From: Minisyncoccota bacterium
Lineage (GTDB): Bacteria > Patescibacteriota > Minisyncoccia > Phycocordibacterales > WO2-35-19
Direction of reading: 5' to 3'
DNA length: 64,000 bases
Assembly (NCBI GenBank): GCA_036517255.1
Contig: DATDXE010000014.1
Coordinates: forward strand, 9,994-73,993
In this document: positions 1-64,000 of the stretch, piece after piece
Position numbering within the stretch: the stretch's first letter is position 1
How the letters are laid out: the number at the start of each line of letters is the position of its first letter
Program-made: the position numbers and the translations under genes
The notes under the pieces: model-generated
Told to the model about the DNA's origin: nothing
Database searches by the model: none
The model's input: the letters and a program-made list of their open reading frames with translations, nothing else

Positions 1-1611
1 ACCAAAAGACACTTTTCTATATACGATAGAGATGATTCAAAAAGAGCAGTACGAGAAGCTCTGAAGGAGATGGGCCTAGACAGCAAAGAGTACGAGCCGG
101 GTAAAATCCTTTCTATAATTTCAAGAGAGAAGGGTAATATGGTATCAGTAAATGAATACAAAGAGAGGGAAAGAGGAGATTATATGGGAGGAATAGTGGC
201 AGAAGCCTGGCAAAAGTACGAAAAAATTTTAAAAAAAGAAAACGCCTTCGATTTTGACGACCTACTCGCAGTGGCTGCAAAATTATTGAAAGAAAATGAA
301 ATAGTAAGAAAAAATTATGCAAAAAAGTGGCAATACATTCATGTAGATGAGTACCAAGATACAAACGAAGTGCAGTACCAAATTGCTAAGTATTTAGCCC
401 AAGAACATAGAAATATATGCTCTGTTGGCGACGGAGATCAAAATATATATTCATGGCGGGGAGCAAATATAAAAAACATATTGAACTTTGAAAAAGATTA
501 TCCTGAAGCAAAAATAGTGGTGCTAGAGGAAAACTATCGTTCGACCCAAACCATACTGGCCGTAGCCAACAGGGTAATAGAGAAAAATAAACTACGCCGC
601 AAGAAAGTGCTTTTTACTCAAAACCTAATGGGGGAAAAGATAGGTCTTTTCGAAGCTCTAGATGAAAACCACGAAGCACAATATATAGTGAATAAAATAA
701 AAACCTTAGTAAAAATAGGAACACCTTTAAACGAGGTTGCTGTTCTTTATCGAGCAAATTTTCAATCACGAGCCCTTGAAGAAGCCTGCCTAAGAGAAGG
801 ACTTCCTTATCAAGTGGTGGGAACAAGATTTTACGATAGGAAAGAAGTGAAGGATGTCCTTTCTTTTATTCGTTATGCATTGAACCCGGAAAGTACAGCT
901 GATCTGGTGCGTGTTATAAACGTGCCAGCAAGAGGCATAGGAAAAGTAACTCTTTTGAAAATAGTAGAGGGAAAAGAAAATGAACTTCCAATAAAAATAA
1001 AAGAAAGGGTTTGGCAATTTAGAAAAATAATGGAAAAAATAAAAGAAAGCGCTATGACAAAAAAACCCTCCGACACTGTAAAGTATGTGGTCGAGGCAAG
1101 CAAGATGGGAGAATCGTTAAGTAAAAGTGAAGAAGATATTGATAGACTAGAAAATTTGAAAGAATTGATTGTTTTGGCCAAAAGATATGATGAGTTGGAA
1201 GGGGAGGAGGGAATAGAGAGATTTATAGAGGACATTTCTCTGGCTTCTGACCAGGACGGTATAAAAGAGAACGAGGCGGTAAGACTAATGACGGTACACG
1301 CCTCAAAAGGACTGGAGTTCGATTGTGTATTTATATCTGGCCTTGAAGAAGGTTTGTTCCCGAGCGATAAAAATAGAAACGATAATGTGAGTGAAGAAGA
1401 GGCTGAAGAAGAAAGAAGACTATTTTATGTAGCGGTAACAAGGGCGCGCAAAAAACTCTTTTTGACCTATGCCCAAAGTCGCACTATTTTCGGTAGCCGA
1501 GGAGTAAACATACCTTCAGAATTTATATTCGATGTGGATGAGACCTTTATAGAAAGAGACTACTTAGATTTTACTCCGAGGAGAAAGCCTTTATTAGAAA
1601 TAGAATTTTAA
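1..1611 (+). CDS. UvrD/PcrA/Rep-family ATP-dependent DNA helicase, 5' end outside window (ORF open to position 1 in frame with Met at 70)
   Basis: Helicase motifs in translation: VDEYQDTN, GDGDQNIYSWRGA, LEENYRSTQTIL, VHASKGLEFDCVFISG, LFYVAVTRARKKLFL; no stop between 1 and 70 in frame. Confidence 0.8.
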   Translation, partial: TKRHFSIYDRDDSKRAVREALKEMGLDSKEYEPGKILSIISREKGNMVSVNEYKERERGDYMGGIVAEAWQKYEKILKKENAFDFDDLLAVAAKLLKENEIVRKNYAKKWQYIHVDEYQDTNEVQYQIAKYLAQEHRNICSVGDGDQNIYSWRGANIKNILNFEKDYPEAKIVVLEENYRSTQTILAVANRVIEKNKLRRKKVLFTQNLMGEKIGLFEALDENHEAQYIVNKIKTLVKIGTPLNEVAVLYRANFQSRALEEACLREGLPYQVVGTRFYDRKEVKDVLSFIRYALNPESTADLVRVINVPARGIGKVTLLKIVEGKENELPIKIKERVWQFRKIMEKIKESAMTKKPSDTVKYVVEASKMGESLSKSEEDIDRLENLKELIVLAKRYDELEGEEGIERFIEDISLASDQDGIKENEAVRLMTVHASKGLEFDCVFISGLEEGLFPSDKNRNDNVSEEEAEEERRLFYVAVTRARKKLFLTYAQSRTIFGSRGVNIPSEFIFDVDETFIERDYLDFTPRRKPLLEIEF

Positions 1612-1623
1612 TATACTAAAAAC

Positions 1624-2424
1624 ATGAGAGTAAAAAAACATTTGGGGCAAAATTTTTTAAGAGATCCTAAAATTTTAAAGAAAATCGTAGATTTTGCAGA
1701 AATCAAAAAAACAGACACTGTACTCGAAATAGGACCAGGAGAGGGTACTTTGACTAAAATTCTTTTAGAGAGAGCGGGCAGGGTAATCGCTGTGGAAAAA
1801 GATCATGAGCTAGCGGAAAAATTAAAGGAAAGATGGAAAGATTTAAAGAAGGAAAGAAAATTGGAAATATTAGAAGGAGATATATTAAAATTTCCGACTA
1901 GCATTACCAAGGGTCACCCTTGGCCTGAATCCACTTGGCCAAAGGTGACCCTTGGTAATTACAAACTCATAGGTAACATCCCTTACTACATAACTGGGGA
2001 AATATTTAGAAAATTTTTAGAGAGTGAACACCAACCTCAATCAATAACATTTGTGGTACAAAAAGAAGTGGCAGAAAGGATAATGGCTCGGGACAAGAAA
2101 GAAAGTATTTTAAGCATATCTATAAAGGCATTCGGTACTCCTGAATACGGAGGAGTAATAAAAGCGGGTTCTTTCGTACCGGCTCCTAAGGTGGATTCGG
2201 CTATCATCGCGATAAGAAACATAAGCATGGAAAAATTTAAAGAAGTAAAGATAGAAAAGTTCTTTGAAATACTTAAAAAGGGCTTCGCACATAAGAGAAA
2301 GTTACTTAAGAGTAACTTGAGTGTAGAAGATGCCGATCTACACCAATGTGGTATTCCAGTAAAAGCCAGGGCTGAAGATTTAAATATTGATGACTGGATT
2401 TGTTTGTCAAAAAGACTGATATAA
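1624..2424 (+). CDS. rsmA: 16S rRNA (adenine1518/1519-N6)-dimethyltransferase RsmA/KsgA
   Basis: GQNFL motif, EIGPGEGTLT SAM-binding motif, overall KsgA architecture. Confidence 0.8.
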   Translation: MRVKKHLGQNFLRDPKILKKIVDFAEIKKTDTVLEIGPGEGTLTKILLERAGRVIAVEKDHELAEKLKERWKDLKKERKLEILEGDILKFPTSITKGHPWPESTWPKVTLGNYKLIGNIPYYITGEIFRKFLESEHQPQSITFVVQKEVAERIMARDKKESILSISIKAFGTPEYGGVIKAGSFVPAPKVDSAIIAIRNISMEKFKEVKIEKFFEILKKGFAHKRKLLKSNLSVEDADLHQCGIPVKARAEDLNIDDWICLSKRLI

Positions 2425-2431
2425 TTAGTAA

Positions 2432-3280
2432 ATGCCGAGTCGTAAAGTCATATCACTGTTCATTGTTTGTGTTGCCTTAGTGGTATCTATTATTATTGCT
2501 TCAGGAATCAAAAGCCCATCTACTATCGCTTTAAACACAGGCCTCTTATCAAAAGGGCCAGAAATAAATTTGCCTCAAAATACAAACTGGGAAGGAGACG
2601 TTTCCGCTCTTTCCTTAGCAGAAGTTAACGTTTCCGAAATACAAAAATCCTCTACTGGCAATACAACTGACGCTATCGCAGAGTCTCTTATGTCAAATTA
2701 TCTTGCCTTGCGACAAAATGGGGAATTAAATAACGGATCAGTACAAAAATTAATAGACCAAGCATCAGATTTCAGTGACGATACTGGCGCTACAAAAAAA
2801 ACATACTCAAGTAAGGACATTGTGGTTTCGGTCGACAATAGCAAAGAAGCAACAAAAGAGTATGGCACAGCACTTGGTAATATATTAAAAATAAATAACT
2901 CTAGTCAGAAAGGTCGGGCGGAACTACAGGCGTTTAGAGAACTCACTTCAACAAAAGATATCTCAAAAGGAAAGGAATTAAAAATAATAGGTGAGGATTA
3001 CAAAAAAATAGCCCAGAGCTTTGCAAAAATTAAGGTGCCATCTTCTTACGTAGAGTCACATTTAATATTCATTAATAGCATAGAAGGCCTAGGTGGAGCT
3101 GTAAATGATATGGCTAAAGTTTTAGAAGATCCAATAAAAGGTCTTTCTGGAATCGGAATATACCAGAGCAACCTTTCGATCATGCTATTAGAGATGAATA
3201 GAATAAGGGTAAAAATATTGAAAGATGGGGTCGTTTATAAACAAGGAGAACGTGGTTATTACCTATATTACGGAATATAA
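2432..3280 (+). CDS. hypothetical membrane-anchored/secreted protein
   Basis: N-terminal hydrophobic helix then Ser/Thr/Asn-rich extracellular-like region; co-directional with downstream T4SS-like cluster. Confidence 0.4.
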   Translation: MPSRKVISLFIVCVALVVSIIIASGIKSPSTIALNTGLLSKGPEINLPQNTNWEGDVSALSLAEVNVSEIQKSSTGNTTDAIAESLMSNYLALRQNGELNNGSVQKLIDQASDFSDDTGATKKTYSSKDIVVSVDNSKEATKEYGTALGNILKINNSSQKGRAELQAFRELTSTKDISKGKELKIIGEDYKKIAQSFAKIKVPSSYVESHLIFINSIEGLGGAVNDMAKVLEDPIKGLSGIGIYQSNLSIMLLEMNRIRVKILKDGVVYKQGERGYYLYYGI

Positions 3281-3299
3281 TGAATAAGAATCAAGAAGT

Positions 3300-4583
3300 A
3301 TGAACCAAGAATCAAGAAAAATAATCGCCAATTTTTTACTTTTTTCTGTGATTGGTATATCACTTTCACCTCTTTTTACAAGAAAAGCAGAGGCTCAGTG
3401 GGTAGTATACGATCCAGCAAATTTTGCTGTCAATGCCATGACAGCGGCAAACACTACGGCCAACACATGGGGTAAAGAGTTTGGTCTAGACACCATCGCC
3501 TTCATTATCATCAACATGATAATCGAAAGAGTAGCTGCTTCCACAGTCAACTGGATAAACAGCGGCTTCCAAGGAAGCCCCGCTTTCGTTACCAACCCTG
3601 AAGCCTATTTCAAAAAAATAGGGGATCAGGTGGCAGGACAACTGATTTTTAACCACCCCGATACCCGTTTTATGTGTGCTCCGTTCAAAGCTCGGGTACA
3701 AATTGCTCTTTCCCAGGCTTACCTCAACCCATTTGGCAATTTCCAATGTTCTCTTTCGAGAGTAGTGAGAAATTTTGATAATTTTATGAATGATTTTTCC
3801 GATGGAGGATGGGAGGGATTCATCGAATTAACACAGAATAGCCAAAACAATCCTCTTGGAAGTTTTAATCAACGAATGAATCAGATCAATCTTTCAGTAG
3901 GAAACAGCCTAGGCCAAGCCAACAAAGAACTTGACTGGGGGAAAGGATTTTTGTCGTTTAGAAAACCTTGTACTAAACTGAACGAGTTTGAAAGCAGAGA
4001 GTTTTTGACTGATGAGCAGTATGACGCACTACCATGTTTGGACAGCCCACCGATCGAAACACCGGGGAGTGTAGTCGAAAGCCAACTCAATCAAACCCTT
4101 CAGATTGGTAATAGTAGGCTACAGGTGGCAGATGAAATAAATGAAATAATAAGCGCTCTTTTGAACCAACTTGTGGGCAAGGCTTTGGGAGGATTACTTT
4201 CACTCGGCAAACCTGACCCCTCAAATGCAAATAGCCAAAGTTATCTAGAACAACTGCAAACAGCGACAGAAAACAACGATGCCGACCCTTATTACAATAC
4301 GAGTAACAACAATAGGATAAGAGATCTAAGCACAAATATAGAAAACCAGACAACGAACCTTGGAAATTCACTCGACTCAGCAGAAGATATCGGAAATTCT
4401 GTTTTCGGAGGAAATTATGTTCCCCCACCTGACACAAGCGGTTTCGGCGCAGGAACTGGTGAGACCGGGGGAAATGGAGGGTCGGGTAACACTGTCACTC
4501 TGCCTGACGGCACGGTAGTAAATTGTGCTAGCCCACAAACAGAGCCTGGTCTTGCGGCCTGCATAAGCGCAGGAAAGATATAA
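3300..4583 (+). CDS. hypothetical secreted protein, first gene of T4SS-like cluster
   Basis: Signal peptide-like N-terminus (LLFSVIGISLSPLFTRKAEAQ), Gly/Asn-rich C-terminus, translationally coupled to downstream VirB6-like gene. Confidence 0.45.
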   Translation: MNQESRKIIANFLLFSVIGISLSPLFTRKAEAQWVVYDPANFAVNAMTAANTTANTWGKEFGLDTIAFIIINMIIERVAASTVNWINSGFQGSPAFVTNPEAYFKKIGDQVAGQLIFNHPDTRFMCAPFKARVQIALSQAYLNPFGNFQCSLSRVVRNFDNFMNDFSDGGWEGFIELTQNSQNNPLGSFNQRMNQINLSVGNSLGQANKELDWGKGFLSFRKPCTKLNEFESREFLTDEQYDALPCLDSPPIETPGSVVESQLNQTLQIGNSRLQVADEINEIISALLNQLVGKALGGLLSLGKPDPSNANSQSYLEQLQTATENNDADPYYNTSNNNRIRDLSTNIENQTTNLGNSLDSAEDIGNSVFGGNYVPPPDTSGFGAGTGETGGNGGSGNTVTLPDGTVVNCASPQTEPGLAACISAGKI

Positions 4584-4586
4584 AAG

Positions 4587-6848
4587 ATGTCAAAAAAACT
4601 GATTACAATTTTGTTCCTGACACTAACACTAGGAGTATCTTTTTCTCCAATGTTTTCGAATAATGTTACTGCACAACTTACTGAAGAACAGCAGGCAATT
4701 CTGGAAAGGGCTGGAAGATCAGAAAGAGGGCAGCTAACTCAGGAAGAGTCAGCAGATCTAGAAAGTTTGTCGGCCAGAGGTAATTCTAGCTGCGATCTAT
4801 TACTTAATTTTAATGCCTGCGTAAAACAATTTTTAAGTGGATTAGCAGAGCTCCTGCTTACAATCGGAGCTTTGATACTTGCACTAGCTGGAAATATTTT
4901 TAATCTCGTCTTGAGCTTTACCATAGTAGAGTTTGCGGGCCAGATAAATAACGCAGAGGGACTAGGCGGAGCTATAAATAGCGCCTGGAGCACACTAAGA
5001 GACATCGGAAATATTATTTTCATTTTCGTACTCCTCTGGGCAGGCATACAAACTATCCTTGATATTGGTGGGGATTTGAAAAAAACAATAGTAAACATAA
5101 TACTTATCGGCCTTATAGTAAACTTCAGCCTTTTCATTACCAAAGTAGTAATAGATACCTCCAATATTGCGGCAGTCGGATTTTATAATTCGATCATGAA
5201 TAGCGGAGAGGCTGGAAGAACAGTACCGACAATAACATTGGCCGGAATAGATTTTGAAACAAGAGATTTTGCTGGAGTTTTTCTTCGTTTTACCGGAGTT
5301 CAGAGTTTTTTTAAAGCAGATATTCTAACTGGGGCAAATGATGACATATGGGGGAAAAAACCTTTCGTCACCGGCATACTGGGCATGATAACCATGATAG
5401 TCATGGCTATAGTTCTTTTTGTCGCAGCCATTATGTTCCTGGCAAGATTTATCATACTTCTATTCCTGATGATTTTGTCCCCTGTGGCTTTTATTGCTTT
5501 CATATTGCCAGCAATGAGAGGCAAGTTTAAAGAATGGTGGGACACACTAATAAGCCAGGCGTTTTTTGCACCATATTTTATGATCCTGATTTGGGTAGCA
5601 TTCAAAGTAATGGCTGGAGCAAGTGGAGCAATAGGAACACGAGAACAGAGCTTTGCTGGTATAGCCAATTCACCTTTTAGTGCCATCGGCCTTGTGTTCA
5701 ATTTTGCTTTAGTCATGGGCCTCACCATCATGGCCCTGGTCCTCTCCAAACAACTAGCCGGCAAAACCAAAGGCTTTGGAGCTGTTGCGGGATTTGTGGG
5801 TGGAGCCACTATCGGTGTCGCAGGCATGGCCGCAAGACAAACTGTGGGTAGGGGATCAAGAATGTTGTTAGACAGTAAATACAAAGACAGATTAGCAAAA
5901 ACATCATACGGAAGAGGTGCGTTGTGGATTGCGAATAAAGGACAAAAATCAAGTTTCGATGTAAGAGGAATTTCTGACTCTAAACTAGGGAAGGCAACTG
6001 GAGCTAAAAACTTACTCGGTGGGATAGGAGATATGAGTGGTAAAGATGGCTACAAAAAAGCTGTGGAGGATAATGCAAAAGCAAAAGCTCAATATGCTAA
6101 AGATGTTTATGGTTCCACAGCACAAGAAGAAAAAGCTCATAAAGACGCAAAAGAAAAAACTAAAGAAACAAAAGAAACTTCGGCAGAATCATACAAGAAT
6201 GCTAAAGGTAAAGAAAAGAGCGAGGCTCAAAATAGTGTGAACGAAGCAGAAAACAATAAGAAAAAAATAGAAATACTAGTAAAAGAAAAGAGAGAAGCTC
6301 ATGAAAAATTAGGAGTTGTAGCTGGTAGCCCTGCCGAAATAGCGGCAAAGAAAGAACTGGACGAAGCAAATGTAAAACTTGCCGAAGCTGAAACAAAACG
6401 AGCGGAAGAAATGGAAAAGAAAACTAAAATAGACGAAGGTAATTATTCTGACGCGACAAAGGAACTCGGAAAAGTAGCAGAAGAAGCTGAAAAAGCATGG
6501 AAAAATCTCAAGTCAGCAGGGGAAGCAAGAATGCGAGAATTTGCCGATAGAGTAGAAAAGAAAAACAAAATAATGGGTAGAGCCGCTATGGGAGGAATAA
6601 TAGGAGGAGTAGCGGCCGGACCACTTGGAGCTGCAATAGGAGCTGCCCTTGGAGGAGTGGTGGGAGCTGCAATCAAACAAGGGGTACGAGGCAACATAGA
6701 GGCGGCAAGAGCAATTAGAAAGGCGGCGGGAGGTAAAACAGAAGAAGAAGAGGCGGCAGAGATTTTGAAAAAATTGGATAAGAAAAAGAAAGAGGCAGAA
6801 GGAAAAAGTGATGAAGATAAAGGTGAGGCAAAACCTAAAGAAAGTTAA
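4587..6848 (+). CDS. VirB6/TrbL-like polytopic membrane protein with long Lys/Glu-rich coiled-coil and glycine-zipper C-terminus
   Basis: Signal peptide plus at least 6 predicted TM helices in first 400 aa, charged KEKE repeats, GGIIGGVAAGPLGAAIGAALGGVVGAAI glycine zipper; position in cluster with VirB4. Confidence 0.45.
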   Translation: MSKKLITILFLTLTLGVSFSPMFSNNVTAQLTEEQQAILERAGRSERGQLTQEESADLESLSARGNSSCDLLLNFNACVKQFLSGLAELLLTIGALILALAGNIFNLVLSFTIVEFAGQINNAEGLGGAINSAWSTLRDIGNIIFIFVLLWAGIQTILDIGGDLKKTIVNIILIGLIVNFSLFITKVVIDTSNIAAVGFYNSIMNSGEAGRTVPTITLAGIDFETRDFAGVFLRFTGVQSFFKADILTGANDDIWGKKPFVTGILGMITMIVMAIVLFVAAIMFLARFIILLFLMILSPVAFIAFILPAMRGKFKEWWDTLISQAFFAPYFMILIWVAFKVMAGASGAIGTREQSFAGIANSPFSAIGLVFNFALVMGLTIMALVLSKQLAGKTKGFGAVAGFVGGATIGVAGMAARQTVGRGSRMLLDSKYKDRLAKTSYGRGALWIANKGQKSSFDVRGISDSKLGKATGAKNLLGGIGDMSGKDGYKKAVEDNAKAKAQYAKDVYGSTAQEEKAHKDAKEKTKETKETSAESYKNAKGKEKSEAQNSVNEAENNKKKIEILVKEKREAHEKLGVVAGSPAEIAAKKELDEANVKLAEAETKRAEEMEKKTKIDEGNYSDATKELGKVAEEAEKAWKNLKSAGEARMREFADRVEKKNKIMGRAAMGGIIGGVAAGPLGAAIGAALGGVVGAAIKQGVRGNIEAARAIRKAAGGKTEEEEAAEILKKLDKKKKEAEGKSDEDKGEAKPKES

Positions 6849-6851
6849 AGC

Positions 6852-7376
6852 ATGAACAGCGAAACAGAAAAAATAATAGAGGAGCGCTTTACTCAACTAC
6901 CTAATACTTTGAGTGATTTTGTGGCAAATAAGGATTGGCGATCTACGGTAAATAGGATTGGGGAACAGAGTGGAATATCAGAAGAAAAATTACTGAAGTT
7001 ACGAAATGAGGTATTTATGGTATTACTCTGTTTCGAAAATTGGCAAGATTTAAAAAAAAATATAGTCGACAACCTTTTAATTGAAGATAGCACCGCACGC
7101 AAAATTACTGATTCCATAAATGGTTCAATTTTAGGTTCAGTCATGAAAGAAATTAAATCAGTTTGGGCTGAAATTCAAAAAGAACCTACGGAAGTAAAAT
7201 CCTACGACTCGTTTGAACAGACTATATTGAGACAAGCGCAGGCGATGAGGCCGATAGGGGAGAGAATCATGAATCAAGAGGCTAGTATCAAGAATGGGAC
7301 AGAAGAACAACAAAGAAGAGAGTTGCCAAAGCAATATGTTGGGAACAACGACCCGTATAGGGAATCGATCGAGTAA
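6852..7376 (+). CDS. hypothetical protein
   Basis: ORF immediately coupled to upstream gene; no recognisable motif. Confidence 0.35.
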   Translation: MNSETEKIIEERFTQLPNTLSDFVANKDWRSTVNRIGEQSGISEEKLLKLRNEVFMVLLCFENWQDLKKNIVDNLLIEDSTARKITDSINGSILGSVMKEIKSVWAEIQKEPTEVKSYDSFEQTILRQAQAMRPIGERIMNQEASIKNGTEEQQRRELPKQYVGNNDPYRESIE

Positions 7377-7764
7377 TTATGCTATAATTATAGATGTAGA
7401 AGATGATTTTAAACAAGGAACAAATCGATACTACATCAAAGTATTTTTCTGATATTTCTAAAGTTCTTTTTGCTTCTATTGTCATCGGGTACTTCATCCA
7501 TTCAGAATCTGTTAGTGTAACCTTACCAGCTTTTGTTTTCGGATCTATTATTAGTGTGGCGTCATTCCTCTTCAGTATAAAAATGTTAAGCCATAACAAA
7601 TAATCATGAACTTACTTACCATATACATAGTGATAGGAATTATTTTGACAATTATTTTTATAATCGCCATGAAGGCTAAAAAATAGTATGGAACTAAACT
7701 ATATAATTGCCTCTGCTGTAGTCATAATTATGTTGCTTGTAGGTTTCTTTTATAAAGGAGGGCA

Positions 7765-8187
7765 CTAGGCTCCAGAGGTTTTATCGTTTTCTTCGGCTTT
7801 GCGAACATCGAGGCTCCAGGTCAGGTCTTTCAATTTACTATTTGAAAGATGAGGAACTAGAAGCTCTACAGGAGTAGAAGGAGCTATTTTGTTTTCATTT
7901 TCTTTTTTAGGTATTTTCTTCCAAATATAAAGCTTTTCACCAAAAAAATATCGAATCATAGCTTCAAGTTGTAAAACGAAAGGTTGATTGTTGGGCTTAT
8001 AAAAGGCCAGGGCAATAGAGAGAGCAATAAAAGGAGCGGCTAAGACAAAAGCCAGGAATTTCGGAAGTAAGGTAATGAAGACAACTAGGACACCCACCCC
8101 TCCAGCAAGATAAACAAATTGCTTGATGGTAAGAGGGCCAAAAATTTTATCTTCAACATCGATAAATTGGGGCACTTGGAATCGCAT
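7765..8187 (-). CDS. PrgI/VirB3-like small membrane protein of T4SS
   Basis: N-terminus MRFQVPQFIDVEDKIFGPLTIKQFVYLAGG matches PrgI-family signature (QVP..EDKI.G.LT.RQ..YL) followed by two TM helices. Confidence 0.55.
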   Translation of the reverse strand: MRFQVPQFIDVEDKIFGPLTIKQFVYLAGGVGVLVVFITLLPKFLAFVLAAPFIALSIALAFYKPNNQPFVLQLEAMIRYFFGEKLYIWKKIPKKENENKIAPSTPVELLVPHLSNSKLKDLTWSLDVRKAEENDKTSGA

Positions 8188-8223
8188 ATAACAATTATAC
8201 TAACATGTGATAAAATTTAATAC

Positions 8224-8859
8224 ATGCCAGCTGTCAAAAGCAATGCGACTCAAAACTTCGTACCTATAGAGGACATCCGGGAAGGGGTCATCACGCTAAA
8301 CAATGGGGGAATGGTGGCCATTGTCATGGCTTCTTCTCTAAATTTTTCCCTTAAATCAAATGATGAAAGGCAGGCCATATTGCTCCAGTTTCAAGATTTC
8401 TTAAATTCCCTCGATTTTTCAGTCCAAATTTTTATCGAGTCGCGCAGACTCGACATCAGACCTTACATCGCTCTCCTTGAGGAAAGGTATAAGGCCCAAA
8501 CAAACGACCTGATGAAAATACAAACGGAGCAATACATAAATTTTATAAAGAATTTTACCGAATCGACCAGTATTATGACTAAAAACTTTTTTATCGTCGT
8601 ACCTTATGGCGCAGCTATAGTGAACACTTCCCAAAGTATATTCAGTTTCTTTGGAAGCAGTGGTAAAAATGAAAAGGAAAAATCAGAGAGTGCTTTCAAA
8701 GAAAATAAAATCCAGCTAGAACAAAGGATATCGGTAGTGGAACAGGGACTGGTACGCTGTGGCATAAGAGTAGCCAGACTCGGAAACGAAGAAGTGGTCG
8801 AATTATTTTATAAAATATTCAATCCAGGCGAAACGGAAAAGCCTATCAAAACTGGCTAG
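8224..8859 (+). CDS. hypothetical protein upstream of VirB4
   Basis: ORF ending 7 nt before virB4-like start; no motif recognised. Confidence 0.35.
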   Translation: MPAVKSNATQNFVPIEDIREGVITLNNGGMVAIVMASSLNFSLKSNDERQAILLQFQDFLNSLDFSVQIFIESRRLDIRPYIALLEERYKAQTNDLMKIQTEQYINFIKNFTESTSIMTKNFFIVVPYGAAIVNTSQSIFSFFGSSGKNEKEKSESAFKENKIQLEQRISVVEQGLVRCGIRVARLGNEEVVELFYKIFNPGETEKPIKTG

Positions 8860-8865
8860 CCAGTT

Positions 8866-10713
8866 TTGATCAGAATAAAGAATTACGAATCAATGTTTGA
8901 TTTTTTAAAGAAAAAACAAGGGGAGAGAGAAGAAGTATCGACATCGATACTGCCGTCGGGAGTATACGAGGCTTCTTCATTGGAGCTGAGAGACGTAATA
9001 GCCCCGAGTGCTCTCAAAGTTACTCCTAAAGAACTATCTTTGGGAGAAAAAATAGTGAGAAGTTTCTTTGTCATTTCCTACCCACGATTTCTGGGGGAGG
9101 ACTGGTTTTCACCAATCATAAACCTTGATCGAGTATTCGATATTTCTATATTCGTCCACCCGCTCGAAACATCAAAAATACTTCGCTCATTTCAAAAAAA
9201 GGTAGCTGAAGTACAAAGCCAGATACGAAGCAGGGAAGAAAAAGGCCTAGTGCGTGACCCAATGCTCGACACTGCCTATCAGGACCTAGAGAGCCTGCGC
9301 GATCAGCTACAGCAAGCCCAGGAAAAGATGTTTGACGTGGGAGTATACATATCGATATACGCCGATTCGTCGGACGAGTTGGATAAAATAGAGTCAGAAA
9401 TGAAATCGATACTCGAATCAAAGTTGGTATATGTAAAACCAGCTCTTTTCCAACAGGAACAAGGTTTCCGAAGTGTATTACCTATAGGGAGCGATGAACT
9501 TTTAGTACACTCAAAATTAAACTCCACTCCACTTTCATCACTCTTTCCTTTTATTTCCTTCGATCTCACCTCGGATAAGGGCATACTATACGGAATCAAT
9601 CGCCACAACTCATCCCTAGTGCTCTTCGATCGCTTCTCTCTGGAAAATTATAATTCGGTCATATTCGCAAAATCAGGTTCCGGTAAGTCATATATGACTA
9701 AACTGGAAATTTTGAGAACTCTCATGTTCGACGCTGATGTCATAGTGCTCGACCCGGAAAGAGAATACGAATATATGGCCGAAGCTGTAGGAGGCAGGTA
9801 TTTCAACATATCTTTAAACTCCGACCACCACATAAACCCATTTGAATTACCGATACCAGCTGAAGATGAGTCAAGTGCTTCCGTACTTCGATCGAACATC
9901 ATAAACCTGGTAGGTCTTTTCAGAATCATGCTAGGAGGCCTCACGGCCGAGGAAGATGCTTTGATCGATAGAGCCATCACCGAAACATATGCACTGAAAG
10001 ATATCACTCCCGATTCTGATTTCAGATCGGTGGAGCCACCACTCCTTTCTGACTTTGAGCTAGTGCTCGGCGGTATGGAAGGAGGTGAGTCGCTTGCCCA
10101 GAGAATTTCAAAATATACAAAAGGTACCTGGTCAAACTTCATCAATAAACCATCGAATGTCGATATAAACAAAAAATTTATCGTTTTCTCTCTGCGTGAC
10201 ATGGAAGACGAGCTGAAACCGGTAGCTATGTACATCGTCACTCACTACATATGGAACGCCGTGCGCAGAGATATAAAGAAGAGACTCTTGGTAATCGACG
10301 AAGCTTGGTGGATGATGAAAAGTGACGATACGGCTTCTTTCCTACTCAGTATGGCAAAAAGAGGTAGGAAATATTACCTGGGGCTTGCCACTATCACTCA
10401 AGACGTGGACGACTTTCTCAAGTCGCCTTACGGTATGCCCATTGTAACCAACTCATCTATACAGGTGCTCCTGAAGCAGTCAGCCACCTCAATGGATCGC
10501 CTGCAAGAAGTATTTAACCTCACTGATGAAGAAAAATACTTGCTTCTGGAGTCAGGAGTAGGGGAAGGCATATTCTTTGCCGGCTTGAAGCATGTAGCTA
10601 TAAAAATAATCGCCTCGTACACGGAAGATCAAATAATAACCTCTGATCCTTCTCAAATACTTGCCATCAAGAAGGCGAAAAAGGAATTGGAAGAAGCGGG
10701 GACAACAAAGTAA
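8866..10713 (+). CDS. virB4: VirB4/TrbE/CagE-family type IV secretion ATPase
   Basis: Walker A FAKSGSGKSYMTK, Walker B LLVIDEAWWMM, C-terminal KRGRKYYLGLATITQDVDDF typical of VirB4. Confidence 0.85.
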   Translation: MIRIKNYESMFDFLKKKQGEREEVSTSILPSGVYEASSLELRDVIAPSALKVTPKELSLGEKIVRSFFVISYPRFLGEDWFSPIINLDRVFDISIFVHPLETSKILRSFQKKVAEVQSQIRSREEKGLVRDPMLDTAYQDLESLRDQLQQAQEKMFDVGVYISIYADSSDELDKIESEMKSILESKLVYVKPALFQQEQGFRSVLPIGSDELLVHSKLNSTPLSSLFPFISFDLTSDKGILYGINRHNSSLVLFDRFSLENYNSVIFAKSGSGKSYMTKLEILRTLMFDADVIVLDPEREYEYMAEAVGGRYFNISLNSDHHINPFELPIPAEDESSASVLRSNIINLVGLFRIMLGGLTAEEDALIDRAITETYALKDITPDSDFRSVEPPLLSDFELVLGGMEGGESLAQRISKYTKGTWSNFINKPSNVDINKKFIVFSLRDMEDELKPVAMYIVTHYIWNAVRRDIKKRLLVIDEAWWMMKSDDTASFLLSMAKRGRKYYLGLATITQDVDDFLKSPYGMPIVTNSSIQVLLKQSATSMDRLQEVFNLTDEEKYLLLESGVGEGIFFAGLKHVAIKIIASYTEDQIITSDPSQILAIKKAKKELEEAGTTK

Positions 10714-10727
10714 ACTGACTAAAATAA

Positions 10728-11189
10728 ATGGTTGAAGTCACAAATATAGAAGAACATAGAAATAGATACCCGAAATATTCGCAAGTGCGTCAAAATACCG
10801 AGGAGCAAGAAGAACCAGAAAAAAAACAAAGGATTAAACTATGGATGGGAGCGTGCCTTATAGCGGCAGCTGGATCTATCGACCTGATACAAGCGTTACT
10901 TACTCTTGTTGCTATCGGAATAGTAATTTCTCCAATCATATCCGTGGGAGCAACATTCTTATTTTGGCTATGGCTGACTATTTTAGGAGTACCTTTTGGC
11001 ACAAGCCCGAAAAGGCTAGCTATAATGGCTACACAAGCTGTGGCTGAACTTTTTCCTGCTATTGACGCACTTCCAATACTAACAACAGGAACAATATTGT
11101 TAGTCTTAATCACCAGATCAGAAGACAGGGGTGGTATAATTGGAAAAGTCGCCAGTAAAGCGCAGGGCACTTTGAAGAAAGCGGCCTAG
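10728..11189 (+). CDS. hypothetical small membrane protein (T4SS cluster)
   Basis: Two to three hydrophobic helices; follows virB4. Confidence 0.35.
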   Translation: MVEVTNIEEHRNRYPKYSQVRQNTEEQEEPEKKQRIKLWMGACLIAAAGSIDLIQALLTLVAIGIVISPIISVGATFLFWLWLTILGVPFGTSPKRLAIMATQAVAELFPAIDALPILTTGTILLVLITRSEDRGGIIGKVASKAQGTLKKAA

Positions 11190-11201
11190 TTTGTATATTT
11201 T

Positions 11202-12215
<1,014 letters not shown>

Positions 12216-12223
12216 TTATACAA

Positions 12224-13018
12224 ATGATTAAACTTGCTCAACAACGACAACAACTGGAGTACAAAGTGCTTGCTCCGTTACCTGGTACAACCATTGGTAA
12301 TAGAGGGGAGAAAGCTGACTTACAAAGTTATATTCCTGGTATTTTTAATTTGATTATAGGTCTGGCGGCAGTCATCGCCGTAACTAAAATAATTTTTGGC
12401 GGTTTCCAATACATAACCACTGACGCCATTGCTGGTAAGTCGGAAGGAAAGAAACAAATCCAAAGTGCGGTGTATGGGCTTATCATGATAATCGCTTCTT
12501 GGCTTATTCTCTACACCATAAACCCCCGCCTCCTAACATTTGATTTGAATGTGGGAACGGTCAATGTACCAGAAGCCGCAGTTACAAGTGGCACACTTGC
12601 TGCGACAGTCAGTTGTAACGACTGCATACACGTTACCGATGGAAGCATCGAGTTCAGAAATACGGGAACAAACTTAAGTGCCGGTATTATACCTCAAACA
12701 ACTTCATTAGATTTTGGTATGGATAATAACGGTATTAATTGGTGGATAAGCGAAGGTAATCCACCCACGGGAACCCACAGAGATCCATGTCATAATAATG
12801 GCACTTGTTTTGACGCAAAAATAGATAACATGTTGACTCTTAACAAAGATAGAGCCGATGAGATTAATATCTTTATACGTGAAGCAAAACAAAGTCAGTT
12901 TTCTGTTGTTTCTTTCGAAGTGACTAGCCAAGAACATGTGGCAGAATGGGCAAAATTGGGGGTAACTGCAATTTATAACGAAAATGCTACCGGTCCACAC
13001 TTTCATGTAGAAAAATAA
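12224..13018 (+). CDS. putative VirB2/TrbC-like pilin with C-terminal extra domain
   Basis: Charged leader followed by two hydrophobic helices (IPGIFNLIIGLAAVIAVTKIIFGGF ... AVYGLIMIIASWLILYTINP) resembling conjugative pilin topology; then 150 aa extracellular domain. Confidence 0.3.
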   Translation: MIKLAQQRQQLEYKVLAPLPGTTIGNRGEKADLQSYIPGIFNLIIGLAAVIAVTKIIFGGFQYITTDAIAGKSEGKKQIQSAVYGLIMIIASWLILYTINPRLLTFDLNVGTVNVPEAAVTSGTLAATVSCNDCIHVTDGSIEFRNTGTNLSAGIIPQTTSLDFGMDNNGINWWISEGNPPTGTHRDPCHNNGTCFDAKIDNMLTLNKDRADEINIFIREAKQSQFSVVSFEVTSQEHVAEWAKLGVTAIYNENATGPHFHVEK

Positions 13019-14256
13019 TGTCCACTAAAAAGAAAATTTTAATATTGGGAATAGTCGTGATGGTGGGACTAGCGGCGTTTTTGGTTTTGTCATCCGAAAA
13101 AAGTAGCACTCCGATGGAAGAAAGAGGGTTTAGTTTAAGAAATTTCTTCCCCTTTGGTAATCCAGAGACTGATTTCGTAGAAACACAGAATACAAACGAG
13201 GAAGAAGTGGGACCAGAAACAAATTTTACCAATGATGGAGAAACAAAATTGCCTAAACTTAGAAAAATTTCAAACGAGCCTGTAGCTGGAGCAGTATTAT
13301 TGAATTCCGGTTCAACTACAATCGTAAGATTTGTTTACAAAAGTACTGGAAACGTATACGAGGCTCGTTCTGACTCTTCTACAATAAGTCGTATTACAAA
13401 TACTACCATACCTAAAATAAACAGGGCCATTTGGCTACCTGATGGAAGCGGCTTTCTGACCCAAAAAGCAGGAGAGAGCGGATTTGTCGAAACTTCTTAT
13501 ATTAGACTTAGATCGAGCACAGCTACTTCAAGTGAAATCACGACTCGCTATGAAACAGTGACCTCAAATTTACCTTCAGACATAGAAGAAATAGCTCCCA
13601 GTCCTGATAGTAAAAAAATATTTTATTACACCGCCGAGGCCGGAATGAAAGGTTTCTTAGCTAATCCTGATGGCACCAACCCATCTCTGGTTTATAGTGG
13701 CACTGTAGCAGAATGGACAATAGAGTGGTTTGGAACAAATTCGATACTACTTACAACTAAAGCTAGTTTCGGTTCTGAATCATTCGGCTATTTACTTAAT
13801 CCAACAAACAAATCTACAAGCAAGATATTCGGGGGAATCATGGGAGGGAGCGCCCTCACAAGAGGAGATGGTAAATATATTTTGACCTCTTCTGGAGGAA
13901 GCTCTCCCTTCTTACTATCCATCAATACAGCTTCTTCAGAGACAGCAGCAGATCTTTTGGTAAAAACTTTTAGTGAAAAGTGTGCTTGGAAAGGAAATAC
14001 ATTGTTTTTGATTTGTGGTATACCCAAAGTAATACCTTCCGGTAATTACCCTGATGCTTGGTACCAGGGGATACTCAGCACAAACGATTTCGTCGACATG
14101 ATAGATATAGAAAGAAAAACTGTAACTCCTATATCCGACCCAGAAAAAGAAACGGATGAAAAAATAAATGTAGATAAAATGATGATTTCTAAAGACGGGC
14201 GATACGCCTCTTTCCTAAACAAAGAGGATCAATCGTTATGGCTTTTGGAAATTTAA
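13018..14256 (+). CDS. secreted PD40/TolB-like beta-propeller repeat protein
   Basis: N-terminal TM anchor; repeats of type SPDGKKIFYY / ISKDGRYASFL. Confidence 0.4.
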   Translation: MSTKKKILILGIVVMVGLAAFLVLSSEKSSTPMEERGFSLRNFFPFGNPETDFVETQNTNEEEVGPETNFTNDGETKLPKLRKISNEPVAGAVLLNSGSTTIVRFVYKSTGNVYEARSDSSTISRITNTTIPKINRAIWLPDGSGFLTQKAGESGFVETSYIRLRSSTATSSEITTRYETVTSNLPSDIEEIAPSPDSKKIFYYTAEAGMKGFLANPDGTNPSLVYSGTVAEWTIEWFGTNSILLTTKASFGSESFGYLLNPTNKSTSKIFGGIMGGSALTRGDGKYILTSSGGSSPFLLSINTASSETAADLLVKTFSEKCAWKGNTLFLICGIPKVIPSGNYPDAWYQGILSTNDFVDMIDIERKTVTPISDPEKETDEKINVDKMMISKDGRYASFLNKEDQSLWLLEI

Positions 14257-14967
14257 CCTTTTCTTTATCCAAAGATCTTGGGCAATACCAAGAAGATTGG
14301 ACACGGCCCAATAGAGAGCAACTACACCAGAAATACGCCAAGAGACAAAAAATACTATGGCTGGAAGGAAATACCTCATCTGCATAGACATAACACGGGA
14401 AAGATCGTCTTTGAAATCAGGCTTCTTACCTGGAACAACAGGGGAAGGAGACGGGGTAGTAATTTTCATCTGGAAAAAGCTGGTGATCGCGGCAAGAAAA
14501 GCTAAAAAAATATTTTTACTTGCCACATCTATGAGGCCTAGAAAATTGGTAGAGACCACCTCTGGCGCCTGAACAAAAGAGTACAGCATTTCACTATTTA
14601 CCGAAGGAAAACCGGCGTAAGTAAATATGTGATAGAGAGAATAAATAATGGGAATTTGGATAAGAATGGTGACAAAACTAGAAAATGGATTGATTTTATA
14701 CTTTTTATAAAACTCCATCGTCTTCAGAGCCTGCGCCTCTCTATTGTCCTTATACTTTTCTCTTATTTCATCAAGCTCACTCTGGTGTTCCTTCATTTGA
14801 AGCTGAGTAACAGAGGTTTTCTTCGCGAGAGGGTAGAGAATGACCTTGACGAGAAGAGTAAGAACTATGACAGAAAGACCTATGTCAGCCACAGGCAAGA
14901 CATCAAGAATAAAGACTAAGGCATTATAGAGGGGAGTATAAATTATTATTTTAAAGAAGGATATCAT
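14236..14967 (-). CDS. yidC: membrane protein insertase YidC/Oxa1 (short form)
   Basis: Characteristic helices and LYPLAKKTSVTQLQMKEHQSELDEIREKYKDN motif; located next to rnpA-rpmH. Confidence 0.8.
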   Translation of the reverse strand: MISFFKIIIYTPLYNALVFILDVLPVADIGLSVIVLTLLVKVILYPLAKKTSVTQLQMKEHQSELDEIREKYKDNREAQALKTMEFYKKYKINPFSSFVTILIQIPIIYSLYHIFTYAGFPSVNSEMLYSFVQAPEVVSTNFLGLIDVASKNIFLAFLAAITSFFQMKITTPSPSPVVPGKKPDFKDDLSRVMSMQMRYFLPAIVFFVSWRISGVVALYWAVSNLLGIAQDLWIKKRLNFQKP

Positions 14968-15280
14968 GTGATTTTAATAGGAGGGTTTTTACTTCTTGCT
15001 CTACTTCTTTATACTCTATAGGAACGTTATAAAATGATAGTTTAAAAAGAAAACCAGGTTTTATTTTTAACATAAATTCGCTTAAAGCCCTATAACCCCA
15101 ACGCCTTATCCTATTCCTATCGACAGCCCTTTTGGCTGTCTTTTTAGAAATAGAGACTGCGAACCTTGTATGTCCTTTACCTTCGAAAACATAGAGGGAA
15201 GATAGTTGTCCTTTATAGACCTTGCCGGGTCGACTGGAAGGCCAAAGGTTGCGAGGGATTCTCCTTGTCTTCGGTAACAT
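14951..15280 (-). CDS. rnpA: ribonuclease P protein component RnpA
   Basis: RnpA-like basic sequence KTAKRAVDRNRIRRWGYRAL; synteny rpmH-rnpA-yidC. Confidence 0.75.
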   Translation of the reverse strand: MLPKTRRIPRNLWPSSRPGKVYKGQLSSLYVFEGKGHTRFAVSISKKTAKRAVDRNRIRRWGYRALSEFMLKIKPGFLFKLSFYNVPIEYKEVEQEVKTLLLKSHDILL

Positions 15281-15291
15281 TGTGGTTAAAA

Positions 15292-15426
15292 CTAAACCGA
15301 AAGCTTCTTCCTCCCTTTGCGGCGGCGAGCCAGGACCACTTTCTTTCCGCCAACCGTCCTTTTTCGTACTAGAAATCCATGGGCTTTTGCTCTTTTCCTT
15401 TTTTTTGGTTGATAGGTGATTGACAT
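15292..15426 (-). CDS. rpmH: 50S ribosomal protein L34 (44 aa; below ORF-track length cutoff)
   Basis: Manual translation of minus strand: [44 protein letters not shown], canonical L34. Confidence 0.8.
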
Positions 15427-15504
15427 GATCTTTAATTTGATTCTTTCATTACCGTACTAATGCTTATACACACATTATAAACAGCATTTAAGATTTTAAC
15501 AAGT

Positions 15505-16908
15505 TTGAAAAAAGTTAGACTTATATATAATTGGTTTCAAGAAGAAATCTTCAAACACGTTATGATGGACACAAAACAACTTTGGGATAAAACTTTAGAA
15601 GAATTGGAAGCGTCTATCTCAAAGGCTAACTTCACTACCTGGTTCCGGGATACATATATATTGAGGTTCGAGGAAAGTGTAGTTTTTCTGTCAGTCCCAA
15701 ACACCTTCGTTCAAGAATGGCTTCTCAAAAAGTTTCATCAAACCATATTGCGAACCCTACGAGCTCTTTCCCCAGGAGTACATTCAGTGGAATACATGGT
15801 TTCCAAAGACGAAAGGAAGAAAAATACCATACCAGCTAAACCCATCGTCTCTCCCACTAGAGCTATGCCTCTCAACGATTTCTATATCAACAAGGAGGAC
15901 AACCTAAATCCGCGTTACACCTTCGAATCATTTGTTGTGGGGCCATTTAATGAACTGGCAAACGCGGCAGCCCAAGCAGTAATCAAAAATTTAGGTATCG
16001 CCTACAACCCACTCTTCATTTACGGATCAACTGGCCACGGCAAAACTCACTTGATACAAGCGGTAGGAAACTACGTGAAAAACAATTACCCCTCAAAGAA
16101 AGTTTTCTACACCACTTCGGAAAAATTTTCAGTAGATTACATAAATTCTGTCCAAGCAAACAAAGTAAACCTTTTTAAAGAAAAATACAGGAAATACGAT
16201 GTCATCATCATGGACGATATCCAGTTCTTCTCCAACAAAGAGAAGACTCAAGAGGAACTGTTCCACCTTTTTAATACCTTTCACGATAACAACAAACAAA
16301 TAATATTCTCTTCAGACAAGCATCCAAACATGATCCCAGATATAGAAGCTCGCCTCAAATCCAGATTTGGCGGAGGCATGATCGTCGATATACCAGAACC
16401 TGACCACGAATCGCGTATGGCTATAATCAAATCGAAGTTTTCCTCGACTGGCTTCATGCCTTCCCAAGAAACCCTGGATTTCCTGACTAAAGAGGTGTTG
16501 GGCAACATACGAGACATAGAAGGAATAATAAACTCCATAGTGGTCCAGACTGAGCTAAAGAAAAGGGAACTTAATTTTAACGAAATAAGAGATCTGATAA
16601 AGAACAACACTAAACCAAAAAAGACCCTCTCATATAAGGAGGTAATAAAAATAATTTCCGACTTCTATAAAATAAACGAGGAAAGTATATATGAGAAAAC
16701 TAGAAAAAAAGAGATCATCAAGCCACGGCAGATAATAATGTACATACTACGAGAAGATTTCAGCATCTCCTACCCATCTATAGGGGAAAAGCTCGGTGGC
16801 CGTGATCACACCACTGTAATCCACTCCTGCGAAAAAATAAAAAACGATATCAAGTCGAATGATTTATTGGTAAAAGAAATTCAACAGATAAGATCGATGA
16901 TAACCTGA
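15505..16908 (+). CDS. dnaA: chromosomal replication initiator DnaA (probable true start at Met-Met 15562)
   Basis: AAA+ Walker A GSTGHGKTHL, DnaA box-binding C-terminus; upstream rpmH on opposite strand, dnaN downstream. Confidence 0.9.
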   Translation: MKKVRLIYNWFQEEIFKHVMMDTKQLWDKTLEELEASISKANFTTWFRDTYILRFEESVVFLSVPNTFVQEWLLKKFHQTILRTLRALSPGVHSVEYMVSKDERKKNTIPAKPIVSPTRAMPLNDFYINKEDNLNPRYTFESFVVGPFNELANAAAQAVIKNLGIAYNPLFIYGSTGHGKTHLIQAVGNYVKNNYPSKKVFYTTSEKFSVDYINSVQANKVNLFKEKYRKYDVIIMDDIQFFSNKEKTQEELFHLFNTFHDNNKQIIFSSDKHPNMIPDIEARLKSRFGGGMIVDIPEPDHESRMAIIKSKFSSTGFMPSQETLDFLTKEVLGNIRDIEGIINSIVVQTELKKRELNFNEIRDLIKNNTKPKKTLSYKEVIKIISDFYKINEESIYEKTRKKEIIKPRQIIMYILREDFSISYPSIGEKLGGRDHTTVIHSCEKIKNDIKSNDLLVKEIQQIRSMIT

Positions 16909-17125
16909 AGATAAAATGTGTATAAGGTGTTTAAAAAAATTAATATAATTGGATTATAGAAAAATAAAAATGTTAGATTCACAGTTTCCACAAAACAATA
17001 CCCAACTCAAAAATAAGTTATATCCATTAAAAACGTTTGGATTAAACATTTTTAGTGGATATCCACATATACACACCCATAATAAGGCTTAATAAATTTT
17101 TATTTGAATAATTAATTAAAAAGAG
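16909..17125. other. candidate oriC region (AT-rich dnaA-dnaN spacer) with DnaA-box-like 9-mers; a second candidate lies 15427-15504
   Basis: 217 bp AT-rich spacer; atatccaca at ~17062 (1 mismatch to TTATCCACA); ttatacaca at ~15462 upstream of dnaA. Confidence 0.4.
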
Positions 17126-18232
17126 ATGAAAATCGAAACTACAGTAAAACAAATTTTCGGAATAATCGATAAAGCCGTAAGAGCTACAGGGAAAAATCTC
17201 TCCCTACCAGTACTTTCTTGTGTGTATATGACTGTGGATAAAGAAAATGGAATGTTGAAAGTAAAATCAACTAATTTGGATATTGGGTTGGAACTCAGTT
17301 TGAAAGTAAAATGTGAAGAAAGTGGAGTAGTGGCAGTACCGGCCCAGGTTTTCCTTGGTTTCCTTTCTTCTATCAAAAACGATTCTACTCTCACTCTGGC
17401 TTTGAATAATGGAAATCTTTCTGTTTCGACCAAGAACAATTCAAGTGTTATCAAGTGTATTCCGAGTGAAGATTTCCCAGAGATTCCTAAGGTTTCTTCT
17501 GGTAAAGAAACAACGATAAAGCCAAAAGAATTTATAAATGGCATAAAATCGGTTTGGTACAGCGCCTCAAATTCCAGCATAAAACCAGAACTCTCAAGTG
17601 TATACATTGCTCCGGGGGAACAGGAACTACTTTTTGTTTCCACTGACTCGTTCCGTTTGGCGGAGAAAAAGGTGCACTATAAAAAACCTACCGACTTCCA
17701 ATCTATACTCCTACCTTCTAAAAATATTCCAGATATTATAAAAATCATAGAGAGTTATGATGAAGAAATAAAAATATCTTTTGATAAAAATCAGGTCAGC
17801 TTTACTTTTACTGACGGTTTCCTGGTATCGCGAATTGTGGAAGGCTCGTTTCCTGATTACAAACAGATCATCCCTAAATCATCGGATACTTTTGTCACTG
17901 TACTCAAAAATGATTTTGTTTCGACCATACGCTCGGCCCAAGTGTTCTCTGACGCGTTTAACCAGGTCAGGTTCAAAGTAAATCCGAAAGACAGGAAGTT
18001 TACCATTGCCACCAAAAATAATGATGTGGGGGAATACACGGAGGATGTGCCGGCAAAAATAGAGGGGGAAGAGATGGAGATAAGTTTTAATCATAAATAT
18101 ATACTGGATTGTATGCAGTCGATTGATTCGGATAGCCTAGAGCTTAAGCTCTCTGGAGCCGGGAAGCCGATGATTATACAGGGGGCGGGGGATAAAAGTT
18201 TTAGCTATGTGGTGATGCCGATGAATAGATAG
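17126..18232 (+). CDS. dnaN: DNA polymerase III beta sliding clamp
   Basis: Three-domain clamp-like sequence, synteny after dnaA. Confidence 0.85.
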   Translation: MKIETTVKQIFGIIDKAVRATGKNLSLPVLSCVYMTVDKENGMLKVKSTNLDIGLELSLKVKCEESGVVAVPAQVFLGFLSSIKNDSTLTLALNNGNLSVSTKNNSSVIKCIPSEDFPEIPKVSSGKETTIKPKEFINGIKSVWYSASNSSIKPELSSVYIAPGEQELLFVSTDSFRLAEKKVHYKKPTDFQSILLPSKNIPDIIKIIESYDEEIKISFDKNQVSFTFTDGFLVSRIVEGSFPDYKQIIPKSSDTFVTVLKNDFVSTIRSAQVFSDAFNQVRFKVNPKDRKFTIATKNNDVGEYTEDVPAKIEGEEMEISFNHKYILDCMQSIDSDSLELKLSGAGKPMIIQGAGDKSFSYVVMPMNR

Positions 18233-18298
18233 ACCTCACCCGTCACTATCGTGTCGACCTCCCTTTGAGCAGGGGAGGTAAAGCGGGGAAGAAACAAT

Positions 18299-18550
18299 AT
18301 GTTAAACATTAAAAGTTTTTTTCAGAAGTTTGCAAAAATACAAGAAGAGAGTGCGGCCTCGAAGGAGGGGATTACAAATGCTATTAAAAAAGTTACTGGT
18401 ATAAACCTCACTCCAAATAATTTTACTCTCGAAGAAGGCGTCCTTCGCCTTTCCGTAACTCCCATCATCCGAAACGAACTCTATATGCGCAAAGACAAAA
18501 TCATCTCCGAACTCACTTCTGCTGGTTTTAAAGTAAAAGAGATTAGATAA
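18299..18550 (+). CDS. small hypothetical protein downstream of dnaN
   Basis: 83 aa ORF with good coding character; no motif recognised. Confidence 0.4.
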   Translation: MLNIKSFFQKFAKIQEESAASKEGITNAIKKVTGINLTPNNFTLEEGVLRLSVTPIIRNELYMRKDKIISELTSAGFKVKEIR

Positions 18551-18577
18551 TCTTTTTAAAAACTACATAAGGCAAGA

Positions 18578-18603
18578 CCCCGCGACTTTTGACGGTCGCG
18601 GGG
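18578..18603. terminator. GC-rich hairpin (9 bp stem ccccgcgac/gtcgcgggg) between convergent genes
   Basis: Perfect inverted repeat in AT-rich spacer between 18299-18550 (+) and 18677-18988 (-). Confidence 0.4.
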
Positions 18604-18676
18604 CTGTTGGCGGGAACTTTTTTTGGAGGGGATTTGGCAGGGCTTGTGGCGGCAACGAATGTGCCGCCGGCGGGAT

Positions 18677-18988
18677 TTACTCGACGTTCTTTTTGCGGCG
18701 CAGGACGATGAATCCCAAAAACATCACAGCTAGAACTGCAGAGATGATGCGAATCATCACGTAGTCATCGTCGATCGCGATGGCCGCCTTGATCGGTGTC
18801 TCGCCGTACATGGCACTCTCGATCCTTCCCATGATGTTTTTGATGGACGCCGCTACTCCCGGCATTATTGAGGCCGCGGCGACGGTCACGAAACCGGCCA
18901 TCAGGGCGTATTCGATGAGATCCTGGCCATGCTGGCCTTTGCTCCGCAAGTAGCGGGGCGACGTTCCTGAACCATTCGGGTTTAGCAT
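18677..18988 (-). CDS. Flp/Fap-pilin-like protein, GC-rich (atypical composition)
   Basis: Leader ...KGQHGQDLIEYALMAGFVTVAAASI resembles Flp motif G-x4-EY-x-L followed by hydrophobic helix; local GC about 55% versus about 38% flanks. Confidence 0.4.
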   Translation of the reverse strand: MLNPNGSGTSPRYLRSKGQHGQDLIEYALMAGFVTVAAASIMPGVAASIKNIMGRIESAMYGETPIKAAIAIDDDYVMIRIISAVLAVMFLGFIVLRRKKNVE

Positions 18989-19097
18989 TGGGCTAACCCT
19001 CCTTTCCTCTGTCCTAAAGTATAGCAGAATACAAGCTATATGTCAATAGCAAATTGTGCAAAATTATAAAATAAGCCTAGAAATAGGAGTTTTATAG

Positions 19098-21227
19098 CTA
19101 TTGGCCTTGGAAGTTTACAGTTGATTGGATGAAACTATTCTCCTGAAGCCACTTTTGAACGCCGTATTCCCAGTTGGCAAATTGAGAATCGTTTTGAGGG
19201 AATTCTGGCTTTGGACCTCGAGGGTCAGCTCTATTTACCCAGTATAGAATCGAATGTACTCCTTCACTCCCACCTTCGGCTTGCCACACTCCTCTTAATA
19301 TTGGTTTTAGTAAAGTAGTATCTTCCGGAGTTGGTTCTTCAAAAGATTCGTTGGGATAGAAGTGAAGAGCTCGATCCATAAAAGCGCGCCAGAGGGGAGC
19401 GACGATAAAGCCGGCTACTTGTTTATCCATCGGAGAGTTGTCATTGTTGCCAGCCCAAGCACCGACAGCGATGGAGGGAGTGTAGCCGATGATCCAGGCA
19501 TCACGATAGTCGTTGGTGGTACCGGTTTTGACAGCTACATCTTGAGAAGGAAAATGGAGGAAGGAAGAAGCACCAAAGGCGGGAGCCCTAGCTTCATTAT
19601 CGGAAAGAATGTCGGAAATTTTGAGAGTAATCTCTTTTTCCAAAACTTGAGTCGGATGAGGCTCTAGTTTTTCCACAATGTTTCCTTGTTTATCAGTGAT
19701 TTCCAATATCGGATTGACTTCATTCCTCATACCTTCATTGGCAAAGACGGAATAAGCTGAAGTAATTTCAAGTGGAGTAACTTCGCCACCTCCGAGAACG
19801 AGGGTGAGGCCATAGTCGCCTCTGTTTGAGAGGGATTGCATACCCATGTCGCGAGCTAGCCTTATAGAATCCTGCACTCCTGCTAGGTATAGAGCTTTCA
19901 CTGCAGGGATGTTTACTGATTGAGCCAAAGCATTCCTTATAGTCATCGGACCAGTAAATTTGAGGTCGTAATTGTCGGGGGAATAACAAGTGTTTAGACT
20001 AGTAAGATTATCGGGGGCACAAGCGGTAGCAAACTGGGTTTTAACATTAAATAGAATTGTTTCCGGAGTGTAGCCTTTTTGAAAAGCGACAGAGTAGACG
20101 AAAGGCTTGAAGGTGGAGCCTGGTTGCCTTTTGGCCAAAGTAACATTGAAAGCCCCATCGATTTCAGGATCGAAATAATCGCGACTGCCGACCATGACTA
20201 AGATGCCTCCAGTTTTCGGGTCGATAGCGGTGAGAGCAGCATTCTCAGCTTTAAACTTGATAACATTTTCGAGAGCATAATCGTGAGCGATATCCTGAGC
20301 CATCACCTGCAGTTCATAATTTAGAGTAGTTTTGACTTTGAGGCCTCCTTTTTCCAGGACGTCGTTACCGTATTTGTTTTTCAAGTGACTCATGACATAG
20401 AAAACAAAATGAGGAGCTTTAATACTCGAATCCTCTTTTGGTTTAAACTCGATCACCTCAGCTTTTGATTTGTTGTATTCTTCCTCCGAAATTACTTCTG
20501 TTTCTAGCATTTCGGCCAGGACTAAATTCTTTCTTGCTTCTAGTTTGTCGCGATTTTTACCGTAAGGCGAATAAAAAGTAGGAGCTTTAGGAATAGCGGC
20601 AACATAAGCGGCTTCAGTCAGATTTAATTCCGAAGCGTTTTTACCAAAGAAGGTTTCGCTAGCTTCCTCGATGCCGTACATGGTGCCTCCGTACGGAATT
20701 TCATTTAAGTACATGGAAAGGATTTCATCTTTGGAAAGAACTTTCTCCAGTCGGATAGCAAGCACCCACTCCTTTAGTTTTCTTGATATCCATTTCTCAT
20801 TTGTCAGAATAGAATTTTTAACCACCTGTTGAGTAATGGTGGAGCCACCTTGGCTGAAAGAGAGTGAAGTCAAATTGACGAGCATCGCTCTTATAAAAGA
20901 GGTCGGCTTCACTCCTTTGTGATTATAAAAATCCTGATCCTCTATTGCTATGGCGGCCTTTTTAGCATAATCGGAAATTTCCTCTATCGGTACAACCGTC
21001 CTTTTAGTGTTTTGTGATACATCGTAGAGAAGGACATTCCCGGTAGAGTCGTATATTTTGGTCGATTCAGCCACTCTGCGTTCCTGGATAGCTTGGAGAG
21101 AAGGTACTTTGAAGCTTGAAATCCAAAGGATGGCTACTGCTCCTATAAGCAAAGCGCAACCTAATAAAAAAATAGCGGCTGTTTTGAGCCCATGGCGGTG
21201 TTTAAAGTAAAAAATACGGAGATTCAT
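19098..21227 (-). CDS. class A penicillin-binding protein (glycosyltransferase + transpeptidase), PBP1A-type
   Basis: GT51 motifs EDQDFYNHKGV and GGSTITQQ; transpeptidase STFKP (SxxK), SVN, KTGTT. Confidence 0.85.
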   Translation of the reverse strand: MNLRIFYFKHRHGLKTAAIFLLGCALLIGAVAILWISSFKVPSLQAIQERRVAESTKIYDSTGNVLLYDVSQNTKRTVVPIEEISDYAKKAAIAIEDQDFYNHKGVKPTSFIRAMLVNLTSLSFSQGGSTITQQVVKNSILTNEKWISRKLKEWVLAIRLEKVLSKDEILSMYLNEIPYGGTMYGIEEASETFFGKNASELNLTEAAYVAAIPKAPTFYSPYGKNRDKLEARKNLVLAEMLETEVISEEEYNKSKAEVIEFKPKEDSSIKAPHFVFYVMSHLKNKYGNDVLEKGGLKVKTTLNYELQVMAQDIAHDYALENVIKFKAENAALTAIDPKTGGILVMVGSRDYFDPEIDGAFNVTLAKRQPGSTFKPFVYSVAFQKGYTPETILFNVKTQFATACAPDNLTSLNTCYSPDNYDLKFTGPMTIRNALAQSVNIPAVKALYLAGVQDSIRLARDMGMQSLSNRGDYGLTLVLGGGEVTPLEITSAYSVFANEGMRNEVNPILEITDKQGNIVEKLEPHPTQVLEKEITLKISDILSDNEARAPAFGASSFLHFPSQDVAVKTGTTNDYRDAWIIGYTPSIAVGAWAGNNDNSPMDKQVAGFIVAPLWRAFMDRALHFYPNESFEEPTPEDTTLLKPILRGVWQAEGGSEGVHSILYWVNRADPRGPKPEFPQNDSQFANWEYGVQKWLQENSFIQSTVNFQGQ

Positions 21228-21275
21228 GTAAATGCGATTATACCAAGAATTAGCCTTTTATGATAGAGTTTTTGT

Positions 21276-22472
21276 ATGAATGAAAAGGAGAAAATAGAAG
21301 AATTACTTACTCGTGGGGTAGCGAAGATTTACCCTAGTAAAGAGGAATTGGAGAAAGTTTTGCAGAGTGGCAAGAAAATAAAACTTTACCAAGGCTTTGA
21401 TCCAACCGGAGACAAACTTCATCTAGGTCACATGGTCGGTTTGCGTAAGCATAGGCAGTGGCAAGACTTGGGACATGAGGTGGTTTTTCTTATTGGTGAT
21501 GGTACTGGAGAGGCGGGAGATCCTACTGGCAAAAAGAAAACAAGAGAGAAATTTTTTACCAGTTCAGAACTTCGAGAAAATGCCAAAGGTTATCTTGAGC
21601 AAGCTTCCAAAATAGTGCGTTTTGACGGGCCGAATCCAATTAAAATTTTGTATAACGGTGATTGGCTAAATAAATTAACAAAAACAGACATTCTAAATAT
21701 AGCCGAGCATTTCTCAGTCCAACAGCTTATTGAGCGAGATATGTTTCAGGAACGTTTGAAAAACGGAGAGTCTATAAATGTTCGAGAGTTTCTTTACCCT
21801 TTACTCCAAGCTTACGATTCTGTAGAGATGGAGGTTGATTTGGAATTGGGGGGCACCGATCAGACTTTCAATATGCTTGCTGGTAGGAGTTTACTCAAAG
21901 CTATGAAAGGTAAAGATAAATTTGTCATGACAACCCCGCTTCTTTCTGATTCTAAGGGAATAAAAATCGGTAAAAGCGAGGGTAATGTGATCGGTTTAAC
22001 AGATGAACCAGCTGATCTTTTTGGTAAAATTATGGCCTTGGGTGATGATGCCGTTATACCTATGTTTAATCTACTGACAGATATATCGACAGAAGAAATA
22101 AATGGTTTTAATACAGATAAAGACGCTATGAATTTGAAAAAACGCGTCGCTACTATTATCATCGGGCAGTTGCACGATGAAGAGAAAGCAAAAGAAGCAC
22201 TAGCAAAATTTGAAAACACTTTTTCTAAAGGGGAGTTTCCAGAAGATGCGGTGGTAGTAGAGGCAGATAAGGAGGAGAAACTTATTGATGTACTGACAGA
22301 GAAAGGGCTTGTAACATCCAAGACTGAATACCGGAGGCTTGTGGAAGCTGGAGCTGTTTCTGACCAAACAAGTTTACCTGACACAAAAATCACTGATCCA
22401 AATGAAGCCGTAGGAAGAGAGAGAAAAATAAAAATAGGTAAGAAAACTTTTATTCTTCTTCGTCTTCGCTAG
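21276..22472 (+). CDS. tyrS: tyrosyl-tRNA synthetase
   Basis: YQGFDPTGDKLHLGHMVGL (HIGH region), KIGKSEG (KMSKS-like), C-terminal S4-like domain. Confidence 0.85.
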   Translation: MNEKEKIEELLTRGVAKIYPSKEELEKVLQSGKKIKLYQGFDPTGDKLHLGHMVGLRKHRQWQDLGHEVVFLIGDGTGEAGDPTGKKKTREKFFTSSELRENAKGYLEQASKIVRFDGPNPIKILYNGDWLNKLTKTDILNIAEHFSVQQLIERDMFQERLKNGESINVREFLYPLLQAYDSVEMEVDLELGGTDQTFNMLAGRSLLKAMKGKDKFVMTTPLLSDSKGIKIGKSEGNVIGLTDEPADLFGKIMALGDDAVIPMFNLLTDISTEEINGFNTDKDAMNLKKRVATIIIGQLHDEEKAKEALAKFENTFSKGEFPEDAVVVEADKEEKLIDVLTEKGLVTSKTEYRRLVEAGAVSDQTSLPDTKITDPNEAVGRERKIKIGKKTFILLRLR

Positions 22473-22628
22473 GGTCCTCTTCCTCCTCTTCATCATCATC
22501 TAGATCACCTAGATCGTCACCTTCTGCATCGTGTAAATTTAGATCAATTTCTCCTAAATCTTTTTCTTCGTCTGGCATGTTTAAATTTATTCTAACTTCT
22601 AATGTGTTTTTATTTTGCTTCAATCAAA

Positions 22629-23171
22629 TTATTTTTCAAATACTTTTTCCTTAAAGTTGTGGATAAGCGCTTCGGAGGTGAGGGCGATGGCGATGGCATC
22701 GTACTCATCATCGTATTTCAGATGCTTAGTTATTTTTAATATTTTCTCCAGCATAAAAATAATTTGTTTTTTGTCGCTCCTGCCATATCCTGTAACCGCC
22801 ATCTTTATTTCATTTGGATGATGCTCTGAAATTTGTAGACCTCTTGAAGCACTTTCAGCTATTATTAGTCCCCTTACTTCTGCCACTTTTAGAGCAGTCT
22901 TCACATTTTTACTAAAAATAAGAGTTTCGATGGCTAATACGTCAGGATCGTATTTAGTTATAACTTTTATTATTTTTTCTAAAACTAGAGCTAGACGTTC
23001 TGGATGGGGAAGCTTGCTATCTGTTTCAAAGCATTCTGAATGAATAAGTGTCGATTTTCTAGCGATGCTTTCTATGACTGCAATTCCTAGCCGGCCATAA
23101 CCCGGATCGATACCGAGAATTTTACTTTTAACTTCACTCAGCATTGGTGTAAACTTCTTGAACTTCATCAT
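22629..23171 (-). CDS. ruvC: crossover junction endodeoxyribonuclease RuvC (true start possibly Met at 23144)
   Basis: ILGIDPGYGRLGIAVIE N-terminal RuvC signature and acidic catalytic residues. Confidence 0.8.
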   Translation of the reverse strand: MMKFKKFTPMLSEVKSKILGIDPGYGRLGIAVIESIARKSTLIHSECFETDSKLPHPERLALVLEKIIKVITKYDPDVLAIETLIFSKNVKTALKVAEVRGLIIAESASRGLQISEHHPNEIKMAVTGYGRSDKKQIIFMLEKILKITKHLKYDDEYDAIAIALTSEALIHNFKEKVFEK

Positions 23172-23667
23172 TATCTTCCAGTTCTTCTATTAGAGTAGAT
23201 AGTTTTTCTCCGTCTGCTTCATTTACGTTTACTTTTATATTTGGAGTCCATTCTCCACTGGCACTTTTGGTAAAAGCCCACGAGGCGGCGCCGGGTGTAG
23301 CTAGTTCGTAACCATTTTCAGATAAAATGTGTTTTATTTCTTGTGCTGCTTTATTTCTATTATCTGTCAGAGCTTCTATGATGATAGCGCATCCTCCTGG
23401 GCCGTATGCTTCGTATGTAATTTGTTCCATTTCACCACTATCGCTACTCAAACCTTTTTTTATAGCCCTATCGATATTGTCGCTCGGCACATTTTCAGCT
23501 TTTGCTTTTTCTATAGCCGTGCGCAGACCGGGAGAGTTTATATCACCCTTAGCCTTCTTTGATTCTACTGTAATAAACCTCACAAGTTTAGAAAAAACTT
23601 TAGCCTTATAAGCATCAGTAACCGCCTTCTTATTCTTTATCTTTGACCATTTATTATGCCCGGACAT
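23134..23667 (-). CDS. yebC: YebC/PmpR-family probable transcriptional regulatory protein (short, 177 aa)
   Basis: MSGHNKWSKIKNKK... YebC N-terminal signature; conserved synteny with ruvC. Confidence 0.7.
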   Translation of the reverse strand: MSGHNKWSKIKNKKAVTDAYKAKVFSKLVRFITVESKKAKGDINSPGLRTAIEKAKAENVPSDNIDRAIKKGLSSDSGEMEQITYEAYGPGGCAIIIEALTDNRNKAAQEIKHILSENGYELATPGAASWAFTKSASGEWTPNIKVNVNEADGEKLSTLIEELEDNDEVQEVYTNAE

Positions 23668-23671
23668 ATTT

Positions 23672-24688
23672 TTAAAATAACTTATTTTTAGGAAAATCCA
23701 AGTCTAAGTGCTCATAACCTAGTTTGGTGAGGGTGCGGCCGCGGGGAGTGCGTTCGAGGAGGCCGAGACGCAGAAGGTAAGGTTCATTGAATTCTTCTAT
23801 GGTAGCTTCTTCTTCAGCTAGAGCGGCGGCTAAGGTGCCGAGGCCGACAGGGCCTCCTCCGAACTTATCAGCCATTACTTGGAGGAGCTTTCTGTCGGAA
23901 TCGTTTAATCCGAGATGGTCGATGCCTAGGAGTTTCAGGGCGTCATGTATAGCATCCTCATCTAACTCTTTTTTATAGACCTGAGCGAAGTCGCGACTTC
24001 TTTTCAAAAGATAGTTTGCTGTTCTTGGGGTGAAGCGGGCTCTCCCCGCTATTTTCTTGGCTCCTTCTTTACTCAAAGATACACCTAAAATTTTAGCTGA
24101 CCTTTCAATTATTTTTGATAACTCTTCTTCGGTGTAAAACTCTAATCGGAAAACTCCTCCAGAAAAGCGACTGCGAAGTGGGGAAGAGAGCATAGCGATG
24201 CGAGTGGTGGCAGCAATCAAAGTGAAAGGAGGGAGCTCCAGCTGAATAGTGCGTGCCGATGGGCCCTTGCCGATAATAATATCAAGTGAGCCTGATTCCA
24301 TAGCCGGGTAAAGTATTTCCTCTACGGTTTTATTCAGGCGATGTATTTCGTCGATGAAAAGAATATCTCCGGCAGAAAGATTGGTCAGGATAGAAGCTAA
24401 GTCTCCTACTTTTTCTATTGCTGGGCCGGAAGTAATTTTCATTTGCGATGAACTCTCTTTTGCAATGAGGTGAGCTAGAGTGGTTTTACCAAGTCCTGGA
24501 GGGCCATAGAATAAAATATGTTCTGGGGGATGCTTACGTTCTTTGGCAGCTTCCAAAAGAATGTGAACGTTTTTCTTTATTGTTTCTTGACCGATATATT
24601 CATCCCACTTCGAGGGGCGCAGTGTTTGATCGAGAAAATCACCGCTTGCTCCTTCCTCACGCTCTTCCTTTTTGGTGCTTTTAGCCAT
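23672..24688 (-). CDS. ruvB: Holliday junction branch migration ATPase RuvB
   Basis: LFYGPPGLGKTTLAHLIA Walker A, AAA+ and winged-helix C-terminus. Confidence 0.9.
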   Translation of the reverse strand: MAKSTKKEEREEGASGDFLDQTLRPSKWDEYIGQETIKKNVHILLEAAKERKHPPEHILFYGPPGLGKTTLAHLIAKESSSQMKITSGPAIEKVGDLASILTNLSAGDILFIDEIHRLNKTVEEILYPAMESGSLDIIIGKGPSARTIQLELPPFTLIAATTRIAMLSSPLRSRFSGGVFRLEFYTEEELSKIIERSAKILGVSLSKEGAKKIAGRARFTPRTANYLLKRSRDFAQVYKKELDEDAIHDALKLLGIDHLGLNDSDRKLLQVMADKFGGGPVGLGTLAAALAEEEATIEEFNEPYLLRLGLLERTPRGRTLTKLGYEHLDLDFPKNKLF

Positions 24689-24826
24689 ATGGAGACTTGA
24701 TTATAACTCAAAAAAGCCTCATTTTATCTCGGCTTGACATAATTAAGCTAGTATGCTATACTTCTGTTCGAGTTGAAATAAAGCAAGCTGTAAGGTATAA
24801 AACTCTTGCTTTCCAGAATCTTTCAC

Positions 24827-24995
24827 AATCAGCGGCATGAATCTCTAAGCAACGGAAGCCTTACGGCTTTTTGAGCGTTTCTGCGTGGACATTCTGGTAC
24901 TCTATTTCGGTAGAGTGTGCTGGAATTATCCTTGGCGAACCACTTAACTTTTGATGACTATTGAAAGTGTTGCTTAGAGATTCATGCCGCTGATT
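24827..24995. repeat. 27-bp perfect inverted repeat (aatcagcggcatgaatctctaagcaac / reverse complement) enclosing 115 bp with internal terminator-like hairpin; MITE-like element or structured RNA
   Basis: Left arm 24827-24853, right arm 24969-24995 exact reverse complements; internal gaagccttacggcttttt hairpin plus T-run at 24856-24874. Confidence 0.6.
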
Positions 24996-25058
24996 TTCTT
25001 TTAGCACTTTTTCTCTATAAGTTTAATTCTTCACATAAACTGTGCCGAATCAATTATT

Positions 25059-26738
25059 TTATCCCCATAGGTCGATTACTCGCTCCAACTCTTCTAATGA
25101 AGTTACTCCTTTTATTACTTTTATGACGCCATCCTGCTTCATGGTAAGCATGCCTTGATTTTCGGCGGCTTGATTTATCTCTCGTTCGCTTGGATTTTCT
25201 CTAACTATCTTTTCTATATTCTCGTCGGTAATAATAGCTTCGAATATTCCAATTCTGCCTTTGTATCCTGACATATTACACTTTTCGCAACCGCCAGGTT
25301 CAAAAAATTTTTCATAATGTAAATTATCTGCAAAAACTCTATCCTTTACGCCAGAGAGTATTTTGTCGACGATTTCTTTTTCTTGCGGTTTTGGAATGTA
25401 TTCTTTACGACAATCGGGGCAAAGCTTCCTTACTAGTCTCTGGGCCATGGCGATATTTATAGCTGAAGTAATAACTTTTGAGTTTACTCCGAGGTCTACA
25501 AGCCTGGGGAATGTGCCGGCGGCATTGTTAGTGTGTAGGGTAGAAAAAACTAAGTGGCCGGTCAAGGCAGCGTTTACTGCTATCTCTGCTGTTTCGCTGT
25601 CTCTAATTTCGCCGACCATTATGACATCTGGATCCTGACGCAAGGCGCTGCGCAAACCTTCGAGAAAAGTGTAACCTTCTTTTTCGTTTGTTTGAGTCTG
25701 CACTATTCCAGGAAGATGGTATTCAATCGGATTTTCGATGGTGATTATTTTTATATCAGGTGTGTGTATTTTTTTTAGGAATGCATAGAGAGTAGTGGTT
25801 TTACCGCTTCCGGTTGGGCCGGTGTTTAATATCATGCCATTTGGTTTGCGAAGCTCGTGCAATATATTTTCCAGTAATTTATCGGGGATACCAAGTTCTT
25901 CAAGAGGGACAGAGATAGCGTTTGGATTGAGGACCCTTAGTACCACTGATTCACTATAAGCGCCTGGGATGATAGAGGAACGTATTTCTATCTCCTCATC
26001 CCTTATCTTGATACTGAACCGGCCATCCTGAGCTTTTTCTTTGGTGTTCAACTTCATTTCCGAAGTTAGTTTGATACGAGAAATAAGTAATTTATAAGTG
26101 TCGCTGTCGAAGTTCAAAATATCTTTCAGCACTCCATCGAGCCTGTAACGCAAACGCACATAAGTGTCCTCTGGTTCTAGGTGAACATCGGAAGCGTTGA
26201 GAGCGATCGCTCCAGCTAAAATTATTTCTAGTATTTTCGATATACGGTAGCTTTTCTTCTGGGATAGAACTTCCTCGATCATTTTCTTCACATCTTCTAT
26301 ATGGCGAACATTTTCAGTGATGGAGAGTATTTCTTCGTTGGAAATATCAATCGCTCCTGATTTGGTTTCGAAAGAATAGGAAAGATCTTTGTAGCGCAAC
26401 CAGACTTTTTCTAAACTATCTTTAGAGGACATAAAAAGATTTGGGATAAAACCGCGTCTCTTCATATCCTCGATCACTTCGATTGTCATCGGATTGTTGG
26501 GAGAGAATATGGCTAAAGCTACTCTTTTGTCCACGATGTTAAATGGAGCCACTTCCGCTTTGCGAGCTACATCTTCCCTCACTACACGCAGAGCGTCGAT
26601 ATTGATAGGGGAGACAGAGAGGTCGATATAGGGCAAGCTATATTTTTTAGAAAGTTCTCGCGACAAATCTTCTTTTTCTGCATCGCGTATTTCATCCAAC
26701 TTCTGATTCTGCTTTTCTTCATTAAAAATAACAGTCAT
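25059..26738 (-). CDS. pilB: GspE/PilB-family type IV pilus assembly / secretion ATPase
   Basis: Walker A LNTGPTGSGKTTTLYA, Asp box, His box TGHLVFSTLHTNNAAG, N-terminal GSPII_E_N-like region, C-terminal CxxC...CxxC. Confidence 0.85.
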   Translation of the reverse strand: MTVIFNEEKQNQKLDEIRDAEKEDLSRELSKKYSLPYIDLSVSPINIDALRVVREDVARKAEVAPFNIVDKRVALAIFSPNNPMTIEVIEDMKRRGFIPNLFMSSKDSLEKVWLRYKDLSYSFETKSGAIDISNEEILSITENVRHIEDVKKMIEEVLSQKKSYRISKILEIILAGAIALNASDVHLEPEDTYVRLRYRLDGVLKDILNFDSDTYKLLISRIKLTSEMKLNTKEKAQDGRFSIKIRDEEIEIRSSIIPGAYSESVVLRVLNPNAISVPLEELGIPDKLLENILHELRKPNGMILNTGPTGSGKTTTLYAFLKKIHTPDIKIITIENPIEYHLPGIVQTQTNEKEGYTFLEGLRSALRQDPDVIMVGEIRDSETAEIAVNAALTGHLVFSTLHTNNAAGTFPRLVDLGVNSKVITSAINIAMAQRLVRKLCPDCRKEYIPKPQEKEIVDKILSGVKDRVFADNLHYEKFFEPGGCEKCNMSGYKGRIGIFEAIITDENIEKIVRENPSEREINQAAENQGMLTMKQDGVIKVIKGVTSLEELERVIDLWG

Positions 26739-26872
26739 AAATTAATTGTAACACATGACCTCACCCTGCCCTCCCCTTGTTTAAGGGGAGGGAATGCGGG
26801 ATCGGGTGTATTTTTTGTTTACCTTGCAAAAAAGCAGTGGGTGTGATATAATATATAGCAGAGGAGATTAGT

Positions 26873-27307
26873 ATGAAAACGAAATCTTTGGTTTTTACCG
26901 TGGTCATTTTGGCCATGGTCCTATCCACCGGCTGTCTAACCAAGGTGAGTGTGTCGGGAGGGCCCAATATCTATACCCCCTCGATCCCAATTCGCGGGGG
27001 GCTGTTTCCACCCCAACTCTTGCTCACCGTGAACAACATCACCACGTTTGTTCTGCGGGTGGACGCCATCTCTTCGGTCGACAGCGTCGCCGTAGAGATC
27101 GTTCAGGGGCAGAAGGCAAACTTGCCTTTCAGGCAGTTTTCGGGAGACTGCCGCGGGCTCAACGTGACGGTTGCCGCTCACAACCCGGAGACTGGGGCAT
27201 TTGTCACGTCCGTCACGCGGACGTACAATGTCTGCGGGGGTCAAAACTTGACCCAGTTCTGGGATGTTCGCCAGGCTGGGAATCAGCAACAAAACGCGAT
27301 CTTTTAA
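26873..27307 (+). CDS. hypothetical lipoprotein, GC-rich (atypical composition)
   Basis: Signal peptide with lipobox LSTGC; local GC clearly above flanks; followed by strong terminator. Confidence 0.5.
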   Translation: MKTKSLVFTVVILAMVLSTGCLTKVSVSGGPNIYTPSIPIRGGLFPPQLLLTVNNITTFVLRVDAISSVDSVAVEIVQGQKANLPFRQFSGDCRGLNVTVAAHNPETGAFVTSVTRTYNVCGGQNLTQFWDVRQAGNQQQNAIF

Positions 27308-27333
27308 GTTCCTCCCCCGACAGCTGGACAAAC

Positions 27334-27376
27334 CGCCTCGCGACATGGCCAAAGAGCTGTGCGCGAGGCGTTTTTC
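27334..27376 (+). terminator. Rho-independent terminator (stem cgcctcgcg/cgcgaggcg followed by TTTTTCTTT)
   Basis: 9-bp GC stem and T-run directly after lipoprotein gene. Confidence 0.65.
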
Positions 27377-27395
27377 TTTGTGCTAAAATGCCTTT

Positions 27396-27836
27396 ATGAA
27401 AGAGTATCTCTCCACAAGCACTGAAGAAACCGCCAAGATTGCTCATGATTTTGCTCGCTCCCTTTCCTTTGGAGAGCATCAAGGAGCGAGAGTAGTGGGG
27501 CTCTATGGTGAATTAGGATCGGGCAAAACTACTTTTATGAAATATGTGGCAGAGGCTTTGGGTGTTATCGAAACTGTTCAGAGCCCGACTTTTGTTATTA
27601 TGAAAATATACAAGACCTCACCCTCTAGCATCTTTTCCCATTTGATACACATAGACGCATATAGAATAGAAAAAGAAGAAGAGATGGTACATCTCGGTTG
27701 GTATGAAATAACAGCTCTCCCCAAAAATTTGATTTGTGTCGAGTGGCCAGAAAGGATAGAAGGAATAATGCCTCCGCATAACAAAGTGTTTTTCGAACAC
27801 GTGAATGAAAATGAAAGAAAAATTAAAATCCAATAG
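27396..27836 (+). CDS. tsaE: tRNA threonylcarbamoyladenosine biosynthesis protein TsaE
   Basis: P-loop GLYGELGSGKTTFMK typical of YjeE/TsaE. Confidence 0.75.
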   Translation: MKEYLSTSTEETAKIAHDFARSLSFGEHQGARVVGLYGELGSGKTTFMKYVAEALGVIETVQSPTFVIMKIYKTSPSSIFSHLIHIDAYRIEKEEEMVHLGWYEITALPKNLICVEWPERIEGIMPPHNKVFFEHVNENERKIKIQ

Positions 27837-30249
27837 TAATCAGAATAAAAAATTGGTCCTGCTTGATGCGCACGCTATTATCCATCGGGCATATCACGCC
27901 TTGCCTGACTTTGCGACGAGTAAGGGGGAGCCGACGGGAGCTCTCTATGGACTTGTCCTGATGGTACTTAAAATAGTGGCCGACCTAAAACCCGATTACA
28001 TCGTAGCTGCTTATGACTTGCCTAAACCGACATACAGGCATGAAGTATATAAAGACTATAAAGCCGGCAGAGTAAAAACTGATGATGCGCTCGTGGTGCA
28101 ACTTGAAAAATCGAAAGAACTGTGCGAAGGCCTTGGCATACCAGTGTATTCCAAAGAAGGCTTTGAAGCCGACGATGTACTCGGTACTATTGTAGAAGAA
28201 TTGAAAGGTGATTTAGCAAAATCGGGCATATCAGTGCCAGTAGACATAATTATTGCATCGGGTGATATGGACACGATGCAACTTGTGGGCAAGGGGGTAA
28301 AAGTATATACCTTAAAAAAGGGCCTAACAGATACTATTTTGTATGATGAAAAAGCAGTAAAAGAAAGATTTGGATTTGAACCTAAGCTCTTACCCGATTT
28401 TAAAGGACTTCGTGGTGACCCATCGGATAATATTATCGGTATAAAAGGTATAGGCGAAAAATCAGCCACAGAACTTATTGTAAATTTTGGTAGCATTGAA
28501 AATATATATAAAGAATTAGCGAAGAAAGGGGCGGAAGCTAAATTTGAAAAAGTCGGAATCAAAAAGAGGATAGTAGAACTTTTGAAAGAGGGTAAAGAAG
28601 AAGCGGAGTTTAGTAAAATGCTCGCAACCATCAGGCGAGACGCACCGATAGATTTCAAACTACCAGAGAAAACATGGAAAGAAGGGGTGGATTTGGCGAA
28701 AGCTAAGAAACTTTTTCAGGAACTGGAGTTCAGGAGTATGGGAGGGAAGTTGGAAGCGGTAATAGGGCAAGGAAATAAGCCCGCCCGCCTCGATAGCGAG
28801 AGCGTTTCGGGCGGGGAAATAAGAAAAGAAGAAAAGATTGAAGAAAATATAAACAGAGAAGAGTTGGAGGAGGCGAAGGTGGCGCTGTGGGTAGTGGATT
28901 CAAATAAGACTGATCCGAACTTGGAAGACATTTTGTTTTTTGGTAAGACGGAAGATTTCGCCAAAGCCAAAGAGGAGATATGGAAAGAGATGAAAAAAAG
29001 AGAAAGCGAAAAAGTTTTTGAAGAGATAGAGAGACCTCTCCTGCCTGTCATAAAAAAGATGCAGGAAAGGGGTGTGCTTATCGACGCTAAATTTTTGAGG
29101 GATTTGGACAAAAAATATTCCGATGAGCTTTTCGAGATACAGAAGAAGATTTGGCAGGAAGTGGGAGCGGAATTCAACATCAGTTCTCCGAAGCAACTGG
29201 GGGATGTTTTATTTAATAAATTGAAATTAGAAGTCAAAAATCAAAAGAAAACAGCTGGAGGGGCGAAATCGACCAAAGAATCAGAGCTTGAGAAGATGAG
29301 GGATTTGCACCCTATCATCCCTTTAGTTTTGGAATATAGGGAACTTTCCAAACTACTTTCTACTTATATCCAGCCGATACCAGAGCTTTTAGACAAGGAA
29401 GATAGACTTCATGCCACATTTATCCAAACCGGAGCGGCTACAGGCAGAATGGCTTCCAAAAATCCAAACATGCAGAATATCCCTATCGGCTCGGAGAGAG
29501 GTAGAGTGATAAGGAACGCTTTCCTAGCTCCCAAAGATTTCAAACTAGTAGCTTTCGATTATTCTCAGATAGAACTTCGGATCGCTGCATTTTTATCGGG
29601 TGATAAGAAACTCATAGATATTTTCAAAAGAGGAGAAGACGTACATACGGGCGTGGCCAGTTCTGTTTTTGGAGTCGCTCCTCTAGAAGTGACTAAAGAA
29701 ATGAGAAGAAAAGCCAAAGTGATAAACTTCGGCATACTTTATGGTATGGGGGTGAATGCTCTTAGGGTAAATTTGGGGACAGAAAGGAAGGAGGCCCAAG
29801 AATTTTACAATAAATATTTTGAAGAATTTTCTGGCCTAGCTAAGTACTTGGAAAGTACTAAAGAAGAGGCATATAAAAATGGATTTACCAAAACATTTTT
29901 TGGTAGGCGCAGATATTTCGAGGGCATCAAATCCAAACTACCTTTCATCCGAGCTTCAGCAGAGAGGATGGCTATAAACGCGCCTATACAAGGCACGAGT
30001 GCTGACATCATAAAAATTGCTATGAATAGAGTGGACGAGTGGGTAGAGAAAGAGGGGTTAGCAGGAAAAGTGTATCTGACAATGCAGATCCACGATGAAC
30101 TGATGTATGAGATAGAGGAAGGCGTGGTGGAGAAGGTGGTGCCGGAAATAAAAAAAATAATGCAGGACGTTATTTTACCTGACGATATTAGAGGAGTACC
30201 AATTATCGTCAATTCAAGCGTGGGTAATAATTGGGGAGAGATGAAATAA
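27805..30249 (+). CDS. polA: DNA polymerase I (5'-3' exonuclease + polymerase domains)
   Basis: 5' nuclease N-terminus LVLLDAHAIIHRAYHA; Pol A motifs DYSQIELRIAAFLSGD (A), RRKAKVINFGILYGMG (B), QIHDELMYE (C). Confidence 0.9.
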   Translation: MKMKEKLKSNSNQNKKLVLLDAHAIIHRAYHALPDFATSKGEPTGALYGLVLMVLKIVADLKPDYIVAAYDLPKPTYRHEVYKDYKAGRVKTDDALVVQLEKSKELCEGLGIPVYSKEGFEADDVLGTIVEELKGDLAKSGISVPVDIIIASGDMDTMQLVGKGVKVYTLKKGLTDTILYDEKAVKERFGFEPKLLPDFKGLRGDPSDNIIGIKGIGEKSATELIVNFGSIENIYKELAKKGAEAKFEKVGIKKRIVELLKEGKEEAEFSKMLATIRRDAPIDFKLPEKTWKEGVDLAKAKKLFQELEFRSMGGKLEAVIGQGNKPARLDSESVSGGEIRKEEKIEENINREELEEAKVALWVVDSNKTDPNLEDILFFGKTEDFAKAKEEIWKEMKKRESEKVFEEIERPLLPVIKKMQERGVLIDAKFLRDLDKKYSDELFEIQKKIWQEVGAEFNISSPKQLGDVLFNKLKLEVKNQKKTAGGAKSTKESELEKMRDLHPIIPLVLEYRELSKLLSTYIQPIPELLDKEDRLHATFIQTGAATGRMASKNPNMQNIPIGSERGRVIRNAFLAPKDFKLVAFDYSQIELRIAAFLSGDKKLIDIFKRGEDVHTGVASSVFGVAPLEVTKEMRRKAKVINFGILYGMGVNALRVNLGTERKEAQEFYNKYFEEFSGLAKYLESTKEEAYKNGFTKTFFGRRRYFEGIKSKLPFIRASAERMAINAPIQGTSADIIKIAMNRVDEWVEKEGLAGKVYLTMQIHDELMYEIEEGVVEKVVPEIKKIMQDVILPDDIRGVPIIVNSSVGNNWGEMK

Positions 30250-30250
30250 A

Positions 30251-30967
30251 ATGCTGTATTTAATAATCGGAGCGAATAAAGAAGGGGTAGATAGAGAAAT
30301 CGCTAAAGTGGCGAAAGGGGAGAGTATTTTGAAGATAGATAGCCTGTCGTGGGAGGTTGATATGGTGAGGGGGCTTATTGAGTCGAGCTCTTTGTTCGGA
30401 AGTGATGCAGAAGCTATCGTATTTGAAAGTGTTTTGGAGAATGAGGAAGCTAGGAATTTGATGGCAGGATTTGCGCTAAGGATGAATGGTTCCTCAAAAA
30501 AGTTTTTTATAGTGGAAGGTGAGACAGAAAAAGAAATGATAGAAGTCTTTGAAAAAGTTGAAGCAAAGATTTTTGATTTGAGAGAAGAGAAGAAAAATAG
30601 TTGGCAGAAGAAAGGGAAAGAAGTGGCGGGCTACAGTCCCTTCGCTTTGGGGGATGCTGTAGGCAAGGGGAGTGCTAAAGAGGCCTGGATAGAATATGTA
30701 AAAGCGAGAGGTTTTGGAGTGGGACCGGAGGAACTGCACTCACGGGTGTGGGGAAAGGTGAGAGATATGATCGCATCAGAGACTGCTCTTCCAGAAGAAA
30801 TAGGCATTCATCCCTTTGTTCATAAAAAAGCTAAAGCAGATTTGAGGAATTGGCCAAAATTAAAATTACAAAATTTCGCCGACTCGCTTGTAGCTATTTA
30901 TCACCTTGCGCGTATGGGAGGTGAGGACCTCGATGTGGCTTTGGAAAAAACTCTCCTTACCATCTAA
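30251..30967 (+). CDS. hypothetical protein (possibly DNA polymerase III delta-subunit-like)
   Basis: ORF coupled to polA stop; weak resemblance only. Confidence 0.3.
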   Translation: MLYLIIGANKEGVDREIAKVAKGESILKIDSLSWEVDMVRGLIESSSLFGSDAEAIVFESVLENEEARNLMAGFALRMNGSSKKFFIVEGETEKEMIEVFEKVEAKIFDLREEKKNSWQKKGKEVAGYSPFALGDAVGKGSAKEAWIEYVKARGFGVGPEELHSRVWGKVRDMIASETALPEEIGIHPFVHKKAKADLRNWPKLKLQNFADSLVAIYHLARMGGEDLDVALEKTLLTI

Positions 30968-30968
30968 A

Positions 30969-31301
30969 CTAGTATCTAAGTCGGAGAAAATTTATATTTT
31001 TTATAAAGCTGGTATTACGATAAGTAAAACGAGATAGACTGACAATACTCCAAGCAAAAACGGCTGCCAGGATGATTTGGGAAACAGCCTCAGTATTTTT
31101 GACTGCAGCGAGAATAAAATTTAAGGCTCCTTCAAGATTATCCTTGGGCAAGTTCTGAACAACATTTTGAATAGAGACAAAAGAAAAAAGCCAAAAAGCA
31201 AAAGCTAAAGGCAATGCATACTCTGCATTTTTCATAACAAAATTTTTACCGTAGATTATGTAAATGCGTCGCATGACGCGAGTTTGGAGTTCGATGTTCA
31301 T
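30969..31301 (-). CDS. hypothetical membrane protein
   Basis: 110 aa, two to three hydrophobic helices; downstream of ECF sigma gene, possible anti-sigma partner. Confidence 0.35.
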   Translation of the reverse strand: MNIELQTRVMRRIYIIYGKNFVMKNAEYALPLAFAFWLFSFVSIQNVVQNLPKDNLEGALNFILAAVKNTEAVSQIILAAVFAWSIVSLSRFTYRNTSFIKNINFLRLRY

Positions 31302-31302
31302 A

Positions 31303-31860
31303 TTAATTCAATGTTTTATATAGAGGTTTGTCGAAGCTTTTGTGCATTTCGACGAATTCTTTTTTGGCCCTATGGGCGCGTACTCTGGCGGCGGCGCTCG
31401 ATATGCCTAGGAGTTTACCTATTTCTTTGAAAGATTTGCCAAGCATGTAGTGTAAATTTAGTATTTCAGAGGCGCCCCTGTCTATCCTGCCTAGAATAGA
31501 ACGAACATAATTGGTACTCTCTCGCACTTCAGCATCGCTTTCGACAGCGACTACGCTTACGATTTCCTCCGATAGAGGGATTTCCTTTGTGCGCCTCTTC
31601 CTTATTTGGTCGAGGATGCAGTTCTTCAGAATGGCGTTTGACCATTGTTTGAAATTTTTCTTGCCACTTTCGTTTTCGAGAAATTTCTTGCCATGTTTGT
31701 AAACTCGAACGAATGTTTCCTGGACTATGTCATCAGACTCGTCTTTTGAATGAGTCATTTTCCTTGCTATAGCAAGAAAGCGACCACTGTGCCGGTTGAA
31801 TAGCTCGGCGAACTGGGTCGGCTGTTTGTATGAAAGCTCTAATATTTCAAGATCACTCAT
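31303..31860 (-). CDS. ECF-type RNA polymerase sigma-70 family factor
   Basis: Region 2 (DDIVQETFVRVYKH) and region 4 HTH (SFKEIGKLLGISSAAARVRAHRAKKE). Confidence 0.75.
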   Translation of the reverse strand: MSDLEILELSYKQPTQFAELFNRHSGRFLAIARKMTHSKDESDDIVQETFVRVYKHGKKFLENESGKKNFKQWSNAILKNCILDQIRKRRTKEIPLSEEIVSVVAVESDAEVRESTNYVRSILGRIDRGASEILNLHYMLGKSFKEIGKLLGISSAAARVRAHRAKKEFVEMHKSFDKPLYKTLN

Positions 31861-32062
31861 TTAATATAAGCTTTAACTTCTTGCTTGTACTTGTATAACT
31901 CGAGCACAAGCTTAAATGTTACATACATAATACTCTTTGTAACTTTTGGTTTCAACTTTGAGTTATATAGGCACCGAGGTCGAATTATATATCCATGTGG
32001 CAAAAGGCACTTTACGAGGTGCCTTTTGTTTTGGCTTATTTTATAGTATATTTTTTCTCTAT

Positions 32063-32135
32063 CCGCCCGTAGCTCAGTCGGTAGAGCAGCTCCCTTTTAA
32101 GGAGAGGGTCGCAGGTTCGATTCCTGCCGGGCGGA
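32063..32135 (+). tRNA. tRNA-Lys (anticodon TTT), no encoded CCA
   Basis: Manual cloverleaf: acceptor ccgcccg/cgggcgg, anticodon loop cttttaa, T-loop ttcgatt. Confidence 0.85.
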
Positions 32136-32138
32136 CAA

Positions 32139-32543
32139 TTATAGTGGTAGGTCGAAAGCGAAGGCGCCGGCGCTGGAGAATAGAAGGGAGAGTGTGATAG
32201 CAAGAAGCATTGTGTAAAAGGCAAAATTGCGTTTAAGTAAATTTGGGTCTTTATACTCGATGTAACCTTCGGTCAGAGTGAGGAGTGCTAGAACTAAAGC
32301 GACTAACTGGGTGTAAAGACCGATAAATAGTAGAAGCCCGCCTACTATTTCAACTGTTCCCAAAATTTTTACCCATATGTGTGGGCGTGATATACCAAGA
32401 GACAGAAAAGAATTTACCCATCTTTCCTTCTCATTTTTGAAAGCTAGGCTGCCGAGGTTAACAAAAATAAGGCCTGCTACCAGCCTCAAAATAAAAGGAG
32501 CGAGCATGGAGTAGGTCAGTAGGTCTGGAAATACGTTTAACAT
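32139..32543 (-). CDS. DoxX-family membrane protein
   Basis: Four TM helices with DoxX-like pattern (LRLVAGLIFVNLG ... ILGTVEIVGGLLLFIGL). Confidence 0.6.
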   Translation of the reverse strand: MLNVFPDLLTYSMLAPFILRLVAGLIFVNLGSLAFKNEKERWVNSFLSLGISRPHIWVKILGTVEIVGGLLLFIGLYTQLVALVLALLTLTEGYIEYKDPNLLKRNFAFYTMLLAITLSLLFSSAGAFAFDLPL

Positions 32544-32560
32544 AAGGCTAGTATAACATT

Positions 32561-33040
32561 ATGAATACTGTTTTGATACTAAATAACATAAGAAGTAATG
32601 AAAATGTGGGCTCTATTTTTAGAACAGCCGATGCGGCAGGAGTGAGTAAAATTTACCTTTGTGGTTACACTCCCGCTCCCATAGATAGGTTTGGCAGAAA
32701 AAACAAAGCTCTTTCAAAATCAGCTTTGGGAGCGGAGGAGTTTGTGGGGTGGGAGAAATTAACTTCCTTAAAGAAGTTAATTCAAAGATTGAAAGAAGAA
32801 AAGATGGAAAGATTAGGGAAACAGAAATTTAAGATAGTTGCTGTGGAGCAAAGTGAATACTCAAAAAATTATAAAAAAATAAAATACCCAAAAAATGTTG
32901 CTTTTGTTTTTGGGAATGAAGTAACAGGCCTTTCTAAAAAAGATTTAGAAATGTGTGATGAAATTGTAGAAATCCCCATGAAAGGGAAGAAGGAGTCTCT
33001 CAATGTAGCCGTAGCAGTGGGGATAGTTTTGTTTAGATAA
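32561..33040 (+). CDS. SpoU/TrmH-family RNA 2'-O-methyltransferase
   Basis: NVGSIFRTADAAG, VFGNEVTGL, IPMKGKKESLNVAVAVGIVLF SPOUT motifs. Confidence 0.75.
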   Translation: MNTVLILNNIRSNENVGSIFRTADAAGVSKIYLCGYTPAPIDRFGRKNKALSKSALGAEEFVGWEKLTSLKKLIQRLKEEKMERLGKQKFKIVAVEQSEYSKNYKKIKYPKNVAFVFGNEVTGLSKKDLEMCDEIVEIPMKGKKESLNVAVAVGIVLFR

Positions 33041-33183
33041 TTCACCCCACCCTTTAAAATAAGGAGTTTATGGCATAAGTTTGCTTTTTGGGTTAAAATA
33101 TGATATGATTAGATGTAGATTGCAGAAAATGCCAAGAGGCAAATTTGCAATGATCTCACACAAAAAGGAGCTGTAAAAACGGT

Positions 33184-33861
33184 ATGACCGAACAACAGAC
33201 ACCGAAACTAATGGGGGTTCTCGTCGAGCACCAAGACGCATTCTCCCCGCTACCGATCGAAGACGCCCAATGGGTGATTCGGAATCCCAAAGAAGCAATC
33301 TCACTCTTCTTGATTGCGGTGAAAAACCGAGTACGAGAAGCGGCGACTACGATCAAAAACATTCTCTCTCCAGTCAAAAAGATCACCATCGCGGCGACGG
33401 CGGAGAAGAGGACGGAGGAGTGTTTCGCGGACAGCAAGAAGTACTACCGCGACCCCAGCGTTCTCTCGTTGCTTCCGGAATTTCAGCCAGCACGGGGGGT
33501 CGAGCAAGGGCAAGTGAGTCAGCTCAACGAGAGATCCAAGTTTTTGGGGATGGTGCAGAGTCTCCTCGGTGTAATGGAAGACGGTATCGCCGTTCTCTCA
33601 CGGCTCATCATTGAGTCTTTCCACATCTATACCTTGACCCAAATCGAGCAGCTCGTCGAGCGGCAAGAGGCAGGTGAGGATGTAGGCCTTCTCACGAACG
33701 GCTGGGGCAACTTCTTTCTGGTGCTGAATCGGGAAGGTAGCGTCTCGGTCGTCGATGTCATTCGGGCTGGCAGTCAGTGGCTCTTCTTCGCTTACGTCCT
33801 CGGCTTCGTCCGCGTCTGGTCTGTCGGGCGCCGCTTCTTCTCTCGCAACAAGACCCTGTGA
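33184..33861 (+). CDS. DGR target protein 1 (variable protein; VR at C-terminus), GC-rich
   Basis: 3' 111 nt match downstream TR 34116-34226 except at TR adenines; last 37 codons hypervariable-type Asn-derived positions. Confidence 0.8.
   Translation: MTEQQTPKLMGVLVEHQDAFSPLPIEDAQWVIRNPKEAISLFLIAVKNRVREAATTIKNILSPVKKITIAATAEKRTEECFADSKKYYRDPSVLSLLPEFQPARGVEQGQVSQLNERSKFLGMVQSLLGVMEDGIAVLSRLIIESFHIYTLTQIEQLVERQEAGEDVGLLTNGWGNFFLVLNREGSVSVVDVIRAGSQWLFFAYVLGFVRVWSVGRRFFSRNKTL
33739..33849 (+). repeat. DGR variable repeat VR1
   Basis: 111 nt aligned to TR1 with about 20 mismatches, every mismatch at a TR adenine (TR AAT/AAC codons). Confidence 0.9.
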
Positions 33862-33895
33862 TCCTTTGAATCTTTTTGGACACTTGGTCTTACTT

Positions 33896-33921
33896 CCCCA
33901 GTCTGTTTCGGCAGGCTGGGG
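33896..33921 (+). promoter_or_regulatory. GC hairpin 47 nt downstream of VR1 (ccccagtctg-tttcgg-caggctgggg), candidate DGR homing hairpin/cruciform
   Basis: 10-bp stem with one G-T position, located just 3' of VR/IMH as in characterised DGRs. Confidence 0.45.
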
Positions 33922-34115
33922 ATTTCATTTATAATAAATAAGAATACGCTGGCATCTTTGGGTTATTCTAAAGGTGGCGATTCAAAGCCAACAATTTTTG
34001 TCGGCTTCAAAAAATAAATAGTTGGTGCACTCCTTCAAGAAGTTAAAAACTTCAAAGGCGAAATCAACTCAGAGAGAATTCAATGAGTGGTGACTATAGA
34101 AGGTGGGGTGTACAA

Positions 34116-34226
34116 AGCGTCTCGGTCGTCAATGTCAATCGGAATGACAGTCAGTGGAACTTCTACGCTTACGACCTCGGCAACGACAACGTCTGGAATG
34201 TCGAGAACCGCTTCTTCTCTCGAAAC
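34116..34226 (+). repeat. DGR template repeat TR1 (adenine-rich, noncoding)
   Basis: Invariant partner of VR1; contains AAC/AAT at all variable positions. Confidence 0.9.
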
Positions 34227-34597
34227 TATCTGTTTTCCCCAAAGGAATTAACTCCTGAGGGGTTTTTCTTTTCTAAATATTCTTTCCAACCAGAGAGCAT
34301 TTTGCCTGCATCTACCAGTACTGGAGAAATTCTTACATATTTTTTGTCTACAAGTATTTTACATTCCCACATGAGGAGAAGGAAAAACTTGGCCAAATCA
34401 TTTTTTATCATAGCCTCTGATACCAGTTCAATTTTTCGAATTCCTTTGCTGTAGGCGGCTCTAAAAGTAAGATCGAGAGTTTCTAAAAGAAGTCTGTCTA
34501 TTTTTACCCCTATCGTTTGCCTGTGGCTTTTAGAAATGTGAGGAAGTATCTCCTGCCAGACCTTATACCCAAGTTTTAAACACTCTAGCACTGGCAA
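34226..34597 (-). CDS. avd: Avd-like accessory variability determinant (four-helix-bundle protein), TTG start, stop overlaps TR1 end
   Basis: 123 aa, basic helical protein with Avd/23S-IVS four-helix-bundle pattern (YKVWQ..., LLLMWECKIL); between TR and RT. Confidence 0.6.
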   Translation of the reverse strand: MPVLECLKLGYKVWQEILPHISKSHRQTIGVKIDRLLLETLDLTFRAAYSKGIRKIELVSEAMIKNDLAKFFLLLMWECKILVDKKYVRISPVLVDAGKMLSGWKEYLEKKNPSGVNSFGENR

Positions 34598-34605
34598 AGA
34601 GCTGC

Positions 34606-34613
34606 GGGGGGGG
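34606..34613. repeat. G8 homopolymer tract between avd1 start and RT1 start
   Basis: gctgcggggggggtagc in otherwise AT-rich spacer; paralogous G10 tract at same position in second cassette. Confidence 0.8.
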
Positions 34614-34626
34614 TAGCATTTGAGGA

Positions 34627-35640
34627 ATGAAAATTCAGCTTGCTCACAGTTATGATGATATCATTTCAATCAAAAATTTACTCGAAGCTTGGGAAGAATT
34701 TATACCGGGGAAAAGAAATAAAGAAGATGTGGCTAAGTTTGCTCTCGACTTGATGGATAATATTGTTTCCCTGCATAAGGATTTGGAGAGCAAAAAATAT
34801 AGACATGGTGCCTATACTGCTTTCAATATATCTGATCCAAAACCTAGGAATATTCACAAAGCTAATGTGAGAGATAGGCTATTGCATCGCGCTTTGTACA
34901 GAATCCTTTACCCTCATTTTGACAAAACTTTTTATTCAGAATCATATTCGTGCCGAGTAAATAAAGGTACTCACAAAGCGATGAATAAGTTTAGGAAATT
35001 TGCCAAGAAAGAATCTTTGAATCACTCAAAAACTCTATGGATATTAAAATGTGATATAAGAAAATTTTTTGCTTCCATTGACCACAATATTTTGTGTAAA
35101 ATTGTCGAAAAATACATACCCGATCAAAATATAAACTGGCTACTTACTGAAATTATTGAGAGTTTCCATTCTACTCAAAGAGGTTTCGGCTTACCTTTGG
35201 GTAATGTAACTTCACAGGTATTGGTGAATATTTATATGAATGAATTTGATACTTGGGTAAAACATGTAATGAAAATAAAATATTATATTAGGTATGCGGA
35301 TGATTTTCTGATTTTAAATAAAGATAAAGATTATTTACTCGAGCTTATTCCAAAAATTGCAGATTTTCTGGAAGAAAATTTAAAACTTTCTCTACATCCC
35401 CAAAAGGTTTCTATTCAAACTTTTGCCTCAGGGACTGACTTTCTAGGTTGGGTAAATTTTGTTGATCACAAAGTGTTGCGCACAAGTACAAAAAGAAGAT
35501 TACTCAAAGCTTTATCACAGAGTGAAAATATAAATGTCTTACAATCTTACAGTAGCCTTTTGAAACATGGGAATCAATTTAGGCTTAAAAGTAAGATAAA
35601 TGAAAAAATTGAGATTTTAAGAGGGGGAGTTAATAATTAA
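34627..35640 (+). CDS. DGR reverse transcriptase 1
   Basis: RT motifs: NISDPKPRNIHKANVRDRLLH, IRKFFASIDH, GLPLGNVTSQVLVNIYMNEFD, IRYADDFLIL (YADD catalytic motif); adjacent TR/VR. Confidence 0.85.
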   Translation: MKIQLAHSYDDIISIKNLLEAWEEFIPGKRNKEDVAKFALDLMDNIVSLHKDLESKKYRHGAYTAFNISDPKPRNIHKANVRDRLLHRALYRILYPHFDKTFYSESYSCRVNKGTHKAMNKFRKFAKKESLNHSKTLWILKCDIRKFFASIDHNILCKIVEKYIPDQNINWLLTEIIESFHSTQRGFGLPLGNVTSQVLVNIYMNEFDTWVKHVMKIKYYIRYADDFLILNKDKDYLLELIPKIADFLEENLKLSLHPQKVSIQTFASGTDFLGWVNFVDHKVLRTSTKRRLLKALSQSENINVLQSYSSLLKHGNQFRLKSKINEKIEILRGGVNN

Positions 35641-36559
35641 TTTTGACTTCGGAGATGAGGAGACCTTCGCGATCGCGGAGCTGGATAGTTTCTCTTTTGT
35701 TCCGCCAGAGCGGGCCGAAGCGTTCGAGGTATATGTACCACTCTCTGCCGGCAAAATCGGAATCGTACTTATAATTTGCAACGCAGGAATTGTAATTTAT
35801 TTTAGTTTCTAAATATATTCTGCAACCTGAAGGTAGGGGAGGCTCTATTTTGTTTAAGTTTCTAGGCTCGGTGCAAACTTGAAGGCGGTCAATGTAGTCG
35901 AGGCAACGGTCGTTCTCGTCCATGTCGCTGGAGAATGTCGGTAAATCGACATCGTCAGCGCTTGGACACTGTCTTCCTATGTATGGATAGAAAGTCCTAT
36001 CTTGAGCAAAGTAACCAGTGCATTTGTTTGTTCTGAAAGAAGTATTGATAGGAGAAAAACCTTTGATGATGTAAATACTCTCACCTTGCTTCACTACTAT
36101 GTTTTCAGTGCCTTTAATGTAAGGAAATGGCAGAGTCGAAGCTTTGCCGATAACGGCGGTATTGTTAGTCACAGTGCTTTTGAAATACCAACCAGTGATG
36201 TCGACATACTCATTCTTTTGTAGGTTGTTATTCAGAGTAAAATATTCTTTGCTTGGATCGGGATCGCCAAGGCCGGCAGGGGAGTAAAGATAAAATTTGC
36301 CATAGTATGGTGACCTATTTAATTCACCCACCTTCTTTTCTATCTCCTCTACTGTTTTTTCAGCATTTTGGATTTGCTCGATTGCAGTAGAAGCTTCTTT
36401 TTCTTCCTCATAATTTTGAGGGCTGTTATTTATAGAAGAAGTGCCAAAAAAACTGCCGCCTCCTGATCCAGAATAACTACCTTTAAAATTATCCCAGCCC
36501 AAACCCATGATAATTACTATGGCAACTATGATCACTATTCCATCCTTGTTTCCTTTCAT
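35630..36559 (-). CDS. hypothetical secreted protein (N-terminal TM anchor, Cys-containing C-terminal domain)
   Basis: Hydrophobic N-terminus IVIIVAIVIIMGL; convergent with RT1 (11-nt overlap). Confidence 0.4.
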   Translation of the reverse strand: MKGNKDGIVIIVAIVIIMGLGWDNFKGSYSGSGGGSFFGTSSINNSPQNYEEEKEASTAIEQIQNAEKTVEEIEKKVGELNRSPYYGKFYLYSPAGLGDPDPSKEYFTLNNNLQKNEYVDITGWYFKSTVTNNTAVIGKASTLPFPYIKGTENIVVKQGESIYIIKGFSPINTSFRTNKCTGYFAQDRTFYPYIGRQCPSADDVDLPTFSSDMDENDRCLDYIDRLQVCTEPRNLNKIEPPLPSGCRIYLETKINYNSCVANYKYDSDFAGREWYIYLERFGPLWRNKRETIQLRDREGLLISEVKINY

Positions 36560-36576
36560 TTAATTTATCTTTTTTA

Positions 36577-37443
36577 TCAAAATTTTATTTGATGCTTGGG
36601 GCAAAAGTGGGCGCTTCGGCCCTTGACCACTAACCTCTCTATTATAGCTCCTTTTTTATTTCGACATCCTGGTTTTGGGCATTGTTCTTTTCTTTTACCA
36701 TAAACTTTGTGAAAATTTTGAAAGTTGCCCTTCTTGCCGAAAGCGTTGAGATAATCGGATTTGGAGTCGCCGCCGTGTTTGATGGAGAAACGCAGAATTT
36801 TCTGCATCACTTTAAACATTTCTCCGAATTTATTTTTAGGGATTTTGCCGGTATGAGAGAGGGGGTGTATACCTATTTCCCAAAGTATTTCGTCGGAATA
36901 AATATTGCCTATACCGGCTAATACGGTTTGGTCGAGCAAAGCTGATTTGATCGGCCAACTTTTCCTTTTTTGAAGTTGAGTAAGAAGTTTTTCTGCACTG
37001 AAACTTTTTGAGAGTGGTTCGGGTCCCAATTTACCTACCGTCTCATGTTTCTCTAACCCTTCTGTTTTACAGAAAGTGACAGAGGCGAACTTTCGCATGT
37101 CGGAGAGGACTAGATTTTGGGAATTTTTAAGTTTGAAAATAAGATGCACAAATTTATCTTTTACTCCGTACATCAGATGCCCCGTCATTTTCATATGCAC
37201 TATGAAGGTATAGTCGTTGCTTAAGTGAACTAAAATATTTTTACCTCGCCTCTCCACTGATTTTATTTTTGCCCCTTTTACTAATTTCCTAAATTTCTCA
37301 AAATATTTTTTGTTTTTTATGGTCTGCCTCTTGCCATGACTCGTGCCCACATGAAAATCGGACCATACGTCCGTAATGGTTTTGCCTACTATCACTCCTT
37401 TCAAACCTTCTACCGTCGTATGTACTTCAGGCAGTTCTGGCAT
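36577..37443 (-). CDS. mutM: formamidopyrimidine-DNA glycosylase (Fpg/MutM/Nei family)
   Basis: N-terminal MPELPEVHT catalytic Pro-Glu, H2TH region, C-terminal zinc finger CPKPGC...CPKHQ. Confidence 0.8.
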   Translation of the reverse strand: MPELPEVHTTVEGLKGVIVGKTITDVWSDFHVGTSHGKRQTIKNKKYFEKFRKLVKGAKIKSVERRGKNILVHLSNDYTFIVHMKMTGHLMYGVKDKFVHLIFKLKNSQNLVLSDMRKFASVTFCKTEGLEKHETVGKLGPEPLSKSFSAEKLLTQLQKRKSWPIKSALLDQTVLAGIGNIYSDEILWEIGIHPLSHTGKIPKNKFGEMFKVMQKILRFSIKHGGDSKSDYLNAFGKKGNFQNFHKVYGKRKEQCPKPGCRNKKGAIIERLVVKGRSAHFCPKHQIKF

Positions 37444-37452
37444 ACTTTTTCT

Positions 37453-38832
37453 TTATAATTTCAATACTTTTTGGAGTTCTTCTCTTGCGACTGTCGCATC
37501 GTCCCAAGGTTCTTTGGTGCCATTAGGGCCGCAGATGTACGGGTCGGTGCCTTTGCCAGTAATGAGGACGGCTACTTTAATTTCTTTATTTAATTTAGTT
37601 TTGGCAAGAGCAGATTTGATGGCGGTACGGATGGCTTTCCTTCTGTCCATAATTATTTCTGGTTTATTCTTAAGCACGCCTTTCTTCATATCTTCCAGGA
37701 TTTGTTTCGGATCCTCATCGTAAGGATCCTCATTTGTGAGAATTATTTCACTGCAATAATCGTCGGCGATTTTAGCCATCATAGGCCTCTTCCATTTATC
37801 CCTACCTCCCCCAGTGTTGCCTAGAACCGCGATAATATAAGTTTCTTTGTATGTTTCGTATACCGCCTTTAGTGAATCGGGAGTGTGAGCGTAGTCGACT
37901 ACTACATCGAATCCGCCATCCGCCAGCTGGCGGAGCGGATTGACCGCTAATTCTATTTTTTCCATCCTGCCTCTTACCGTGTGTACGTTTTCAAGGCCTT
38001 TTTTTATGGCTTCCTCGCTTATGCCTAGGAATTTGGCACATGCTATGGCGCCGAGCATGTTGTAGACGTTGAACTCGCCCGGAAGACTTGAATGAATAAC
38101 CGTTTTGTCGATTTGGAAAGAAGAACCGCTATCGCTTGTGTGCATATTGAAAGCATCGGAGAGGGAATAGGTGATTTTGTTCTTCACCTTTAAATTTAAA
38201 AACCTTTCTGCTTCTTTATCGTCTTTGTTGATTATAAGGGCTGGATAAGCAGAAAAAGTTTCTTTAAAAAGTCCTCGGTTCTCCGAGCTAGAGCTCGGCC
38301 AGACTTTTTCTATAAACTTTTTCTGCTTACCTGCCTCCAGTTCGCGGGCGATAGAAAGCTTGGCTTCGACATATTTTTCGTAAGAGCCGTGGGATTCTAT
38401 ATGCTCGGGAGCCAGGTTGGTAAAAATGAGAGCATCGACGTCAATAAATTTGTGGCGGAACTGCTTGGCTCCTTCGCTTGTCAGCTCGAGGACGGCATGG
38501 CTGCAACCGGCTTTCACGGCATCGGAGAGGAAATTTTGCATAAAAAATCTGCCTGGCATGGACATTTTGTACATGTTGCGACTTTCTTTTTCTCCAATTT
38601 TAAAGCGCACTGTGTTTTGGAGAGCAGTTTTGTAACCAGCACTTTCTAAAATAGAATTGATGAGCTCGGTCGTGGTGGACTTACCTTTGGTGCCTGTCAC
38701 CCCTACTACTATAAGTTTGCGAGAAGGGAAGGAGTAAAGTAGAGCGCCCACGAGAGCAAGGAGGTAGTGGTAGGTAGGCTGAAAGAATTCGAATATTTGC
38801 CTTGGTATTATTTTTTTAAGTATTCCTAACAT
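37453..38832 (-). CDS. murE: Mur ligase, most similar to UDP-N-acetylmuramoyl-tripeptide synthetase MurE
   Basis: GVTGTKGKSTTT P-loop, LELTSEGAKQFR, FTNLAPEHIESHG, DYAHTPDSL motifs. Confidence 0.6.
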   Translation of the reverse strand: MLGILKKIIPRQIFEFFQPTYHYLLALVGALLYSFPSRKLIVVGVTGTKGKSTTTELINSILESAGYKTALQNTVRFKIGEKESRNMYKMSMPGRFFMQNFLSDAVKAGCSHAVLELTSEGAKQFRHKFIDVDALIFTNLAPEHIESHGSYEKYVEAKLSIARELEAGKQKKFIEKVWPSSSSENRGLFKETFSAYPALIINKDDKEAERFLNLKVKNKITYSLSDAFNMHTSDSGSSFQIDKTVIHSSLPGEFNVYNMLGAIACAKFLGISEEAIKKGLENVHTVRGRMEKIELAVNPLRQLADGGFDVVVDYAHTPDSLKAVYETYKETYIIAVLGNTGGGRDKWKRPMMAKIADDYCSEIILTNEDPYDEDPKQILEDMKKGVLKNKPEIIMDRRKAIRTAIKSALAKTKLNKEIKVAVLITGKGTDPYICGPNGTKEPWDDATVAREELQKVLKL

Positions 38833-38852
38833 AAATTCAATTAGAAATTAGT

Positions 38853-39419
38853 TTAATTTTTCCCTAACATCTTCAAAGCTCCTTTTATTTTCTCATTAGC
38901 ACCGGAAAGATTTTGAGGCAAATTTTTAATCACATCTTTCACTTCATGCTCTCGATAACCTAGCGCGCGTAGAGCTTCGAAGACATCGAGATCGTCCTTC
39001 AAGCCCTCGCTCATTTCGTGAGTGGCTACTTTACCAGAAAGTTCGAGGACTAGCTTGTCAGCAGTTTTCTTGCCCACACCTGAAATTTTGGTCAGGATGG
39101 AAGTGTTGCCTGAAATTATGGCGTCTTCAATATTTTTCAGGCCGGCTACTGAAAGGAGAGCTAGAGCTGATTTGGGGCCGATGCCGGAAACGGAAATCAA
39201 TTTTTCAAACATAATGAGTTCTTCTTCGGTTTCAAACCCGTAAAGTGAAATATCATTTTCCCTCACCGCTGTATGGGTCCAAAAGTTTGTCTCTTTTCCT
39301 ACCTTTTGTTTGCCGAGTGTATTTATGGTCGAGTGAATAATGAAACCCACACCTCCTACCGAAACCAACACTCTTTGAGGAGAAGCATCTATAACTTTGC
39401 CAGTAATGAAGCCAATCAT
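38853..39419 (-). CDS. ruvA: Holliday junction DNA helicase RuvA
   Basis: MIGFITGKV start, OB-fold, HhH motifs GIGPKSALALL / GVGKKTADKL, C-terminal domain III. Confidence 0.8.
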   Translation of the reverse strand: MIGFITGKVIDASPQRVLVSVGGVGFIIHSTINTLGKQKVGKETNFWTHTAVRENDISLYGFETEEELIMFEKLISVSGIGPKSALALLSVAGLKNIEDAIISGNTSILTKISGVGKKTADKLVLELSGKVATHEMSEGLKDDLDVFEALRALGYREHEVKDVIKNLPQNLSGANEKIKGALKMLGKN

Positions 39420-39575
39420 GGCATTAATATACCAGAAACTATGGCTGTTTGCTTTGTTTTAGTTGTTCTGTTATTATTGATGAATTAATGGAGTTCAGAC
39501 TGATTTTTCTTTAAGTTATGAGAAAAATCAGTCTGGCGATTTTTATAGTCGTTCCACTCCTTAAAAATCAGCCAT

Positions 39576-39833
39576 ATGCCTATAACAAAAGGAGCCAAAA
39601 AAGCACTCAGAGCTTCGAAAAAGAAGCGGGTTTTTAATTTGAAAAGAAAGAATGAAATGCAGTCGGTCATCAAAGAGTATAAAAAATTAGTCTCTGAAAA
39701 AAAGAATGACGAGGCTAAGAAACTTTTACCCGCACTCCAAAAAGCAATCGATAAAGCCAAAAAGAAGGGAATCATCAAAGGTAACAACGCTAGCCGCAAG
39801 AAGAGCCGGCTGATGAAGAAACTGAAAGTCTAA
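39576..39833 (+). CDS. rpsT: 30S ribosomal protein S20
   Basis: MPITKGAKKALRASKKKRVFNLKRKNEM... canonical S20. Confidence 0.8.
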   Translation: MPITKGAKKALRASKKKRVFNLKRKNEMQSVIKEYKKLVSEKKNDEAKKLLPALQKAIDKAKKKGIIKGNNASRKKSRLMKKLKV

Positions 39834-40378
39834 TTTGTGAATTTGAAAGTTAAAAGAACTTTATTCAAATCACTATCGTTTGGATAAGAATCAAACATAA
39901 ACACAGTCTGATTTTGGATGATAATGGTCTTCTCAAAATCTAAACCAATATCCGTAGAATATATGATTTGTTTAGCCTGAATTGATCCAATATTGATGTC
40001 TTTTGTACTTTTAACTTCTGTAGGAAGATCATAATTATTAATTCGATCGATCTCCTTATTTACTGACCAATTTTCTCGAATTGAAATGAATGGATATCTT
40101 TCTACTTTTGTTCTACTTGTTGTGAAAACTAATACATACGGTCCCTCATCATTGTAGCCTTCAGTATATTTATCTACCCCCCAATTTTGAGGATATTTAA
40201 TTTCAAAATTATATTTTGAATCATTATACGTTTTTAAATTAGAAGTTTCACTGGTCTGTGTTGGTTGTTGAACGATGGGTTCCGACTTTTTAATAAAAAC
40301 AAAATATCCACTAACAGCGACAATGGCAACAATTGCTATTATTAAAACAATGTTCGTAAAACCTTCCTGATTATTCAT
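39830..40378 (-). CDS. hypothetical membrane-anchored protein
   Basis: N-terminal TM helix IVLIIAIVAIVAVSGYFVFI then soluble domain. Confidence 0.4.
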   Translation of the reverse strand: MNNQEGFTNIVLIIAIVAIVAVSGYFVFIKKSEPIVQQPTQTSETSNLKTYNDSKYNFEIKYPQNWGVDKYTEGYNDEGPYVLVFTTSRTKVERYPFISIRENWSVNKEIDRINNYDLPTEVKSTKDINIGSIQAKQIIYSTDIGLDFEKTIIIQNQTVFMFDSYPNDSDLNKVLLTFKFTN

Positions 40379-40420
40379 GGCAATATATTTATTAGTTAAT
40401 AATTTTTGATTTTTTCTATG

Positions 40421-40495
40421 TGGTGCTCCCGAGAGGAATCGAACCTCTATCGAACCCTTCGCAAGGGTTTATCCTATCCATTGAACGACGGGAGC
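40421..40495 (-). tRNA. tRNA-Arg (anticodon GCG) with encoded CCA
   Basis: Manual cloverleaf: acceptor gctcccg/cgggagc, anticodon stem aaccc/gggtt, loop ttgcgaa, T-loop ttcgatt, 3' acca. Confidence 0.6.
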
Positions 40496-40499
40496 GATT

Positions 40500-40778
40500 T
40501 TGAACACAATAGCAGAAAATGCTTTATTATGCTATAATGTGAATATGAAAAATATTATCCACTTTCATATCTCCAAAGGAAAGAAATACTATACAGCTGA
40601 AGGGGCGGATGTTGCCATTGTAACTCAAGGTAAAACTCTTGATGAACTTGCTAAAAATATACGAGAAGCGGTAGAGTTATATTTTGAGGGAGAAGATATG
40701 GCTTCTCTCGGTTTTGGAAGGACCCCATCAATTCTCACTAATTTCGAATTATCTTTGAGTCATGGGGTCAAAGCTTAA
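40500..40778 (+). CDS. hicB: HicB-like (UPF0150) antitoxin-family protein; likely true start Met at 40545
   Basis: IHFHISKGKKYYTAEGADVAIVTQGKTLDELAKNIREAVELYFE matches HicB N-terminal domain consensus. Confidence 0.55.
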   Translation: MNTIAENALLCYNVNMKNIIHFHISKGKKYYTAEGADVAIVTQGKTLDELAKNIREAVELYFEGEDMASLGFGRTPSILTNFELSLSHGVKA

Positions 40779-40875
40779 AATTCTTTCTGGACAGGATGTA
40801 GTAAAAATCCTGTCTTCTTTTGGGTTTTCCGTATTTAGTCAAAAAGGCAGTCATATAAAATTTGAAATAAACTGA
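40762..40875 (+). pseudogene. hicA: truncated HicA-like toxin fragment (37 aa, ends right after GSH motif), overlaps hicB 3' end
   Basis: Manual translation MGSKLKILSGQDVVKILSSFGFSVFSQKGSHIKFEIN; HicA N-terminal half only. Confidence 0.4.
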
Positions 40876-40879
40876 CTCT

Positions 40880-41425
40880 ATGAAAATAGATATTAGAGAA
40901 AACCTTGAACTACGAACCCTAGAAATCCCTGATGCACAAGTTCTTTTTGATGTCATAAGAAAAAATGATGCATATCTTCGTGAGTGGCTTCCGTGGCTTG
41001 ATGATGATAAGGCTGTCACAGATATCGTAAAATATATCGAAGGAAGTAACAAAAGATTTTCCAAAAAACAAGGCGTTGACCTCTCGATTTGGTATGACAA
41101 TCATTTAGTCGGGGGCATCGGATTATATCCTTGGGATAAAACTCATAAAAAAACTTCCATCGGATATTGGCTTGCGGAAGAATTTCAAGGTAGAGGTATT
41201 ATGAATGACTCTTTAAAAAAAGTTTTAAAATACGGATTTACAGAAATGGGTCTGAATCGTATTGAAGTTTGCTGTGCCGTCGGAAATACCAAAAGCTCTG
41301 CGCTTCCCAAAAAACTTGGGTTTACGTATGAAGGCATTGAACGACAAGGAGAATTTCTGTACGATCATTTTGTAGATATGGAAGTTTATAGTTTATTGGC
41401 TAAAGAATGGCAGAAGCAGAACTAA
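40880..41425 (+). CDS. GNAT N-acetyltransferase, RimJ/RimL-like
   Basis: GGIGLYPWDKTHKKTSIGYWLAEEFQGRGIMNDSLKKVLKYGF acetyl-CoA binding core. Confidence 0.65.
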   Translation: MKIDIRENLELRTLEIPDAQVLFDVIRKNDAYLREWLPWLDDDKAVTDIVKYIEGSNKRFSKKQGVDLSIWYDNHLVGGIGLYPWDKTHKKTSIGYWLAEEFQGRGIMNDSLKKVLKYGFTEMGLNRIEVCCAVGNTKSSALPKKLGFTYEGIERQGEFLYDHFVDMEVYSLLAKEWQKQN

Positions 41426-41431
41426 TTAAAG

Positions 41432-41920
41432 ATGGAAATAAAATCAACTTTCATAAATCGGCTCGGGCAAAAACTTGAAGTAATTTATAAAGAAGAAGAT
41501 CCACTTTTGGATTTAGAAGGTAAAACTCTACAAGCTGTTCATGCATATTGTTTCTATAAAGATAAACTGGTCGTCGTATATGCAGAGAATAAAAAGTATT
41601 GGACGCCACCTGGAGGAGGAATTGAACCAGGAGAAAGTACTGAAGAAGCAGTAATTAGAGAAGTGAAAGAAGAAACAAATATGAAAGTATTGAGCCAAAA
41701 ACTCATCGGCTACCAAGATATTTATGAAGGAGATAAAGTAATCAGGCAAACAAGGTCATTTTGCATGGTAGAACCAATGGGAGATTTTGTTACAGATCCA
41801 GATGGAGATATTACTGAAATTAAATTAATTAATCCAGAAGATTATAAAAAGTATTTTGGTTGGGGTGAAATCGGAGACAGGATAATGGCGAGAGCTATTG
41901 AGATGTTTAATAATAGGTAA
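41432..41920 (+). CDS. NUDIX hydrolase
   Basis: Nudix box GGGIEPGESTEEAVIREVKEETN. Confidence 0.75.
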   Translation: MEIKSTFINRLGQKLEVIYKEEDPLLDLEGKTLQAVHAYCFYKDKLVVVYAENKKYWTPPGGGIEPGESTEEAVIREVKEETNMKVLSQKLIGYQDIYEGDKVIRQTRSFCMVEPMGDFVTDPDGDITEIKLINPEDYKKYFGWGEIGDRIMARAIEMFNNR

Positions 41921-41924
41921 ATAA

Positions 41925-42392
41925 TCAAATCCCCAATTTATCAAAGAGGTGGTGGAGGGAGGATTCGCGGAGAGGCTGTTCGTCGAGGTAGTCATTTATG
42001 ACATCGCGCAGGTGATCGATGTTTACTTCGTCGGCGATCGGGATAGAAAGTAGGGGAATGAAATTGCTCAAAGGGTGGAGCAGGATGCGGGGGCCGTGCA
42101 TATGATCGTCCTCAATCCAAAAGGAGCGGTAATTTGGAAAAGGGTATTCATATTTACCGACCACGATACTGCGAGGGGTAATTCGTACATTTACTTCATT
42201 CGGTTTTCTTTTAGAAATGATACCGAGAGAGAGGGCTCCGAGGATAATAAAAATGCCGAAAAGGAAATTATCGAAATAAAAAGCTAGTACGGCGCCGGCG
42301 ACAGCTAAGATACCCAAATACCAAAACCAATCGGTACTTTTTTCAAAATGAGGACGCTCTAGACTGTGCCATTCAAGTAAGGACTCTGTCAT
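41925..42392 (-). CDS. hypothetical membrane protein (two TM helices plus PH-like C-terminal domain)
   Basis: Hydrophobic helices WFWYLGILAVAGAVLAFYF / LFGIFIILGALSLGII. Confidence 0.4.
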   Translation of the reverse strand: MTESLLEWHSLERPHFEKSTDWFWYLGILAVAGAVLAFYFDNFLFGIFIILGALSLGIISKRKPNEVNVRITPRSIVVGKYEYPFPNYRSFWIEDDHMHGPRILLHPLSNFIPLLSIPIADEVNIDHLRDVINDYLDEQPLRESSLHHLFDKLGI

Positions 42393-42419
42393 TACCTAAA
42401 TTATATCACGAAGCCCATT

Positions 42420-42788
42420 TTACTTTACAATACTGCCTGGAGGAACATCCATTTTTAGCAAAGAAAAGAAACTTTCCTCGTTTTCCAACTTCCCGGAAGA
42501 AGCCATGAGCATAGCCTGGCTTTCAAGGCCCATGATCATACGCGGCTCTAAATTGGTAACAAAAGCAGAGGTGACGCCTACTAAGCTTTGTGGGTCTAGG
42601 AAATACTTTTTTATACCGGAAACAACTTGTCTTACATCTCGTTCTTCCTTGTCCGCCGAAATTTCAATGGAGGCAGACCCAAAATCAACACTAAGTTTCA
42701 ACAGCTTATCCGAACCCTCTACCTCCTCCACAGAAAGTATCTTCCCCGCCCTTATTTCCACCTTTGCAAAATCATCAATGGAGATCAT
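42420..42788 (-). CDS. tRNA-binding domain protein (CsaA/Trbp111-like, Myf domain)
   Basis: FAKVEIRAGKIL... OB-fold tRNA-binding motif as in MetG C-terminus. Confidence 0.65.
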   Translation of the reverse strand: MISIDDFAKVEIRAGKILSVEEVEGSDKLLKLSVDFGSASIEISADKEERDVRQVVSGIKKYFLDPQSLVGVTSAFVTNLEPRMIMGLESQAMLMASSGKLENEESFFSLLKMDVPPGSIVK

Positions 42789-42790
42789 GA

Positions 42791-43306
42791 TTACTGTAGA
42801 TTATACAATAATTTTAGTTTTTCAAGGCCTCGATAGGCTTGGACTGCGATGGTGTTTTTTGATTTACCGGTGATGAGAGAAATTTCTTTTATCGACAAGT
42901 CGCGGATATAGCCCATATTCATCACTTGGCGATATTTTTCAGGCAGACGAGTGATGAGGCCGAGAGCGGCTTTGCCATCGATCATATTGAAAAGACTTTC
43001 GGAAGTGTCGACACTCGGTTCAAAACCATCTTCAATCAAAAGATCGAGTGAGGAATGTTTTCTTTTTCGGTACTCATCGATAATCAGGCCGTTTAGCACA
43101 TGATAGAGGAAAGATTTCATGACATCGATTTTGCCGCCTTTGATCAAGTATTTCCATGTTTTCATAAAAGTGCTTTGCACCAAATCCTCGCCAGTCGTAT
43201 GGCTACTTGTTTTGAAAAAGGCCCTTGCATTCAAACCTTTCTCATAATCGTGGTGAGCTAAGGTCAGGACCTTTTTCTGTTCGGTTTCTTGTTTGCGATT
43301 CAACAT
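42791..43306 (-). CDS. ECF-type sigma-70 family factor
   Basis: Region 2 (EDLVQSTFMKTWKYL) and region 4 HTH (LSIKEISLITGKSKNTIAVQAYRGLEKLK). Confidence 0.65.
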   Translation of the reverse strand: MLNRKQETEQKKVLTLAHHDYEKGLNARAFFKTSSHTTGEDLVQSTFMKTWKYLIKGGKIDVMKSFLYHVLNGLIIDEYRKRKHSSLDLLIEDGFEPSVDTSESLFNMIDGKAALGLITRLPEKYRQVMNMGYIRDLSIKEISLITGKSKNTIAVQAYRGLEKLKLLYNLQ

Positions 43307-43521
43307 ATATTACTTGAAGCCGTATGGGGAACAGCTTTATTACATCGGAATTACGCCTAGGCGACAGTGGCCTATCGGGGCATAGGTTTATTTTCGTTTA
43401 CTAATTACAGCTAGGTTACAAATAGTAGTGAGAGACTCGCTTACAAGTATAGCACACTTTGTAAATTATTACTCGGACATTTTTATTGAAATAGTTTGGA
43501 CTTTAGAACGGCGTAGTTTGT

Positions 43522-44076
43522 ATGGAAAAAACTAAAGATGATTTTATAGATAGTTTGTGGGAAAAAGGTTGGACTTATATCAAAACGGTGGTGGATGTGG
43601 TGCGAGAACCGATTTTAATCTTGGACAAAGATCTTCGTGTGATGGCGGCCAATGAAGCATTTTACTCGATGTTCCAAGTAGAAAGGAAAAATACTGAAAA
43701 TAAAGTGGTGTATGAGCTCGGTAATGGCCAGTGGAATATCCCAGCTCTGCGGAAACTGCTTGAAGATATTTTACCTAAAAATACTTTCTTCAAAGGTTTC
43801 GAAGTGTCGCACGAATTTCCTTTGATCGGACAGAAGGTGATGATACTAAATGCTCGCCAGATTCATACTGAAGATGATACGGCCAAACTTTTTCCACCCA
43901 TTATCCTTCTCGCTATGGAAGATATCACTGAAATCATCGCTGTGGCAGAGAAGTTGGCACAGCATACAAGCCAGTTTGAAACTAAAATGGCGGAAAGAAC
44001 GGAAAAAATAGAACAGCACATTTCTGCTTTGTCGATAGAAATTAATAGGCTAAAAAAGAAACCTTTAAAAGCATAA
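43522..44076 (+). CDS. PAS-domain protein with C-terminal coiled coil
   Basis: PAS-like fold: ILILDKDLRVMAANEAFYSMF ... GQKVMILNARQI. Confidence 0.5.
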   Translation: MEKTKDDFIDSLWEKGWTYIKTVVDVVREPILILDKDLRVMAANEAFYSMFQVERKNTENKVVYELGNGQWNIPALRKLLEDILPKNTFFKGFEVSHEFPLIGQKVMILNARQIHTEDDTAKLFPPIILLAMEDITEIIAVAEKLAQHTSQFETKMAERTEKIEQHISALSIEINRLKKKPLKA

Positions 44077-44086
44077 TATAAAAAAT

Positions 44087-44446
44087 ATGGATTCATCATT
44101 TAATTCTTCCTCTACCAAACCTTTATTCAAAGGGACTCAAATTGTGTGGTACCTGCTTTCTCTTCTCGAAATATTGTTAGCCTTTCGTTTTGTGTTGAAG
44201 CTCGCTGGAGCAAATCCAGCAGCGGGATTTAGTAGCTCTATCTACACCCTCACTTGGCCGTTTACTGCTCCATTCTTAGCAGTATTTCCAAAAACTGTTG
44301 TCCAGGGAAGTATTTTCGAGTGGACCACGATTTTGGCTATGTTTGTCTATTGGCTTGTTGGGATTGGACTGGTCAGGCTTCTTGTTATGAGTAAAACCAT
44401 CTCTACTCCCGAAGCGGCAGTGAAATTAAACAACGAGGAGAAGTAG
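44087..44446 (+). CDS. hypothetical membrane protein (YggT-like)
   Basis: Two TM helices; weak YggT pattern. Confidence 0.35.
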   Translation: MDSSFNSSSTKPLFKGTQIVWYLLSLLEILLAFRFVLKLAGANPAAGFSSSIYTLTWPFTAPFLAVFPKTVVQGSIFEWTTILAMFVYWLVGIGLVRLLVMSKTISTPEAAVKLNNEEK

Positions 44447-44470
44447 ATTTATTAAAATAATTATAAATAT

Positions 44471-44722
44471 ATGGGATTAATTCTATGGATTGTGTTTGGA
44501 GCTTTAGTTGGTTGGATCGCATCGATCATAATGAAGACTAATGCTGAACAGGGATGGGTACTTAATATCGTAGTCGGTGTTGTCGGTGCGGTTGTCGGTG
44601 GCTGGATCATGAATATCTTGGGCAATACTGGAGTAAGAGACTTTAGCCTTCAGGGGTTCCTGGTAGCCCTTCTTGGAGCGGTTGTTTTTATCTTTATTGT
44701 TAAACTTTTGCGACGAGTGTAA
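44471..44722 (+). CDS. GlsB/YeaQ/YmgE-family stress-response membrane protein
   Basis: [21 protein letters not shown] ... [18 protein letters not shown] typical of transglycosylase-associated family. Confidence 0.65.
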
Positions 44723-44784
44723 TGGGCTTGTTTCCGGAACGGCTTCTATGGAAGAGGTAATTAATTATAAGTAAATAAAATAAT

Positions 44785-45459
44785 ATGATAAATGTCACAA
44801 AGTCTCTAAAAGAATCGTTTCGTTTCCCAGTCCTAGCGGGAGCGGTTTTCGTCGCCTTCTCTGTACTAGGGGCGCCGCTTTTTGCAGAAGCTGCTGTGCT
44901 TACTCGTCAATTGGAAATAGAAATGTCAGGACCTGATGTTTCGACACCCCAGACATTCCTTGCTAAAGATAGCACTATCTATCCACAAGGTTTGGTGACG
45001 GGGTACTTCGGTTTCCTTACTAAGTCGGCTGTTTCGAATTTCCAATCTAGAAATGGTATCGATGCTGTCGGCCGAGTCGGCCCTATCACACTGGTTGCGA
45101 TCAATAACCAAATGAATAACGGTATGACTTCAGGCCTTGATCGACGCGCACCTGTGATCAGCGGAGTAAATGTCAGCGTGGTAAATACCAATGCTACATT
45201 TAGCTGGAATACAAATGAAAATGCTGCGGCCCTAGTTTACTACAGCACTTCACCACTCCTCATGGCTGAAGCTAGTATCAACATGGGAGTGAATATTTCT
45301 GGCTCAACTCTCTTGGTCCACAACGATCTGCGGATGACTCACTCTGGCACTTTGACTGCGCTTCAATCAAATACCAGGTACTACTACGTGATCTACTCTA
45401 GAGATGGTGATGGTAACGTTTCCGTCACAACACAACAGTCTTTCCAGACTGGAAACTAA
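44785..45459 (+). CDS. secreted peptidoglycan-binding-domain protein with FN3/PAP-N-like C-terminal domain
   Basis: Signal peptide; PG_binding_1-like motif LVTGYFGFLTKSAVSNFQSRNGIDAVGRVGPIT. Confidence 0.55.
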   Translation: MINVTKSLKESFRFPVLAGAVFVAFSVLGAPLFAEAAVLTRQLEIEMSGPDVSTPQTFLAKDSTIYPQGLVTGYFGFLTKSAVSNFQSRNGIDAVGRVGPITLVAINNQMNNGMTSGLDRRAPVISGVNVSVVNTNATFSWNTNENAAALVYYSTSPLLMAEASINMGVNISGSTLLVHNDLRMTHSGTLTALQSNTRYYYVIYSRDGDGNVSVTTQQSFQTGN

Positions 45460-45492
45460 TTGAAGTAAAGTCTCTTCAAACAAAGTCTCAAG

Positions 45493-45524
45493 AAAAACCG
45501 CCGATTCCTCCTCGGCGGTTTTTC
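45493..45524. terminator. bidirectional Rho-independent terminator (A-run, stem aaccgccga/tcggcggtt, T-run)
   Basis: 9-bp perfect stem with 7-nt loop flanked by A5 and T5 between convergent genes. Confidence 0.75.
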
Positions 45525-45578
45525 TGTTTCCACTTTCTACCTATCTTTATCAAAATATGTCTAAGAATAAGGAGTTAT

Positions 45579-46028
45579 TTAATATAATTCAACTGTTTCC
45601 TTTTTGTAACCAAAAGATTTGCTGTGGATGACCTCTATTTTAGTTGGTTTGAGAACATACCAAGACTGACCTTTTTCTAAAATCTCACCTGCTCTCTCGG
45701 GAATTTTAAGACCCCTTTTTTCTTCCAATTTCTTTTCATATTCAAAAAGTGACCCTTCAATTTTTTCGACAACTCCTTCAATTTGCAAAGCTCTTTCATC
45801 ATGAGTTTTACGACTTGCGGTAATCGTGCAAGCAACTTTATTATTTTTCTCTATTGCTTTTGAATGTCTTGTGTTTGGAAGCGAAATCCAATAAAGATTA
45901 AATTTGTCATCCTTAATATAAATAACATCTGCTACCCAAACGCCACCTTCATCCACAGTTCCCAAACTCATAACATACCCATCTTCCAAAACTTTCTCCG
46001 CTAGATTTCTAATTCCTTCTTTATTCAT
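45579..46028 (-). CDS. pyridoxamine 5'-phosphate oxidase-like FMN-binding protein (start set at Met downstream of tRNA-Ser)
   Basis: PNPOx/general-stress-26-like split-barrel pattern; longer ORF version would read through tRNA-Ser. Confidence 0.5.
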   Translation of the reverse strand: MNKEGIRNLAEKVLEDGYVMSLGTVDEGGVWVADVIYIKDDKFNLYWISLPNTRHSKAIEKNNKVACTITASRKTHDERALQIEGVVEKIEGSLFEYEKKLEEKRGLKIPERAGEILEKGQSWYVLKPTKIEVIHSKSFGYKKETVELY

Positions 46029-46043
46029 AACGTAATTATAACT

Positions 46044-46128
46044 TGGCGGAAGGGGCGAGAGTCGAACTCGCAAGCCCTTGCGGGCGACAGTTTTCAAGAC
46101 TGTTGGAATACCATTATCCGACCCTTCC
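46044..46128 (-). tRNA. tRNA-Ser (anticodon TGA), long variable arm, encoded CCA
   Basis: Manual cloverleaf: acceptor ggaaggg/cccttcc, 3-bp D stem, anticodon loop cttgaaa, variable hairpin gcccgcaagggc, discriminator G. Confidence 0.8.
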
Positions 46129-46605
46129 AATATTATTCTGCGACCAACTCTTTTCAGAGTGGTGTTCTGCGTAATGACAATTAGGACAAACTATCTCTAA
46201 ATTGCACTTGTCATTATTACTGCGATTCCTGTCTTTGTGATGCACTTGCAGTATCTTCTGATCATTATAACCACACCTCTCGCACACCGCACCTCTTTCC
46301 CTAAACAAGGCCAACTTGATTGATCTTTGGTTGAAGGCATTGTCCCTTGGCCTACCAATTTTATACTTTATTCCTTCCCTGTGTTTATTCGAACATGCTC
46401 TACTACAGGTTTTCTTATTAAGACCGCCCAAGATAAGGTTTCCACAAACCAGGCAAGGTATTTCCTTCCTACAAGAAATACCATAACATTTCTGACCACA
46501 GTATGCTTTACCAGAGCTTTCGACTAGAGCAGAAGGCCTTCTATATACAGGCTTTTTACATATAACGCAAGAAATATTAGGGTTTCTTTTGTATTGCTCT
46601 GGCAC
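46114..46605 (-). CDS. HNH endonuclease with N-terminal Cys-rich zinc-finger region; 3' end overlaps tRNA-Ser by 15 nt
   Basis: HNH motif VHHKDRNRSNNDKCNLEIVCPNCH; multiple CxxC pairs. Confidence 0.7.
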   Translation of the reverse strand: MPEQYKRNPNISCVICKKPVYRRPSALVESSGKAYCGQKCYGISCRKEIPCLVCGNLILGGLNKKTCSRACSNKHREGIKYKIGRPRDNAFNQRSIKLALFRERGAVCERCGYNDQKILQVHHKDRNRSNNDKCNLEIVCPNCHYAEHHSEKSWSQNNIGRVG

Positions 46606-46643
46606 TCATCCAGTATACCACAAATTAGTGATGTTTTGAGAAT

Positions 46644-46862
46644 TTATTTCTCCACTGTTTCCACTTCGTATTTGCGGGCGATTAAGAAGATGTAGATAAA
46701 ATCGAGGATGGCGAAAGTGTTGGAAATAAAGAGGATAGCAAACCACCACTTTTGGCCAAGGCGGGAAGCGTACCAAAGGGCGAAAGCCTTCACTGGTAAG
46801 GTGATGAGCGAAAGAATCAAAAGCTCATTACTTGATGTCAGTGCGGTGACTAGAGTATCCAT
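46644..46862 (-). CDS. small hypothetical membrane protein
   Basis: 72 aa, two hydrophobic helices. Confidence 0.3.
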   Translation of the reverse strand: MDTLVTALTSSNELLILSLITLPVKAFALWYASRLGQKWWFAILFISNTFAILDFIYIFLIARKYEVETVEK

Positions 46863-46890
46863 GCTATGATTTTATCACAATAAAAAACTG

Positions 46891-47280
46891 ATGCGATATC
46901 TCGGAATTGACTATGGCAGTAAAAGAATAGGGCTCTCTATTTCAGATGAAGAGGGCAGGATGGCTTTCCCTCACTCGGTGGTGGAAAACGACTCGCATGC
47001 TCTAGAAAATATATCAAATATTATTATTGGTAACGCAGTGGACACGGTGGTAGTAGGGGAATCAAAAAATTTCAAAGGAGAAGCAAATGAAATACAAAAG
47101 AGTATCGATAAGTTTGCTAAAGCTTTGGAAGCGAAAGAAATGGAACTTGATATCGTTTTCGAACCAGAATTTATGACTAGTAGCCAAGCGGAAAAAATAC
47201 AGGGCAAAAATAATATGCTCGATGCCTCGGCGGCCACTATAATTTTACAAAGCTTCCTGGACAGAAAACTCTCTAACTAG
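46891..47280 (+). CDS. ruvX: RuvX/YqgF Holliday-junction-resolvase-like putative pre-16S rRNA nuclease
   Basis: MRYLGIDYGSKRIGLSISDEEG RNase H-like N-terminus. Confidence 0.75.
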   Translation: MRYLGIDYGSKRIGLSISDEEGRMAFPHSVVENDSHALENISNIIIGNAVDTVVVGESKNFKGEANEIQKSIDKFAKALEAKEMELDIVFEPEFMTSSQAEKIQGKNNMLDASAATIILQSFLDRKLSN

Positions 47281-47285
47281 AATTT

Positions 47286-48272
47286 TTGTCAGAATTGTTT
47301 GGTATAATTGAGAGCATGTCGCTCCGTGACAAATTCCTCAAAAGTTTTCCGCCACCTCAATATATAGATGTGCCTTATAGCAGTATCGCTTTTTCTGATT
47401 CGCACTTGCGCTTACTTTCCCTCGATCGGCTAAAACATCCAGCCTATCATGCTGAGGTGAAATTGGAATCGGGCATCATAGACAAAGGGGAAGTGAAGGA
47501 TATGGAAAAATTGATTAGCCTTTTGGTAGCTCAAAAATCGAAACTGCCAAGCCCTTTCATAAAATTTTCCATTCCTGATGACGCTTCGTATATTTTTAAT
47601 TCAGAAGTGCCGGCTTCCCCCGGGAGGGACCTTCGGGAAAGTGTGCGTTTTGTGTTGGAAGAGAATGTGCCGTTGCCTCTCGGCGATGTGGCTTTCGATT
47701 TTATTCCGCGTGAAGTACAGAAAACAGCAGATGGTTATAAAGCTCGGATCGTCGGGATCGCCGCCTCGAGCTCGCTTATCGCTTCATATGTGGAGAGTTT
47801 GCGAAAAGCTGAGCTAGAACCGATTGCTTGTATGCATGAGTCGCAGGCGACGGCGAACGCTGTCATAGCCAAAGATTTTCACCAAGTGGCGGTGATAGTG
47901 CACATCCACCTTCAGTCGGTCGGTATCTACATAGTGAAGGATAGGGTGGTGGAATTTTCTTCCGCGGTACTCGTCAGTATGGAGGATGCGACGCTGGCTT
48001 TGAAAGTTATAAAATCAGAAGTACTAAAAGCTTTGGAGTATTGGTCTTCCCGTTTGCATTTGATAGCCGAGACAGATGAAGCCTTGCATTGTTTTGTTTG
48101 CGGCAGGCACGACATAGGTAAACAACTTGTTTTCGAAATCGGAGAAGCAAGCGGGATGACAGCTGAACTGGCCCAAGTATGGAATAATTTATTCTCCTTG
48201 CGAGAATACATACCGGAAATTTCTTTCGAAGATTCTTTAAAATACCCATCGGCCATTGGCCTCTGCGTTTAA
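47286..48272 (+). CDS. pilM: PilM-like actin-fold type IV pilus assembly protein
   Basis: FtsA/PilM-like pattern and followed by PilN/PilO-like bitopic proteins. Confidence 0.45.
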   Translation: MSELFGIIESMSLRDKFLKSFPPPQYIDVPYSSIAFSDSHLRLLSLDRLKHPAYHAEVKLESGIIDKGEVKDMEKLISLLVAQKSKLPSPFIKFSIPDDASYIFNSEVPASPGRDLRESVRFVLEENVPLPLGDVAFDFIPREVQKTADGYKARIVGIAASSSLIASYVESLRKAELEPIACMHESQATANAVIAKDFHQVAVIVHIHLQSVGIYIVKDRVVEFSSAVLVSMEDATLALKVIKSEVLKALEYWSSRLHLIAETDEALHCFVCGRHDIGKQLVFEIGEASGMTAELAQVWNNLFSLREYIPEISFEDSLKYPSAIGLCV

Positions 48273-48278
48273 AATAAA

Positions 48279-48818
48279 ATGGATACCAATATTTTACCTG
48301 AACAGGAAATAGAGATTTTAGAAAAAGGTTACCGTCGTAGGGTGCTCATCGTGTTCTTACGCGCCACCTTCCTTTTATTTATCGCGCTCTCTGTTTTGAT
48401 GTTGTGTTCCTATATAATCGCTAGATATAAATTAGAGGAAGCTCTCGAAAGTTCTAAAGCAGGCTCTCTTTCAAGCGGATACGCTGAGACGGCTATAGCC
48501 CCTGTGGCTATAAATGAAAAAGTGGCAATAGTGCTCGGTTTCGAGAGTCGGCCTTCGCTTGCCATGAGAGTAACTAGTTTTTACAAAGCGGCTTCGGCTC
48601 AAATATCTCTCGTCGGTGTTTCTTACAAACAAAAAGGAAAAAATAATGATGCGGAGGAAGTGGTACTCACGGGAACTGCTTTGAATAGGGAAGCATTGCG
48701 TTCTTTTGAAAAAGAGGTCAGCAAGCTGGAATTTGTAGCAGGCACTTCCGTGCCGGTGTCGGCCTTTACCCGCGATAAGGATTTGTCTTTCAGTATGAAT
48801 GTGGAGATAAAAAAGTAA
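48279..48818 (+). CDS. PilN-like bitopic membrane protein
   Basis: Short cytoplasmic N-terminus, single TM, periplasmic domain; position after pilM. Confidence 0.35.
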   Translation: MDTNILPEQEIEILEKGYRRRVLIVFLRATFLLFIALSVLMLCSYIIARYKLEEALESSKAGSLSSGYAETAIAPVAINEKVAIVLGFESRPSLAMRVTSFYKAASAQISLVGVSYKQKGKNNDAEEVVLTGTALNREALRSFEKEVSKLEFVAGTSVPVSAFTRDKDLSFSMNVEIKK

Positions 48819-48819
48819 A

Positions 48820-49353
48820 ATGCGAAATAAATATTTACCTGCAAAAAAAGATTTCTTTTTCGCTCTCAGCTTGGCCTGTCTTTCCTTGCTTGGATTTTTA
48901 GCTACTATTTTCCTACTCAATTCTAAAAGTGCCTCTCTGGTCGAGGCTTTGCCCGGCTCTCTCGATGCTCCGCTCGATATCGAAACCGTGCTGGCAATAA
49001 AGAAAACTCTGGCAGAAAAGAAGGTGGATATAGAGACTCTAAATTCTTCCTTCGTTACTTCTAGTGGCGAAGTTGCTTTTATCGAGACGGTAGAAAAGAT
49101 AGCTGCTCTTTCAGGTGTGGATGTGGAAATAGTTTCTGTGGATGTGGGGGAATATGGTGGATCAAAAAACTTTGAAAGTTTGAATTTGCAAGTCCGTTTC
49201 GAAGGAAATTGGAGTGAGGCTGAGGGATTCCTCTCTTCTGTCGAAGATGCTCCTTACGCCGTCACTCTCGGTGACATCGAGATGACGGCTTCGCAGAACG
49301 CAGTTTGGCTTGGCGAAGTAGGGCTTTCTGTACTGAAAGTGAAAAACAAATAA
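48820..49353 (+). CDS. PilO-like bitopic membrane protein
   Basis: Single N-terminal TM, coiled-coil then alpha/beta region; operon position. Confidence 0.3.
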   Translation: MRNKYLPAKKDFFFALSLACLSLLGFLATIFLLNSKSASLVEALPGSLDAPLDIETVLAIKKTLAEKKVDIETLNSSFVTSSGEVAFIETVEKIAALSGVDVEIVSVDVGEYGGSKNFESLNLQVRFEGNWSEAEGFLSSVEDAPYAVTLGDIEMTASQNAVWLGEVGLSVLKVKNK

Positions 49354-49354
49354 A

Positions 49355-49636
49355 ATGTTGAAAATTCCTTTTTTAAAAAATAATAAGGCTCCGACCTTGG
49401 TAGGTTTGCACAAAAAAGCTACTTCTCCTGGTGCGGTATGGATAATTATCATTCTGACCTCTGTTGCCCTAGTTTTTATTTGTGCCTTGTATTCTCTATA
49501 TATATCGGTGCGCCTCTTAAATAATGATCCGTTTGTGCGCGCCCGCGATACCTCTCTTGAGCTATCAAAAAATATCAATGTAGAACGCTTGGAAAAAGCA
49601 GTGCAAATAATAAAAGAGAAACAAAATCAATTTTGA
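49355..49636 (+). CDS. small membrane protein of pilMNO-like operon
   Basis: 93 aa with one TM helix. Confidence 0.3.
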   Translation: MLKIPFLKNNKAPTLVGLHKKATSPGAVWIIIILTSVALVFICALYSLYISVRLLNNDPFVRARDTSLELSKNINVERLEKAVQIIKEKQNQF

Positions 49637-49681
49637 CACCTGACTTGGTTCAGGTAGATTGATAGGAGGAAAGGAGGGCGC

Positions 49682-50029
49682 ATGCCCATCGATCAGAATA
49701 AACTAGCTTTCTTCATCGAGAAGGGACTCGTGTTTGTCGAGAGTGGGCTGGTCGGAGAGGCGAGGGACTGTTACATACGCATTGCGGTGGGTAGTAGACC
49801 TCTCTTTCAGGCTTGTGTCCTCGGCATCGCTCTCGCTGGGAAGCTTAGAAGTCCGGCTGACGCCGTGAGCCTTTTTCCGAAAGATGGAAGTTGGCCTCAT
49901 TTGGCCCACCTTCTTGATTGTGATTTGGAACTAGCTCGGCGGGTCGTGGCTTACCACATGTCGGGTGAGAGTGCCAAAGAAATCATGCTACTTCTTCGGG
50001 CTGGTCCCCTCGAGCATCTCACTTTCTAG
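49682..50029 (+). CDS. GC-rich hypothetical protein (possible Roadblock/LC7-like fold)
   Basis: 115 aa; GC much higher than flanks; weak alpha-beta-beta pattern. Confidence 0.3.
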   Translation: MPIDQNKLAFFIEKGLVFVESGLVGEARDCYIRIAVGSRPLFQACVLGIALAGKLRSPADAVSLFPKDGSWPHLAHLLDCDLELARRVVAYHMSGESAKEIMLLLRAGPLEHLTF

Positions 50030-50120
50030 CCCCCAACTAAACGATCCCGGGTCGCCCTCACAGGTGGCCCGGTTTCTGTTTGTGTAAGGAGGTAATTAAT
50101 TTAAGGAGTGCGTGTAGTTA

Positions 50121-50159
50121 TAAAAACAGAAACCGCCGAAGCAGGTTTCTGCTCGGCGG
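50121..50159 (-). terminator. Rho-independent terminator for minus-strand gene ending 50177
   Basis: Stem ccgccgaagcag/ctgctcggcgg followed on minus strand by TTTCTGTTTTTAT. Confidence 0.55.
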
Positions 50160-50176
50160 AATTAAATAATGAAGAG

Positions 50177-50455
50177 TCAGACTGAGACTGGCTTGATCCC
50201 GCCAATCCCAGCCATTTCAGATGCGAATCGGAGAGCTTTGCGAGCGACCTCATCGGCAACTGTGGCGATTGCCAGCGGTGTCTCTTGTAGATCACCATTC
50301 TGGTAAACATTCACCACTCCCATACCAGTCGGAAGTTGGGTTACCATTACAACTGAAGTAGTTATCCCTTCCTCCTCTTTGGCACGCTTGCTCCAGTAGG
50401 CAAGCAGAAGTATGGTTTCCTGGAGTTTCTCACTTGCTGAGATTGTTGCGGGCAT
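50177..50455 (-). CDS. GC-rich hypothetical protein, Roadblock/LC7 (MglB)-like
   Basis: 92 aa; pattern LLLAYW...GITTSVVMVTQLPTGMGVV...ETPLAIATVADEVARKALRFASEMAGIGG reminiscent of Roadblock/LC7. Confidence 0.3.
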   Translation of the reverse strand: MPATISASEKLQETILLLAYWSKRAKEEEGITTSVVMVTQLPTGMGVVNVYQNGDLQETPLAIATVADEVARKALRFASEMAGIGGIKPVSV

Positions 50456-50470
50456 AATCTTCTGTCCTTT

Positions 50471-50812
50471 CTAGTTATTACCCGGAATGATCCAAGCGAC
50501 GAGTCGCAGACCCTCCGTAGTTCCTTTCTCGTTCAGATGAGCTACAACTCTCTCTTTCTCCACATCCGCTTCTTCAGCAGTTTGGAAGATCTGAAAGAAA
50601 GTCTTTGGTTCTCCGCAGTGTTCTTGAGGCGGAGCTCCGAGGAGATACTTTTTGCTTTCCTCGCCCTCTTTGACGATGAGTCCGATGGCAAAGTTTCCTT
50701 CCAAGAGGACGGTTTGGCACTTCTTACAACCTTGAGTGATGCCGTGAGGGTGTGTTACCACTTGCACGACTAATGAATTTTCCATTGAGAACGGTTCCCC
50801 TTTCCGCAACAA
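50471..50812 (-). CDS. GC-rich hypothetical protein (true start probably internal Met)
   Basis: ORF with coding-like composition in GC island. Confidence 0.3.
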   Translation of the reverse strand: MLRKGEPFSMENSLVVQVVTHPHGITQGCKKCQTVLLEGNFAIGLIVKEGEESKKYLLGAPPQEHCGEPKTFFQIFQTAEEADVEKERVVAHLNEKGTTEGLRLVAWIIPGNN

Positions 50813-50836
50813 AATTACCTTTTTGGGAAGGGTTTG

Positions 50837-51106
50837 TCAAATCAATCTTTTGTTTCTAAAAGCAAATCCTGAACTGGATTTTAGATACCTCTCAAATTCT
50901 TGTGATTTGGTTTTGTTTTCAAAAGCTCCATACCAAACTAATTTAAATGGAGCCTTTGTGGAGGAGTATGTGGCCTTACTATTATTATGTTCAGTAATTC
51001 TTCTTTTTATATCCGATGTTGAACCAATATAAAAAGTTTTATCTTTTAAACTTTGAATTATATAACAGTAGTACATAGGTATTTGCCCCACGTCGCCCCA
51101 CTCCAC
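50837..51106 (-). CDS. GIY-YIG nuclease-domain protein (UPF0213-like, 89 aa)
   Basis: YYCYIIQSLKDKTFYIGSTSDIKRRITEHNN GIY-YIG motif. Confidence 0.7.
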   Translation of the reverse strand: MEWGDVGQIPMYYCYIIQSLKDKTFYIGSTSDIKRRITEHNNSKATYSSTKAPFKLVWYGAFENKTKSQEFERYLKSSSGFAFRNKRLI

Positions 51107-51129
51107 TACGTTACGCGGGGCTATGCGGG

Positions 51130-51234
51130 ACCACTTCGCTTTTTATAATAACGAAATTAGTACTATTTTGAAAATTGTTTTTCTGGTGCTTGCACCGCGA
51201 AGCTTTTGGAGCATAGCGGAAAAAGCGAAGTGGT
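51130..51234. repeat. 15-bp inverted repeat (accacttcgcttttt / aaaaagcgaagtggt) flanking 75 nt, right arm overlapping tRNA-Arg 3' end
   Basis: Arms at 51130-51144 and 51220-51234 are exact reverse complements. Confidence 0.6.
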
Positions 51235-51305
51235 GCTCCCGGCAGGAATCGAACCTACATCAACTCCTTAGAAGAGAGCTGCTCTATCCATTGAGCTACG
51301 GGAGC
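51231..51305 (-). tRNA. tRNA-Arg (anticodon TCT) with encoded CCA
   Basis: Manual cloverleaf: acceptor gctcccg/cgggagc, D-loop aatggata, anticodon loop cttctaa, T-loop ttcgatt. Confidence 0.8.
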
Positions 51306-51369
51306 AATCTTACTCACGCGCCGATTGCTGTGGCGTTGGAACCAGTTTAATACAAAAAGGAAGTACGAG

Positions 51370-51624
51370 CTAGCCGTACTCCTTTATGAGTTTTGCCACT
51401 TCTTCTTCGGAGATCGGCCCGTAAGTGTAACACCGATCTTCTTCCTCTGGTTCGCAGCAGTCGCATTCAAAGTCGTCTTCCCACTGAATGTAACGACCGT
51501 CTGGCAACTTGAAAACATGAGCGCACCAATGAGCTGTCGGCAATATGCAACTAGTGTCGCACTTGCCGTAGTCTTGGAAAATATCCTCTTTTCGGGGAGG
51601 ATTTGCGTAGCAAAGTTCAGCCAT
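51370..51624 (-). CDS. small cysteine-rich protein (8 Cys in 84 aa) between two tRNA genes
   Basis: Minus-strand ORF with ordered Cys spacing (CxxxC, CDCC); opposite-strand ORF 51325-51660 looks like noise. Confidence 0.4.
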   Translation of the reverse strand: MAELCYANPPRKEDIFQDYGKCDTSCILPTAHWCAHVFKLPDGRYIQWEDDFECDCCEPEEEDRCYTYGPISEEEVAKLIKEYG

Positions 51625-51678
51625 ATCGATCCTTCCCTTCTGAAGACTAATCTACCCTAGATAGTATCAAATTCAAAG

Positions 51679-51751
51679 TGCGGGATGCAGGACTCGAACC
51701 TGCGACCTTCCCAGTGTAAATGGGTTGCTCTACCAACTGAGCTAATCCCGC
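51679..51751 (-). tRNA. tRNA-Val (anticodon TAC), no encoded CCA
   Basis: Manual cloverleaf: acceptor gcgggat/atcccgc, anticodon loop tttacac, T-loop ttcgagt. Confidence 0.85.
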
Positions 51752-51830
51752 AATCGGATGAAAGCTAAATGTGCGATATTTAAAACAGGAACAAATATAC
51801 CATAACATTAATTTATGGCATAGTATATAA

Positions 51831-52574
51831 ATGCAACCGGAAATAATCTATGAAGATGAAAGTATCGTGGCTGTAAATAAGCCTTCTGGACTCTTGGTCC
51901 ATCCTGCTTCATCTACAGAAAGGCCGGACGCTATTTCTAAAGAAGAAACTCTTTCTGATTGGGTATTGGCAAAATATCCTGGAACGGCTGAAGTGGGTGA
52001 GCCGATTATTTTAAAAACAGGAGAAATCATAAAAAGGCCGGGTATCGTGCATCGGTTGGACAAAGAGACGAGCGGTGTTATCCTCATCGCTAAAACAGAG
52101 GAAGCTTTCCAGCATTTGAAATCGCAATTTAAAAACAGGCAAATAGAAAAAACATATCGGGCTTTTGTGTGGGGGAATTTTAAAGAGCTCGAGGGAGAAA
52201 TAAATAAACCTATTGGTCGAAGCGTTTCTGATTTTAGAAAGAAGTCGGCTGGCCGCGGAGCTACTGGCTTACAAAGAGAAGCTCTTACTTTATACAAAGT
52301 CATAGCTCAAAATAATGAGAATGCCTATTTGGAAGTGTATCCTAAAACGGGACGCACTCATCAGATAAGGGTACATTTGCAGTCGATAAGCCGGCCTGTT
52401 GTCGGTGATACTCTCTATGCTCCGAAACTGCCTCTAGCTTTGGGCTTCGAGCGCCTTGCTTTGCATGCTCTTTCAGTCAAGTTCCTCGACCTTTCTGGGA
52501 AAGAAATCTCTGTCTTAGCTCCTCTGCCCCAGGATTTTAAAGAGGCGGAAGCTTGCTTTTTAGACAACAAATGA
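51831..52574 (+). CDS. RluA-family pseudouridine synthase
   Basis: Catalytic motif HRLDKETSGVILIAKT. Confidence 0.75.
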   Translation: MQPEIIYEDESIVAVNKPSGLLVHPASSTERPDAISKEETLSDWVLAKYPGTAEVGEPIILKTGEIIKRPGIVHRLDKETSGVILIAKTEEAFQHLKSQFKNRQIEKTYRAFVWGNFKELEGEINKPIGRSVSDFRKKSAGRGATGLQREALTLYKVIAQNNENAYLEVYPKTGRTHQIRVHLQSISRPVVGDTLYAPKLPLALGFERLALHALSVKFLDLSGKEISVLAPLPQDFKEAEACFLDNK

Positions 52575-52620
52575 TATAATATAGGTAGATGCAGAAAGGA
52601 CCCCAAGCCCCTGCACAAGT

Positions 52621-53361
52621 GTGTTTTTAACGAAAGATGAGGGCGACTATATGTCGATTGCATCTACTGTAAAAGAAGGTCAGATCGATGAGATCTGCCG
52701 GACTGCCGACGCATTTACGAAATCCGTGGTGCGTACTGCTCTCGAAGAATTGATTGCCGAAGGCGAACTCGAAACTGAGGGAGCTCAGCGGGTAATCTCA
52801 AATGGTGATCGTCTGAGAGCCAAAATGATCCCCGCCTACAAGGTGGCGATTGCGGAACTCTCAACGAAAAGAACGAGCTGTCTTGCACTCATTTCGAGTG
52901 GCAAGAAGGTCGTCATCAAGGCTACGACTGGCAAGAAATTGATCAGTGGGGCTAAGGACACGTTCCCTGGTTGGATCGATGCCGACTTTACAAATTACGG
53001 CTGCGATGTTCTCGGAGAGGCGAAGCCGGAAACGCCAGTCGAAGTCTTCGAGATGACAGCTGCCGCTGATTTCTCGGGCATATTTGGGAGTTTCGATGTT
53101 GAGCTCGATGATCTCGCCTTCGACCAAGAGCAGGTGATCGAGTTTGCCCGCGAAAATACAGACTGGCTTCATCCGGAAGGCTACGCCACCTTGCTTCTTT
53201 TCAAAGTTGGAAAAGGTGGGAAAAAGAAGTTCTTCGTGGCGCGTGTCTGCCGGAGTGCCGGCCGTCTCGAGGCCTATGCCCACCACTTTTCGATCGACTA
53301 TGTCTGGGATGCCGAGCACCGGTATCGTGTGGTTGTCCCGCAACTGAAACTCAAATCTTAG
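52621..53361 (+). CDS. DGR target protein 2 (VR at C-terminus), moderately GC-rich
   Basis: 3' 117 nt match TR 53665-53781 except at TR adenines. Confidence 0.8.
   Translation: MFLTKDEGDYMSIASTVKEGQIDEICRTADAFTKSVVRTALEELIAEGELETEGAQRVISNGDRLRAKMIPAYKVAIAELSTKRTSCLALISSGKKVVIKATTGKKLISGAKDTFPGWIDADFTNYGCDVLGEAKPETPVEVFEMTAAADFSGIFGSFDVELDDLAFDQEQVIEFARENTDWLHPEGYATLLLFKVGKGGKKKFFVARVCRSAGRLEAYAHHFSIDYVWDAEHRYRVVVPQLKLKS
53230..53346 (+). repeat. DGR variable repeat VR2
   Basis: 117 nt aligned to TR2 with about 17 mismatches, all at TR adenines. Confidence 0.9.
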
Positions 53362-53664
53362 GGCTCGACCCTTTGATTCTCAATCCCTTGGACCCTCTAT
53401 CAACTTTGGTTGGTATGGCCCAAGGGATTTTTGTTATACTAATATTCCAATATATGGATGCATCGCGGTCATGACTTCGATGCCATGATTGGGTGAAAAT
53501 ATTATTTGAGAATTTTGTTGGCTACGGCTTATAGAAGAGTAGATATATTTTTACAAACAAAAAATATTTAGTTGGTGTAGTAAACTGGAGGACTTTTATG
53601 TCCCAAATAATATAGCTTTTTGTCGTGATTCGGCAGATTGCTTTTTGGATGGTTTACTGCACAT

Positions 53665-53781
53665 TTCTTCGTGGCGAATGTCTACCGGAATGCCGGCAAT
53701 CTCAAGGCCAATGCCAACCACTTTTCGAACGACAATGTCTGGAATGCCGAGAACCGGAATCGTGTGGTTGTCCCGAAACTA
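53665..53781 (+). repeat. DGR template repeat TR2
   Basis: Adenine-rich invariant partner of VR2; shares gacaa(c/t)gtctggaatg(t/c)cgagaacc core with TR1. Confidence 0.9.
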
Positions 53782-53804
53782 GTTATTTCTTCCCGAGAAA
53801 TTTA

Positions 53805-54149
53805 TTACTTCGCGGGGAGTTTTGTTTCCAAGCCTTTCTTCCATCCTCCGAGCATTCGACCTATCTCTTCAAGTTTCACTGACAGTTCAGAATGTTTTTC
53901 TGTCGGTATGAGTTTATTCTCCCAAGCTAGTTGCACGAAGAATTTTACTGCATCGAGTTTTGAGATCGTCTTCCTAAGTGCTATAATTTTCTCTACTGTT
54001 GGCAGATAAGCTGAATTTAGAGTGTATTCCAGGAGAGATAAGAGACTCTGGTCTAATCTATAACCGATTCCGAACCTTTCGACCCTAGGGAAGTTCCTTA
54101 AAATATTGAGCCAGAGAGAATAAACCTCTTTTTCTTTTATAATTACCAC
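53805..54149 (-). CDS. avd: Avd-like accessory variability determinant 2 (GTG start)
   Basis: 114 aa helical protein with same pattern and position as avd1. Confidence 0.6.
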   Translation of the reverse strand: MVIIKEKEVYSLWLNILRNFPRVERFGIGYRLDQSLLSLLEYTLNSAYLPTVEKIIALRKTISKLDAVKFFVQLAWENKLIPTEKHSELSVKLEEIGRMLGGWKKGLETKLPAK

Positions 54150-54161
54150 GGGCGGTCGTGC

Positions 54162-54171
54162 GGGGGGGGGG
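54162..54171. repeat. G10 homopolymer tract between avd2 start and RT2 start
   Basis: cggggggggggc directly read from sequence. Confidence 0.85.
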
Positions 54172-54204
54172 CATTATTGTCATATTTTTTGTGTTCTAAT
54201 TTTT

Positions 54205-55203
54205 ATGAAAAATAAAATAATCATCTCTTATCTAGATATTATATCAGTTCAAAATCTTTACGAAGCATGGGAAGAATTTCTGCCCGGAAAAAAGAAGAAA
54301 GAAGATGTGGCAGAATTTGCATTAAATTTGTCTAGTAATATTTTAAAATTGCATTCCGATCTAGTTAATAGAAATTATACCCATGGAGCTTACAAAGCTT
54401 TTAACATTTCTGACCCAAAACCTCGTAATATTCATAAAGCCTCTGTTCGCGATCGGCTCTTGCACCATGCTATTTATAAAATCCTGTACCCATACTTCGA
54501 TAGGCTTTTTATTTTTGACTCATATTCCTGTCGTGTGGCTAAAGGAACACACAAAGCCATAGAAAGATTTAAAAAATTTGGAAACCAAGTCTCCAAGAGC
54601 AATACCAAAACTTGTTGGGTTTTGAAGTGTGACATACGAAAATTTTTTGCAAGTATAAATCATAAGATTTTGCTAGACATTTTAAAAAAATATATAAAAG
54701 ACCGAGAAATCATTTGGCTTCTAGAAAGAATTATATTAAGTTTCTTTTCAACAAAGGTTGGGGTCGGTTTACCTCTGGGCAATCTTACGTCTCAACTTTT
54801 GGTGAATATTTATATGAATGAATTTGATCAATATATAAAACATATATTAAAAATTCGACATTATATACGTTATGCCGATGATTTTGTTTTTCTTGATACT
54901 GATAAGGATCGGCTTTTGGAACTTATTCCTAGGACAGCTGATTTTCTAGACGAGCACCTCAAACTACAAATTCATCCTGACAAACTGTTTATCCGAACTC
55001 TTGCTTCTGGCTTGGATTTTCTCGGCTGGGTACATTTTCCGAAATATCGAGTATTGCGGACCGTAACAAAAAGGAGAATGTTCAAAAGAATAAAAGAAGT
55101 AGAGTGGAATAAAGAGACGGTAGGTTCTTATCTTGGGATGCTAAGATGGGGGGATAATTACAATCTGGAGCAGATTATAGAAGATGAAAAATCGTTGCAC
55201 TGA
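54205..55203 (+). CDS. DGR reverse transcriptase 2 (paralog of RT1)
   Basis: Same RT motifs incl. IRYADDFVFL; roughly 65% identical to RT1 by eye. Confidence 0.85.
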   Translation: MKNKIIISYLDIISVQNLYEAWEEFLPGKKKKEDVAEFALNLSSNILKLHSDLVNRNYTHGAYKAFNISDPKPRNIHKASVRDRLLHHAIYKILYPYFDRLFIFDSYSCRVAKGTHKAIERFKKFGNQVSKSNTKTCWVLKCDIRKFFASINHKILLDILKKYIKDREIIWLLERIILSFFSTKVGVGLPLGNLTSQLLVNIYMNEFDQYIKHILKIRHYIRYADDFVFLDTDKDRLLELIPRTADFLDEHLKLQIHPDKLFIRTLASGLDFLGWVHFPKYRVLRTVTKRRMFKRIKEVEWNKETVGSYLGMLRWGDNYNLEQIIEDEKSLH

Positions 55204-55232
55204 AGCACTTTATGTGTTAGATTTGTCCAGTC

Positions 55233-55682
55233 ATGATTATTTCGCCTGTAAATATCGAAGAGAGAGAAAAGCTCGACCTCCGCAGTGGGGACACTATTCG
55301 CGTTACTCAGAAAATCACTGAAAAAGATAAGAAAACAGGCAAACCTAAAGTTCGTCTCCAATTGTTCGAAGGCTTGTGCCTCGCAGTAAAGCACGGCAAG
55401 GAAGCGGGAGGCACTTTCACCTTGAGAAAAGTGGCGAGTGGGGTGGGGGTAGAAAGAATTTTCCCTTTGTATTCTCCATCTATCGATAAAATAGAAGTTA
55501 CAAAAAGATCAAAAGTGCGCAGAGCCAAGCTCTATCACATTCGCGAAAAAGCTGCCAAAGAAATCAAGAGGCAGATGAGGAATATAAGAACTCTACCTGA
55601 AGTTTCCGTGCCCGAAGAAATACTTGAACCTATAGAAAATATCGCTCCGGAAACTCAAAAACAAGAAGCCAAAGTTGAATAA
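55233..55682 (+). CDS. rplS: 50S ribosomal protein L19 with C-terminal extension
   Basis: GDTIRVTQKITEKDKKTGKPKVRLQLFEGLCLAVKHG...FTLRKVASGVGVERIFPLYSPSIDKIEV matches L19. Confidence 0.8.
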   Translation: MIISPVNIEEREKLDLRSGDTIRVTQKITEKDKKTGKPKVRLQLFEGLCLAVKHGKEAGGTFTLRKVASGVGVERIFPLYSPSIDKIEVTKRSKVRRAKLYHIREKAAKEIKRQMRNIRTLPEVSVPEEILEPIENIAPETQKQEAKVE

Positions 55683-55711
55683 AGCTCAAATTTAAATATA
55701 CTTTAGCTATT

Positions 55712-55793
55712 GCCCAGGTGGAGAAATTGGTAGACTTACTACCTTGAGGTGGTAGCGCCGAAAGGCATGCAGGTTCGAGTCCTGTCCTGGGCA
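55712..55793 (+). tRNA. tRNA-Leu (anticodon GAG), long variable arm
   Basis: Manual cloverleaf: acceptor gcccagg/cctgggc, anticodon stem ctacc/ggtag, loop ttgaggt. Confidence 0.8.
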
Positions 55794-55806
55794 CTCGGTT
55801 ATTAAT

Positions 55807-55881
55807 GGTGGCTATAGTTTAGTGGTAAAACTCCGGTTTGTGGAACCGGTATCGAGAGTCCGATTCTCTCTAGCCACCCCA
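55807..55881 (+). tRNA. tRNA-His (anticodon GTG) with G-1 and encoded CCA
   Basis: Extra 5' G pairing with discriminator C; anticodon stem ccggt/accgg, loop ttgtgga. Confidence 0.8.
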
Positions 55882-55920
55882 AAATTACAAATATACGGAT
55901 TTTGAAAATTTAATACGTGA

Positions 55921-55943
55921 GGGGCCTGGAGTGACCAGGCCCC
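55921..55943. terminator. GC hairpin ggggcctgg-agtga-ccaggcccc, probable terminator for minus-strand ORF 55950-56327
   Basis: 9-bp perfect stem followed on minus strand by AT-rich tract. Confidence 0.45.
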
Positions 55944-55949
55944 GGGGCG

Positions 55950-56327
55950 TTATGCTCGTTCCACATTCTTCATCCACCATACGGAGTAGAGCATTTCATC
56001 TTCGGTCACTCCGCTCTGTCGCCTTGAGACGACTTGAACGTAATCAGGGTGTGAACGCATCAGTTTGCGTCCCTTTCCTCTTACCACGGCGATGGACCCG
56101 GACACCCTGTTCTTCACTAAGTCCCCAGGTTTGAGCGAACTTTTTTCAGTTGCGCTGATAGGGCGACACAGCGATTCTATTGATGCCAATACGAAAAATA
56201 TGGTCGGCTTCGAAATTGCGTTTCGAAACCGACCGCGCCGCTCACAAGGAGCGGGGCTGGCGGAAAGGATGAGACCCTTGCCGACAACATGCACGCCTCG
56301 TGTATCCTCGCGGTCGAATGGTATCAA
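55950..56327 (-). CDS. GC-rich hypothetical protein (real start possibly internal); alternatively part of a structured RNA
   Basis: Only sizeable ORF in about 550-bp GC-rich island; C-terminal half has protein-like composition and terminator-like hairpin downstream. Confidence 0.25.
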   Translation of the reverse strand: MIPFDREDTRGVHVVGKGLILSASPAPCERRGRFRNAISKPTIFFVLASIESLCRPISATEKSSLKPGDLVKNRVSGSIAVVRGKGRKLMRSHPDYVQVVSRRQSGVTEDEMLYSVWWMKNVERA

Positions 56328-56426
56328 GAGAGCCGCCCGCGGTCAACAAGTTATCCACAGTTGCCGTCTGGAGTGGAACCTAGTCTGCCAACCAAGTCCG
56401 CGCTGCCACTGCCCAACCCCTGCGCA

Positions 56427-57080
56427 TCATGAGTTGACTGGCTTTTTCCACATAACCCAAAACATAACAACAAGAAACATAGCTATCGAAAGGTAGAGTG
56501 AGAATTCTCTAAAGGCTTCCGTCAGCACCAACGATCCGAAATAAACTGTCACAAGGTGACTTGGTATCAAGCCTATCAAAGTACCGAGCATATAATCGCT
56601 GAAACTTATTTTGGTAATACCCATTAGGAGGGAGAGGATATTGAAGGGCATGATCGGAGTGATGCGTAAAATCACGACCGCAGTCAAACCTCTTTTCGAT
56701 ACTCTGTCGTAATAGCCGTTGAATTTTTCTAAAGATTCTTTTTCCAAAATATTTTCGATGAAAAGCCGACCCAAGAGGCGAGAGACGATGAATATAATGG
56801 AAGCACTCACCATCCCAGCTACCAAACTGTAGAGTGTGCCTTCGGTAAATCCGAAAAGTACTCCAGCGATCGCCATGAGTGGGGTGGTCGGCGTGACCAT
56901 ACTGAGGAAAGCGTAGAGACTCATGAAAATAATCGGCGCTTTTTGGGAAGCTTCGACATAACTTCGGATTTCTTCTATCGGGATACGATCACCCCATACT
57001 GAATAACTGAAAAGACCGACAATGATGACGCCGGAAAATATGAGAAAGAGGATTGTTCTAAATTTGCCCCACTTTGACAT
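56427..57080 (-). CDS. DedA/TVP38-family membrane protein
   Basis: Characteristic DedA helices (GVLFGFTEGTLYSLVAGMVSASIIFIVSRLLGR). Confidence 0.7.
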   Translation of the reverse strand: MSKWGKFRTILFLIFSGVIIVGLFSYSVWGDRIPIEEIRSYVEASQKAPIIFMSLYAFLSMVTPTTPLMAIAGVLFGFTEGTLYSLVAGMVSASIIFIVSRLLGRLFIENILEKESLEKFNGYYDRVSKRGLTAVVILRITPIMPFNILSLLMGITKISFSDYMLGTLIGLIPSHLVTVYFGSLVLTEAFREFSLYLSIAMFLVVMFWVMWKKPVNS

Positions 57081-57098
57081 ACGTGTATCATATCATTT

Positions 57099-57962
57099 AT
57101 GGATTACTCACTTCTAGATTCGGGGGATCAGCGCAAGCTCGAGAGGTTCGGAGAGTTTGTTCTCTCCCGTCCTGAAAGCCAGGCTCTTTGGAAAAAAGCT
57201 CTATCTGACGAAGAGTGGCAGAAAGCAGATGCTACTTTTGAAAAAGGTGTGGGTTGGCAGACGCAGAAAGGATTACCAGATGGCGGATGGACAGTAGAGA
57301 TAGGAGGAATAAAATTTAAAATAAATCTCAAATCATTCAAACACACTGGTGTTTTCCCTGAGCAAATTGAAAATTGGCATTTTATTGAAAATTTATTAAA
57401 AATTAAAAATTCTAAATTAAAAATTTTAAACTTATTCGGTTATACGGGTGGGGCTACTATTGCCGCGGCTCGAAGTGGCCGAGAGCAGAATGCCGAGGTG
57501 GAAGTAGTGCATGTCGATGCTTCCAAACCTTCAGTTTCGGCCGCTAAAGAAAACGCCATTTTAAATGGCTTAGAAAAAGCAAATATCAGGTATATTGTCG
57601 ACGATGCACATGCTTTTGTAAAAAGAGAAATAAAAAGACAAGAAAAAGGAGTAGCTAAGTATGATGCCCTCATTCTTGATCCTCCTTCGTTCGGCCGTGG
57701 AGCCAAGGGAGAAGTGTGGAAAATAGAAGAGGATTTGGTGCCACTTCTTGAAGCATGTAAAAGTATCCTCTCCGACAATCCTGCTTTCGTTTTATTAAAT
57801 GGCTATGCCTCGGGCTATTCTCACACTACTTATGCAGAGCTTCTACAGTCAGTATTTCAATTTACTTCTGGTTCTATAGAATCGGGCGAACTTTCTCTAA
57901 AAGAAAGTTCGCCCCGCGCTTTCTCCCTCCCTGCAGGGATTTTTGCTAGGTGGAAAGCTTAA
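57099..57962 (+). CDS. class I SAM-dependent rRNA methyltransferase (RlmI/RlmK-like, no PUA)
   Basis: LNLFGYTGGATIAAA (motif I), ILDPPSFGRG (motif IV). Confidence 0.65.
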   Translation: MDYSLLDSGDQRKLERFGEFVLSRPESQALWKKALSDEEWQKADATFEKGVGWQTQKGLPDGGWTVEIGGIKFKINLKSFKHTGVFPEQIENWHFIENLLKIKNSKLKILNLFGYTGGATIAAARSGREQNAEVEVVHVDASKPSVSAAKENAILNGLEKANIRYIVDDAHAFVKREIKRQEKGVAKYDALILDPPSFGRGAKGEVWKIEEDLVPLLEACKSILSDNPAFVLLNGYASGYSHTTYAELLQSVFQFTSGSIESGELSLKESSPRAFSLPAGIFARWKA

Positions 57963-58008
57963 AACTTCCAACCACTCAAATACCGGTATTTGAGTGGTTC
58001 ACGAGCGG

Positions 58009-58620
58009 TTAGATTTTTATATAGTGAGTATATTTTCCCGCTTTTCCAACCTGTTGCAACTTTCCTTCTTTTTCTAAAATATCTAAATATCTTCTAGCTG
58101 TCGCGTCCGACACTCTCAAAGTTTTTTCAACATCGTCGTTAGTTATTTTTATTTTCTTATCGACCATATTCATAATCTTCTCCAATTTCCTCTTTTTCCC
58201 AATCTGTATTTTTTCCAATAAATTTCTCCACAAAGTTTTCTGCTTTGCCTCGACGTAGCCTTGAGCGTAGGCGGGCTTCGCCTCGCCGTAGCTCGACTCT
58301 AAAGGAGATGTGGAGGCTGGCATCACTTCAGTTATCGTCACTGTCTCCGGAGTTTTTATAATAGTAATGTTCTCATTCACACTTTTTTCTACAACCGGCT
58401 CAATATTTGGTTTCTCGTCTTCAGCTTCTGTTGCGTCTTTAGCTTTAACTTCAGATACGGAAGTTGTTTCTTCCTCTGGTTTTACAGGCGCGACTATTTC
58501 AGGTACTGATTCTACAGGAGTATCGACTGTAGGTGTAGGCGTATTTTCTTCTGACATATATAAATAATACTTCGTCGCGTCCTGGCCTACAAGATGAAGG
58601 AGGTGAGGTATTTCCCCCAT
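58009..58620 (-). CDS. hypothetical protein with C-terminal winged-helix DNA-binding domain
   Basis: Acidic Pro/Thr-rich N-half; C-terminal LRVSDATARRYLDILEKEGKLQQVG wHTH. Confidence 0.4.
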   Translation of the reverse strand: MGEIPHLLHLVGQDATKYYLYMSEENTPTPTVDTPVESVPEIVAPVKPEEETTSVSEVKAKDATEAEDEKPNIEPVVEKSVNENITIIKTPETVTITEVMPASTSPLESSYGEAKPAYAQGYVEAKQKTLWRNLLEKIQIGKKRKLEKIMNMVDKKIKITNDDVEKTLRVSDATARRYLDILEKEGKLQQVGKAGKYTHYIKI

Positions 58621-58658
58621 ATGCTATAATCTCGGCATTAAAAATAAACACTAATAAT

Positions 58659-59465
58659 ATGTTCAATCAAATGTTCCAAGGTACGAGCGGGGAGAGGATT
58701 TCCAAATATACAGCCTGGGCTATATTTTTACTGGCCTGTTTTCTCTTGGTCCAGGTAATTACTGGTCTGAAAAGAATGAGTTACATCGGTAAAGAAATTT
58801 ATCCGCAACGAACCATTATGGTCATGGGTGAAGGTGAAGCTTTCGCCGTGCCTGATATCGGCAGTTTCTCTTTCTCTGTCACTGAATCAGGAGCGACTGT
58901 GAAAGAGGCTCAAGAAAAAGCTGATACCAAAATAAACAAAGCGCTCTCTTCGGTGCGAGAAGCTGGAGTGGAAGACAAAGATATTAAAACTACTGGTTAC
59001 AACGTTTACCCAAGATATGAATGGGAGCAGATCTATTGCATCACTACTCCTTGTCCTGGAGGTAAAAATGTCCTGAACGGTTATGAAGTGAGTCAAACTA
59101 TCACCGTGAAAGTAAGGGATACTGAAAAAGCAGGTGACTTGGTGACCAAGGTGGGGGCAGTAGGAGTGTCGAACATAAGCGGACTTGATTTTACTGTGGA
59201 TGATAGAGAAAAATATGTGGCCATGGCCCGCGAGCAAGCGATAGAGAAAGCTAAAGAAAATGCCAAGAAATTGGCTAAAGATTTGGATGTCCGCCTCGGC
59301 AAAATGCTTTACTTCAATGACAATAGTGGCTACCCGACGCCTTACTATGGAGAAGGTATGGGAGGTGATATGGTGAGGAGCTCAGCTGCACCTATGAAAG
59401 CTGAAATCCCTGTCGGCGAGTCGAAAATAACTTCGCAAGTCAGCCTGACTTACGAGATCAAGTAA
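58659..59465 (+). CDS. SIMPL-domain (DUF541, BP26-like) secreted protein
   Basis: N-terminal TM anchor; SIMPL pattern GEGEAFAVPDIGSFSFSVTESGATVKEAQEKADTK. Confidence 0.65.
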   Translation: MFNQMFQGTSGERISKYTAWAIFLLACFLLVQVITGLKRMSYIGKEIYPQRTIMVMGEGEAFAVPDIGSFSFSVTESGATVKEAQEKADTKINKALSSVREAGVEDKDIKTTGYNVYPRYEWEQIYCITTPCPGGKNVLNGYEVSQTITVKVRDTEKAGDLVTKVGAVGVSNISGLDFTVDDREKYVAMAREQAIEKAKENAKKLAKDLDVRLGKMLYFNDNSGYPTPYYGEGMGGDMVRSSAAPMKAEIPVGESKITSQVSLTYEIK

Positions 59466-59482
59466 TATTTAAAGACAAAATT

Positions 59483-59528
59483 AAAAAGGGTCCCCTTTGG
59501 TACAGTAGCCCAAGGAGGACCTTTTTTA
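59483..59528. terminator. bidirectional Rho-independent terminator (A-run, 12-bp imperfect stem, T-run) between SIMPL gene and rplK
   Basis: aaaaagggtcccctttgg-tacagtag-cccaaggaggacctttttt. Confidence 0.7.
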
Positions 59529-59535
59529 ATTTAAA

Positions 59536-59958
59536 CTATTTGATTTCTACTCCCATTGACCTTGCCGTGCCGGCGATAATTTTCATTGCCGCTTCTACGT
59601 CGTGAGCATTTAGTTCTGGCATTTTTGTCTTAGCAATTTCTTCCAGTTGTTTCTTAGTCAAAGTGCCTACTTTTTGTGAAGGGGCTTTGCCCGCTCCTTT
59701 TTCGATGCCTAGAGTTTTGAGGATAAGGCTGGAAGCAGGAGATATTTTCAGTATGAAATCGAAAGTCCTGTCCTCATACACTGAGAGTTCCACTGGTATA
59801 GTGTCGCCCATCCTGTCGCGAGTCTGTTCATTAAACTTGGTGACGAATTCACCGATGTTGATACCAGCTGGGCCGAGAGCTGTTCCCACAGGAGGGGCAG
59901 GAGTAGCCTTGCCAGCAGGTAAAACGAGCTTTATTTTTTTGGTTACTTTTTTTGCCAT
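59536..59958 (-). CDS. rplK: 50S ribosomal protein L11
   Basis: [29 protein letters not shown] canonical L11. Confidence 0.9.
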
Positions 59959-59975
59959 AGATAGACCAATTTACA

Positions 59976-60521
59976 TTAAATTTTCTTAATTTGCAAGAAG
60001 TCGAGTTCCACTGGAGTCTCCCGACCAAACATCGGTACCAGTACTTTTACTTTTCCTCTTTCTTGATCTACTTCACCCACTTTGCCTTCCAAATCTTTGA
60101 ATGGGCCATCAGCTATCTTCACTGTGTCGCCCTCAGATACGTCGATATTGTGCTTCGGAGTGTCTGAGTTCATCCTTCTAAAAAGTTCGTCTACCTCCTT
60201 TTCTTCGAGGGGCACAGGGAACACTCCTGATCCGACGAAGCCAGTGACGCGGGGTGTGTTGCGTACCACATACCAAGAATCATCGGTGACGATCATGTTC
60301 ACCAGTACATATCCAGGATATATTTTTTCTTCCTCTTCCACTCTTTTACCACCTTTCACTTTTATTTTTTTCTCTGTTGGCACCACCACATCGAAAATTT
60401 TATCTTCCATGCCGAGCGATTCGATTCTTTGTTTCAAATTCCTAGAGACGGCGTTCTCATAACCGGAGTAGGTATGGATGGCGTACCAATTTTTACCTTC
60501 TTGTATTTGTTGTTTAGACAT
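59976..60521 (-). CDS. nusG: transcription termination/antitermination protein NusG (start at Met corresponding to 60521)
   Basis: NGN domain KNWYAIHTYSGYE, KOW motif GDTVKIADGPFKDLEGKV. Confidence 0.85.
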   Translation of the reverse strand: MSKQQIQEGKNWYAIHTYSGYENAVSRNLKQRIESLGMEDKIFDVVVPTEKKIKVKGGKRVEEEEKIYPGYVLVNMIVTDDSWYVVRNTPRVTGFVGSGVFPVPLEEKEVDELFRRMNSDTPKHNIDVSEGDTVKIADGPFKDLEGKVGEVDQERGKVKVLVPMFGRETPVELDFLQIKKI

Positions 60522-60568
60522 AGTTTTAAAATTAAAAGATGGAAAAAAGAAAAGAAGCAAAGATTAAA

Positions 60569-60745
60569 CTACACGATGAGGGCGAGAAGTTTTGAAAATA
60601 TAAAGTCGAAGAGTCCGAGGAATAGTGATGTCAAAATCGACACGATGATCACGACTACGGTGAAAGCCAGCGCTTGGTTGCGAGTCGGCCAGCTGACGTG
60701 GGTAAGCTCTGCTCTGGTTTCTTTCAAATATGTTCCTATGCCCAT
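60569..60745 (-). CDS. secE: preprotein translocase subunit SecE (58 aa; below ORF-track cutoff)
   Basis: Manual translation MGIGTYLKETRAELTHVSWPTRNQALAFTVVVIIVSILTSLFLGLFDFIFSKLLALIV; canonical secE-nusG-rplK order. Confidence 0.8.
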   Translation of the reverse strand: MGIGTYLKETRAELTHVSWPTRNQALAFTVVVIIVSILTSLFLGLFDFIFSKLLALIV

Positions 60746-60771
60746 TTTGTTTTTATTATTTCAGATCTATT

Positions 60772-60789
60772 AAAAAACCCCTCTCGGGG
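60772..60789 (-). terminator. weak Rho-independent terminator (cccc-gaga-gggg plus T6 on minus strand) after gene 60843-61727
   Basis: 4-bp GC stem with tetraloop followed by TTTTTT on minus strand. Confidence 0.4.
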
Positions 60790-60842
60790 CGCCTCGGAAA
60801 CTGTGACTCCATTATATCAAAATGAGCTTTCCTGTCAACTAG

Positions 60843-61727
60843 CTACTTCCACTTTTTGCTTGTCCATGACGATGGCAAGTATTCCTCTATTTTATATGTT
60901 CGATACTCGTCTGTATCTTTGGAGAAACAATGTAACTTAGGAGAAATATCGAACTTGGCGCATATTTCAGAAATGAATTGGCGACAGATACCACACATAT
61001 CGCAGGGACTGTCAGGATATTTTGATGACACGATGCCTATGTCTGTTATCTCATGATTTTTATCCATGAGTGCACTTAATATAGAAGTGACTTCGGAGTG
61101 TAAGCCTAGCCTTTTGTCTGGGCTTGAATATTGTCCGCCGAAATACACTTTGCCGTTTTTTGTAGCTACTGCTGTGCCATAACCTGAAGCTCCATCGTAT
61201 AGAGGGAAATTTCTGTCTAGACCTTGTATGGCATACGGCTTTAGTTCCAAAGGCTCGCTTATATTTAACTGCAGATGATTTTCCTGAAATTTAGAATTTT
61301 GGAATCTACCTATAATTATTTTTTCTGGTTTATAATTACTAAATTCTTTTGAGATATCTTTACTCTCAAATATATTTTCTCCCGATAAATTCACGATCTT
61401 GTATTCTATGGATTTTTCGATTCTCATACTGTGGTCAATGATTATTTTGCCGACGATAGGTGAAAGAGAAGTGTCACCGGAAGCCTCTCTTATCGTCACT
61501 ATTCTTTCTATCCCGTAATCAGTATTTAAAGCTGACAACACAAGGACAGCTTGTTCGGAACTTATGTTTAAAGAATTTGTATCCGAGGCCACGGACCCAG
61601 CGCAATACATTTTCCCACTGCTCGAGTAAGCGATGGAGGCAGTTCGCTCCCCCTCTTTTTTTGTTACAGAAAGGGAGAGGGTTTCCTTCAATTTTTCTAG
61701 CTCCTTATCTTTAGTTGATATCTGCAT
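60843..61727 (-). CDS. tandem cytidine/deoxycytidylate-deaminase-like protein (first domain lacks PCxxC, second has HSE...PCDMCGIC)
   Basis: Motifs SEQAVLVLSAL (degenerate) and HSEVTSILSAL ... SPCDMCGICRQF. Confidence 0.5.
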   Translation of the reverse strand: MQISTKDKELEKLKETLSLSVTKKEGERTASIAYSSSGKMYCAGSVASDTNSLNISSEQAVLVLSALNTDYGIERIVTIREASGDTSLSPIVGKIIIDHSMRIEKSIEYKIVNLSGENIFESKDISKEFSNYKPEKIIIGRFQNSKFQENHLQLNISEPLELKPYAIQGLDRNFPLYDGASGYGTAVATKNGKVYFGGQYSSPDKRLGLHSEVTSILSALMDKNHEITDIGIVSSKYPDSPCDMCGICRQFISEICAKFDISPKLHCFSKDTDEYRTYKIEEYLPSSWTSKKWK

Positions 61728-62607
61728 TACTTCTAAGTTTACTTACACTAAGGCCTGCTGGTGACCAGTCATAGTGAAGAGTTTTTTTAATAAAATCATT
61801 TAGTAAGTGTATTTTATCGCGTTCTAGTCGAGGATACATTTTTTCCGACTGCTTACTTGAAAGCCTGATAGTAGGGAAGAAGGGCATCGGGAAAGCATAG
61901 TAAGGCACTAGGCTTCTTTCTTTAGGTTCTACTAGGATGACGGTTATCGGTTTGTTTAAATGCTCGATGGCATAATCGATTCTGTGTACCCCATCGCAAA
62001 CGATATGAAAGTCGTGCTTGCCGTTAAATTTCAAACCATAATTGATAAGGCCTGCATTAGAATTAAAAATATCAAGATGTTTGATAGCGCTTACTTCGTC
62101 TATAAAATAATTCTTAAAATATCGATCTGTAATTGCATGTAAATTGAATTTAGCGTCTTTGACATAGAAATCTTTAAAAAGTTTTAACATCTTGTCTAAG
62201 TCGATATAGCCATCCTTCAAATCATAAGTATGTTTTTCTATAATAGGTGGCAACATATGAAATACGCCTCGATTTTGCCAATCGTATTCTATGGCACAAT
62301 CCATCTTGTCGATACTCATTTTCTTGTTCGATAGAAAAGCGTCAACTGTCTTTATGATATCTACTTGATTTAGATATACAGTCGGTTGAGGGGAAAATAG
62401 TATTTCCTGTTTATTTTTCGTTTTTATGGTGGGGTAACTTCCCATCGATTTTGGAGGGTACACAGTGGCTAAGGAAAATTTAGCTTTTTTATAGGGTTTT
62501 ATTATACGGCCGTCCTTTTTGTACAAGCCTCTAAATTCTATATCCTTCAATTTTTCATAGAGCTCCTCAAGTGGCATTTTCCTTATGAGGGTTATTTTCT
62601 CTTTCAT
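61711..62607 (-). CDS. hypothetical protein with possible ParB/Srx-like nuclease-fold motif
   Basis: HIVCDGVHRIDYAIEHLNKPITVILVE resembles ParB-type DGxHR signature; operon (17-nt overlap) with deaminase-like gene. Confidence 0.3.
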   Translation of the reverse strand: MKEKITLIRKMPLEELYEKLKDIEFRGLYKKDGRIIKPYKKAKFSLATVYPPKSMGSYPTIKTKNKQEILFSPQPTVYLNQVDIIKTVDAFLSNKKMSIDKMDCAIEYDWQNRGVFHMLPPIIEKHTYDLKDGYIDLDKMLKLFKDFYVKDAKFNLHAITDRYFKNYFIDEVSAIKHLDIFNSNAGLINYGLKFNGKHDFHIVCDGVHRIDYAIEHLNKPITVILVEPKERSLVPYYAFPMPFFPTIRLSSKQSEKMYPRLERDKIHLLNDFIKKTLHYDWSPAGLSVSKLRSNADIN

Positions 62608-62728
62608 GAACTCAGTATATGACGAGCGCTCCCTGGATACAAGTTTTACATTTAGGTTTCAATTTGGTCTTGTAAATGGTATAAAAACCTAAGACCCTGA
62701 ACCCACACAGCAGAATAGAAAGGCTACA

Positions 62729-64000
62729 ATGCTCAAGTTTGAATCGCTTTATTACGGCGATCGGCTGCTGCCGATCGTTAATGAAACTGGAGACGTGGCT
62801 ATATGCACTCTCTGGTCCAAAACTGAATCGGCGCGAAAGATTTTAGGAGAAGCTGGGGTTGATCTCGACCCCGCTACTTCTCGCATCTCTGTCATCGCCA
62901 ATCTCTACGGCAACGGCTTGCCCCAGATGCTGCGCAACCTGCTTCACAACCCGCAGATTCGTTACATCGTGATAGTCGGCAAAAATTTGTCCGGCTCACT
63001 CGAGTGGCTCGTCAACTTTTTCGAGCAAGGTCTCGAGGAAGTGGAATTCCTGGGAGCCAAGGCTTCCAGAATTCGCGGTACCAATCGCGTGATCGATGGA
63101 GAAGTAACTCCCGACATGTTTGTCCAGGAACCGCAGTTTTCTGTTTTTGGAGATGTCGGTGATCCGGCGACGAAAGAGTCTCTCCAGACTTTTTTCGGGG
63201 AACTGCCGGAACAAAAAGAATGTGTCCTGCCCCGTATCGAACCTCCGGAAATCCCGGAGCCTCAAGTCACACGCTATCCCTCCAATCCTCGAGGGCACAC
63301 GATCGTTCGCGCCACTCCGATGGAAGCTTACGCCGAGCTCATCTTCCGCCTCTACCGCTTTGGTCATCGCAACATGGTCGCGAAGAAGACGGGCCTCGAA
63401 GGGCGCGTCGAACTTCAGAATGTGAAGGTGGTGATCGAAGAGGCACGTGAAGAATCCGACGAGGTTCTGCGTGGTTACGGTTTCCTGCTGGAAAAGTTTA
63501 AAGCTTACCAGTGTCGCATTCTCGATCCGGGGAAGCCATATGACCTGGGCTACACCTACGGCAACCGCCTCCGCCAGCACTTTGGTAGCGATTCGCTCGA
63601 AATCGTGGCCAAGCGCCTGCGCGAAAAACCCGACTCGCGCCACGCTTACTTCACGCTTTGGGATAACACCCGCGACCTTATAGAAGGTACGGACACGCCC
63701 TGCTTCGTCACGGCTTTCTTTCGCCGTTTCGAAGGTCGCCTCACTCTCACCGCCACCTTTCGCTCACACAATGCCATGGAAGCCTGGCCGGAGAATGTCT
63801 ACGGTCTGATTGCTATCCAGAGATTTGTCGCGAACCTTGCAAATATGGAGCCTGGCGCGATCACCGTCGTCAGCCACTCCATCTCGATCGATCTGCCTTC
63901 TCTTGAGAAGGCCAAGCGCATCGCGACGTCGAAGGAATCGGACGAAGTGTACGACCCAGCGACCGGCAAGCACGGTCCTCGCATGGATCCTCATGGTGAG
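62729..64000 (+). CDS. thymidylate-synthase-family (ThyA fold) protein with about 210 aa unknown N-terminal extension, GC-rich, 3' end outside window
   Basis: Manual translation open to window end: KPDSRHAYFTLWDNTRDL, DTPCFVTAFF (PCH-type nucleophile Cys), TFRSHNAMEAWPENVYGL (RSxD-type) align with ThyA core; not in ORF track because no stop in window. Confidence 0.6.
   Translation, partial: MLKFESLYYGDRLLPIVNETGDVAICTLWSKTESARKILGEAGVDLDPATSRISVIANLYGNGLPQMLRNLLHNPQIRYIVIVGKNLSGSLEWLVNFFEQGLEEVEFLGAKASRIRGTNRVIDGEVTPDMFVQEPQFSVFGDVGDPATKESLQTFFGELPEQKECVLPRIEPPEIPEPQVTRYPSNPRGHTIVRATPMEAYAELIFRLYRFGHRNMVAKKTGLEGRVELQNVKVVIEEAREESDEVLRGYGFLLEKFKAYQCRILDPGKPYDLGYTYGNRLRQHFGSDSLEIVAKRLREKPDSRHAYFTLWDNTRDLIEGTDTPCFVTAFFRRFEGRLTLTATFRSHNAMEAWPENVYGLIAIQRFVANLANMEPGAITVVSHSISIDLPSLEKAKRIATSKESDEVYDPATGKHGPRMDPHGE

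What the first reader, a model, noticed from the sequence alone, without database searches (positions are those of the whole stretch)
3300..14256. Type IV secretion/conjugation-like gene cluster (VirB4, VirB6/TrbL-like, PrgI/VirB3-like, pilin-like) without relaxase or coupling protein
The cluster contains a clear VirB4 ATPase (8866-10713) and a PrgI-family small membrane protein on the opposite strand (7765-8187). It also has a large polytopic VirB6/TrbL-like protein with a KEKE/glycine-zipper tail, a two-TM pilin-like protein and several secreted proteins. No VirD4, relaxase or VirB11 is visible. This minimal set is typical of the poorly understood T4SS-like systems of small-genome episymbiotic bacteria, proposed to mediate DNA uptake or host interaction.
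Basis: partly seen in the sequence, partly recalled or inferred. Interest (0 to 1): 0.55.

Follow-up and report, generated by a model that had tools for sequence, protein, structure and literature searches.

The report
Patescibacterial type IV secretion gene cluster
This is the chromosomal type IV secretion-like machine already described in ultra-small episymbiotic bacteria (Patescibacteria), here in a Paceibacteria genome next to the replication origin; it is an ordinary member, but its "pilin" carries a cell-wall-peptidase-like domain.

Summary
No relaxase or coupling protein was found anywhere in the 64 kb.

The cluster lies between ksgA and yidC-rnpA-dnaA-dnaN. It keeps this order in about 60-80 Paceibacteria genomes, where VirB4 is 78-86% identical, more conserved than DnaA. 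It is therefore a vertically inherited core system, not a mobile element. This system was published in 2023-2025 (PMC10633639, PMC12102498), so it is a new member of a known kind.

I found three details absent from the papers I read:
- The pilin gene is a fusion. A conserved two-helix pilin module carries a swappable C-terminal domain, here a zinc-peptidase-like Hedgehog/DD-peptidase (LAS) fold.
- The secreted protein upstream of the VirB6-like gene has the DUF4141/TrbJ N-terminal motif.
- prgI is inverted in this lineage, and the inversion is real (8 independent assemblies).

The likely role is a host-contact conduit. That part is inferred.

The parts
2432..3280 (+). g282: bitopic membrane protein (N-terminal TM helix plus about 250 aa outside); first gene of the conserved block; function unknown
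   Evidence: Syntenic between ksgA and g427 in 33 loci at 21-36% identity. No Pfam, NCBIfam or PDB match. No similarity to R388 VirB8.
3300..4583 (+). g427: secreted protein whose mature N-terminus AQWVVYDPANF matches DUF4141 and the TrbJ N-terminus; candidate VirB5-position (stalk or tip) partner of the VirB6-like protein
   Evidence: Pfam DUF4141 E 1.3e-6, 28.1 bits, below the gathering score of 30. NCBIfam TrbJ PRK13874 E 6.7e-7, residues 14-52 only. About two fifths of the 120 listed homologues carry PF13605. DUF4141 genes sit beside traJ in Bacteroides conjugative transposons. No similarity to the body of R388 TrwJ.
4587..6848 (+). g753: extended VirB6-like polytopic membrane protein, with a charged coiled-coil tail of about 260 aa, a glycine-zipper segment and a KE-rich end
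   Evidence: AF2 model, mean pLDDT 69.5. The Foldseek PDB top 4 hits are all TrwI/VirB6 chains (prob 0.90-0.97, TMt 0.42-0.46, E 0.2-0.5). hhalign aligns residues 289-351 with TrwI 171-232 (P 0.003, prob 10%). Only 2 of 51 family members give weak TrbL or TrbL_4 hits, and 9 of 51 hit Gly-zipper.
6852..7376 (+). g174: small soluble protein, poorly conserved, function unknown
   Evidence: Detected in 18 of 80 loci at 23-38% identity. No family match.
7403..7603 (+). 66-aa hydrophobic ORF (followed by two hydrophobic mini-ORFs of about 26 codons, 7607-7768); not seen in relatives
   Evidence: Read from the sequence. Called as a gene in independent assemblies. No tblastn hit in the 80 loci.
7765..8187 (-). 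PrgI/VirB3-like small membrane protein, inverted relative to the rest of the cluster
   Evidence: Pfam PrgI E 1.2e-11. Of 75 related loci with a PrgI match, 74 have it on the same strand as virB4 and only L038 has it on the opposite strand. The inverted orientation is present in 8 independent assemblies carrying the identical protein. No flanking inverted repeat.
8224..8859 (+). TrsD/TraC-like protein: free-standing homologue of the VirB4 N-terminal domain
   Evidence: NCBIfam: N-terminal part of VirB4_plasma E 2.7e-12, CD1110 E 1.3e-5, TrsD E 2.7e-5. PF26593 TraC-like. A separate gene in all 77 relatives, with varied gaps and frames.
8845..8870 (.). Perfect 26-nt palindrome (ATCAAAACTGGCT/AGCCAGTTTTGAT) centred on the trsD stop codon; role unknown
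   Evidence: Unique in the window, with 0 matches expected by chance. Palindromes with arms of at least 9 nt occur at this junction in 6 of 78 loci, against 0 of 78 control segments.
8893..10713 (+). VirB4-family ATPase (the ORF opens at TTG 8866; ATG 8893 is the probable start)
   Evidence: conju_CD1110 374 bits, above cutoff. P-loop_TraG, AAA_10. 78-86% identical in the 80 best of 591 related loci. N-terminus conserved from MFDFLKKK.
10728..11189 (+). g153: small polytopic membrane protein, function unknown
   Evidence: Translation. Detected in 27 of 80 loci. No family match.
11202..12215 (+). g337: secreted protein made of Ig-like beta-sandwich repeats (wall-spanning or adhesive accessory, inferred)
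   Evidence: Signal peptide read from the translation. Found in 75 of 80 loci. The family profile hits T4 Hoc Ig domains weakly (E 0.001). 7 of 38 members hit BiPBP_C and 2 hit Ig_3.
12224..13018 (+). g264: VirB2-like T4SS pilin module (two TM helices, residues 33-99) fused to a C-terminal Hedgehog/DD-peptidase (LAS) fold domain (residues about 128-264); this copy lacks the signal peptide that most orthologues have
   Evidence: T4SS_pilin above the gathering score. AF2 mean pLDDT 84, C-domain blocks 83-98. Foldseek top hits are Hedgehog N-domains, prob 1.00, TMt 0.55-0.60, E about 1e-3. H185, D197 and E232 are invariant; C189, H190 and H259 are conserved in at least 90% of sequences. hhalign aligns these with the HxxGxAxD motif of type B orthologues, of which 2 of 11 hit Peptidase_M15_4.
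13018..14256 (+). g412: N-terminally membrane-anchored protein, probably a beta-propeller (TolB/DPPIV-N-like); last gene of the block
   Evidence: Found in 62 of 80 loci. The family profile hits the TolB propeller weakly (E 0.008). A few members hit DPPIV_N, DUF5050 or PD40.

Best explanation
**Identity (shown).** The cluster is a chromosomal, vertically inherited type IV secretion system of the Patescibacteria clade, derived from the monoderm MPF-FATA conjugation machinery. Here it sits in a Paceibacteria genome between ksgA and yidC-rnpA-dnaA-dnaN.
- The gene set is VirB4, a free TrsD-like N-domain protein, PrgI/VirB3, a VirB2-like pilin module and a VirB6-like polytopic protein.
- No relaxase or coupling protein lies within 64 kb.
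- Order and position are conserved across many species.

**How it works (inferred).**
- VirB4, with TrsD, docks on PrgI and on a VirB6-like platform in the single membrane and powers assembly and transport.
- The secreted DUF4141/TrbJ-like protein, encoded directly upstream of the VirB6-like gene, may sit on that platform as VirB5 does in Gram-negative systems.
- The pilin-module protein inserts with its N- and C-termini outside. It displays a zinc peptidase-like domain that would cut peptidoglycan, either of the cell itself or of the host bacterium. That would make it a VirB1/PrgK-type function fused to the pilin.
- The Ig-like protein and the propeller-like protein would be extracellular accessories.
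- The machine would serve contact with, and exchange of macromolecules with, a host cell. It would not serve conjugation.

The confidence given applies to the identity. The functional model is less certain.
For: - **Family assignments:**
- **Synteny:** the order uvrD-ksgA-...-yidC-rnpA-dnaA-dnaN is kept in 80 loci from Paceibacteria genomes.
- **Conservation:** VirB4 is 78-86% identical across these loci, against DnaA 57-70% and DnaN 40-55% in the same loci.
- **Composition:** GC is 0.37-0.43 in the cluster, like the rest of the window.
- **Missing conjugation parts:** no relaxase or T4CP.
- **VirB6-like fold:**
- **Pilin-LAS fusion:**. This C-domain is almost confined to pilin fusions: 177 representative clusters among 1.84 billion proteins, and 9 of 10 sampled carry T4SS_pilin.
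- **Literature:** the same system, including the dnaA proximity, TrsD, PrgI, VirB6 and VirB2-like genes and the missing relaxase, is described in PMC12102498. The T4SS and its pilins are essential for epibiotic growth in Southlakia epibionticum (PMC10633639; PMC12857230). Tubular structures at a parasite-host interface are reported in a 2026 preprint.
Against: - The function is not shown for any Paceibacteria.
- The VirB6 assignment rests on weak Foldseek E-values (0.2-0.5) and a model of moderate confidence. This protein has no significant TrbL/VirB6 profile hit.
- The VirB5-like reading of g427 rests on an N-terminal motif of about 25-40 residues, scoring below curated cutoffs. Nothing matches the body of VirB5.
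- No VirB8-like protein was found.
- Peptidase activity is inferred from fold and conserved residues only. Some family members have Ser in place of the second His of HFH.
- A coupling protein may be encoded elsewhere in the genome. The literature reports T4CP homologues far from virB4 in most Patescibacteria.
- The window's pilin lacks a signal peptide and prgI is inverted, so expression and topology in this strain are not certain.
Confidence: 0.8

Rival explanations
1. The cluster is a decayed or cryptic integrative conjugative element (an ordinary Gram-positive-type conjugation module that lost its relaxase and coupling protein).
For: The VirB4 scores best against a conjugation family (CD1110). 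PrgI, TrsD and T4SS_pilin are conjugation-system families.
Against: - The same gene order at the same chromosomal site beside oriC recurs in about 60-80 species.
- VirB4 is more conserved than DnaA.
- There is no integrase, relaxase or T4CP.
- GC content is like the surroundings.
- All the genes are intact.
Confidence: 0.03
2. The machine is a DNA (or RNA) import system, like the ComB T4SS of Helicobacter or the archaeal Ced system. It would supply nucleotides to an organism that cannot make them.
For: - There is no relaxase or T4CP, which import would not need.
- VirB4 gives weak matches to CedB and CedD.
- Import is the hypothesis favoured in PMC12102498.
- A 2026 preprint links VirB4 to macromolecule transfer in an RNA-feeding parasite.
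Against: - No nucleic-acid-binding component was recognised in the cluster.
- In Southlakia, comEC-dependent DNA uptake is dispensable while the T4SS is essential, so the essential role is at least not classical competence.
- Nothing in the sequence tells the direction of transport.
Confidence: 0.2
3. The system exports or displays protein effectors against the host cell. The VirB2-like module would be a conserved carrier for polymorphic C-terminal 'warheads' (LAS peptidases, coiled coils, Cys-rich domains) that breach or bind the host envelope.
For: - The N-terminal pilin module is conserved while the C-terminal domain is swapped among syntenic orthologues. By motif sorting (approximate), at least 19 of 64 are LAS-like, 10 are long helical, 12 are Cys-rich and 3 have almost no tail.
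- The LAS fold and conserved metal-site residues.
- Wang et al. suggest protein export.
Against: - There is no variable immunity-like gene next to it. The downstream gene g412 is conserved.
- A housekeeping role in opening the cell's own wall for the apparatus (VirB1/PrgK-like) explains a peptidase equally well.
- There is no evidence of release or delivery.
Confidence: 0.2

Closest known systems
Patescibacteria-clade T4SS (Quinonero-Coronel et al. 2025, PMC12102498; Southlakia epibionticum SEML1_0006-0019, Wang et al. 2023, PMC10633639)
   Same: - VirB4 with a separate TrsD, PrgI/VirB3, VirB6-like and VirB2-like pilin genes close to virB4.
- No relaxase or T4CP nearby.
- Chromosomal position next to dnaA, dnaN, rnpA and ksgA.
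- The nearest relatives are all Patescibacteria.
   Different: - There is a single pilin gene fused to a LAS-fold domain, not an array of short pilins as in Saccharimonadia.
- A DUF4141/TrbJ-like secreted protein lies upstream of the VirB6-like gene. VirB5-type parts are not reported for the clade in the papers I read.
- prgI is inverted.
- The pilin has no signal peptide.
Monoderm conjugative T4SS, MPF-FATA class (pGO1/pSK41 TrsD-TrsE, pCF10 PrgH-PrgI-PrgJ-PrgK, CTn2 CD1110)
   Same: - A VirB4 of the CD1110 type.
- A free TrsD.
- PrgI.
- A polytopic VirB6/PrgH-position protein.
- A membrane-anchored cell-wall hydrolase, which is PrgK's role.
   Different: - No relaxase, T4CP, oriT or recognisable VirB8-like protein.
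- It has a VirB2-like pilin module, which Gram-positive systems lack.
- It is chromosomal and vertically inherited.
R388 / VirB-type Gram-negative T4SS inner-membrane complex and stalk (VirB3-VirB4-VirB5-VirB6-VirB2)
   Same: - The gene pair 'secreted protein with a TrbJ-like N-terminus, then a VirB6-like polytopic protein' echoes the virB5-virB6 and trbJ-trbL pairs.
- The best structural matches of g753 are R388 VirB6 chains.
   Different: - No VirB7, VirB9, VirB10 or VirB11.
- g427 has no detectable similarity to the VirB5 body.
- g753 carries a long charged tail.
LAS metallopeptidases (MEROPS M15 D-Ala-D-Ala carboxypeptidases, Hedgehog N-domain fold)
   Same: - The fold.
- An H-x6-D motif plus a distal His and Glu.
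- Sister domains hit Peptidase_M15_4.
   Different: - The domain is fused behind a T4SS pilin module.
- It has its own CxxC and CH..GTC cysteine pattern.
- It matches no Pfam peptidase family by sequence.
- The family is small (177 representative clusters).

Membership tests
Patescibacteria-clade T4SS (MPF-FATA-derived) | VirB4 ATPase of the MPF-FATA/CD1110 type whose nearest relatives are patescibacterial | tested here: met
   conju_CD1110 374 bits, above the 325 cutoff. The 80 best of 591 related genome loci are all Patescibacteria MAGs, at 78-86% identity. No phylogenetic tree was built.
Patescibacteria-clade T4SS (MPF-FATA-derived) | Separate TrsD homologue next to virB4 | tested here: met
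   8224-8859 matches TrsD and the VirB4 N-terminal part. It is a separate gene in 77 of 77 relatives.
Patescibacteria-clade T4SS (MPF-FATA-derived) | PrgI/VirB3 homologue near virB4 | tested here: met
   Pfam PrgI 45.5 bits against a gathering score of 27. Its orientation is inverted here.
Patescibacteria-clade T4SS (MPF-FATA-derived) | VirB6 homologue | tested here: inconclusive
   This protein has no significant TrbL/VirB6 profile hit. The Foldseek top 4 hits are VirB6 chains, but with E 0.2-0.5. hhalign prob is 10%.
Patescibacteria-clade T4SS (MPF-FATA-derived) | VirB2-like pilin gene near virB4 | tested here: met
   T4SS_pilin 31.3 bits against 26.6. Helical hairpin 33-65 and 69-99 in the model.
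Patescibacteria-clade T4SS (MPF-FATA-derived) | No relaxase or T4CP associated with virB4; chromosomal site near dnaA, dnaN, rnpA and ksgA | tested here: met
   (64 kb only). The rest of the genome could not be examined.
Conjugative T4SS (any MPF class) | Relaxase and type IV coupling protein acting with the mating-pair apparatus | tested here: not met
   None found among the 20 ORFs of at least 215 aa scanned outside the cluster, nor by tblastn with TrwB and TrwC in the window and 80 loci. This is limited to the sequence in hand.
VirB2/TrbC pilins | Small (about 70-120 aa mature) protein with a cleaved signal peptide and two hydrophobic helices that polymerises into a pilus | tested here: inconclusive
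   The two helices and the Pfam match are met. Size is not met: 264 aa with a 140-aa globular C-domain. The signal peptide is absent in this copy but present in most orthologues. Polymerisation is not testable here.
VirB5/TrbJ family | Secreted protein with the conserved mature N-terminus and a helical-bundle body, encoded next to virB6/trbL | tested here: inconclusive
   The N-terminal motif hits are below curated cutoffs (DUF4141 28.1 bits against 30; TrbJ 28.6 against 225). The adjacency to the VirB6-like gene is met. The body shows no similarity to TrwJ.
LAS zinc peptidases (M15 / Hedgehog-DD-peptidase fold) | Hedgehog/DD-peptidase fold with an H-x6-D ... H metal site | tested here: met
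   Foldseek prob 1.00, TMt 0.55-0.60 to Hedgehog N-domains. D197 is invariant; H190 and H259 are conserved in at least 90% of 34 sequences. These align with the M15_4-like type B domains. Metal binding and catalysis are not testable here.

The most novel reading that the evidence does not exclude
In Paceibacteria the single 'pilin' gene of the T4SS is not a pilus subunit. It would be a conserved membrane or conduit module carrying polymorphic extracellular heads: LAS peptidases of two types, long coiled coils and Cys-rich domains. These heads would be used to open or grip the host cell wall. Together with a DUF4141/TrbJ-like protein seated on the VirB6-like platform, this would form a VirB5/VirB6-type stalk in a bacterium with a single membrane. 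That would be a lineage-specific, host-range-determining attack interface built from T4SS parts.
Probability: 0.25. Interest if true: 0.6.

Novelty: new member of a known kind. Interest (0 to 1): 0.3.

Why it matters
The Patescibacteria T4SS is thought to be central to how a very large, mostly uncultured bacterial radiation lives on other cells. Its substrate and direction of transport are unknown. This locus adds no new kind of system.

The comparison around it does give concrete handles:
- An enzyme-like domain fused to the pilin module, which can be expressed and assayed.
- A variable C-terminal 'head' that could track host range.
- A candidate VirB5-position protein.

It also shows that VirB4 is under stronger constraint than DnaA across Paceibacteria.

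Tried and rejected
- **In-frame TAG between trsD and virB4 (8857-8859).** I considered readthrough, a pseudogene, or a link to a 'suppressor tRNA'. I rejected all three. TrsD is a separate gene in 77 of 77 relatives, with varied gaps and frames. VirB4 starts at the conserved MFDFLKKK. The 'tRNA-Stop' is tRNA-Lys(UUU).
- **prgI inversion as an assembly artefact or invertible switch.** It is not an artefact, because 8 independent assemblies agree. There are no flanking inverted repeats in the window and no assembly with the other orientation, so there is no sign of switching. In L038 a similar inversion is flanked by inverted repeats beside a four-helix-bundle gene.
- **Sequence searches that gave nothing useful.** g264, A2, A3, A6 and A7 against PDB sequences. 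g427 against plasmids by tblastn. g282 against VirB8. g427 against VirB5.
- **Failed look-up.** RP4 accession BN000925 is not in the collection.
- **Promoter and terminator scan.** No enrichment over shuffles, so it was uninformative.
- **Mobile-element reading.** Rejected on synteny and conservation.


Full report
**1. What is there**

Window 2432-14256 is a tight block of thirteen ORFs. All are on the + strand except one.

Family searches give these assignments:
- **8866-10713, VirB4-family ATPase.** NCBIfam conju_CD1110 E 1.4e-111, 374 bits, above its 325-bit cutoff. Pfam P-loop_TraG E 2.5e-27.
- **8224-8859, free-standing VirB4 N-terminal-domain protein.** It matches TrsD, the CD1110 N-terminus and the Mbov_0397 N-terminus. 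The precomputed Pfam label is PF26593 TraC-like.
- **7765-8187 (minus strand), PrgI/VirB3.** E 1.2e-11, above the gathering score.
- **12224-13018, T4SS_pilin.** 31.3 bits against 26.6.
- **3300-4583, short N-terminal match only.** DUF4141 E 1.3e-6 and the TrbJ N-terminus E 6.7e-7, both below curated cutoffs.

The flanks are housekeeping genes. uvrD and ksgA lie upstream. yidC, rnpA, dnaA and dnaN lie downstream. GC content in the block (0.37-0.43) is like the rest of the window.

**2. No conjugation-specific parts in 64 kb**

- Pfam scans of 20 of the ORFs of at least 215 aa outside the cluster found ordinary chromosomal genes: TyrRS, RuvB, PilB, Pol I, MurE-like, Fpg and others. They also found two reverse transcriptases. 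None is a relaxase or coupling protein. A 217-aa ORF, a 203-aa ORF and all shorter ones were not scanned.
- tblastn with R388 TrwB (VirD4) and TrwC (relaxase) found nothing in the window or in 80 related loci.
- TrwD (VirB11) hits only the type IV pilus ATPase PilB at 25059-26738.
- The rest of the genome was not available.

**3. Whose genome, and is the block mobile?**

A scan of one genome per species found 591 loci encoding a close VirB4 relative. The best 80 are all Patescibacteria MAGs (Zambryskibacteria, Taylorbacteria, Parcubacteria/Paceibacterota), at 78-86% identity. Identical proteins are on record as hypothetical proteins VJH67_02090 and VJH67_02095 of a Candidatus Paceibacterota MAG.

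In these loci the order is kept: uvrD, ksgA, g282, g427, g753, (g174), prgI, trsD, virB4, (g153), g337, pilin, g412, yidC(-), rnpA(-), dnaA, dnaN.

In the same loci DnaA is 57-70% identical and DnaN 40-55%. VirB4 is therefore the most conserved protein of the neighbourhood. This is a vertically inherited core system at the replication origin, not an integrated element.

**4. It is a described system**

- Quinonero-Coronel et al. 2025 (PMC12102498) surveyed 3,035 Patescibacteria genomes. They report:
  - a monophyletic VirB4 clade nested in MPF-FATA;
  - TrsD, PrgI/VirB3, VirB6 and VirB2-like genes near virB4;
  - almost no relaxases, and T4CP homologues mostly far from virB4;
  - in Paceibacteria, proximity to dnaA, dnaN, rnpA, ksgA and rpmH.
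- Wang et al. 2023 (PMC10633639) showed by Tn-seq that the T4SS and its pilin genes are essential for epibiotic growth of Southlakia epibionticum. They also noted the lack of coupling and relaxase proteins.
- A 2025 review restates this and speculates on a conduit for uptake or signalling.
- A 2026 preprint reports tubular structures at a parasite-host interface.

**5.

- **TrsD was missed.**
  - TrsD and VirB4 are in the same frame, separated by a single TAG.
  - This is coincidence. In 77 relatives they are separate genes with gaps from -4 to several hundred bases and in all frames.
  - VirB4's conserved N-terminus (M..FDFLKKK) places the start at ATG 8893.
- **The VirB6 call does not pass a profile test.**
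  - This protein has no TrbL/VirB6 hit.
  - Only 2 of 51 family members give weak TrbL or TrbL_4 hits.
  - The family profile finds only coiled-coil noise in PDB sequences.
- **Support for VirB6 comes from fold and context.**
  - An AF2 model (mean pLDDT 69.5) has R388 TrwI/VirB6 chains as its four best Foldseek matches out of 350,542 chains (prob 0.90-0.97, TMt 0.42-0.46, E 0.2-0.5).
  - hhalign aligns residues 289-351 with TrwI 171-232, including an invariant Trp (P 0.003 for the single comparison, prob 10%).
  - I regard VirB6-like as likely, not proven.

**6. The pilin gene is a fusion with a swappable head**

- The AF2 model (34 sequences, mean pLDDT 84) shows a helical hairpin (33-65, 69-99), a disordered linker, and a confident alpha/beta domain from about residue 128 to 264, with 10-residue block means of 83-98.
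- Its best PDB matches are Hedgehog N-terminal domains (2ibg, 2wg3, 2wg4; prob 1.00, TMt 0.55-0.60, E about 1e-3). This is the Hedgehog/DD-peptidase (LAS) zinc-hydrolase fold.
- In 34 homologues C131, C134, E177, H185, D197 and E232 are invariant. C189, H190, G193, T194, C195, H259 and F260 are conserved in at least 90% of sequences. Together they give an H-x6-D ... E ... H pattern.
- Among syntenic orthologues the N-terminal pilin module is conserved but the C-terminal part changes wholesale. Sorting by sequence motifs is approximate and gives:
  - about 10 of this 'type A';
  - about 9 (an undercount) of a 'type B' with the classical HxxGxAxD ... HWH motif;
  - about 10 long helical tails;
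  - about 12 Cys-rich domains;
  - 3 with almost no tail.
- Type B members all hit T4SS_pilin, and 2 of 11 hit Peptidase_M15_4.
- hhalign aligns the type A H185, H190 and D197 with the type B H180, H186 and D193.
- A search of 1.84 billion representative proteins with the type A domain alone found only 177 clusters. Nearly all are 270-350 aa with the domain at the C-terminus. Of 10 sampled, 9 carry T4SS_pilin just upstream.
- The papers I read do not mention such fusions.
- The loop between the helices is Lys-rich. By inference from the positive-inside rule, both termini, and so the peptidase-like domain, face outward.
- This copy lacks the signal peptide that most orthologues have.

**7. Other components**

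- **g427.** About two fifths of the 120 listed homologues carry DUF4141. In Bacteroides conjugative transposons DUF4141 proteins are listed beside TraJ (PMC10434189). TraJ is the VirB6 homologue there, by my own knowledge. The TrbJ match points the same way. The pair g427-g753 thus echoes virB5-virB6, but the body of g427 shows no similarity to R388 VirB5.
- **g337.** Looks like tandem Ig-like domains.
- **g412.** A membrane-anchored probable beta-propeller.
- **g282, g174 and g153.** These remain unassigned.
- **VirB8.** No VirB8-like protein was recognised.

**8. Oddities of this lineage**

- **prgI inversion.**
  - Of the 75 related loci with a PrgI match, 74 have prgI on the same strand as virB4, directly upstream of trsD. 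Only L038 shares the opposite orientation seen here.
  - The inversion is seen in 8 independent assemblies that carry the identical PrgI, so it is real. The gene is intact.
  - No flanking inverted repeats remain.
  - In L038 the inverted gene is bracketed by inverted repeats next to a four-helix-bundle gene.
- **Palindrome.**
  - A perfect 26-nt palindrome sits on the trsD stop codon.
  - Long palindromes occur at this junction in 6 of 78 loci, against 0 of 78 controls.
  - Its meaning is unknown.

**9. Mechanism and verdict**

- **Shown:** identity, gene content, synteny, strong constraint, and absence of conjugation parts nearby.
- **Inferred:** a VirB4/TrsD motor on a PrgI and VirB6-like membrane platform; a possible VirB5-position protein; a pilin-module protein displaying a peptidoglycan peptidase (a VirB1/PrgK-type function); and extracellular accessory proteins. 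Together these would form a contact-dependent conduit to a host cell.
- **Not decided by the sequence:** the direction of transport and the substrate (DNA or RNA import, or protein export).
- **Verdict:** the finding is a correct recognition of a known system. It is a new member of a known kind, of modest interest, with a few testable details added.

Noticed in passing
window 33184-35640 and 52621-55203: There are two diversity-generating retroelements. The first has VR 33739-33849 (3' end of ORF 33184-33861), TR 34116-34226 and RT 34627-35640. The second has VR 53230-53345 (3' end of ORF 52621-53361), TR 53665-53780 and RT 54205-55203. All TR/VR mismatches fall on TR adenines (20 of 20 and 15 of 15). 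The two RTs are 61% identical.
   Followed up: yes
window 32063-32136 (+): ARAGORN calls a 'tRNA-Stop' with anticodon TTA. The Rfam alignment gives the anticodon loop CUUUUAA, so this is an ordinary tRNA-Lys(UUU). TAA is the commonest stop codon among the 25 genes I checked, 17 of 25.
   Followed up: yes
window 8845-8870: A perfect 26-nt palindrome is centred on the trsD stop codon and is unique in the window. Long palindromes recur at the trsD-virB4 junction in 6 of 78 related loci, against 0 of 78 control segments. L062 has a 48-nt one that is also centred on CTAG. It could be a regulatory hairpin or a small mobile palindrome.
   Followed up: partly
L001 8410-8810 and 9900-10000; L038 8395-9320: Some relatives carry a small four-helix-bundle gene (of the 23S rRNA intervening-sequence protein type, recognised from the reading only) inserted between cluster genes. 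It is bracketed by GTTAGT-rich inverted repeats. In L038 such repeats flank the inverted prgI.
   Followed up: partly
window 25059-26738 (-), 47286-48272 (+): Type IV pilus genes lie elsewhere in the window: a PilB-type ATPase (T2SSE with an MshEN domain) and a weak PilM-like protein.
   Followed up: no
window 12224-12290: This genome's pilin-fusion protein starts MIKLAQQRQQLEYKVLAPLPG and has no signal peptide. Most orthologues have a signal peptide of about 25-40 residues before the YxxLAPLPG motif. A few database homologues (P0004, P0040) also lack it.
   Followed up: partly
window 7403-7768: A 66-codon ORF and two ORFs of about 26 codons, all strongly hydrophobic, fill the space left of the inverted prgI. 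The last one overlaps the prgI stop codon in a shared CTAG. They have no counterpart in the 80 related loci.
   Followed up: no

Follow-up and report, generated by a model that had tools for sequence, protein, structure and literature searches.

A complete diversity-generating retroelement with antisense avd in a Patescibacteria contig: adenine-specific repeats, conserved cis-elements and a homopolymeric tract

Introduction

The prototype of the diversity-generating retroelements (DGRs) is that of Bordetella phage BPP-1, in which mtd with its variable repeat (VR), avd, the template repeat (TR) and brt follow one another. The DGRs of CPR/Patescibacteria were reportedly first surveyed by Paul et al. 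in 2017. In 90% of CPR DGRs, the target gene with its VR, the TR, avd on the reverse strand and the reverse transcriptase (RT) gene form an arrangement designated architecture B3, 'TR-(avd)-RT' (Wu et al. 2018, PMC5758913), and in Roux et al. 2021 (PMC8144416) they correspond to DGR clade 2. CPR clade-2 DGRs are reported as cellular.

Here, we analyzed a stretch of 64,000 nucleotides of contig DATDXE010000014.1 (assembly GCA_036517255.1; hereafter, the window), in which an initial annotation had recognized a complete DGR cassette. The target gene with its VR, the TR, the antisense avd and the RT gene each passed an independent test. Since their layout is that of the published B3 architecture, the cassette belongs to a known type, and since B3 is typical of CPR, the antisense orientation of avd is no oddity. 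The cassette resembles CPR B3/clade-2 DGRs in host group, gene order and orientation, and chromosomal site, and nothing essential differs. It also shares with the CPR B3 elements a small target with a C-terminal VR and without a transmembrane segment or recognizable domain, as well as the possibility of several cassettes per small genome. It is very probably a chromosomal, Patescibacteria-specific DGR of architecture B3 in a Candidatus Paceibacterota genome.

As in BPP-1, the transfer from TR to VR is adenine-specific, an Avd is present, and the RT, a homologue of Brt (E 5e-37), carries IGxxxSQ-type and YxDD motifs. Also as in BPP-1, the VR occupies the 3'-terminal part of the target gene, closes with an undiversified IMH-like segment and is followed downstream by a GC hairpin with a 4-nt loop. 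Unlike in BPP-1, the element is cellular rather than phage-borne, and avd lies between TR and RT in the opposite orientation, which rules out co-transcription of TR with an upstream avd. Further, the hairpin begins 45 nt after VR instead of directly after the IMH, and the target is no tail-fibre protein and has no detectable sequence relation to Mtd.

Results and Discussion

Cassette layout and adenine signature of the repeats

The features of the cassette (DGR-1) are compiled in Table 1; the target gene with VR, TR, avd on the reverse strand and RT follow one another in this order. A second cassette of the same type (DGR-2) is located at 52.6-55.2 kb of the window and has the same layout, as have the related loci L013, L014, L022 and L024. 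Among related metagenomic loci, avd was found on the reverse strand upstream of RT in 46 of 46, and an A-biased VR>TR pair in 44 of 46; a narrower target alignment gave 4 related genome loci.

Table 1. Coordinates of DGR-1 features, numbered from the first nucleotide of the window.
Feature	Position	Strand	Remarks
Target (variable-protein) gene	33184-33861	+	225 aa, VR at C-terminus
Variable repeat (VR)	33739-33849	+	Codons 186-222 of 225 in target; adenine-only mismatches with TR
IMH-like 3' end of VR	33831-33849	+	Common to TR bar one A>C
VR-specific flank	33850-33894	+	GACCCTG / CCTTTGA / CACTTGG-type motifs; absent after TR
GC-rich hairpin and T-rich tail	33895-33932	+	12-bp stem and 4-nt loop TTTC at 33895-33922
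TR leader	33935-34115	+	Conserved, non-coding, upstream of TR
TR leader boxes	33946-33962; 34009-34027	+	ACGCTGGCATCTTTGGG; A-rich box plus AGTTGGTG
Template repeat (TR)	34116-34226	+	Non-coding donor, 28 adenines
Post-TR hairpin CCCC..GGGG	34238-34263	+	Then T-run 34264-34275; 12 nt past TR, inside antisense avd 3' end
avd (accessory variability determinant)	34226-34597	-	121-123 aa; convergent with TR, divergent from RT
G8 homopolymer	34606-34613	none	In 29-nt avd/RT divergent spacer
DGR reverse transcriptase (RT1)	34627-35640	+	337 aa; LGNVTSQ ([ILV]GxxxSQ) and YADD motifs

VR and TR aligned without gaps over 111 positions at an offset of 377 nt, with 20 mismatches. The initial annotation had described the two repeats as identical except at about 20 positions, at which TR always has adenine; in line with this, the TR base was A at 20 of 20 mismatches (A>T at 8, A>G at 6 and A>C at 6). 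Substitutions in VR affected 20 of the 28 TR adenines and none of the 83 remaining positions, and the probability of all 20 mismatches falling on A by chance, given 28 adenines in 111 positions, is ~1e-12. The changes had also been assigned to positions 1 and 2 of AAC and AAT codons. Positions 1 and 2 of the target frame did hold 19 of the 20, but the restriction to AAC/AAT proved slightly too narrow, as AAY codons held 14 changes and position 2 of GAC, TAC or GAG another 5, and a single synonymous change lay at a third position (CGA>CGC).

Read in the target frame, TR holds 19 adenine-containing codons (9 of them AAY), from none of which a stop codon is reachable, and 18 of its adenine codons, again including 9 AAY, are able to recode. 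The theoretical repertoire computed from the TR adenines amounts to up to ~1e16 peptides; the TR-encoded peptide and that of the present VR differ at 13 amino-acid positions. In the alignment of the target family, columns at TR-adenine codons had an entropy of 2.39 bits vs. 0.75 bits for the others (p = 1.5e-5), and one pair of alleles (P0003/P0004) was 96% identical outside VR and 46% identical inside.

Within the window, the VR/TR pair of DGR-1 is the second-longest repeat, the longest being the analogous pair of DGR-2. When both strands were scanned with the two TRs, adenines ignored, only the known pairs and no remote extra VRs were recovered, and a search with the target-family HMM matched only the two targets and two TR pseudo-ORFs.

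Reverse transcriptase and Avd

Judged by its motifs and profile matches, RT1 is a DGR-type RT. It scored 89 bits against Pfam RVT_1 (cut-off 29.6) and reached E 9e-102 against the PHROG RT family, which bears out the earlier assignment of the ORF with the YADD motif. Its best relative in the PDB, and thus the closest with a solved structure, was 8ub7_A (E 5e-37), identified by sequence as Brt of Bordetella phage BPP-1; other RTs (group II, retron) matched at 1e-17 or weaker. RT1 and the RT of the second cassette (RT2) are 61% identical. At least 548 RTs matching the peptide patterns were confirmed by tblastn, the best 80 of which are 58-72% identical to RT1.

The minus-strand ORF, previously described as an Avd-like gene, is by its profile matches an Avd homologue. 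Avd1 matched Pfam bAvd (27.6 bits, cut-off 40) and NF033474 (DivGenRetAVD, 32 bits) over the full length, both below threshold, and the PHROG family 'Avd protein of DGR' with E 6e-10. Avd2, with which it shares 37% identity (E 1e-21), passes the Pfam cut-off at 60.9 bits.

Conserved elements around VR and TR

With the IMH definition of PMC5758913, the 3' end of VR would work as an IMH, that is, as the 3' limit of mutagenesis. The two repeats agree in the terminal AAC, N222 is a conserved residue of the target family, and the flanks of VR and TR diverge. Downstream of VR, the k-mers CCCTTG, CCTTGG and GACCCT were present in 18-23 of 49 cassettes vs. ~0.5 expected (p ~1e-30) and were not within the ten most enriched k-mers after TR; this motif array is a candidate for a recipient role. 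The GC hairpin that follows was supported in DGR-1 by a z value of -4.4 (0/200 shuffles) and was found in 45 of 49 related cassettes; over the 49, the mean was -21.3 kcal/mol vs. -10.2 kcal/mol for controls, and 40 had a T-rich tail. This hairpin may serve as a terminator for the target gene, as the DGR cruciform element, or as both. GC-rich inverted repeats downstream of VR are a minority feature among DGRs, reported for 34% of them by Wu et al. 2018 (PMC5758913).

On the donor side, the TACTTGG/GTGGTG box of the TR leader was detected in 34 of 49 cassettes, and leader motifs were enriched with p below 1e-20. The leader is presumed to be the 5' part of a TR RNA whose ends are predicted. The post-TR hairpin, followed by a T-run in 41 of 49 cassettes, was tested for covariation as a named structure: compensatory changes were present at 9 of 9 pairs, and double-change cells numbered 56 vs. 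26 +/- 5 in shuffles (0/500). RNAalifold returned no structure for this element owing to loop-length gaps. The hairpin is probably a terminator-like 3' element of the TR RNA. No description of the TR leader, the post-TR hairpin or the VR-flank motif array was found in the accessible CPR DGR literature; together, the conserved cis-elements would define a minimal 'DGR RNA' and recipient site for a DGR type with antisense avd.

A simple-sequence tract between avd and RT

A run of G8-G12 was found at the avd/RT spacer in 58 of 72 cassettes and a (GT)n or (CT)n repeat at the same site in 3 more, which brings the total to 61 of 72. The DGR-2 tract is a G10 at 54162-54171, and within the window G/C runs of 7 or more occur only as these avd/RT tracts. 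In two strains, G9 vs. G10 was the sole difference over avd, spacer and RT. Further, in 23 of 51 cassettes no canonical start codon was present between the tract and the first helix of Avd, and upstream starts were biased to the +1 frame. In DGR-1, it is ambiguous where the avd start codon lies relative to the C-run, and with G8 an ATG farther upstream is not in frame, so that Avd expression might be low or off; TTG and GTG starts are available downstream of the tract.

Contingency loci of host-adapted bacteria are simple-sequence repeats, such as the poly-G/C or TA repeats that Neisseria and Haemophilus genes carry in their promoters or 5' coding parts. Like these, the tract is an 8-12 nt homopolymer or dinucleotide repeat, situated in the spacer of two divergent genes or at one gene's 5' end, and its length varies between relatives, in one case between near-identical strains. 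Unlike these, it would control a mutagenesis machine and not a surface antigen. We tentatively propose, as a possible rather than a probable function, that the avd/RT tract is a selected, slippage-prone contingency switch that would turn the hypermutation machinery on and off or tune its activity. Changes in tract length could act by shifting the frame of an avd start codon beyond the C-run; altered spacing of the divergent promoters could also mediate the effect, and is kept only as an alternative to the former route.

The promoter-spacer route was given this lower rank as the candidate of this cassette, CTGGCA-N17-TAGCAT, has only 8 of 12 matches, was absent from the output of the promoter scan and would be followed by hardly any leader. 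In ten examples inspected by eye, tract length and the fixed spacer did not compensate each other. No description of a G8-G12 (or GT/CT) tract was found in the accessible CPR DGR literature. If the proposed switch is real, a targeted mutator of CPR bacteria would be subject to stochastic phase variation. The near-universal presence of the tract suggests that DGR activity may be phase-variable, which would bear on the regulation of DGR mutagenesis.

Proposed mechanism and activity of DGR-1

In the mechanism that we propose, a non-coding plus-strand RNA of ~340 nt, with predicted ends, would comprise the conserved leader, the 111-nt TR and the covarying hairpin with its U-run. The RT, together with Avd, would reverse-transcribe TR and misincorporate opposite template adenines, and the mutagenized cDNA would then replace VR at the 3' end of the target gene. 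In this exchange, the undiversified IMH-like end would set the 3' boundary, and the VR-specific flank and the GC hairpin would mark the recipient. As only TR-adenine codons would change, the products would be variants of a 37-residue beta-hairpin-plus-loop surface on the target.

Sister elements from strains that are 98-99% identical differed in VR at TR adenines only (5/5, 17/17 and 17/17 differences). TR, avd and RT were unchanged in two of these pairs; in L026/L027, avd and RT were unchanged and TR carried 6 differences. DGR-1 itself may be active at present.

Alternatively, DGR-1 could be a real DGR that is now silent, either as a fixed remnant or in a phase-OFF state, its VR being a frozen record of past diversification. 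Public contigs with this element (at least 16, from at least 7 samples) were 99.8-100% identical, VR included, and their few differences were situated at contig ends or outside VR and TR; the VR of DGR-2 was likewise invariant in public contigs. However, these contigs represent one clonal population in the form of consensus sequences, and the absence of variation is therefore uninformative on activity. Also in favour of a silent copy, close relatives retain the target without TR-avd-RT, and at G8 avd cannot be read in frame from the ATG that precedes the C-run. Against it, avd has the TTG and GTG starts past the tract, the RT and avd ORFs are intact, TR and VR have no non-A differences, and all cis-elements are conserved. 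We consider silencing somewhat unlikely.

Chromosomal setting and other origins of the cassette

The neighbours of the cassette are housekeeping genes (polA, sigma70, DoxX, SpoU, Fpg, Mur ligase and RuvA), with the same synteny in the relative L022. An identical target protein carries a name from a Candidatus Paceibacterota MAG, and the related genome loci belong to Paceibacterota, Adlerbacteria and Patescibacteria. In close relatives without TR-avd-RT, the target gene is kept, in syntenic position in L021 and, in the P0028 contig, with a HigA/Gp49-like pair in place of TR-avd-RT, which indicates that cassettes are lost while targets persist. Two CPR-type DGRs lie in 20 kb, and the chromosomal site is stable, with cassettes gained or lost between relatives while the target stays.

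A phage- or prophage-borne DGR diversifying a receptor-binding tail fibre for tropism switching, as in BPP-1, would agree with the matches of RT and Avd to PHROG families and with the viral nature of many DGRs (PMC8144416). This origin is nevertheless very improbable given the housekeeping flanks, the synteny conserved in related genomes with or without the cassette, the cellular nature reported for CPR clade-2 DGRs, a 225-aa target unlike tail fibres, and searches in which neither this target, the DGR-2 target nor the downstream ORF matched a PHROG. Hardly credible is a non-DGR retroelement (group II intron, retron or defence-associated RT) beside a chance or duplicated repeat, as the sub-threshold matches of RT1 to group II intron, Drt and retron models that would suggest it are far under the cut-offs and ~20 orders of magnitude weaker than that to Brt, the repeat carries 20/20 adenine-specific changes, and Avd is present in an arrangement that recurs in 44/46 related loci. 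Rfam models applied to the window gave seven tRNAs at threshold and no intron, retron or DGR RNA family.

Target protein and its base composition

The target consists of N-terminal helices followed by an alpha/beta domain that spans residues ~58-225. It had no Pfam or NCBIfam family match, the CLec, FGE-sulfatase and DUF1566 sequence families included, and the target-family profile gave nothing below E 0.05 against PDB sequences. Its homologues formed 110 clusters in one search and at least 2,346 representative clusters in another. The confident AF2 model (pLDDT 93) only weakly resembles C-type-lectin/FGE folds, TvpA among them; C-type-lectin-fold DGR variable proteins of solved structure are Mtd, TvpA (PDB 2y3c), archaeal AvpA and TaqVP. 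On this model, the domain is possibly a divergent, C-type-lectin-like alpha/beta domain, and the protein presumably binds a ligand. This grey-zone resemblance to CLec bears on whether all VR scaffolds are CLec folds.

In agreement with the initial annotation, which had noted the absence of a signal peptide, a Kyte-Doolittle scan of the target revealed no signal-peptide-like or TM-like segment (largest 19-residue mean 1.48, and 0.38 near the N-terminus). CPR clade-2 DGR targets are likewise reported to be without a signal peptide (Roux et al. 2021, PMC8144416). A family of thousands of clusters with neither a Pfam match nor a signal peptide bears on whether CPR DGR targets are truly non-membrane proteins.

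The same annotation had placed the GC content of the target far above average, and it was indeed 55% vs. 41% for the window, with a GC3 of 0.69 vs. 0.41 +/- 0.09. This excess is a real pattern across the RT clade: target genes are ~10 GC points above their flanks (GC3 ~+18) and ~14 above their own RT, and the RT genes are ~4 points below the flanks. No description of such a target-high/RT-low offset was found in the accessible DGR literature. Adenine avoidance was rejected as its cause, as A makes up 26% of the non-VR part of the target and T is depleted as well. A recent transfer from a single GC-rich donor is unlikely, given that target GC follows host GC (r = 0.71) and that the RTs deviate in the opposite direction. 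The offset may point to a DNA-level process or constraint tied to being a DGR recipient.

Identity of the DGR-1 cassette

The initial annotation read the segment 33184-35640 as a complete diversity-generating retroelement (DGR-1), in which a variable repeat (VR) ending the target gene and a template repeat (TR) differ at about 20 positions, all of them TR adenines. Both the finding and this interpretation held. When the two repeats, offset by 377 nt, were aligned and the mismatches tabulated, exactly 20 were counted, with adenine as the TR base in 20/20 (A>T in 8, A>G in 6 and A>C in 6). These represent 20 of the 28 TR adenines, while none of the 83 non-adenine positions differed; given 25% adenine, such a distribution has a probability of about 1e-12. 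Read in the target frame, the TR contains 19 codons with adenine, nine of them AAY. The proposed placement of the changes in AAC/AAT codons at positions 1-2 stood with regard to position (19/20) but not to codon type, as 14 lay in AAY and five at position 2 of GAC, TAC or GAG; the remaining change was synonymous, at a third codon position. No stop codon can be reached by mutation from the TR adenine codons, and the theoretical repertoire computed from them amounts to approximately 1e16 peptides.

The reverse transcriptase (RT1) matched Pfam RVT_1 with 89 bits (cut-off 29.6) and carries LGNVTSQ, an instance of the [ILV]GxxxSQ signature, in addition to the YADD motif already noticed. Its closest solved structure was 8ub7_A (E 5e-37), identified by sequence as Brt from Bordetella phage BPP-1, the prototype DGR RT, whereas group II intron and retron RTs scored about 20 orders of magnitude more weakly. 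The Avd-like gene (avd, accessory variability determinant) annotated on the minus strand was likewise supported: Avd1 matched Pfam bAvd and NCBIfam DivGenRetAVD at full length though below threshold, also matched the PHROG family 'Avd protein of DGR' (E 6e-10) and is homologous (37% identity, E 1e-21) to Avd2 of a second cassette, which alone of the two passes Pfam (60.9 bits).

This second cassette, DGR-2 (52.6-55.2 kb), is complete and shows the same layout 20 kb away. A scan of the window found exactly one VR per TR for each cassette.

Features of the two cassettes
Feature	Coordinates	Strand	Remarks
DGR-1 target	33184-33861	+	225 aa; VR at its end
DGR-1 VR	33739-33849	+	111 nt
DGR-1 post-VR hairpin	33895-33922		z = -4.4
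DGR-1 leader box	33946-33962		ACGCTGGCATCTTTGGG
DGR-1 leader box	34020-34027		AGTTGGTG
DGR-1 TR	34116-34226	+	second copy of VR
DGR-1 Avd1	34226-34597	-
DGR-1 post-TR hairpin and T-run	34238-34275		inside 3' end of antisense avd
DGR-1 G8 tract	34606-34613		avd/RT spacer
DGR-1 RT1	34627-35640	+
DGR-2 target	52621-53361		other subfamily of the DGR-1 target's protein family
DGR-2 VR	53230-53345
DGR-2 TR	53665-53780		15/15 mismatches to VR at TR adenines
DGR-2 avd (Avd2)	53805-54149	-	passes Pfam bAvd
DGR-2 G10 tract	54162-54171		avd/RT spacer
DGR-2 RT2	54205-55203		61% identical to RT1

Relation to known DGRs

Architecture B3 has been defined as TR-(avd)-RT with avd reversed (Wu et al. 2018, PMC5758913), and the DGRs of Patescibacteria (CPR) form cellular clade 2, whose targets usually lack transmembrane or other recognisable domains, although their truly non-membrane nature 'remains to be established' (Roux et al. 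2021, PMC8144416). DGR-1 fits these published systems throughout, down to its antisense avd and its lack of a signal peptide, and is a typical representative of the CPR B3 type. Our own metagenome scan recovered at least 548 related RTs. Among the 46 loci kept because of sufficient upstream sequence, avd was reversed and directly upstream of RT in all 46, and an adenine-biased VR>TR pair preceded RT in 44.

The target protein and its family

The DGR-1 target had no match in Pfam, NCBIfam, PADLOC or PHROGs, and hydropathy revealed neither a signal peptide, as originally reported, nor a transmembrane segment. Word-indexed searches retrieved 110 clusters of homologues, and an exhaustive profile search 2,346 representative clusters at E ≤1e-3 (820 at ≤1e-10), nearly all of 170-260 aa with a conserved core at about residues 58-224. 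Every member bearing a taxon name belonged to Patescibacteria.

A high-confidence AlphaFold model (112 sequences; pLDDT 93, pTM 0.80) placed helices at the N-terminus, followed by an alpha/beta domain in which the VR comprises strands 187-195, 198-205 and 217-221 plus the intervening loop. Within the VR, variable residues alternate along two strands (191/193/195 and 200/202/204-205) and also fall in loop 208-216, which is consistent with one exposed face. Foldseek comparison of the model with the PDB and a search of PDB sequences with the family profile both returned nothing. Most CPR VRs were left in 'unknown VR' classes because their fold could not be decided (Wu et al. 2018, PMC5758913), and new C-Lec variants are expected among CPR targets (Roux et al. 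2021, PMC8144416). We lean towards the target being a very divergent, minimal CLec-like scaffold, its membership of the CLec class being putative.

Some family members, at loci L015, L016 (1-Mb contig) and L018/L019 (contigs of ~450 kb), have neither RT nor avd nor TR within 4-5 kb, and may be targeted in trans, former targets or never diversified. In the 926-aa protein P0126, five separate stretches match the family profile, which suggests tandem copies of the domain.

Signs of diversification

Within the T1-like subfamily (that of the DGR-1 target), VR columns whose TR codon has A at position 1-2 showed an entropy of 2.39 bits, compared to 0.75 for the others (p = 1.5e-5). The terminal AAC codon (N222) is conserved across this subfamily and would mark the 3' limit of mutagenesis. 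Near-identical target alleles differed mainly within the VR, e.g., P0003 and P0004, with 96% identity outside and 46% inside. Further, in three pairs of sister cassettes from 98-99% identical strains of different samples, VR differences fell at TR-adenine positions in 5/5, 17/17 and 17/17 cases. TR, avd and RT showed zero differences in L041/L042 and L058/L061; in L026/L027, avd and RT were identical and the TR differed at 6 positions. All public contigs carrying DGR-1 or DGR-2 represent one clonal population.

In the L026/L027 pair, VR scaffold, TR, avd and RT are shared at 98-100% identity, and the N-terminal two-thirds of the target and all upstream sequence are unrelated. The pattern suggests a recombination breakpoint within the target, approximately 100 nt upstream of the VR (L027 ~2002), and modular exchange of the non-variable part. 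A number of independent assemblies break in or near VR, TR or avd (L005 starts at 33798, L006 starts at 34241 and L011 ends at 34242), and the L107 contig likewise starts at 54073, in or beside those of DGR-2. These breaks could reflect repeat confusion or read-level VR heterogeneity.

Genomic setting

The NCBI protein identical to the DGR-1 target is named from a Candidatus Paceibacterota MAG, and related loci are assigned to Paceibacterota, Adlerbacteria or 'Patescibacteria group'. DGR-1 is embedded among housekeeping genes: polA and the genes for an ECF-type sigma factor, DoxX and a methylase of the SpoU type lie upstream, and a membrane-anchored ORF, fpg, the gene for a Mur ligase and ruvA lie downstream. 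Locus L022 (target 41% identical) has the same neighbours and cassette, with 19/19 mismatches at adenine. L021 and the P0028 contig share with it SpoU upstream and the membrane ORF, fpg and Mur ligase downstream, and keep the syntenic target without TR-avd-RT; in L021 the downstream ORF directly follows the target (L021:4001-4690), and in the P0028 contig an HTH/Gp49 (HigA/HigB-like) pair takes the place of the core. Since the cassette is kept in one case and the target alone in the others, the comparison points to a fixed, vertically inherited chromosomal site that can gain or lose the retroelement core.

The tRNA at 32063-32136 (+) was labelled 'tRNA-Stop, anticodon tta' by ARAGORN. With the D-arm register read by hand, the anticodon loop is CTTTTAA, that of an ordinary tRNA-Lys(UUU); the label is probably a one-base register artefact and the tRNA no suppressor.

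Conserved cis-elements and a proposed TR RNA

Three features of these cassettes, namely their conserved cis-elements, a simple-sequence tract and a GC offset, are testable and may bear on the control of DGR activity. A set of 49 non-redundant cassettes shows a strong hairpin 10-80 nt 3' of the VR (mean -21.3 vs. -10.2 kcal/mol in controls), with a 4-nt loop in 23 and a T-rich tail in 40. The interval between VR and hairpin carries arrayed motifs of the CCCTTGG / GACCCT / CTTTGA type (p ~1e-30), which were not among the ten k-mers most enriched after TR. Conserved boxes, TACTTGGTG in 34/49 among them, stand in the 'spacer' before TR (250-580 nt). After TR, a hairpin begins within 0-17 nt (usually 5-15), with a T-run behind it in 41/49. 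Its stem covaries, with compensatory changes in 9/9 pairs and 56 double-change cells compared to 26 +/- 5 in shuffles (0/500), exceeding every slid register.

These elements suggest a self-contained TR RNA of ~340 nt, from ~33935 to ~34275, which would end at its own terminator-like hairpin, converging with avd, while RT and avd would be transcribed divergently out of the 29-nt spacer. The VR-only flank and hairpin would tell recipient from donor, as a counterpart of the IMH (3' boundary segment of VR mutagenesis) and cruciform of BPP-1 (PMC5758913). In DGR-1 and the 49-cassette set, ACTTGG(T) is present with one orientation in the VR-specific 3' flank (33850-33894 in DGR-1) and in the conserved TR-leader box (34009-34027 in DGR-1); speculatively, the leader RNA might pair through it with the bottom strand beside the VR.

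A simple-sequence tract between avd and RT

The only two G/C runs of at least 7 in the 64-kb window sit in the avd/RT spacers of DGR-1 and DGR-2. G8-G12 occurs there in 58/72 cassettes (mode 10, lengths being subject to homopolymer assembly errors), and (GT)n or (CT)n replaces it in L030, L100 and L099. G9 versus G10 is the sole difference in avd, spacer and RT (~1.4 kb) between L026 and L027/L028. Viewed from the avd strand, the tract corresponds to proline codons. With Avd modelled from two sequences, no in-frame ATG/GTG/TTG was present from the tract to the first Avd helix in 23/51 non-redundant cassettes; a start codon abutting the tract was in frame in four and in the +1 frame in three, and the nearest open upstream starts were skewed to +1 (32 vs. 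15 and 14). Together these features, seen in related rather than independent cassettes, point indirectly to a contingency locus or a programmed slippage/frameshift site, and the framing of the tract relative to avd starts suggests control by slippage or frameshifting. Reading the tract as a promoter spacer in the DGR-1 cassette is a weak alternative. We found no description of the tract in the literature searched, which did not reach Paul et al. 2017.

GC content of the targets

The initial annotation also placed target GC far above the average, which was confirmed: DGR-1 target GC is 0.55 (GC3 0.69), compared to a window GC3 of 0.41 +/- 0.09 (36 long ORFs) and 0.32 (GC3 0.28) for RT1. The pattern generalises. 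In 11 target-family loci, targets exceeded neighbouring genes by 9.6 GC points (18.5 at GC3), and the offset was also present in members without an RT within 5 kb. In the RT clade (43 VR-containing targets), the non-VR part exceeded flanks by 9.8 points (36/38 loci) and its own RT by 14.5 points (42/42), and RTs lay 4 points under flanks (34/39). Previously, GC deviation has been discussed for the whole cassette alone, as evidence of transfer (Wu et al. 2018, PMC5758913). Recent transfer from a single donor is disfavoured here, since target GC follows host GC (r = 0.71, 11 loci). Adenine avoidance was ruled out, as A3 and T3 are both depleted and C3 is most enriched in these 11 loci.

A third GC3-rich ORF (0.63), at 62729-64000 (+), runs off the window end and is not DGR-related; it encodes a thymidylate-synthase-like domain (Pfam PF00303, 38.8 bits).

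Follow-up and report, generated by a model that had tools for sequence, protein, structure and literature searches.

The window, by which we mean the whole stretch of 64,000 nucleotides analyzed here (Minisyncoccota bacterium, contig DATDXE010000014.1), contains two DGR cassettes. Both share the same order, in which the target gene on the + strand is followed by the TR, the Avd gene on the − strand and the RT gene on the + strand. Cassette 1 comprises the following features:

33184..33861, + strand: target 1 (T1), the DGR variable protein, 225 aa; open reading frame without a Pfam or NCBIfam match
33739..33849, + strand: VR1 (variable repeat), 111 nt, coding for T1 residues 186–222; near-repeat of TR1
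33895..33922, + strand: GC-rich inverted repeat with 11-bp arms and a 6-nt loop, 46 nt 3′ of VR1
34116..34226, + strand: TR1 (template repeat), 111 nt; repeat of VR1
34226..34597, − strand: Avd1 (accessory variability determinant), 123 aa, four-helix; profile match and identity to Avd2
34627..35640, + strand: RT1, the DGR reverse transcriptase, 337 aa; RVT_1 89.4 bits, PADLOC RT 1e-53

Cassette 2 comprises:

52651..53361, + strand: target 2 (T2), the paralogous variable protein, 236 aa from the ATG; open reading frame, homologues and NCBI start
53230..53345, + strand: VR2; 15 of 15 differences from TR2 at TR adenines
53665..53780, + strand: TR2, with 11 AAY codons, homologous to TR1
53805..54149, − strand: Avd2, 114 aa, antisense; PF22296 60.9 bits, over the cut-off, and NF033474 66 bits
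54205..55203, + strand: RT2, 332 aa; RVT_1 78.4 bits

In cassette 1, every one of the 20 differences between VR1 and TR1 is located at an adenine of the TR, for which the odds with random bases are about 0.25^20, and 13 codons differ between the two repeats. TR1 contains 9 AAY codons and 9 others in which a change of the adenine alters the residue, and can encode about 10^16 protein variants. Both TRs (9 and 11 AAY codons) follow the standard DGR design, with about 10^16–10^17 encodable variants, and both VRs are C-terminal, ending 12–16 nt ahead of the stop codon. A C-terminal VR and an AAY-rich TR are likewise found for Mtd (Bordetella phage), TvpA (Treponema), AvpA (Nanoarchaeota) and TaqVP (Thermus). 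Avd1 is antisense to T1 and RT1 and adjoins the 3′ end of TR1; it scores 27.6 bits against PF22296 (bAvd), which is under the cut-off of 40, and 32 bits against NF033474. Between the two cassettes, the RTs share 61% and the Avds 37% identity, and the TRs can be aligned. Because the VR/TR differences are confined to adenines, an RT and an Avd adjoin each TR, and the codons follow the AAY design, the two cassettes are complete, paralogous chromosomal DGRs with T1 and T2 as their variable proteins. The original prediction had already treated both proteins as DGR targets.

The tail peptides quoted in that prediction are present in the DNA, as translations of TR1 and TR2 within the open reading frames 34083–34454 and 53638–54009, and are not part of the proteins; T1 and T2 themselves end in SVSVVDVIRAGSQWLFFAYVLGFVRVWSVGRRFFSRNKTL and FFVARVCRSAGRLEAYAHHFSIDYVWDAEHRYRVVVPQLKLKS, respectively. 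The length of 225 aa given for T1 is correct. That of 246 aa given for T2 holds from the GTG at 52621; the homologues and the NCBI annotation favor the ATG at 52651, which yields 236 aa.

The inverted repeat downstream of VR1 is a candidate hairpin or cruciform placed after the IMH, the site at the 3′ end of the VR where retrohoming is initiated. According to Wu et al. (PMC5758913), some DGRs, such as those of Bordetella and Legionella, have a hairpin or cruciform at this place, and only 34% of DGRs have a GC-rich inverted repeat after the IMH. A weaker inverted repeat than that of cassette 1 lies 3′ of VR2.

The neighboring genes in the window are housekeeping genes (SpoU, Fpg, RluA and L19) and provide no functional hint. 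Cassette 1 shares its flanks with a distant relative, in the order sigma factor, DoxX, SpoU, cassette, 314-aa protein, Fpg and Mur ligase. This conserved chromosomal neighborhood indicates that cassette 1 is cellular and not a recent phage insertion, and a phage origin is thereby ruled out. The target genes are GC-rich and A-poor over their full length, beyond the VR (T1: GC 0.55, GC3 0.69, A 0.23; T2: GC 0.52; window average GC 0.41), and the RT genes are unusually AT-rich (GC 0.32–0.34, GC3 0.28–0.30). The same contrast recurs at two related loci (L001 and L002). With the avd gene placed antisense between TR and RT, what follows the TR is the avd coding sequence in reverse complement.

A Patescibacteria superfamily of DGR targets

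BLAST detects no similarity between T1 and T2 (E 7.9), which would suggest that they are unrelated. Profile–profile comparison overturns this view, with hhalign of the two families giving a probability of 98.9% (E 3e-17 over 143 columns). What the two proteins have in common is an alpha+beta C-terminal domain of about 155 aa, for which no database model exists. In T1, this conserved scaffold of the VR occupies residues ~56–222 and is preceded by a helical, poorly conserved N-terminal module (residues 1–55); in T2, the same domain follows a three-helix N-terminal module unlike that of T1. The variable and scaffold positions of TR1 and TR2 match one for one (VxNVxRN...NDNVWNxENR), and the TR-encoded segments keep the same scaffold positions (V, R, A, V-W, R).

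Homologue searches yielded 30 proteins for T1 and 77 for T2, all of them Patescibacteria proteins without names. A joint T1/T2 profile searched against 1.84 billion cluster representatives retrieved 3,718 clusters at a cut-off of E≤1e-3; tightening it to E≤1e-10 left 2,253, a lower bound for the size of the family, and E≤1e-30 left 870. The matches in named genomes (one genome per species) all belong to Patescibacteria except one, a MAG labeled Gammaproteobacteria, and their lineages include Paceibacterota, Nomura-, Taylor-, Zambryskii-, Moran-, Falkow- and Yonathbacteria. No homologue was found by tblastn among 50,697 phage records.

T1 and T2 have no match in Pfam, NCBIfam, PHROGs, PADLOC or the PDB sequences, and no Pfam domain was found in the scanned family members. 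The models for C-type lectin-related (CLec) domains, namely lectin (Lectin_C), FGE-sulfatase and DUF1566/DUF823, match neither T1 nor T2 and none of 70 family members, the latter even at E≤10. Profile searches of the PDB found no CLec protein, and their few matches, to armadillo repeats and coiled coils in the helical N-termini of T1 and T2, were insignificant noise. These searches are in line with the earlier statement that the targets have no obvious C-type lectin pattern.

Most members are 200–240 aa long, and the domain can stand alone, as in P0148 (153 aa). Between 2 and 5 tandem copies, each with its own hypervariable tail, are present in P0108, P0109, P0122, P0130 and P0181, the five copies occurring in P0130 (926 aa). 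The same domain is preceded by several unrelated N-terminal modules, which are short and helical. Two 'misc' targets of Supplementary Data 8 of Roux et al. 2021, t311 (LBYE01000042) and t343 (LBQD01000003), match the family profile with E values of 8e-62 and 2e-65, respectively. The N-terminal module of t343 (~60 aa) shares 48% identity with the start of a non-target protein (L002 3138–3806) that adjoins an orphan family member, which indicates that the N-terminal modules circulate independently of the VR domain. This pattern in the sequences suggests that they are docking or oligomerization modules. One member, P0005 (281 aa), fuses the N-terminus of a SpoU methylase (PF00588) to the target domain, and a SpoU gene lies directly upstream of T1 in the window; the P0005 fusion could be genuine or could stem from a frameshift or an assembly artifact.

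Across 79 genome loci of the family, an Avd gene is present in 49 and an RT gene in 42, in the same target(+)/Avd(−)/RT(+) order. This layout is probably the CPR-specific architecture 'B3' described by Wu et al. 2018, which represents 90% of CPR DGRs in that paper (PMC5758913). Downstream sequence of 4 kb or more is available for 54 loci, of which 31 contain an RT and 23 (about 43%) contain neither RT nor Avd within 6 kb. The loci without RT and Avd include L010, L015, L027 and L031, as well as L002 and L005, and such members could be remote targets served in trans, remnants of decayed cassettes or DGR-independent proteins. Some relatives have two tandem family targets for one TR (L004 4199–5720; L006 5001–7482), and in one relative a DUF6922/AbiEii toxin-antitoxin pair separates two tandem targets.

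The diversification is also visible across the family. In an alignment of 309 domain sequences, the AAY positions of the two TRs in the window coincide exactly with the columns of highest entropy (3.2–3.7 bits), and the intervening scaffold columns mostly have 0.45–1.3 bits. Moreover, there are pairs of proteins that are 100% identical over 111–119 columns outside the VR, yet only 69–86% identical within it. Divergence confined to the VR between otherwise identical alleles is the signature of DGR diversification in nature.

Predicted structure and fold of the variable domain

AlphaFold2 models built on the family alignments have a pLDDT of 88.4 for T1 and 92.3 for T2. In both models the domain with its VR exceeds 92 (residues 61–220 in T1), and the 55-residue N-terminal module of T1, which is not conserved in the homologues, is of lower confidence. 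The domain of T2 is predicted to start with N-terminal strands (78–89) and an excursion (90–127), followed by b128–135, a141–146, a159–168, b180–188, b191–202, b205–212, a bridge at 219 and b226–230, with equivalent elements in T1. The strands b180–188, b191–202 and b205–212 form a long meander, after which a 13-residue loop containing an invariant Trp leads to b226–230. Both models thus have the element order b1-a1-a2-b2-b3-b4-(b4′)-b5, with the VR running from b3 to b5, an order that alone defines no fold. The Trp (W212 in T1, W219 in the 236-aa numbering of T2) is invariant in the alignments and present in 94% of the family, and the last strand is conserved as RFFxRN or RVVVPQL. VR1 spans b3, b4, the loop with W212 and the invariant b5.

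The residues altered in T1 are located on b3 (191, 193 and 195), in the b3–b4 turn (196), on b4 (200, 202 and 205) and in the following loop (208–210, 213, 215 and 216). On the strands they alternate with the conserved V, V, R and W, F, A, so that the variable residues should share one face. From the predicted secondary structure and the codon map, about 13 diversified residues would line the b3–b4 hairpin and the subsequent loop around the invariant Trp. By the periodicity of the strands they would point to one exposed face, which may serve as the variable binding surface, and the invariant last strand would close the domain. T1 and T2 are probably soluble binding modules with about 10^16 possible specificities, acting by default inside the cell, and their N-terminal modules would dock them to a partner or oligomerize them.

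The contacts derived from coevolution (pseudolikelihood on 377 domain sequences, Neff 315, with the b2–b3 and b3–b4 hairpins as controls) recover both hairpins. The strongest contacts place the N-terminal strands and the 96–103 segment on one face of helix a2; further contacts join positions 118 and 120 to b2 and helix a1 to b5. A mean-field DCA of 263 sequences gave noisy results.

[quoted passage not shown] The last strand does not vary, and neither does an aromatic residue at the base of the site. Several features of the T1 and T2 models agree with the solved CLec DGR proteins, namely variable residues that run from b3 to the invariant last strand, an invariant aromatic residue within the VR and the same order of helices and strands. 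In contrast to the solved proteins, T1 and T2 show long regular strands and an extra N-terminal sub-structure of about 50 residues, and they share neither sequence nor Foldseek similarity with them. An Ig-like variable domain, which the original prediction had put forward for comparison, is contradicted by the models, whose alpha+beta domain contains three or four helices, and by the lack of an Ig match in Pfam.

Foldseek comparison of both models with 350,542 PDB chains, and of T2 with BFVD, gave nothing below E 0.2, and at this level no solved DGR variable protein and no CLec protein was matched in either database. The weak matches are mostly PAS, NTF2-like, cystatin and designed curved-sheet proteins. 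The best long superposition of T2, and the one of lower rmsd, is with the C-type lectin domain of proMBP (8hgg_A; 129 columns, TM 0.35), which is not significant (E 1.7). The structure prediction proposed as a check on the targets has given confident models without a significant CLec match, in an element order that is compatible with CLec.

By a modest margin, we favor a compact and very divergent scaffold of the CLec type over an unrelated fold, and rate it slightly better than even. All DGR variable domains with a solved structure are CLec, and among them is that of AvpA, which was likewise unassignable by sequence methods (PMC5006420). The known CLec subclasses of DGRs resemble one another only weakly. 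The element order, the invariant aromatic of the VR and the unchanging last strand are each in keeping with CLec, and the best long superposition is a lectin domain. A tentative second reading, which takes most of the remaining weight, is that the VR domain represents a new scaffold and the first outside CLec, for example an alpha+beta roll with the variable residues on the face of a beta-sheet; only a small rest is left to error of the models. Such a scaffold would account for the absence of CLec matches in the Pfam, NCBIfam and PDB profile searches (70 members at E≤10), for the absence of significant Foldseek matches of either model and for the prevalence of NTF2-like, cystatin, PAS and designed curved-sheet proteins among the weak ones. 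The strands point in the same direction: those of CTLDs are typically short, unlike the 8–12-residue strands that form the tight meander here. The b1–b5 pairing of CLec also finds no support in the coevolution ladder (z 2.6, where the 99.9th percentile of the background is 5.3), although b5 is too conserved to be informative.

For the original proposal of a distinct, non-CLec fold, the lack of a significant structural neighbor stands, and the distinctness is not established, since a compact CLec domain would share the element order, the invariant Trp and the invariant last strand. The VR is indeed shorter (37 aa) than the classic ones, as stated, but this length does not discriminate, since the VR of AvpA, a solved CLec protein, has 27 residues (PMC5006420). 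Should the fold prove unrelated to CLec, CLec would no longer be the universal solution for massive sequence variation; should it prove a compact CLec, the fold would be extended to a new minimal subclass. Either outcome bears on the use of intracellular hypervariable binders by episymbionts with reduced genomes.

Localization and relation to known DGR targets

T1 and T2 lack a signal peptide and a transmembrane helix, in agreement with the original description. Their N-termini are acidic and hydrophilic, and the maximal 19-residue Kyte-Doolittle mean (1.48 in T1, 0.94 in T2) is below the threshold of 1.6 applied here, all by hydropathy heuristics only. In-frame stop codons lie 10 codons (T1) and 12 codons (T2) upstream of the starts, so that no longer N-terminus is possible, and a missed upstream start that hides a signal peptide is excluded. 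By the same heuristics, only one of 255 family members (P0237) has a convincing N-terminal hydrophobic segment, and the remaining hydrophobic windows are core strands of the domain or amphipathic helices. The proteins have no lipobox or sorting motif, and no secretion, NTPase or effector gene is adjacent; Pfam, NCBIfam and PADLOC searches revealed no NTPase or effector domain within or beside the target. From these sequence features, T1 and T2 are probably soluble intracellular proteins.

This sets them apart from several known groups. T1 and T2 have none of the signals, lipoboxes or phage-tail context of the solved CLec DGR proteins and, by the heuristics above, lack the N-terminal signal, lipobox or transmembrane helix of the LdtA-type lipoproteins and of the 'Cell_TM' clusters. 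Closer in this respect are the cytoplasmic CLec 'antigen sensors' linked to STAND/AAA NTPases (PMC10907252), which are likewise predicted intracellular, DGR-diversified binding domains and for which, as here, a genome can hold several independent DGRs. However, T1 and T2 are only ~225–240 aa long and have no NTPase or effector in or beside the protein. AAA-CLec targets have been reported for CPR. Dore et al. (PMC10907252) place the RTs of most CPR DGRs in a separate clade.

Display outside the cell without a classical signal is a less probable reading, which we doubt without dismissing. The protein could leave the cell through the pilus or competence machinery, by lysis or with a partner recruited by the N-terminal module, and function in host attachment. 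Attachment of the episymbiont to its host cell is the usual proposal for CPR DGRs in reviews and surveys (PMC10221324, PMC7495880), the variable N-terminal modules resemble docking elements, P0237 has a true N-terminal hydrophobic segment, and the export routes of Patescibacteria are poorly known. However, 254 of the 255 members are without such a segment, no lipobox, sorting motif or nearby secretion gene was found, and the lack of a transmembrane helix or signal contrasts with most other cellular DGR targets, which carry one or the other (PMC8144416).

It is highly improbable that the AlphaFold models are confidently wrong, owing to a shallow alignment (only 30 sequences for T1) or to the hypervariable columns, and that they reveal nothing of the fold: independent alignments of 30 and 77 sequences from families only 15–25% identical give the same element order, the five models of each target agree (pLDDT 85–92), and independent coevolution contacts fit the predicted hairpins and helix packing.

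Overall, T1 and T2 are DGR targets of one superfamily and are likely to function as soluble intracellular binding modules. A bolder form of this reading appears unlikely to us, namely that a scaffold unrelated to CLec diversifies small soluble intracellular proteins in thousands of Patescibacteria lineages, as an antibody-like cytoplasmic repertoire without NTPase or effector. If true, it would end the rule by which DGR variable regions are always found in CLec folds.

The poor characterization of CPR DGR targets, which the original prediction pointed out, is already on record and is not new. Patescibacteria (CPR) have an unusual abundance of DGRs, and of all DGR targets theirs are the least understood. 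According to Wu et al. 2018 (PMC5758913), whether the CPR VRs lie in CLec, Ig or other domains was undecided, 45 VRs were left ungrouped, most of them without motifs, and a CPR-specific cassette architecture was noted. Roux et al. 2021 (PMC8144416) found that CPR clade-2 targets typically have no transmembrane helix or other conserved domain, left open whether these targets are genuinely non-membrane, and predicted new CLec variants in CPR. Judged by profile similarity, which includes the matches to t311 and t343, the T1/T2 family is the same as these ungrouped or 'UVR' targets of Wu et al. and the CPR clade-2 targets of Roux et al. Both studies left the VRs unclassified and contain no link between the subfamilies, family size or structure model. 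The suggestion of an intracellular diversification target agrees with the lack of an export signal; the idea itself is not new, since cytoplasmic DGR targets coupled to NTPases were proposed by Dore et al. 2024 (PMC10907252).

What is new here is the unification of the subfamilies, the family size and taxonomic restriction, and the family-wide lack of export signals; new as well are predicted models of high confidence that have no structural neighbor. The family also provides a tractable object, a soluble protein of 150–240 aa that is suited to crystallography and binding screens.

Two further features lie next to cassette 1. A 309-aa protein with an N-terminal transmembrane segment and a Cys-rich C-terminal part (35630–36559, − strand) overlaps the 3′ end of RT1 and is kept at the same position in locus L001 with about 40% identity; it has no PHROG match, and its counterpart in L001 has no recorded Pfam match. 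Upstream of T1, ARAGORN assigns a suppressor 'tRNA-Stop' with the anticodon UUA to positions 32063–32136 (+ strand), where Rfam recognizes a solid tRNA (70 bits). By canonical numbering, the anticodon loop CUUUUAA corresponds to tRNA-Lys(UUU), with a G27-A43 mismatch and a 5-nt variable loop, and the suppressor assignment is probably a register artifact.
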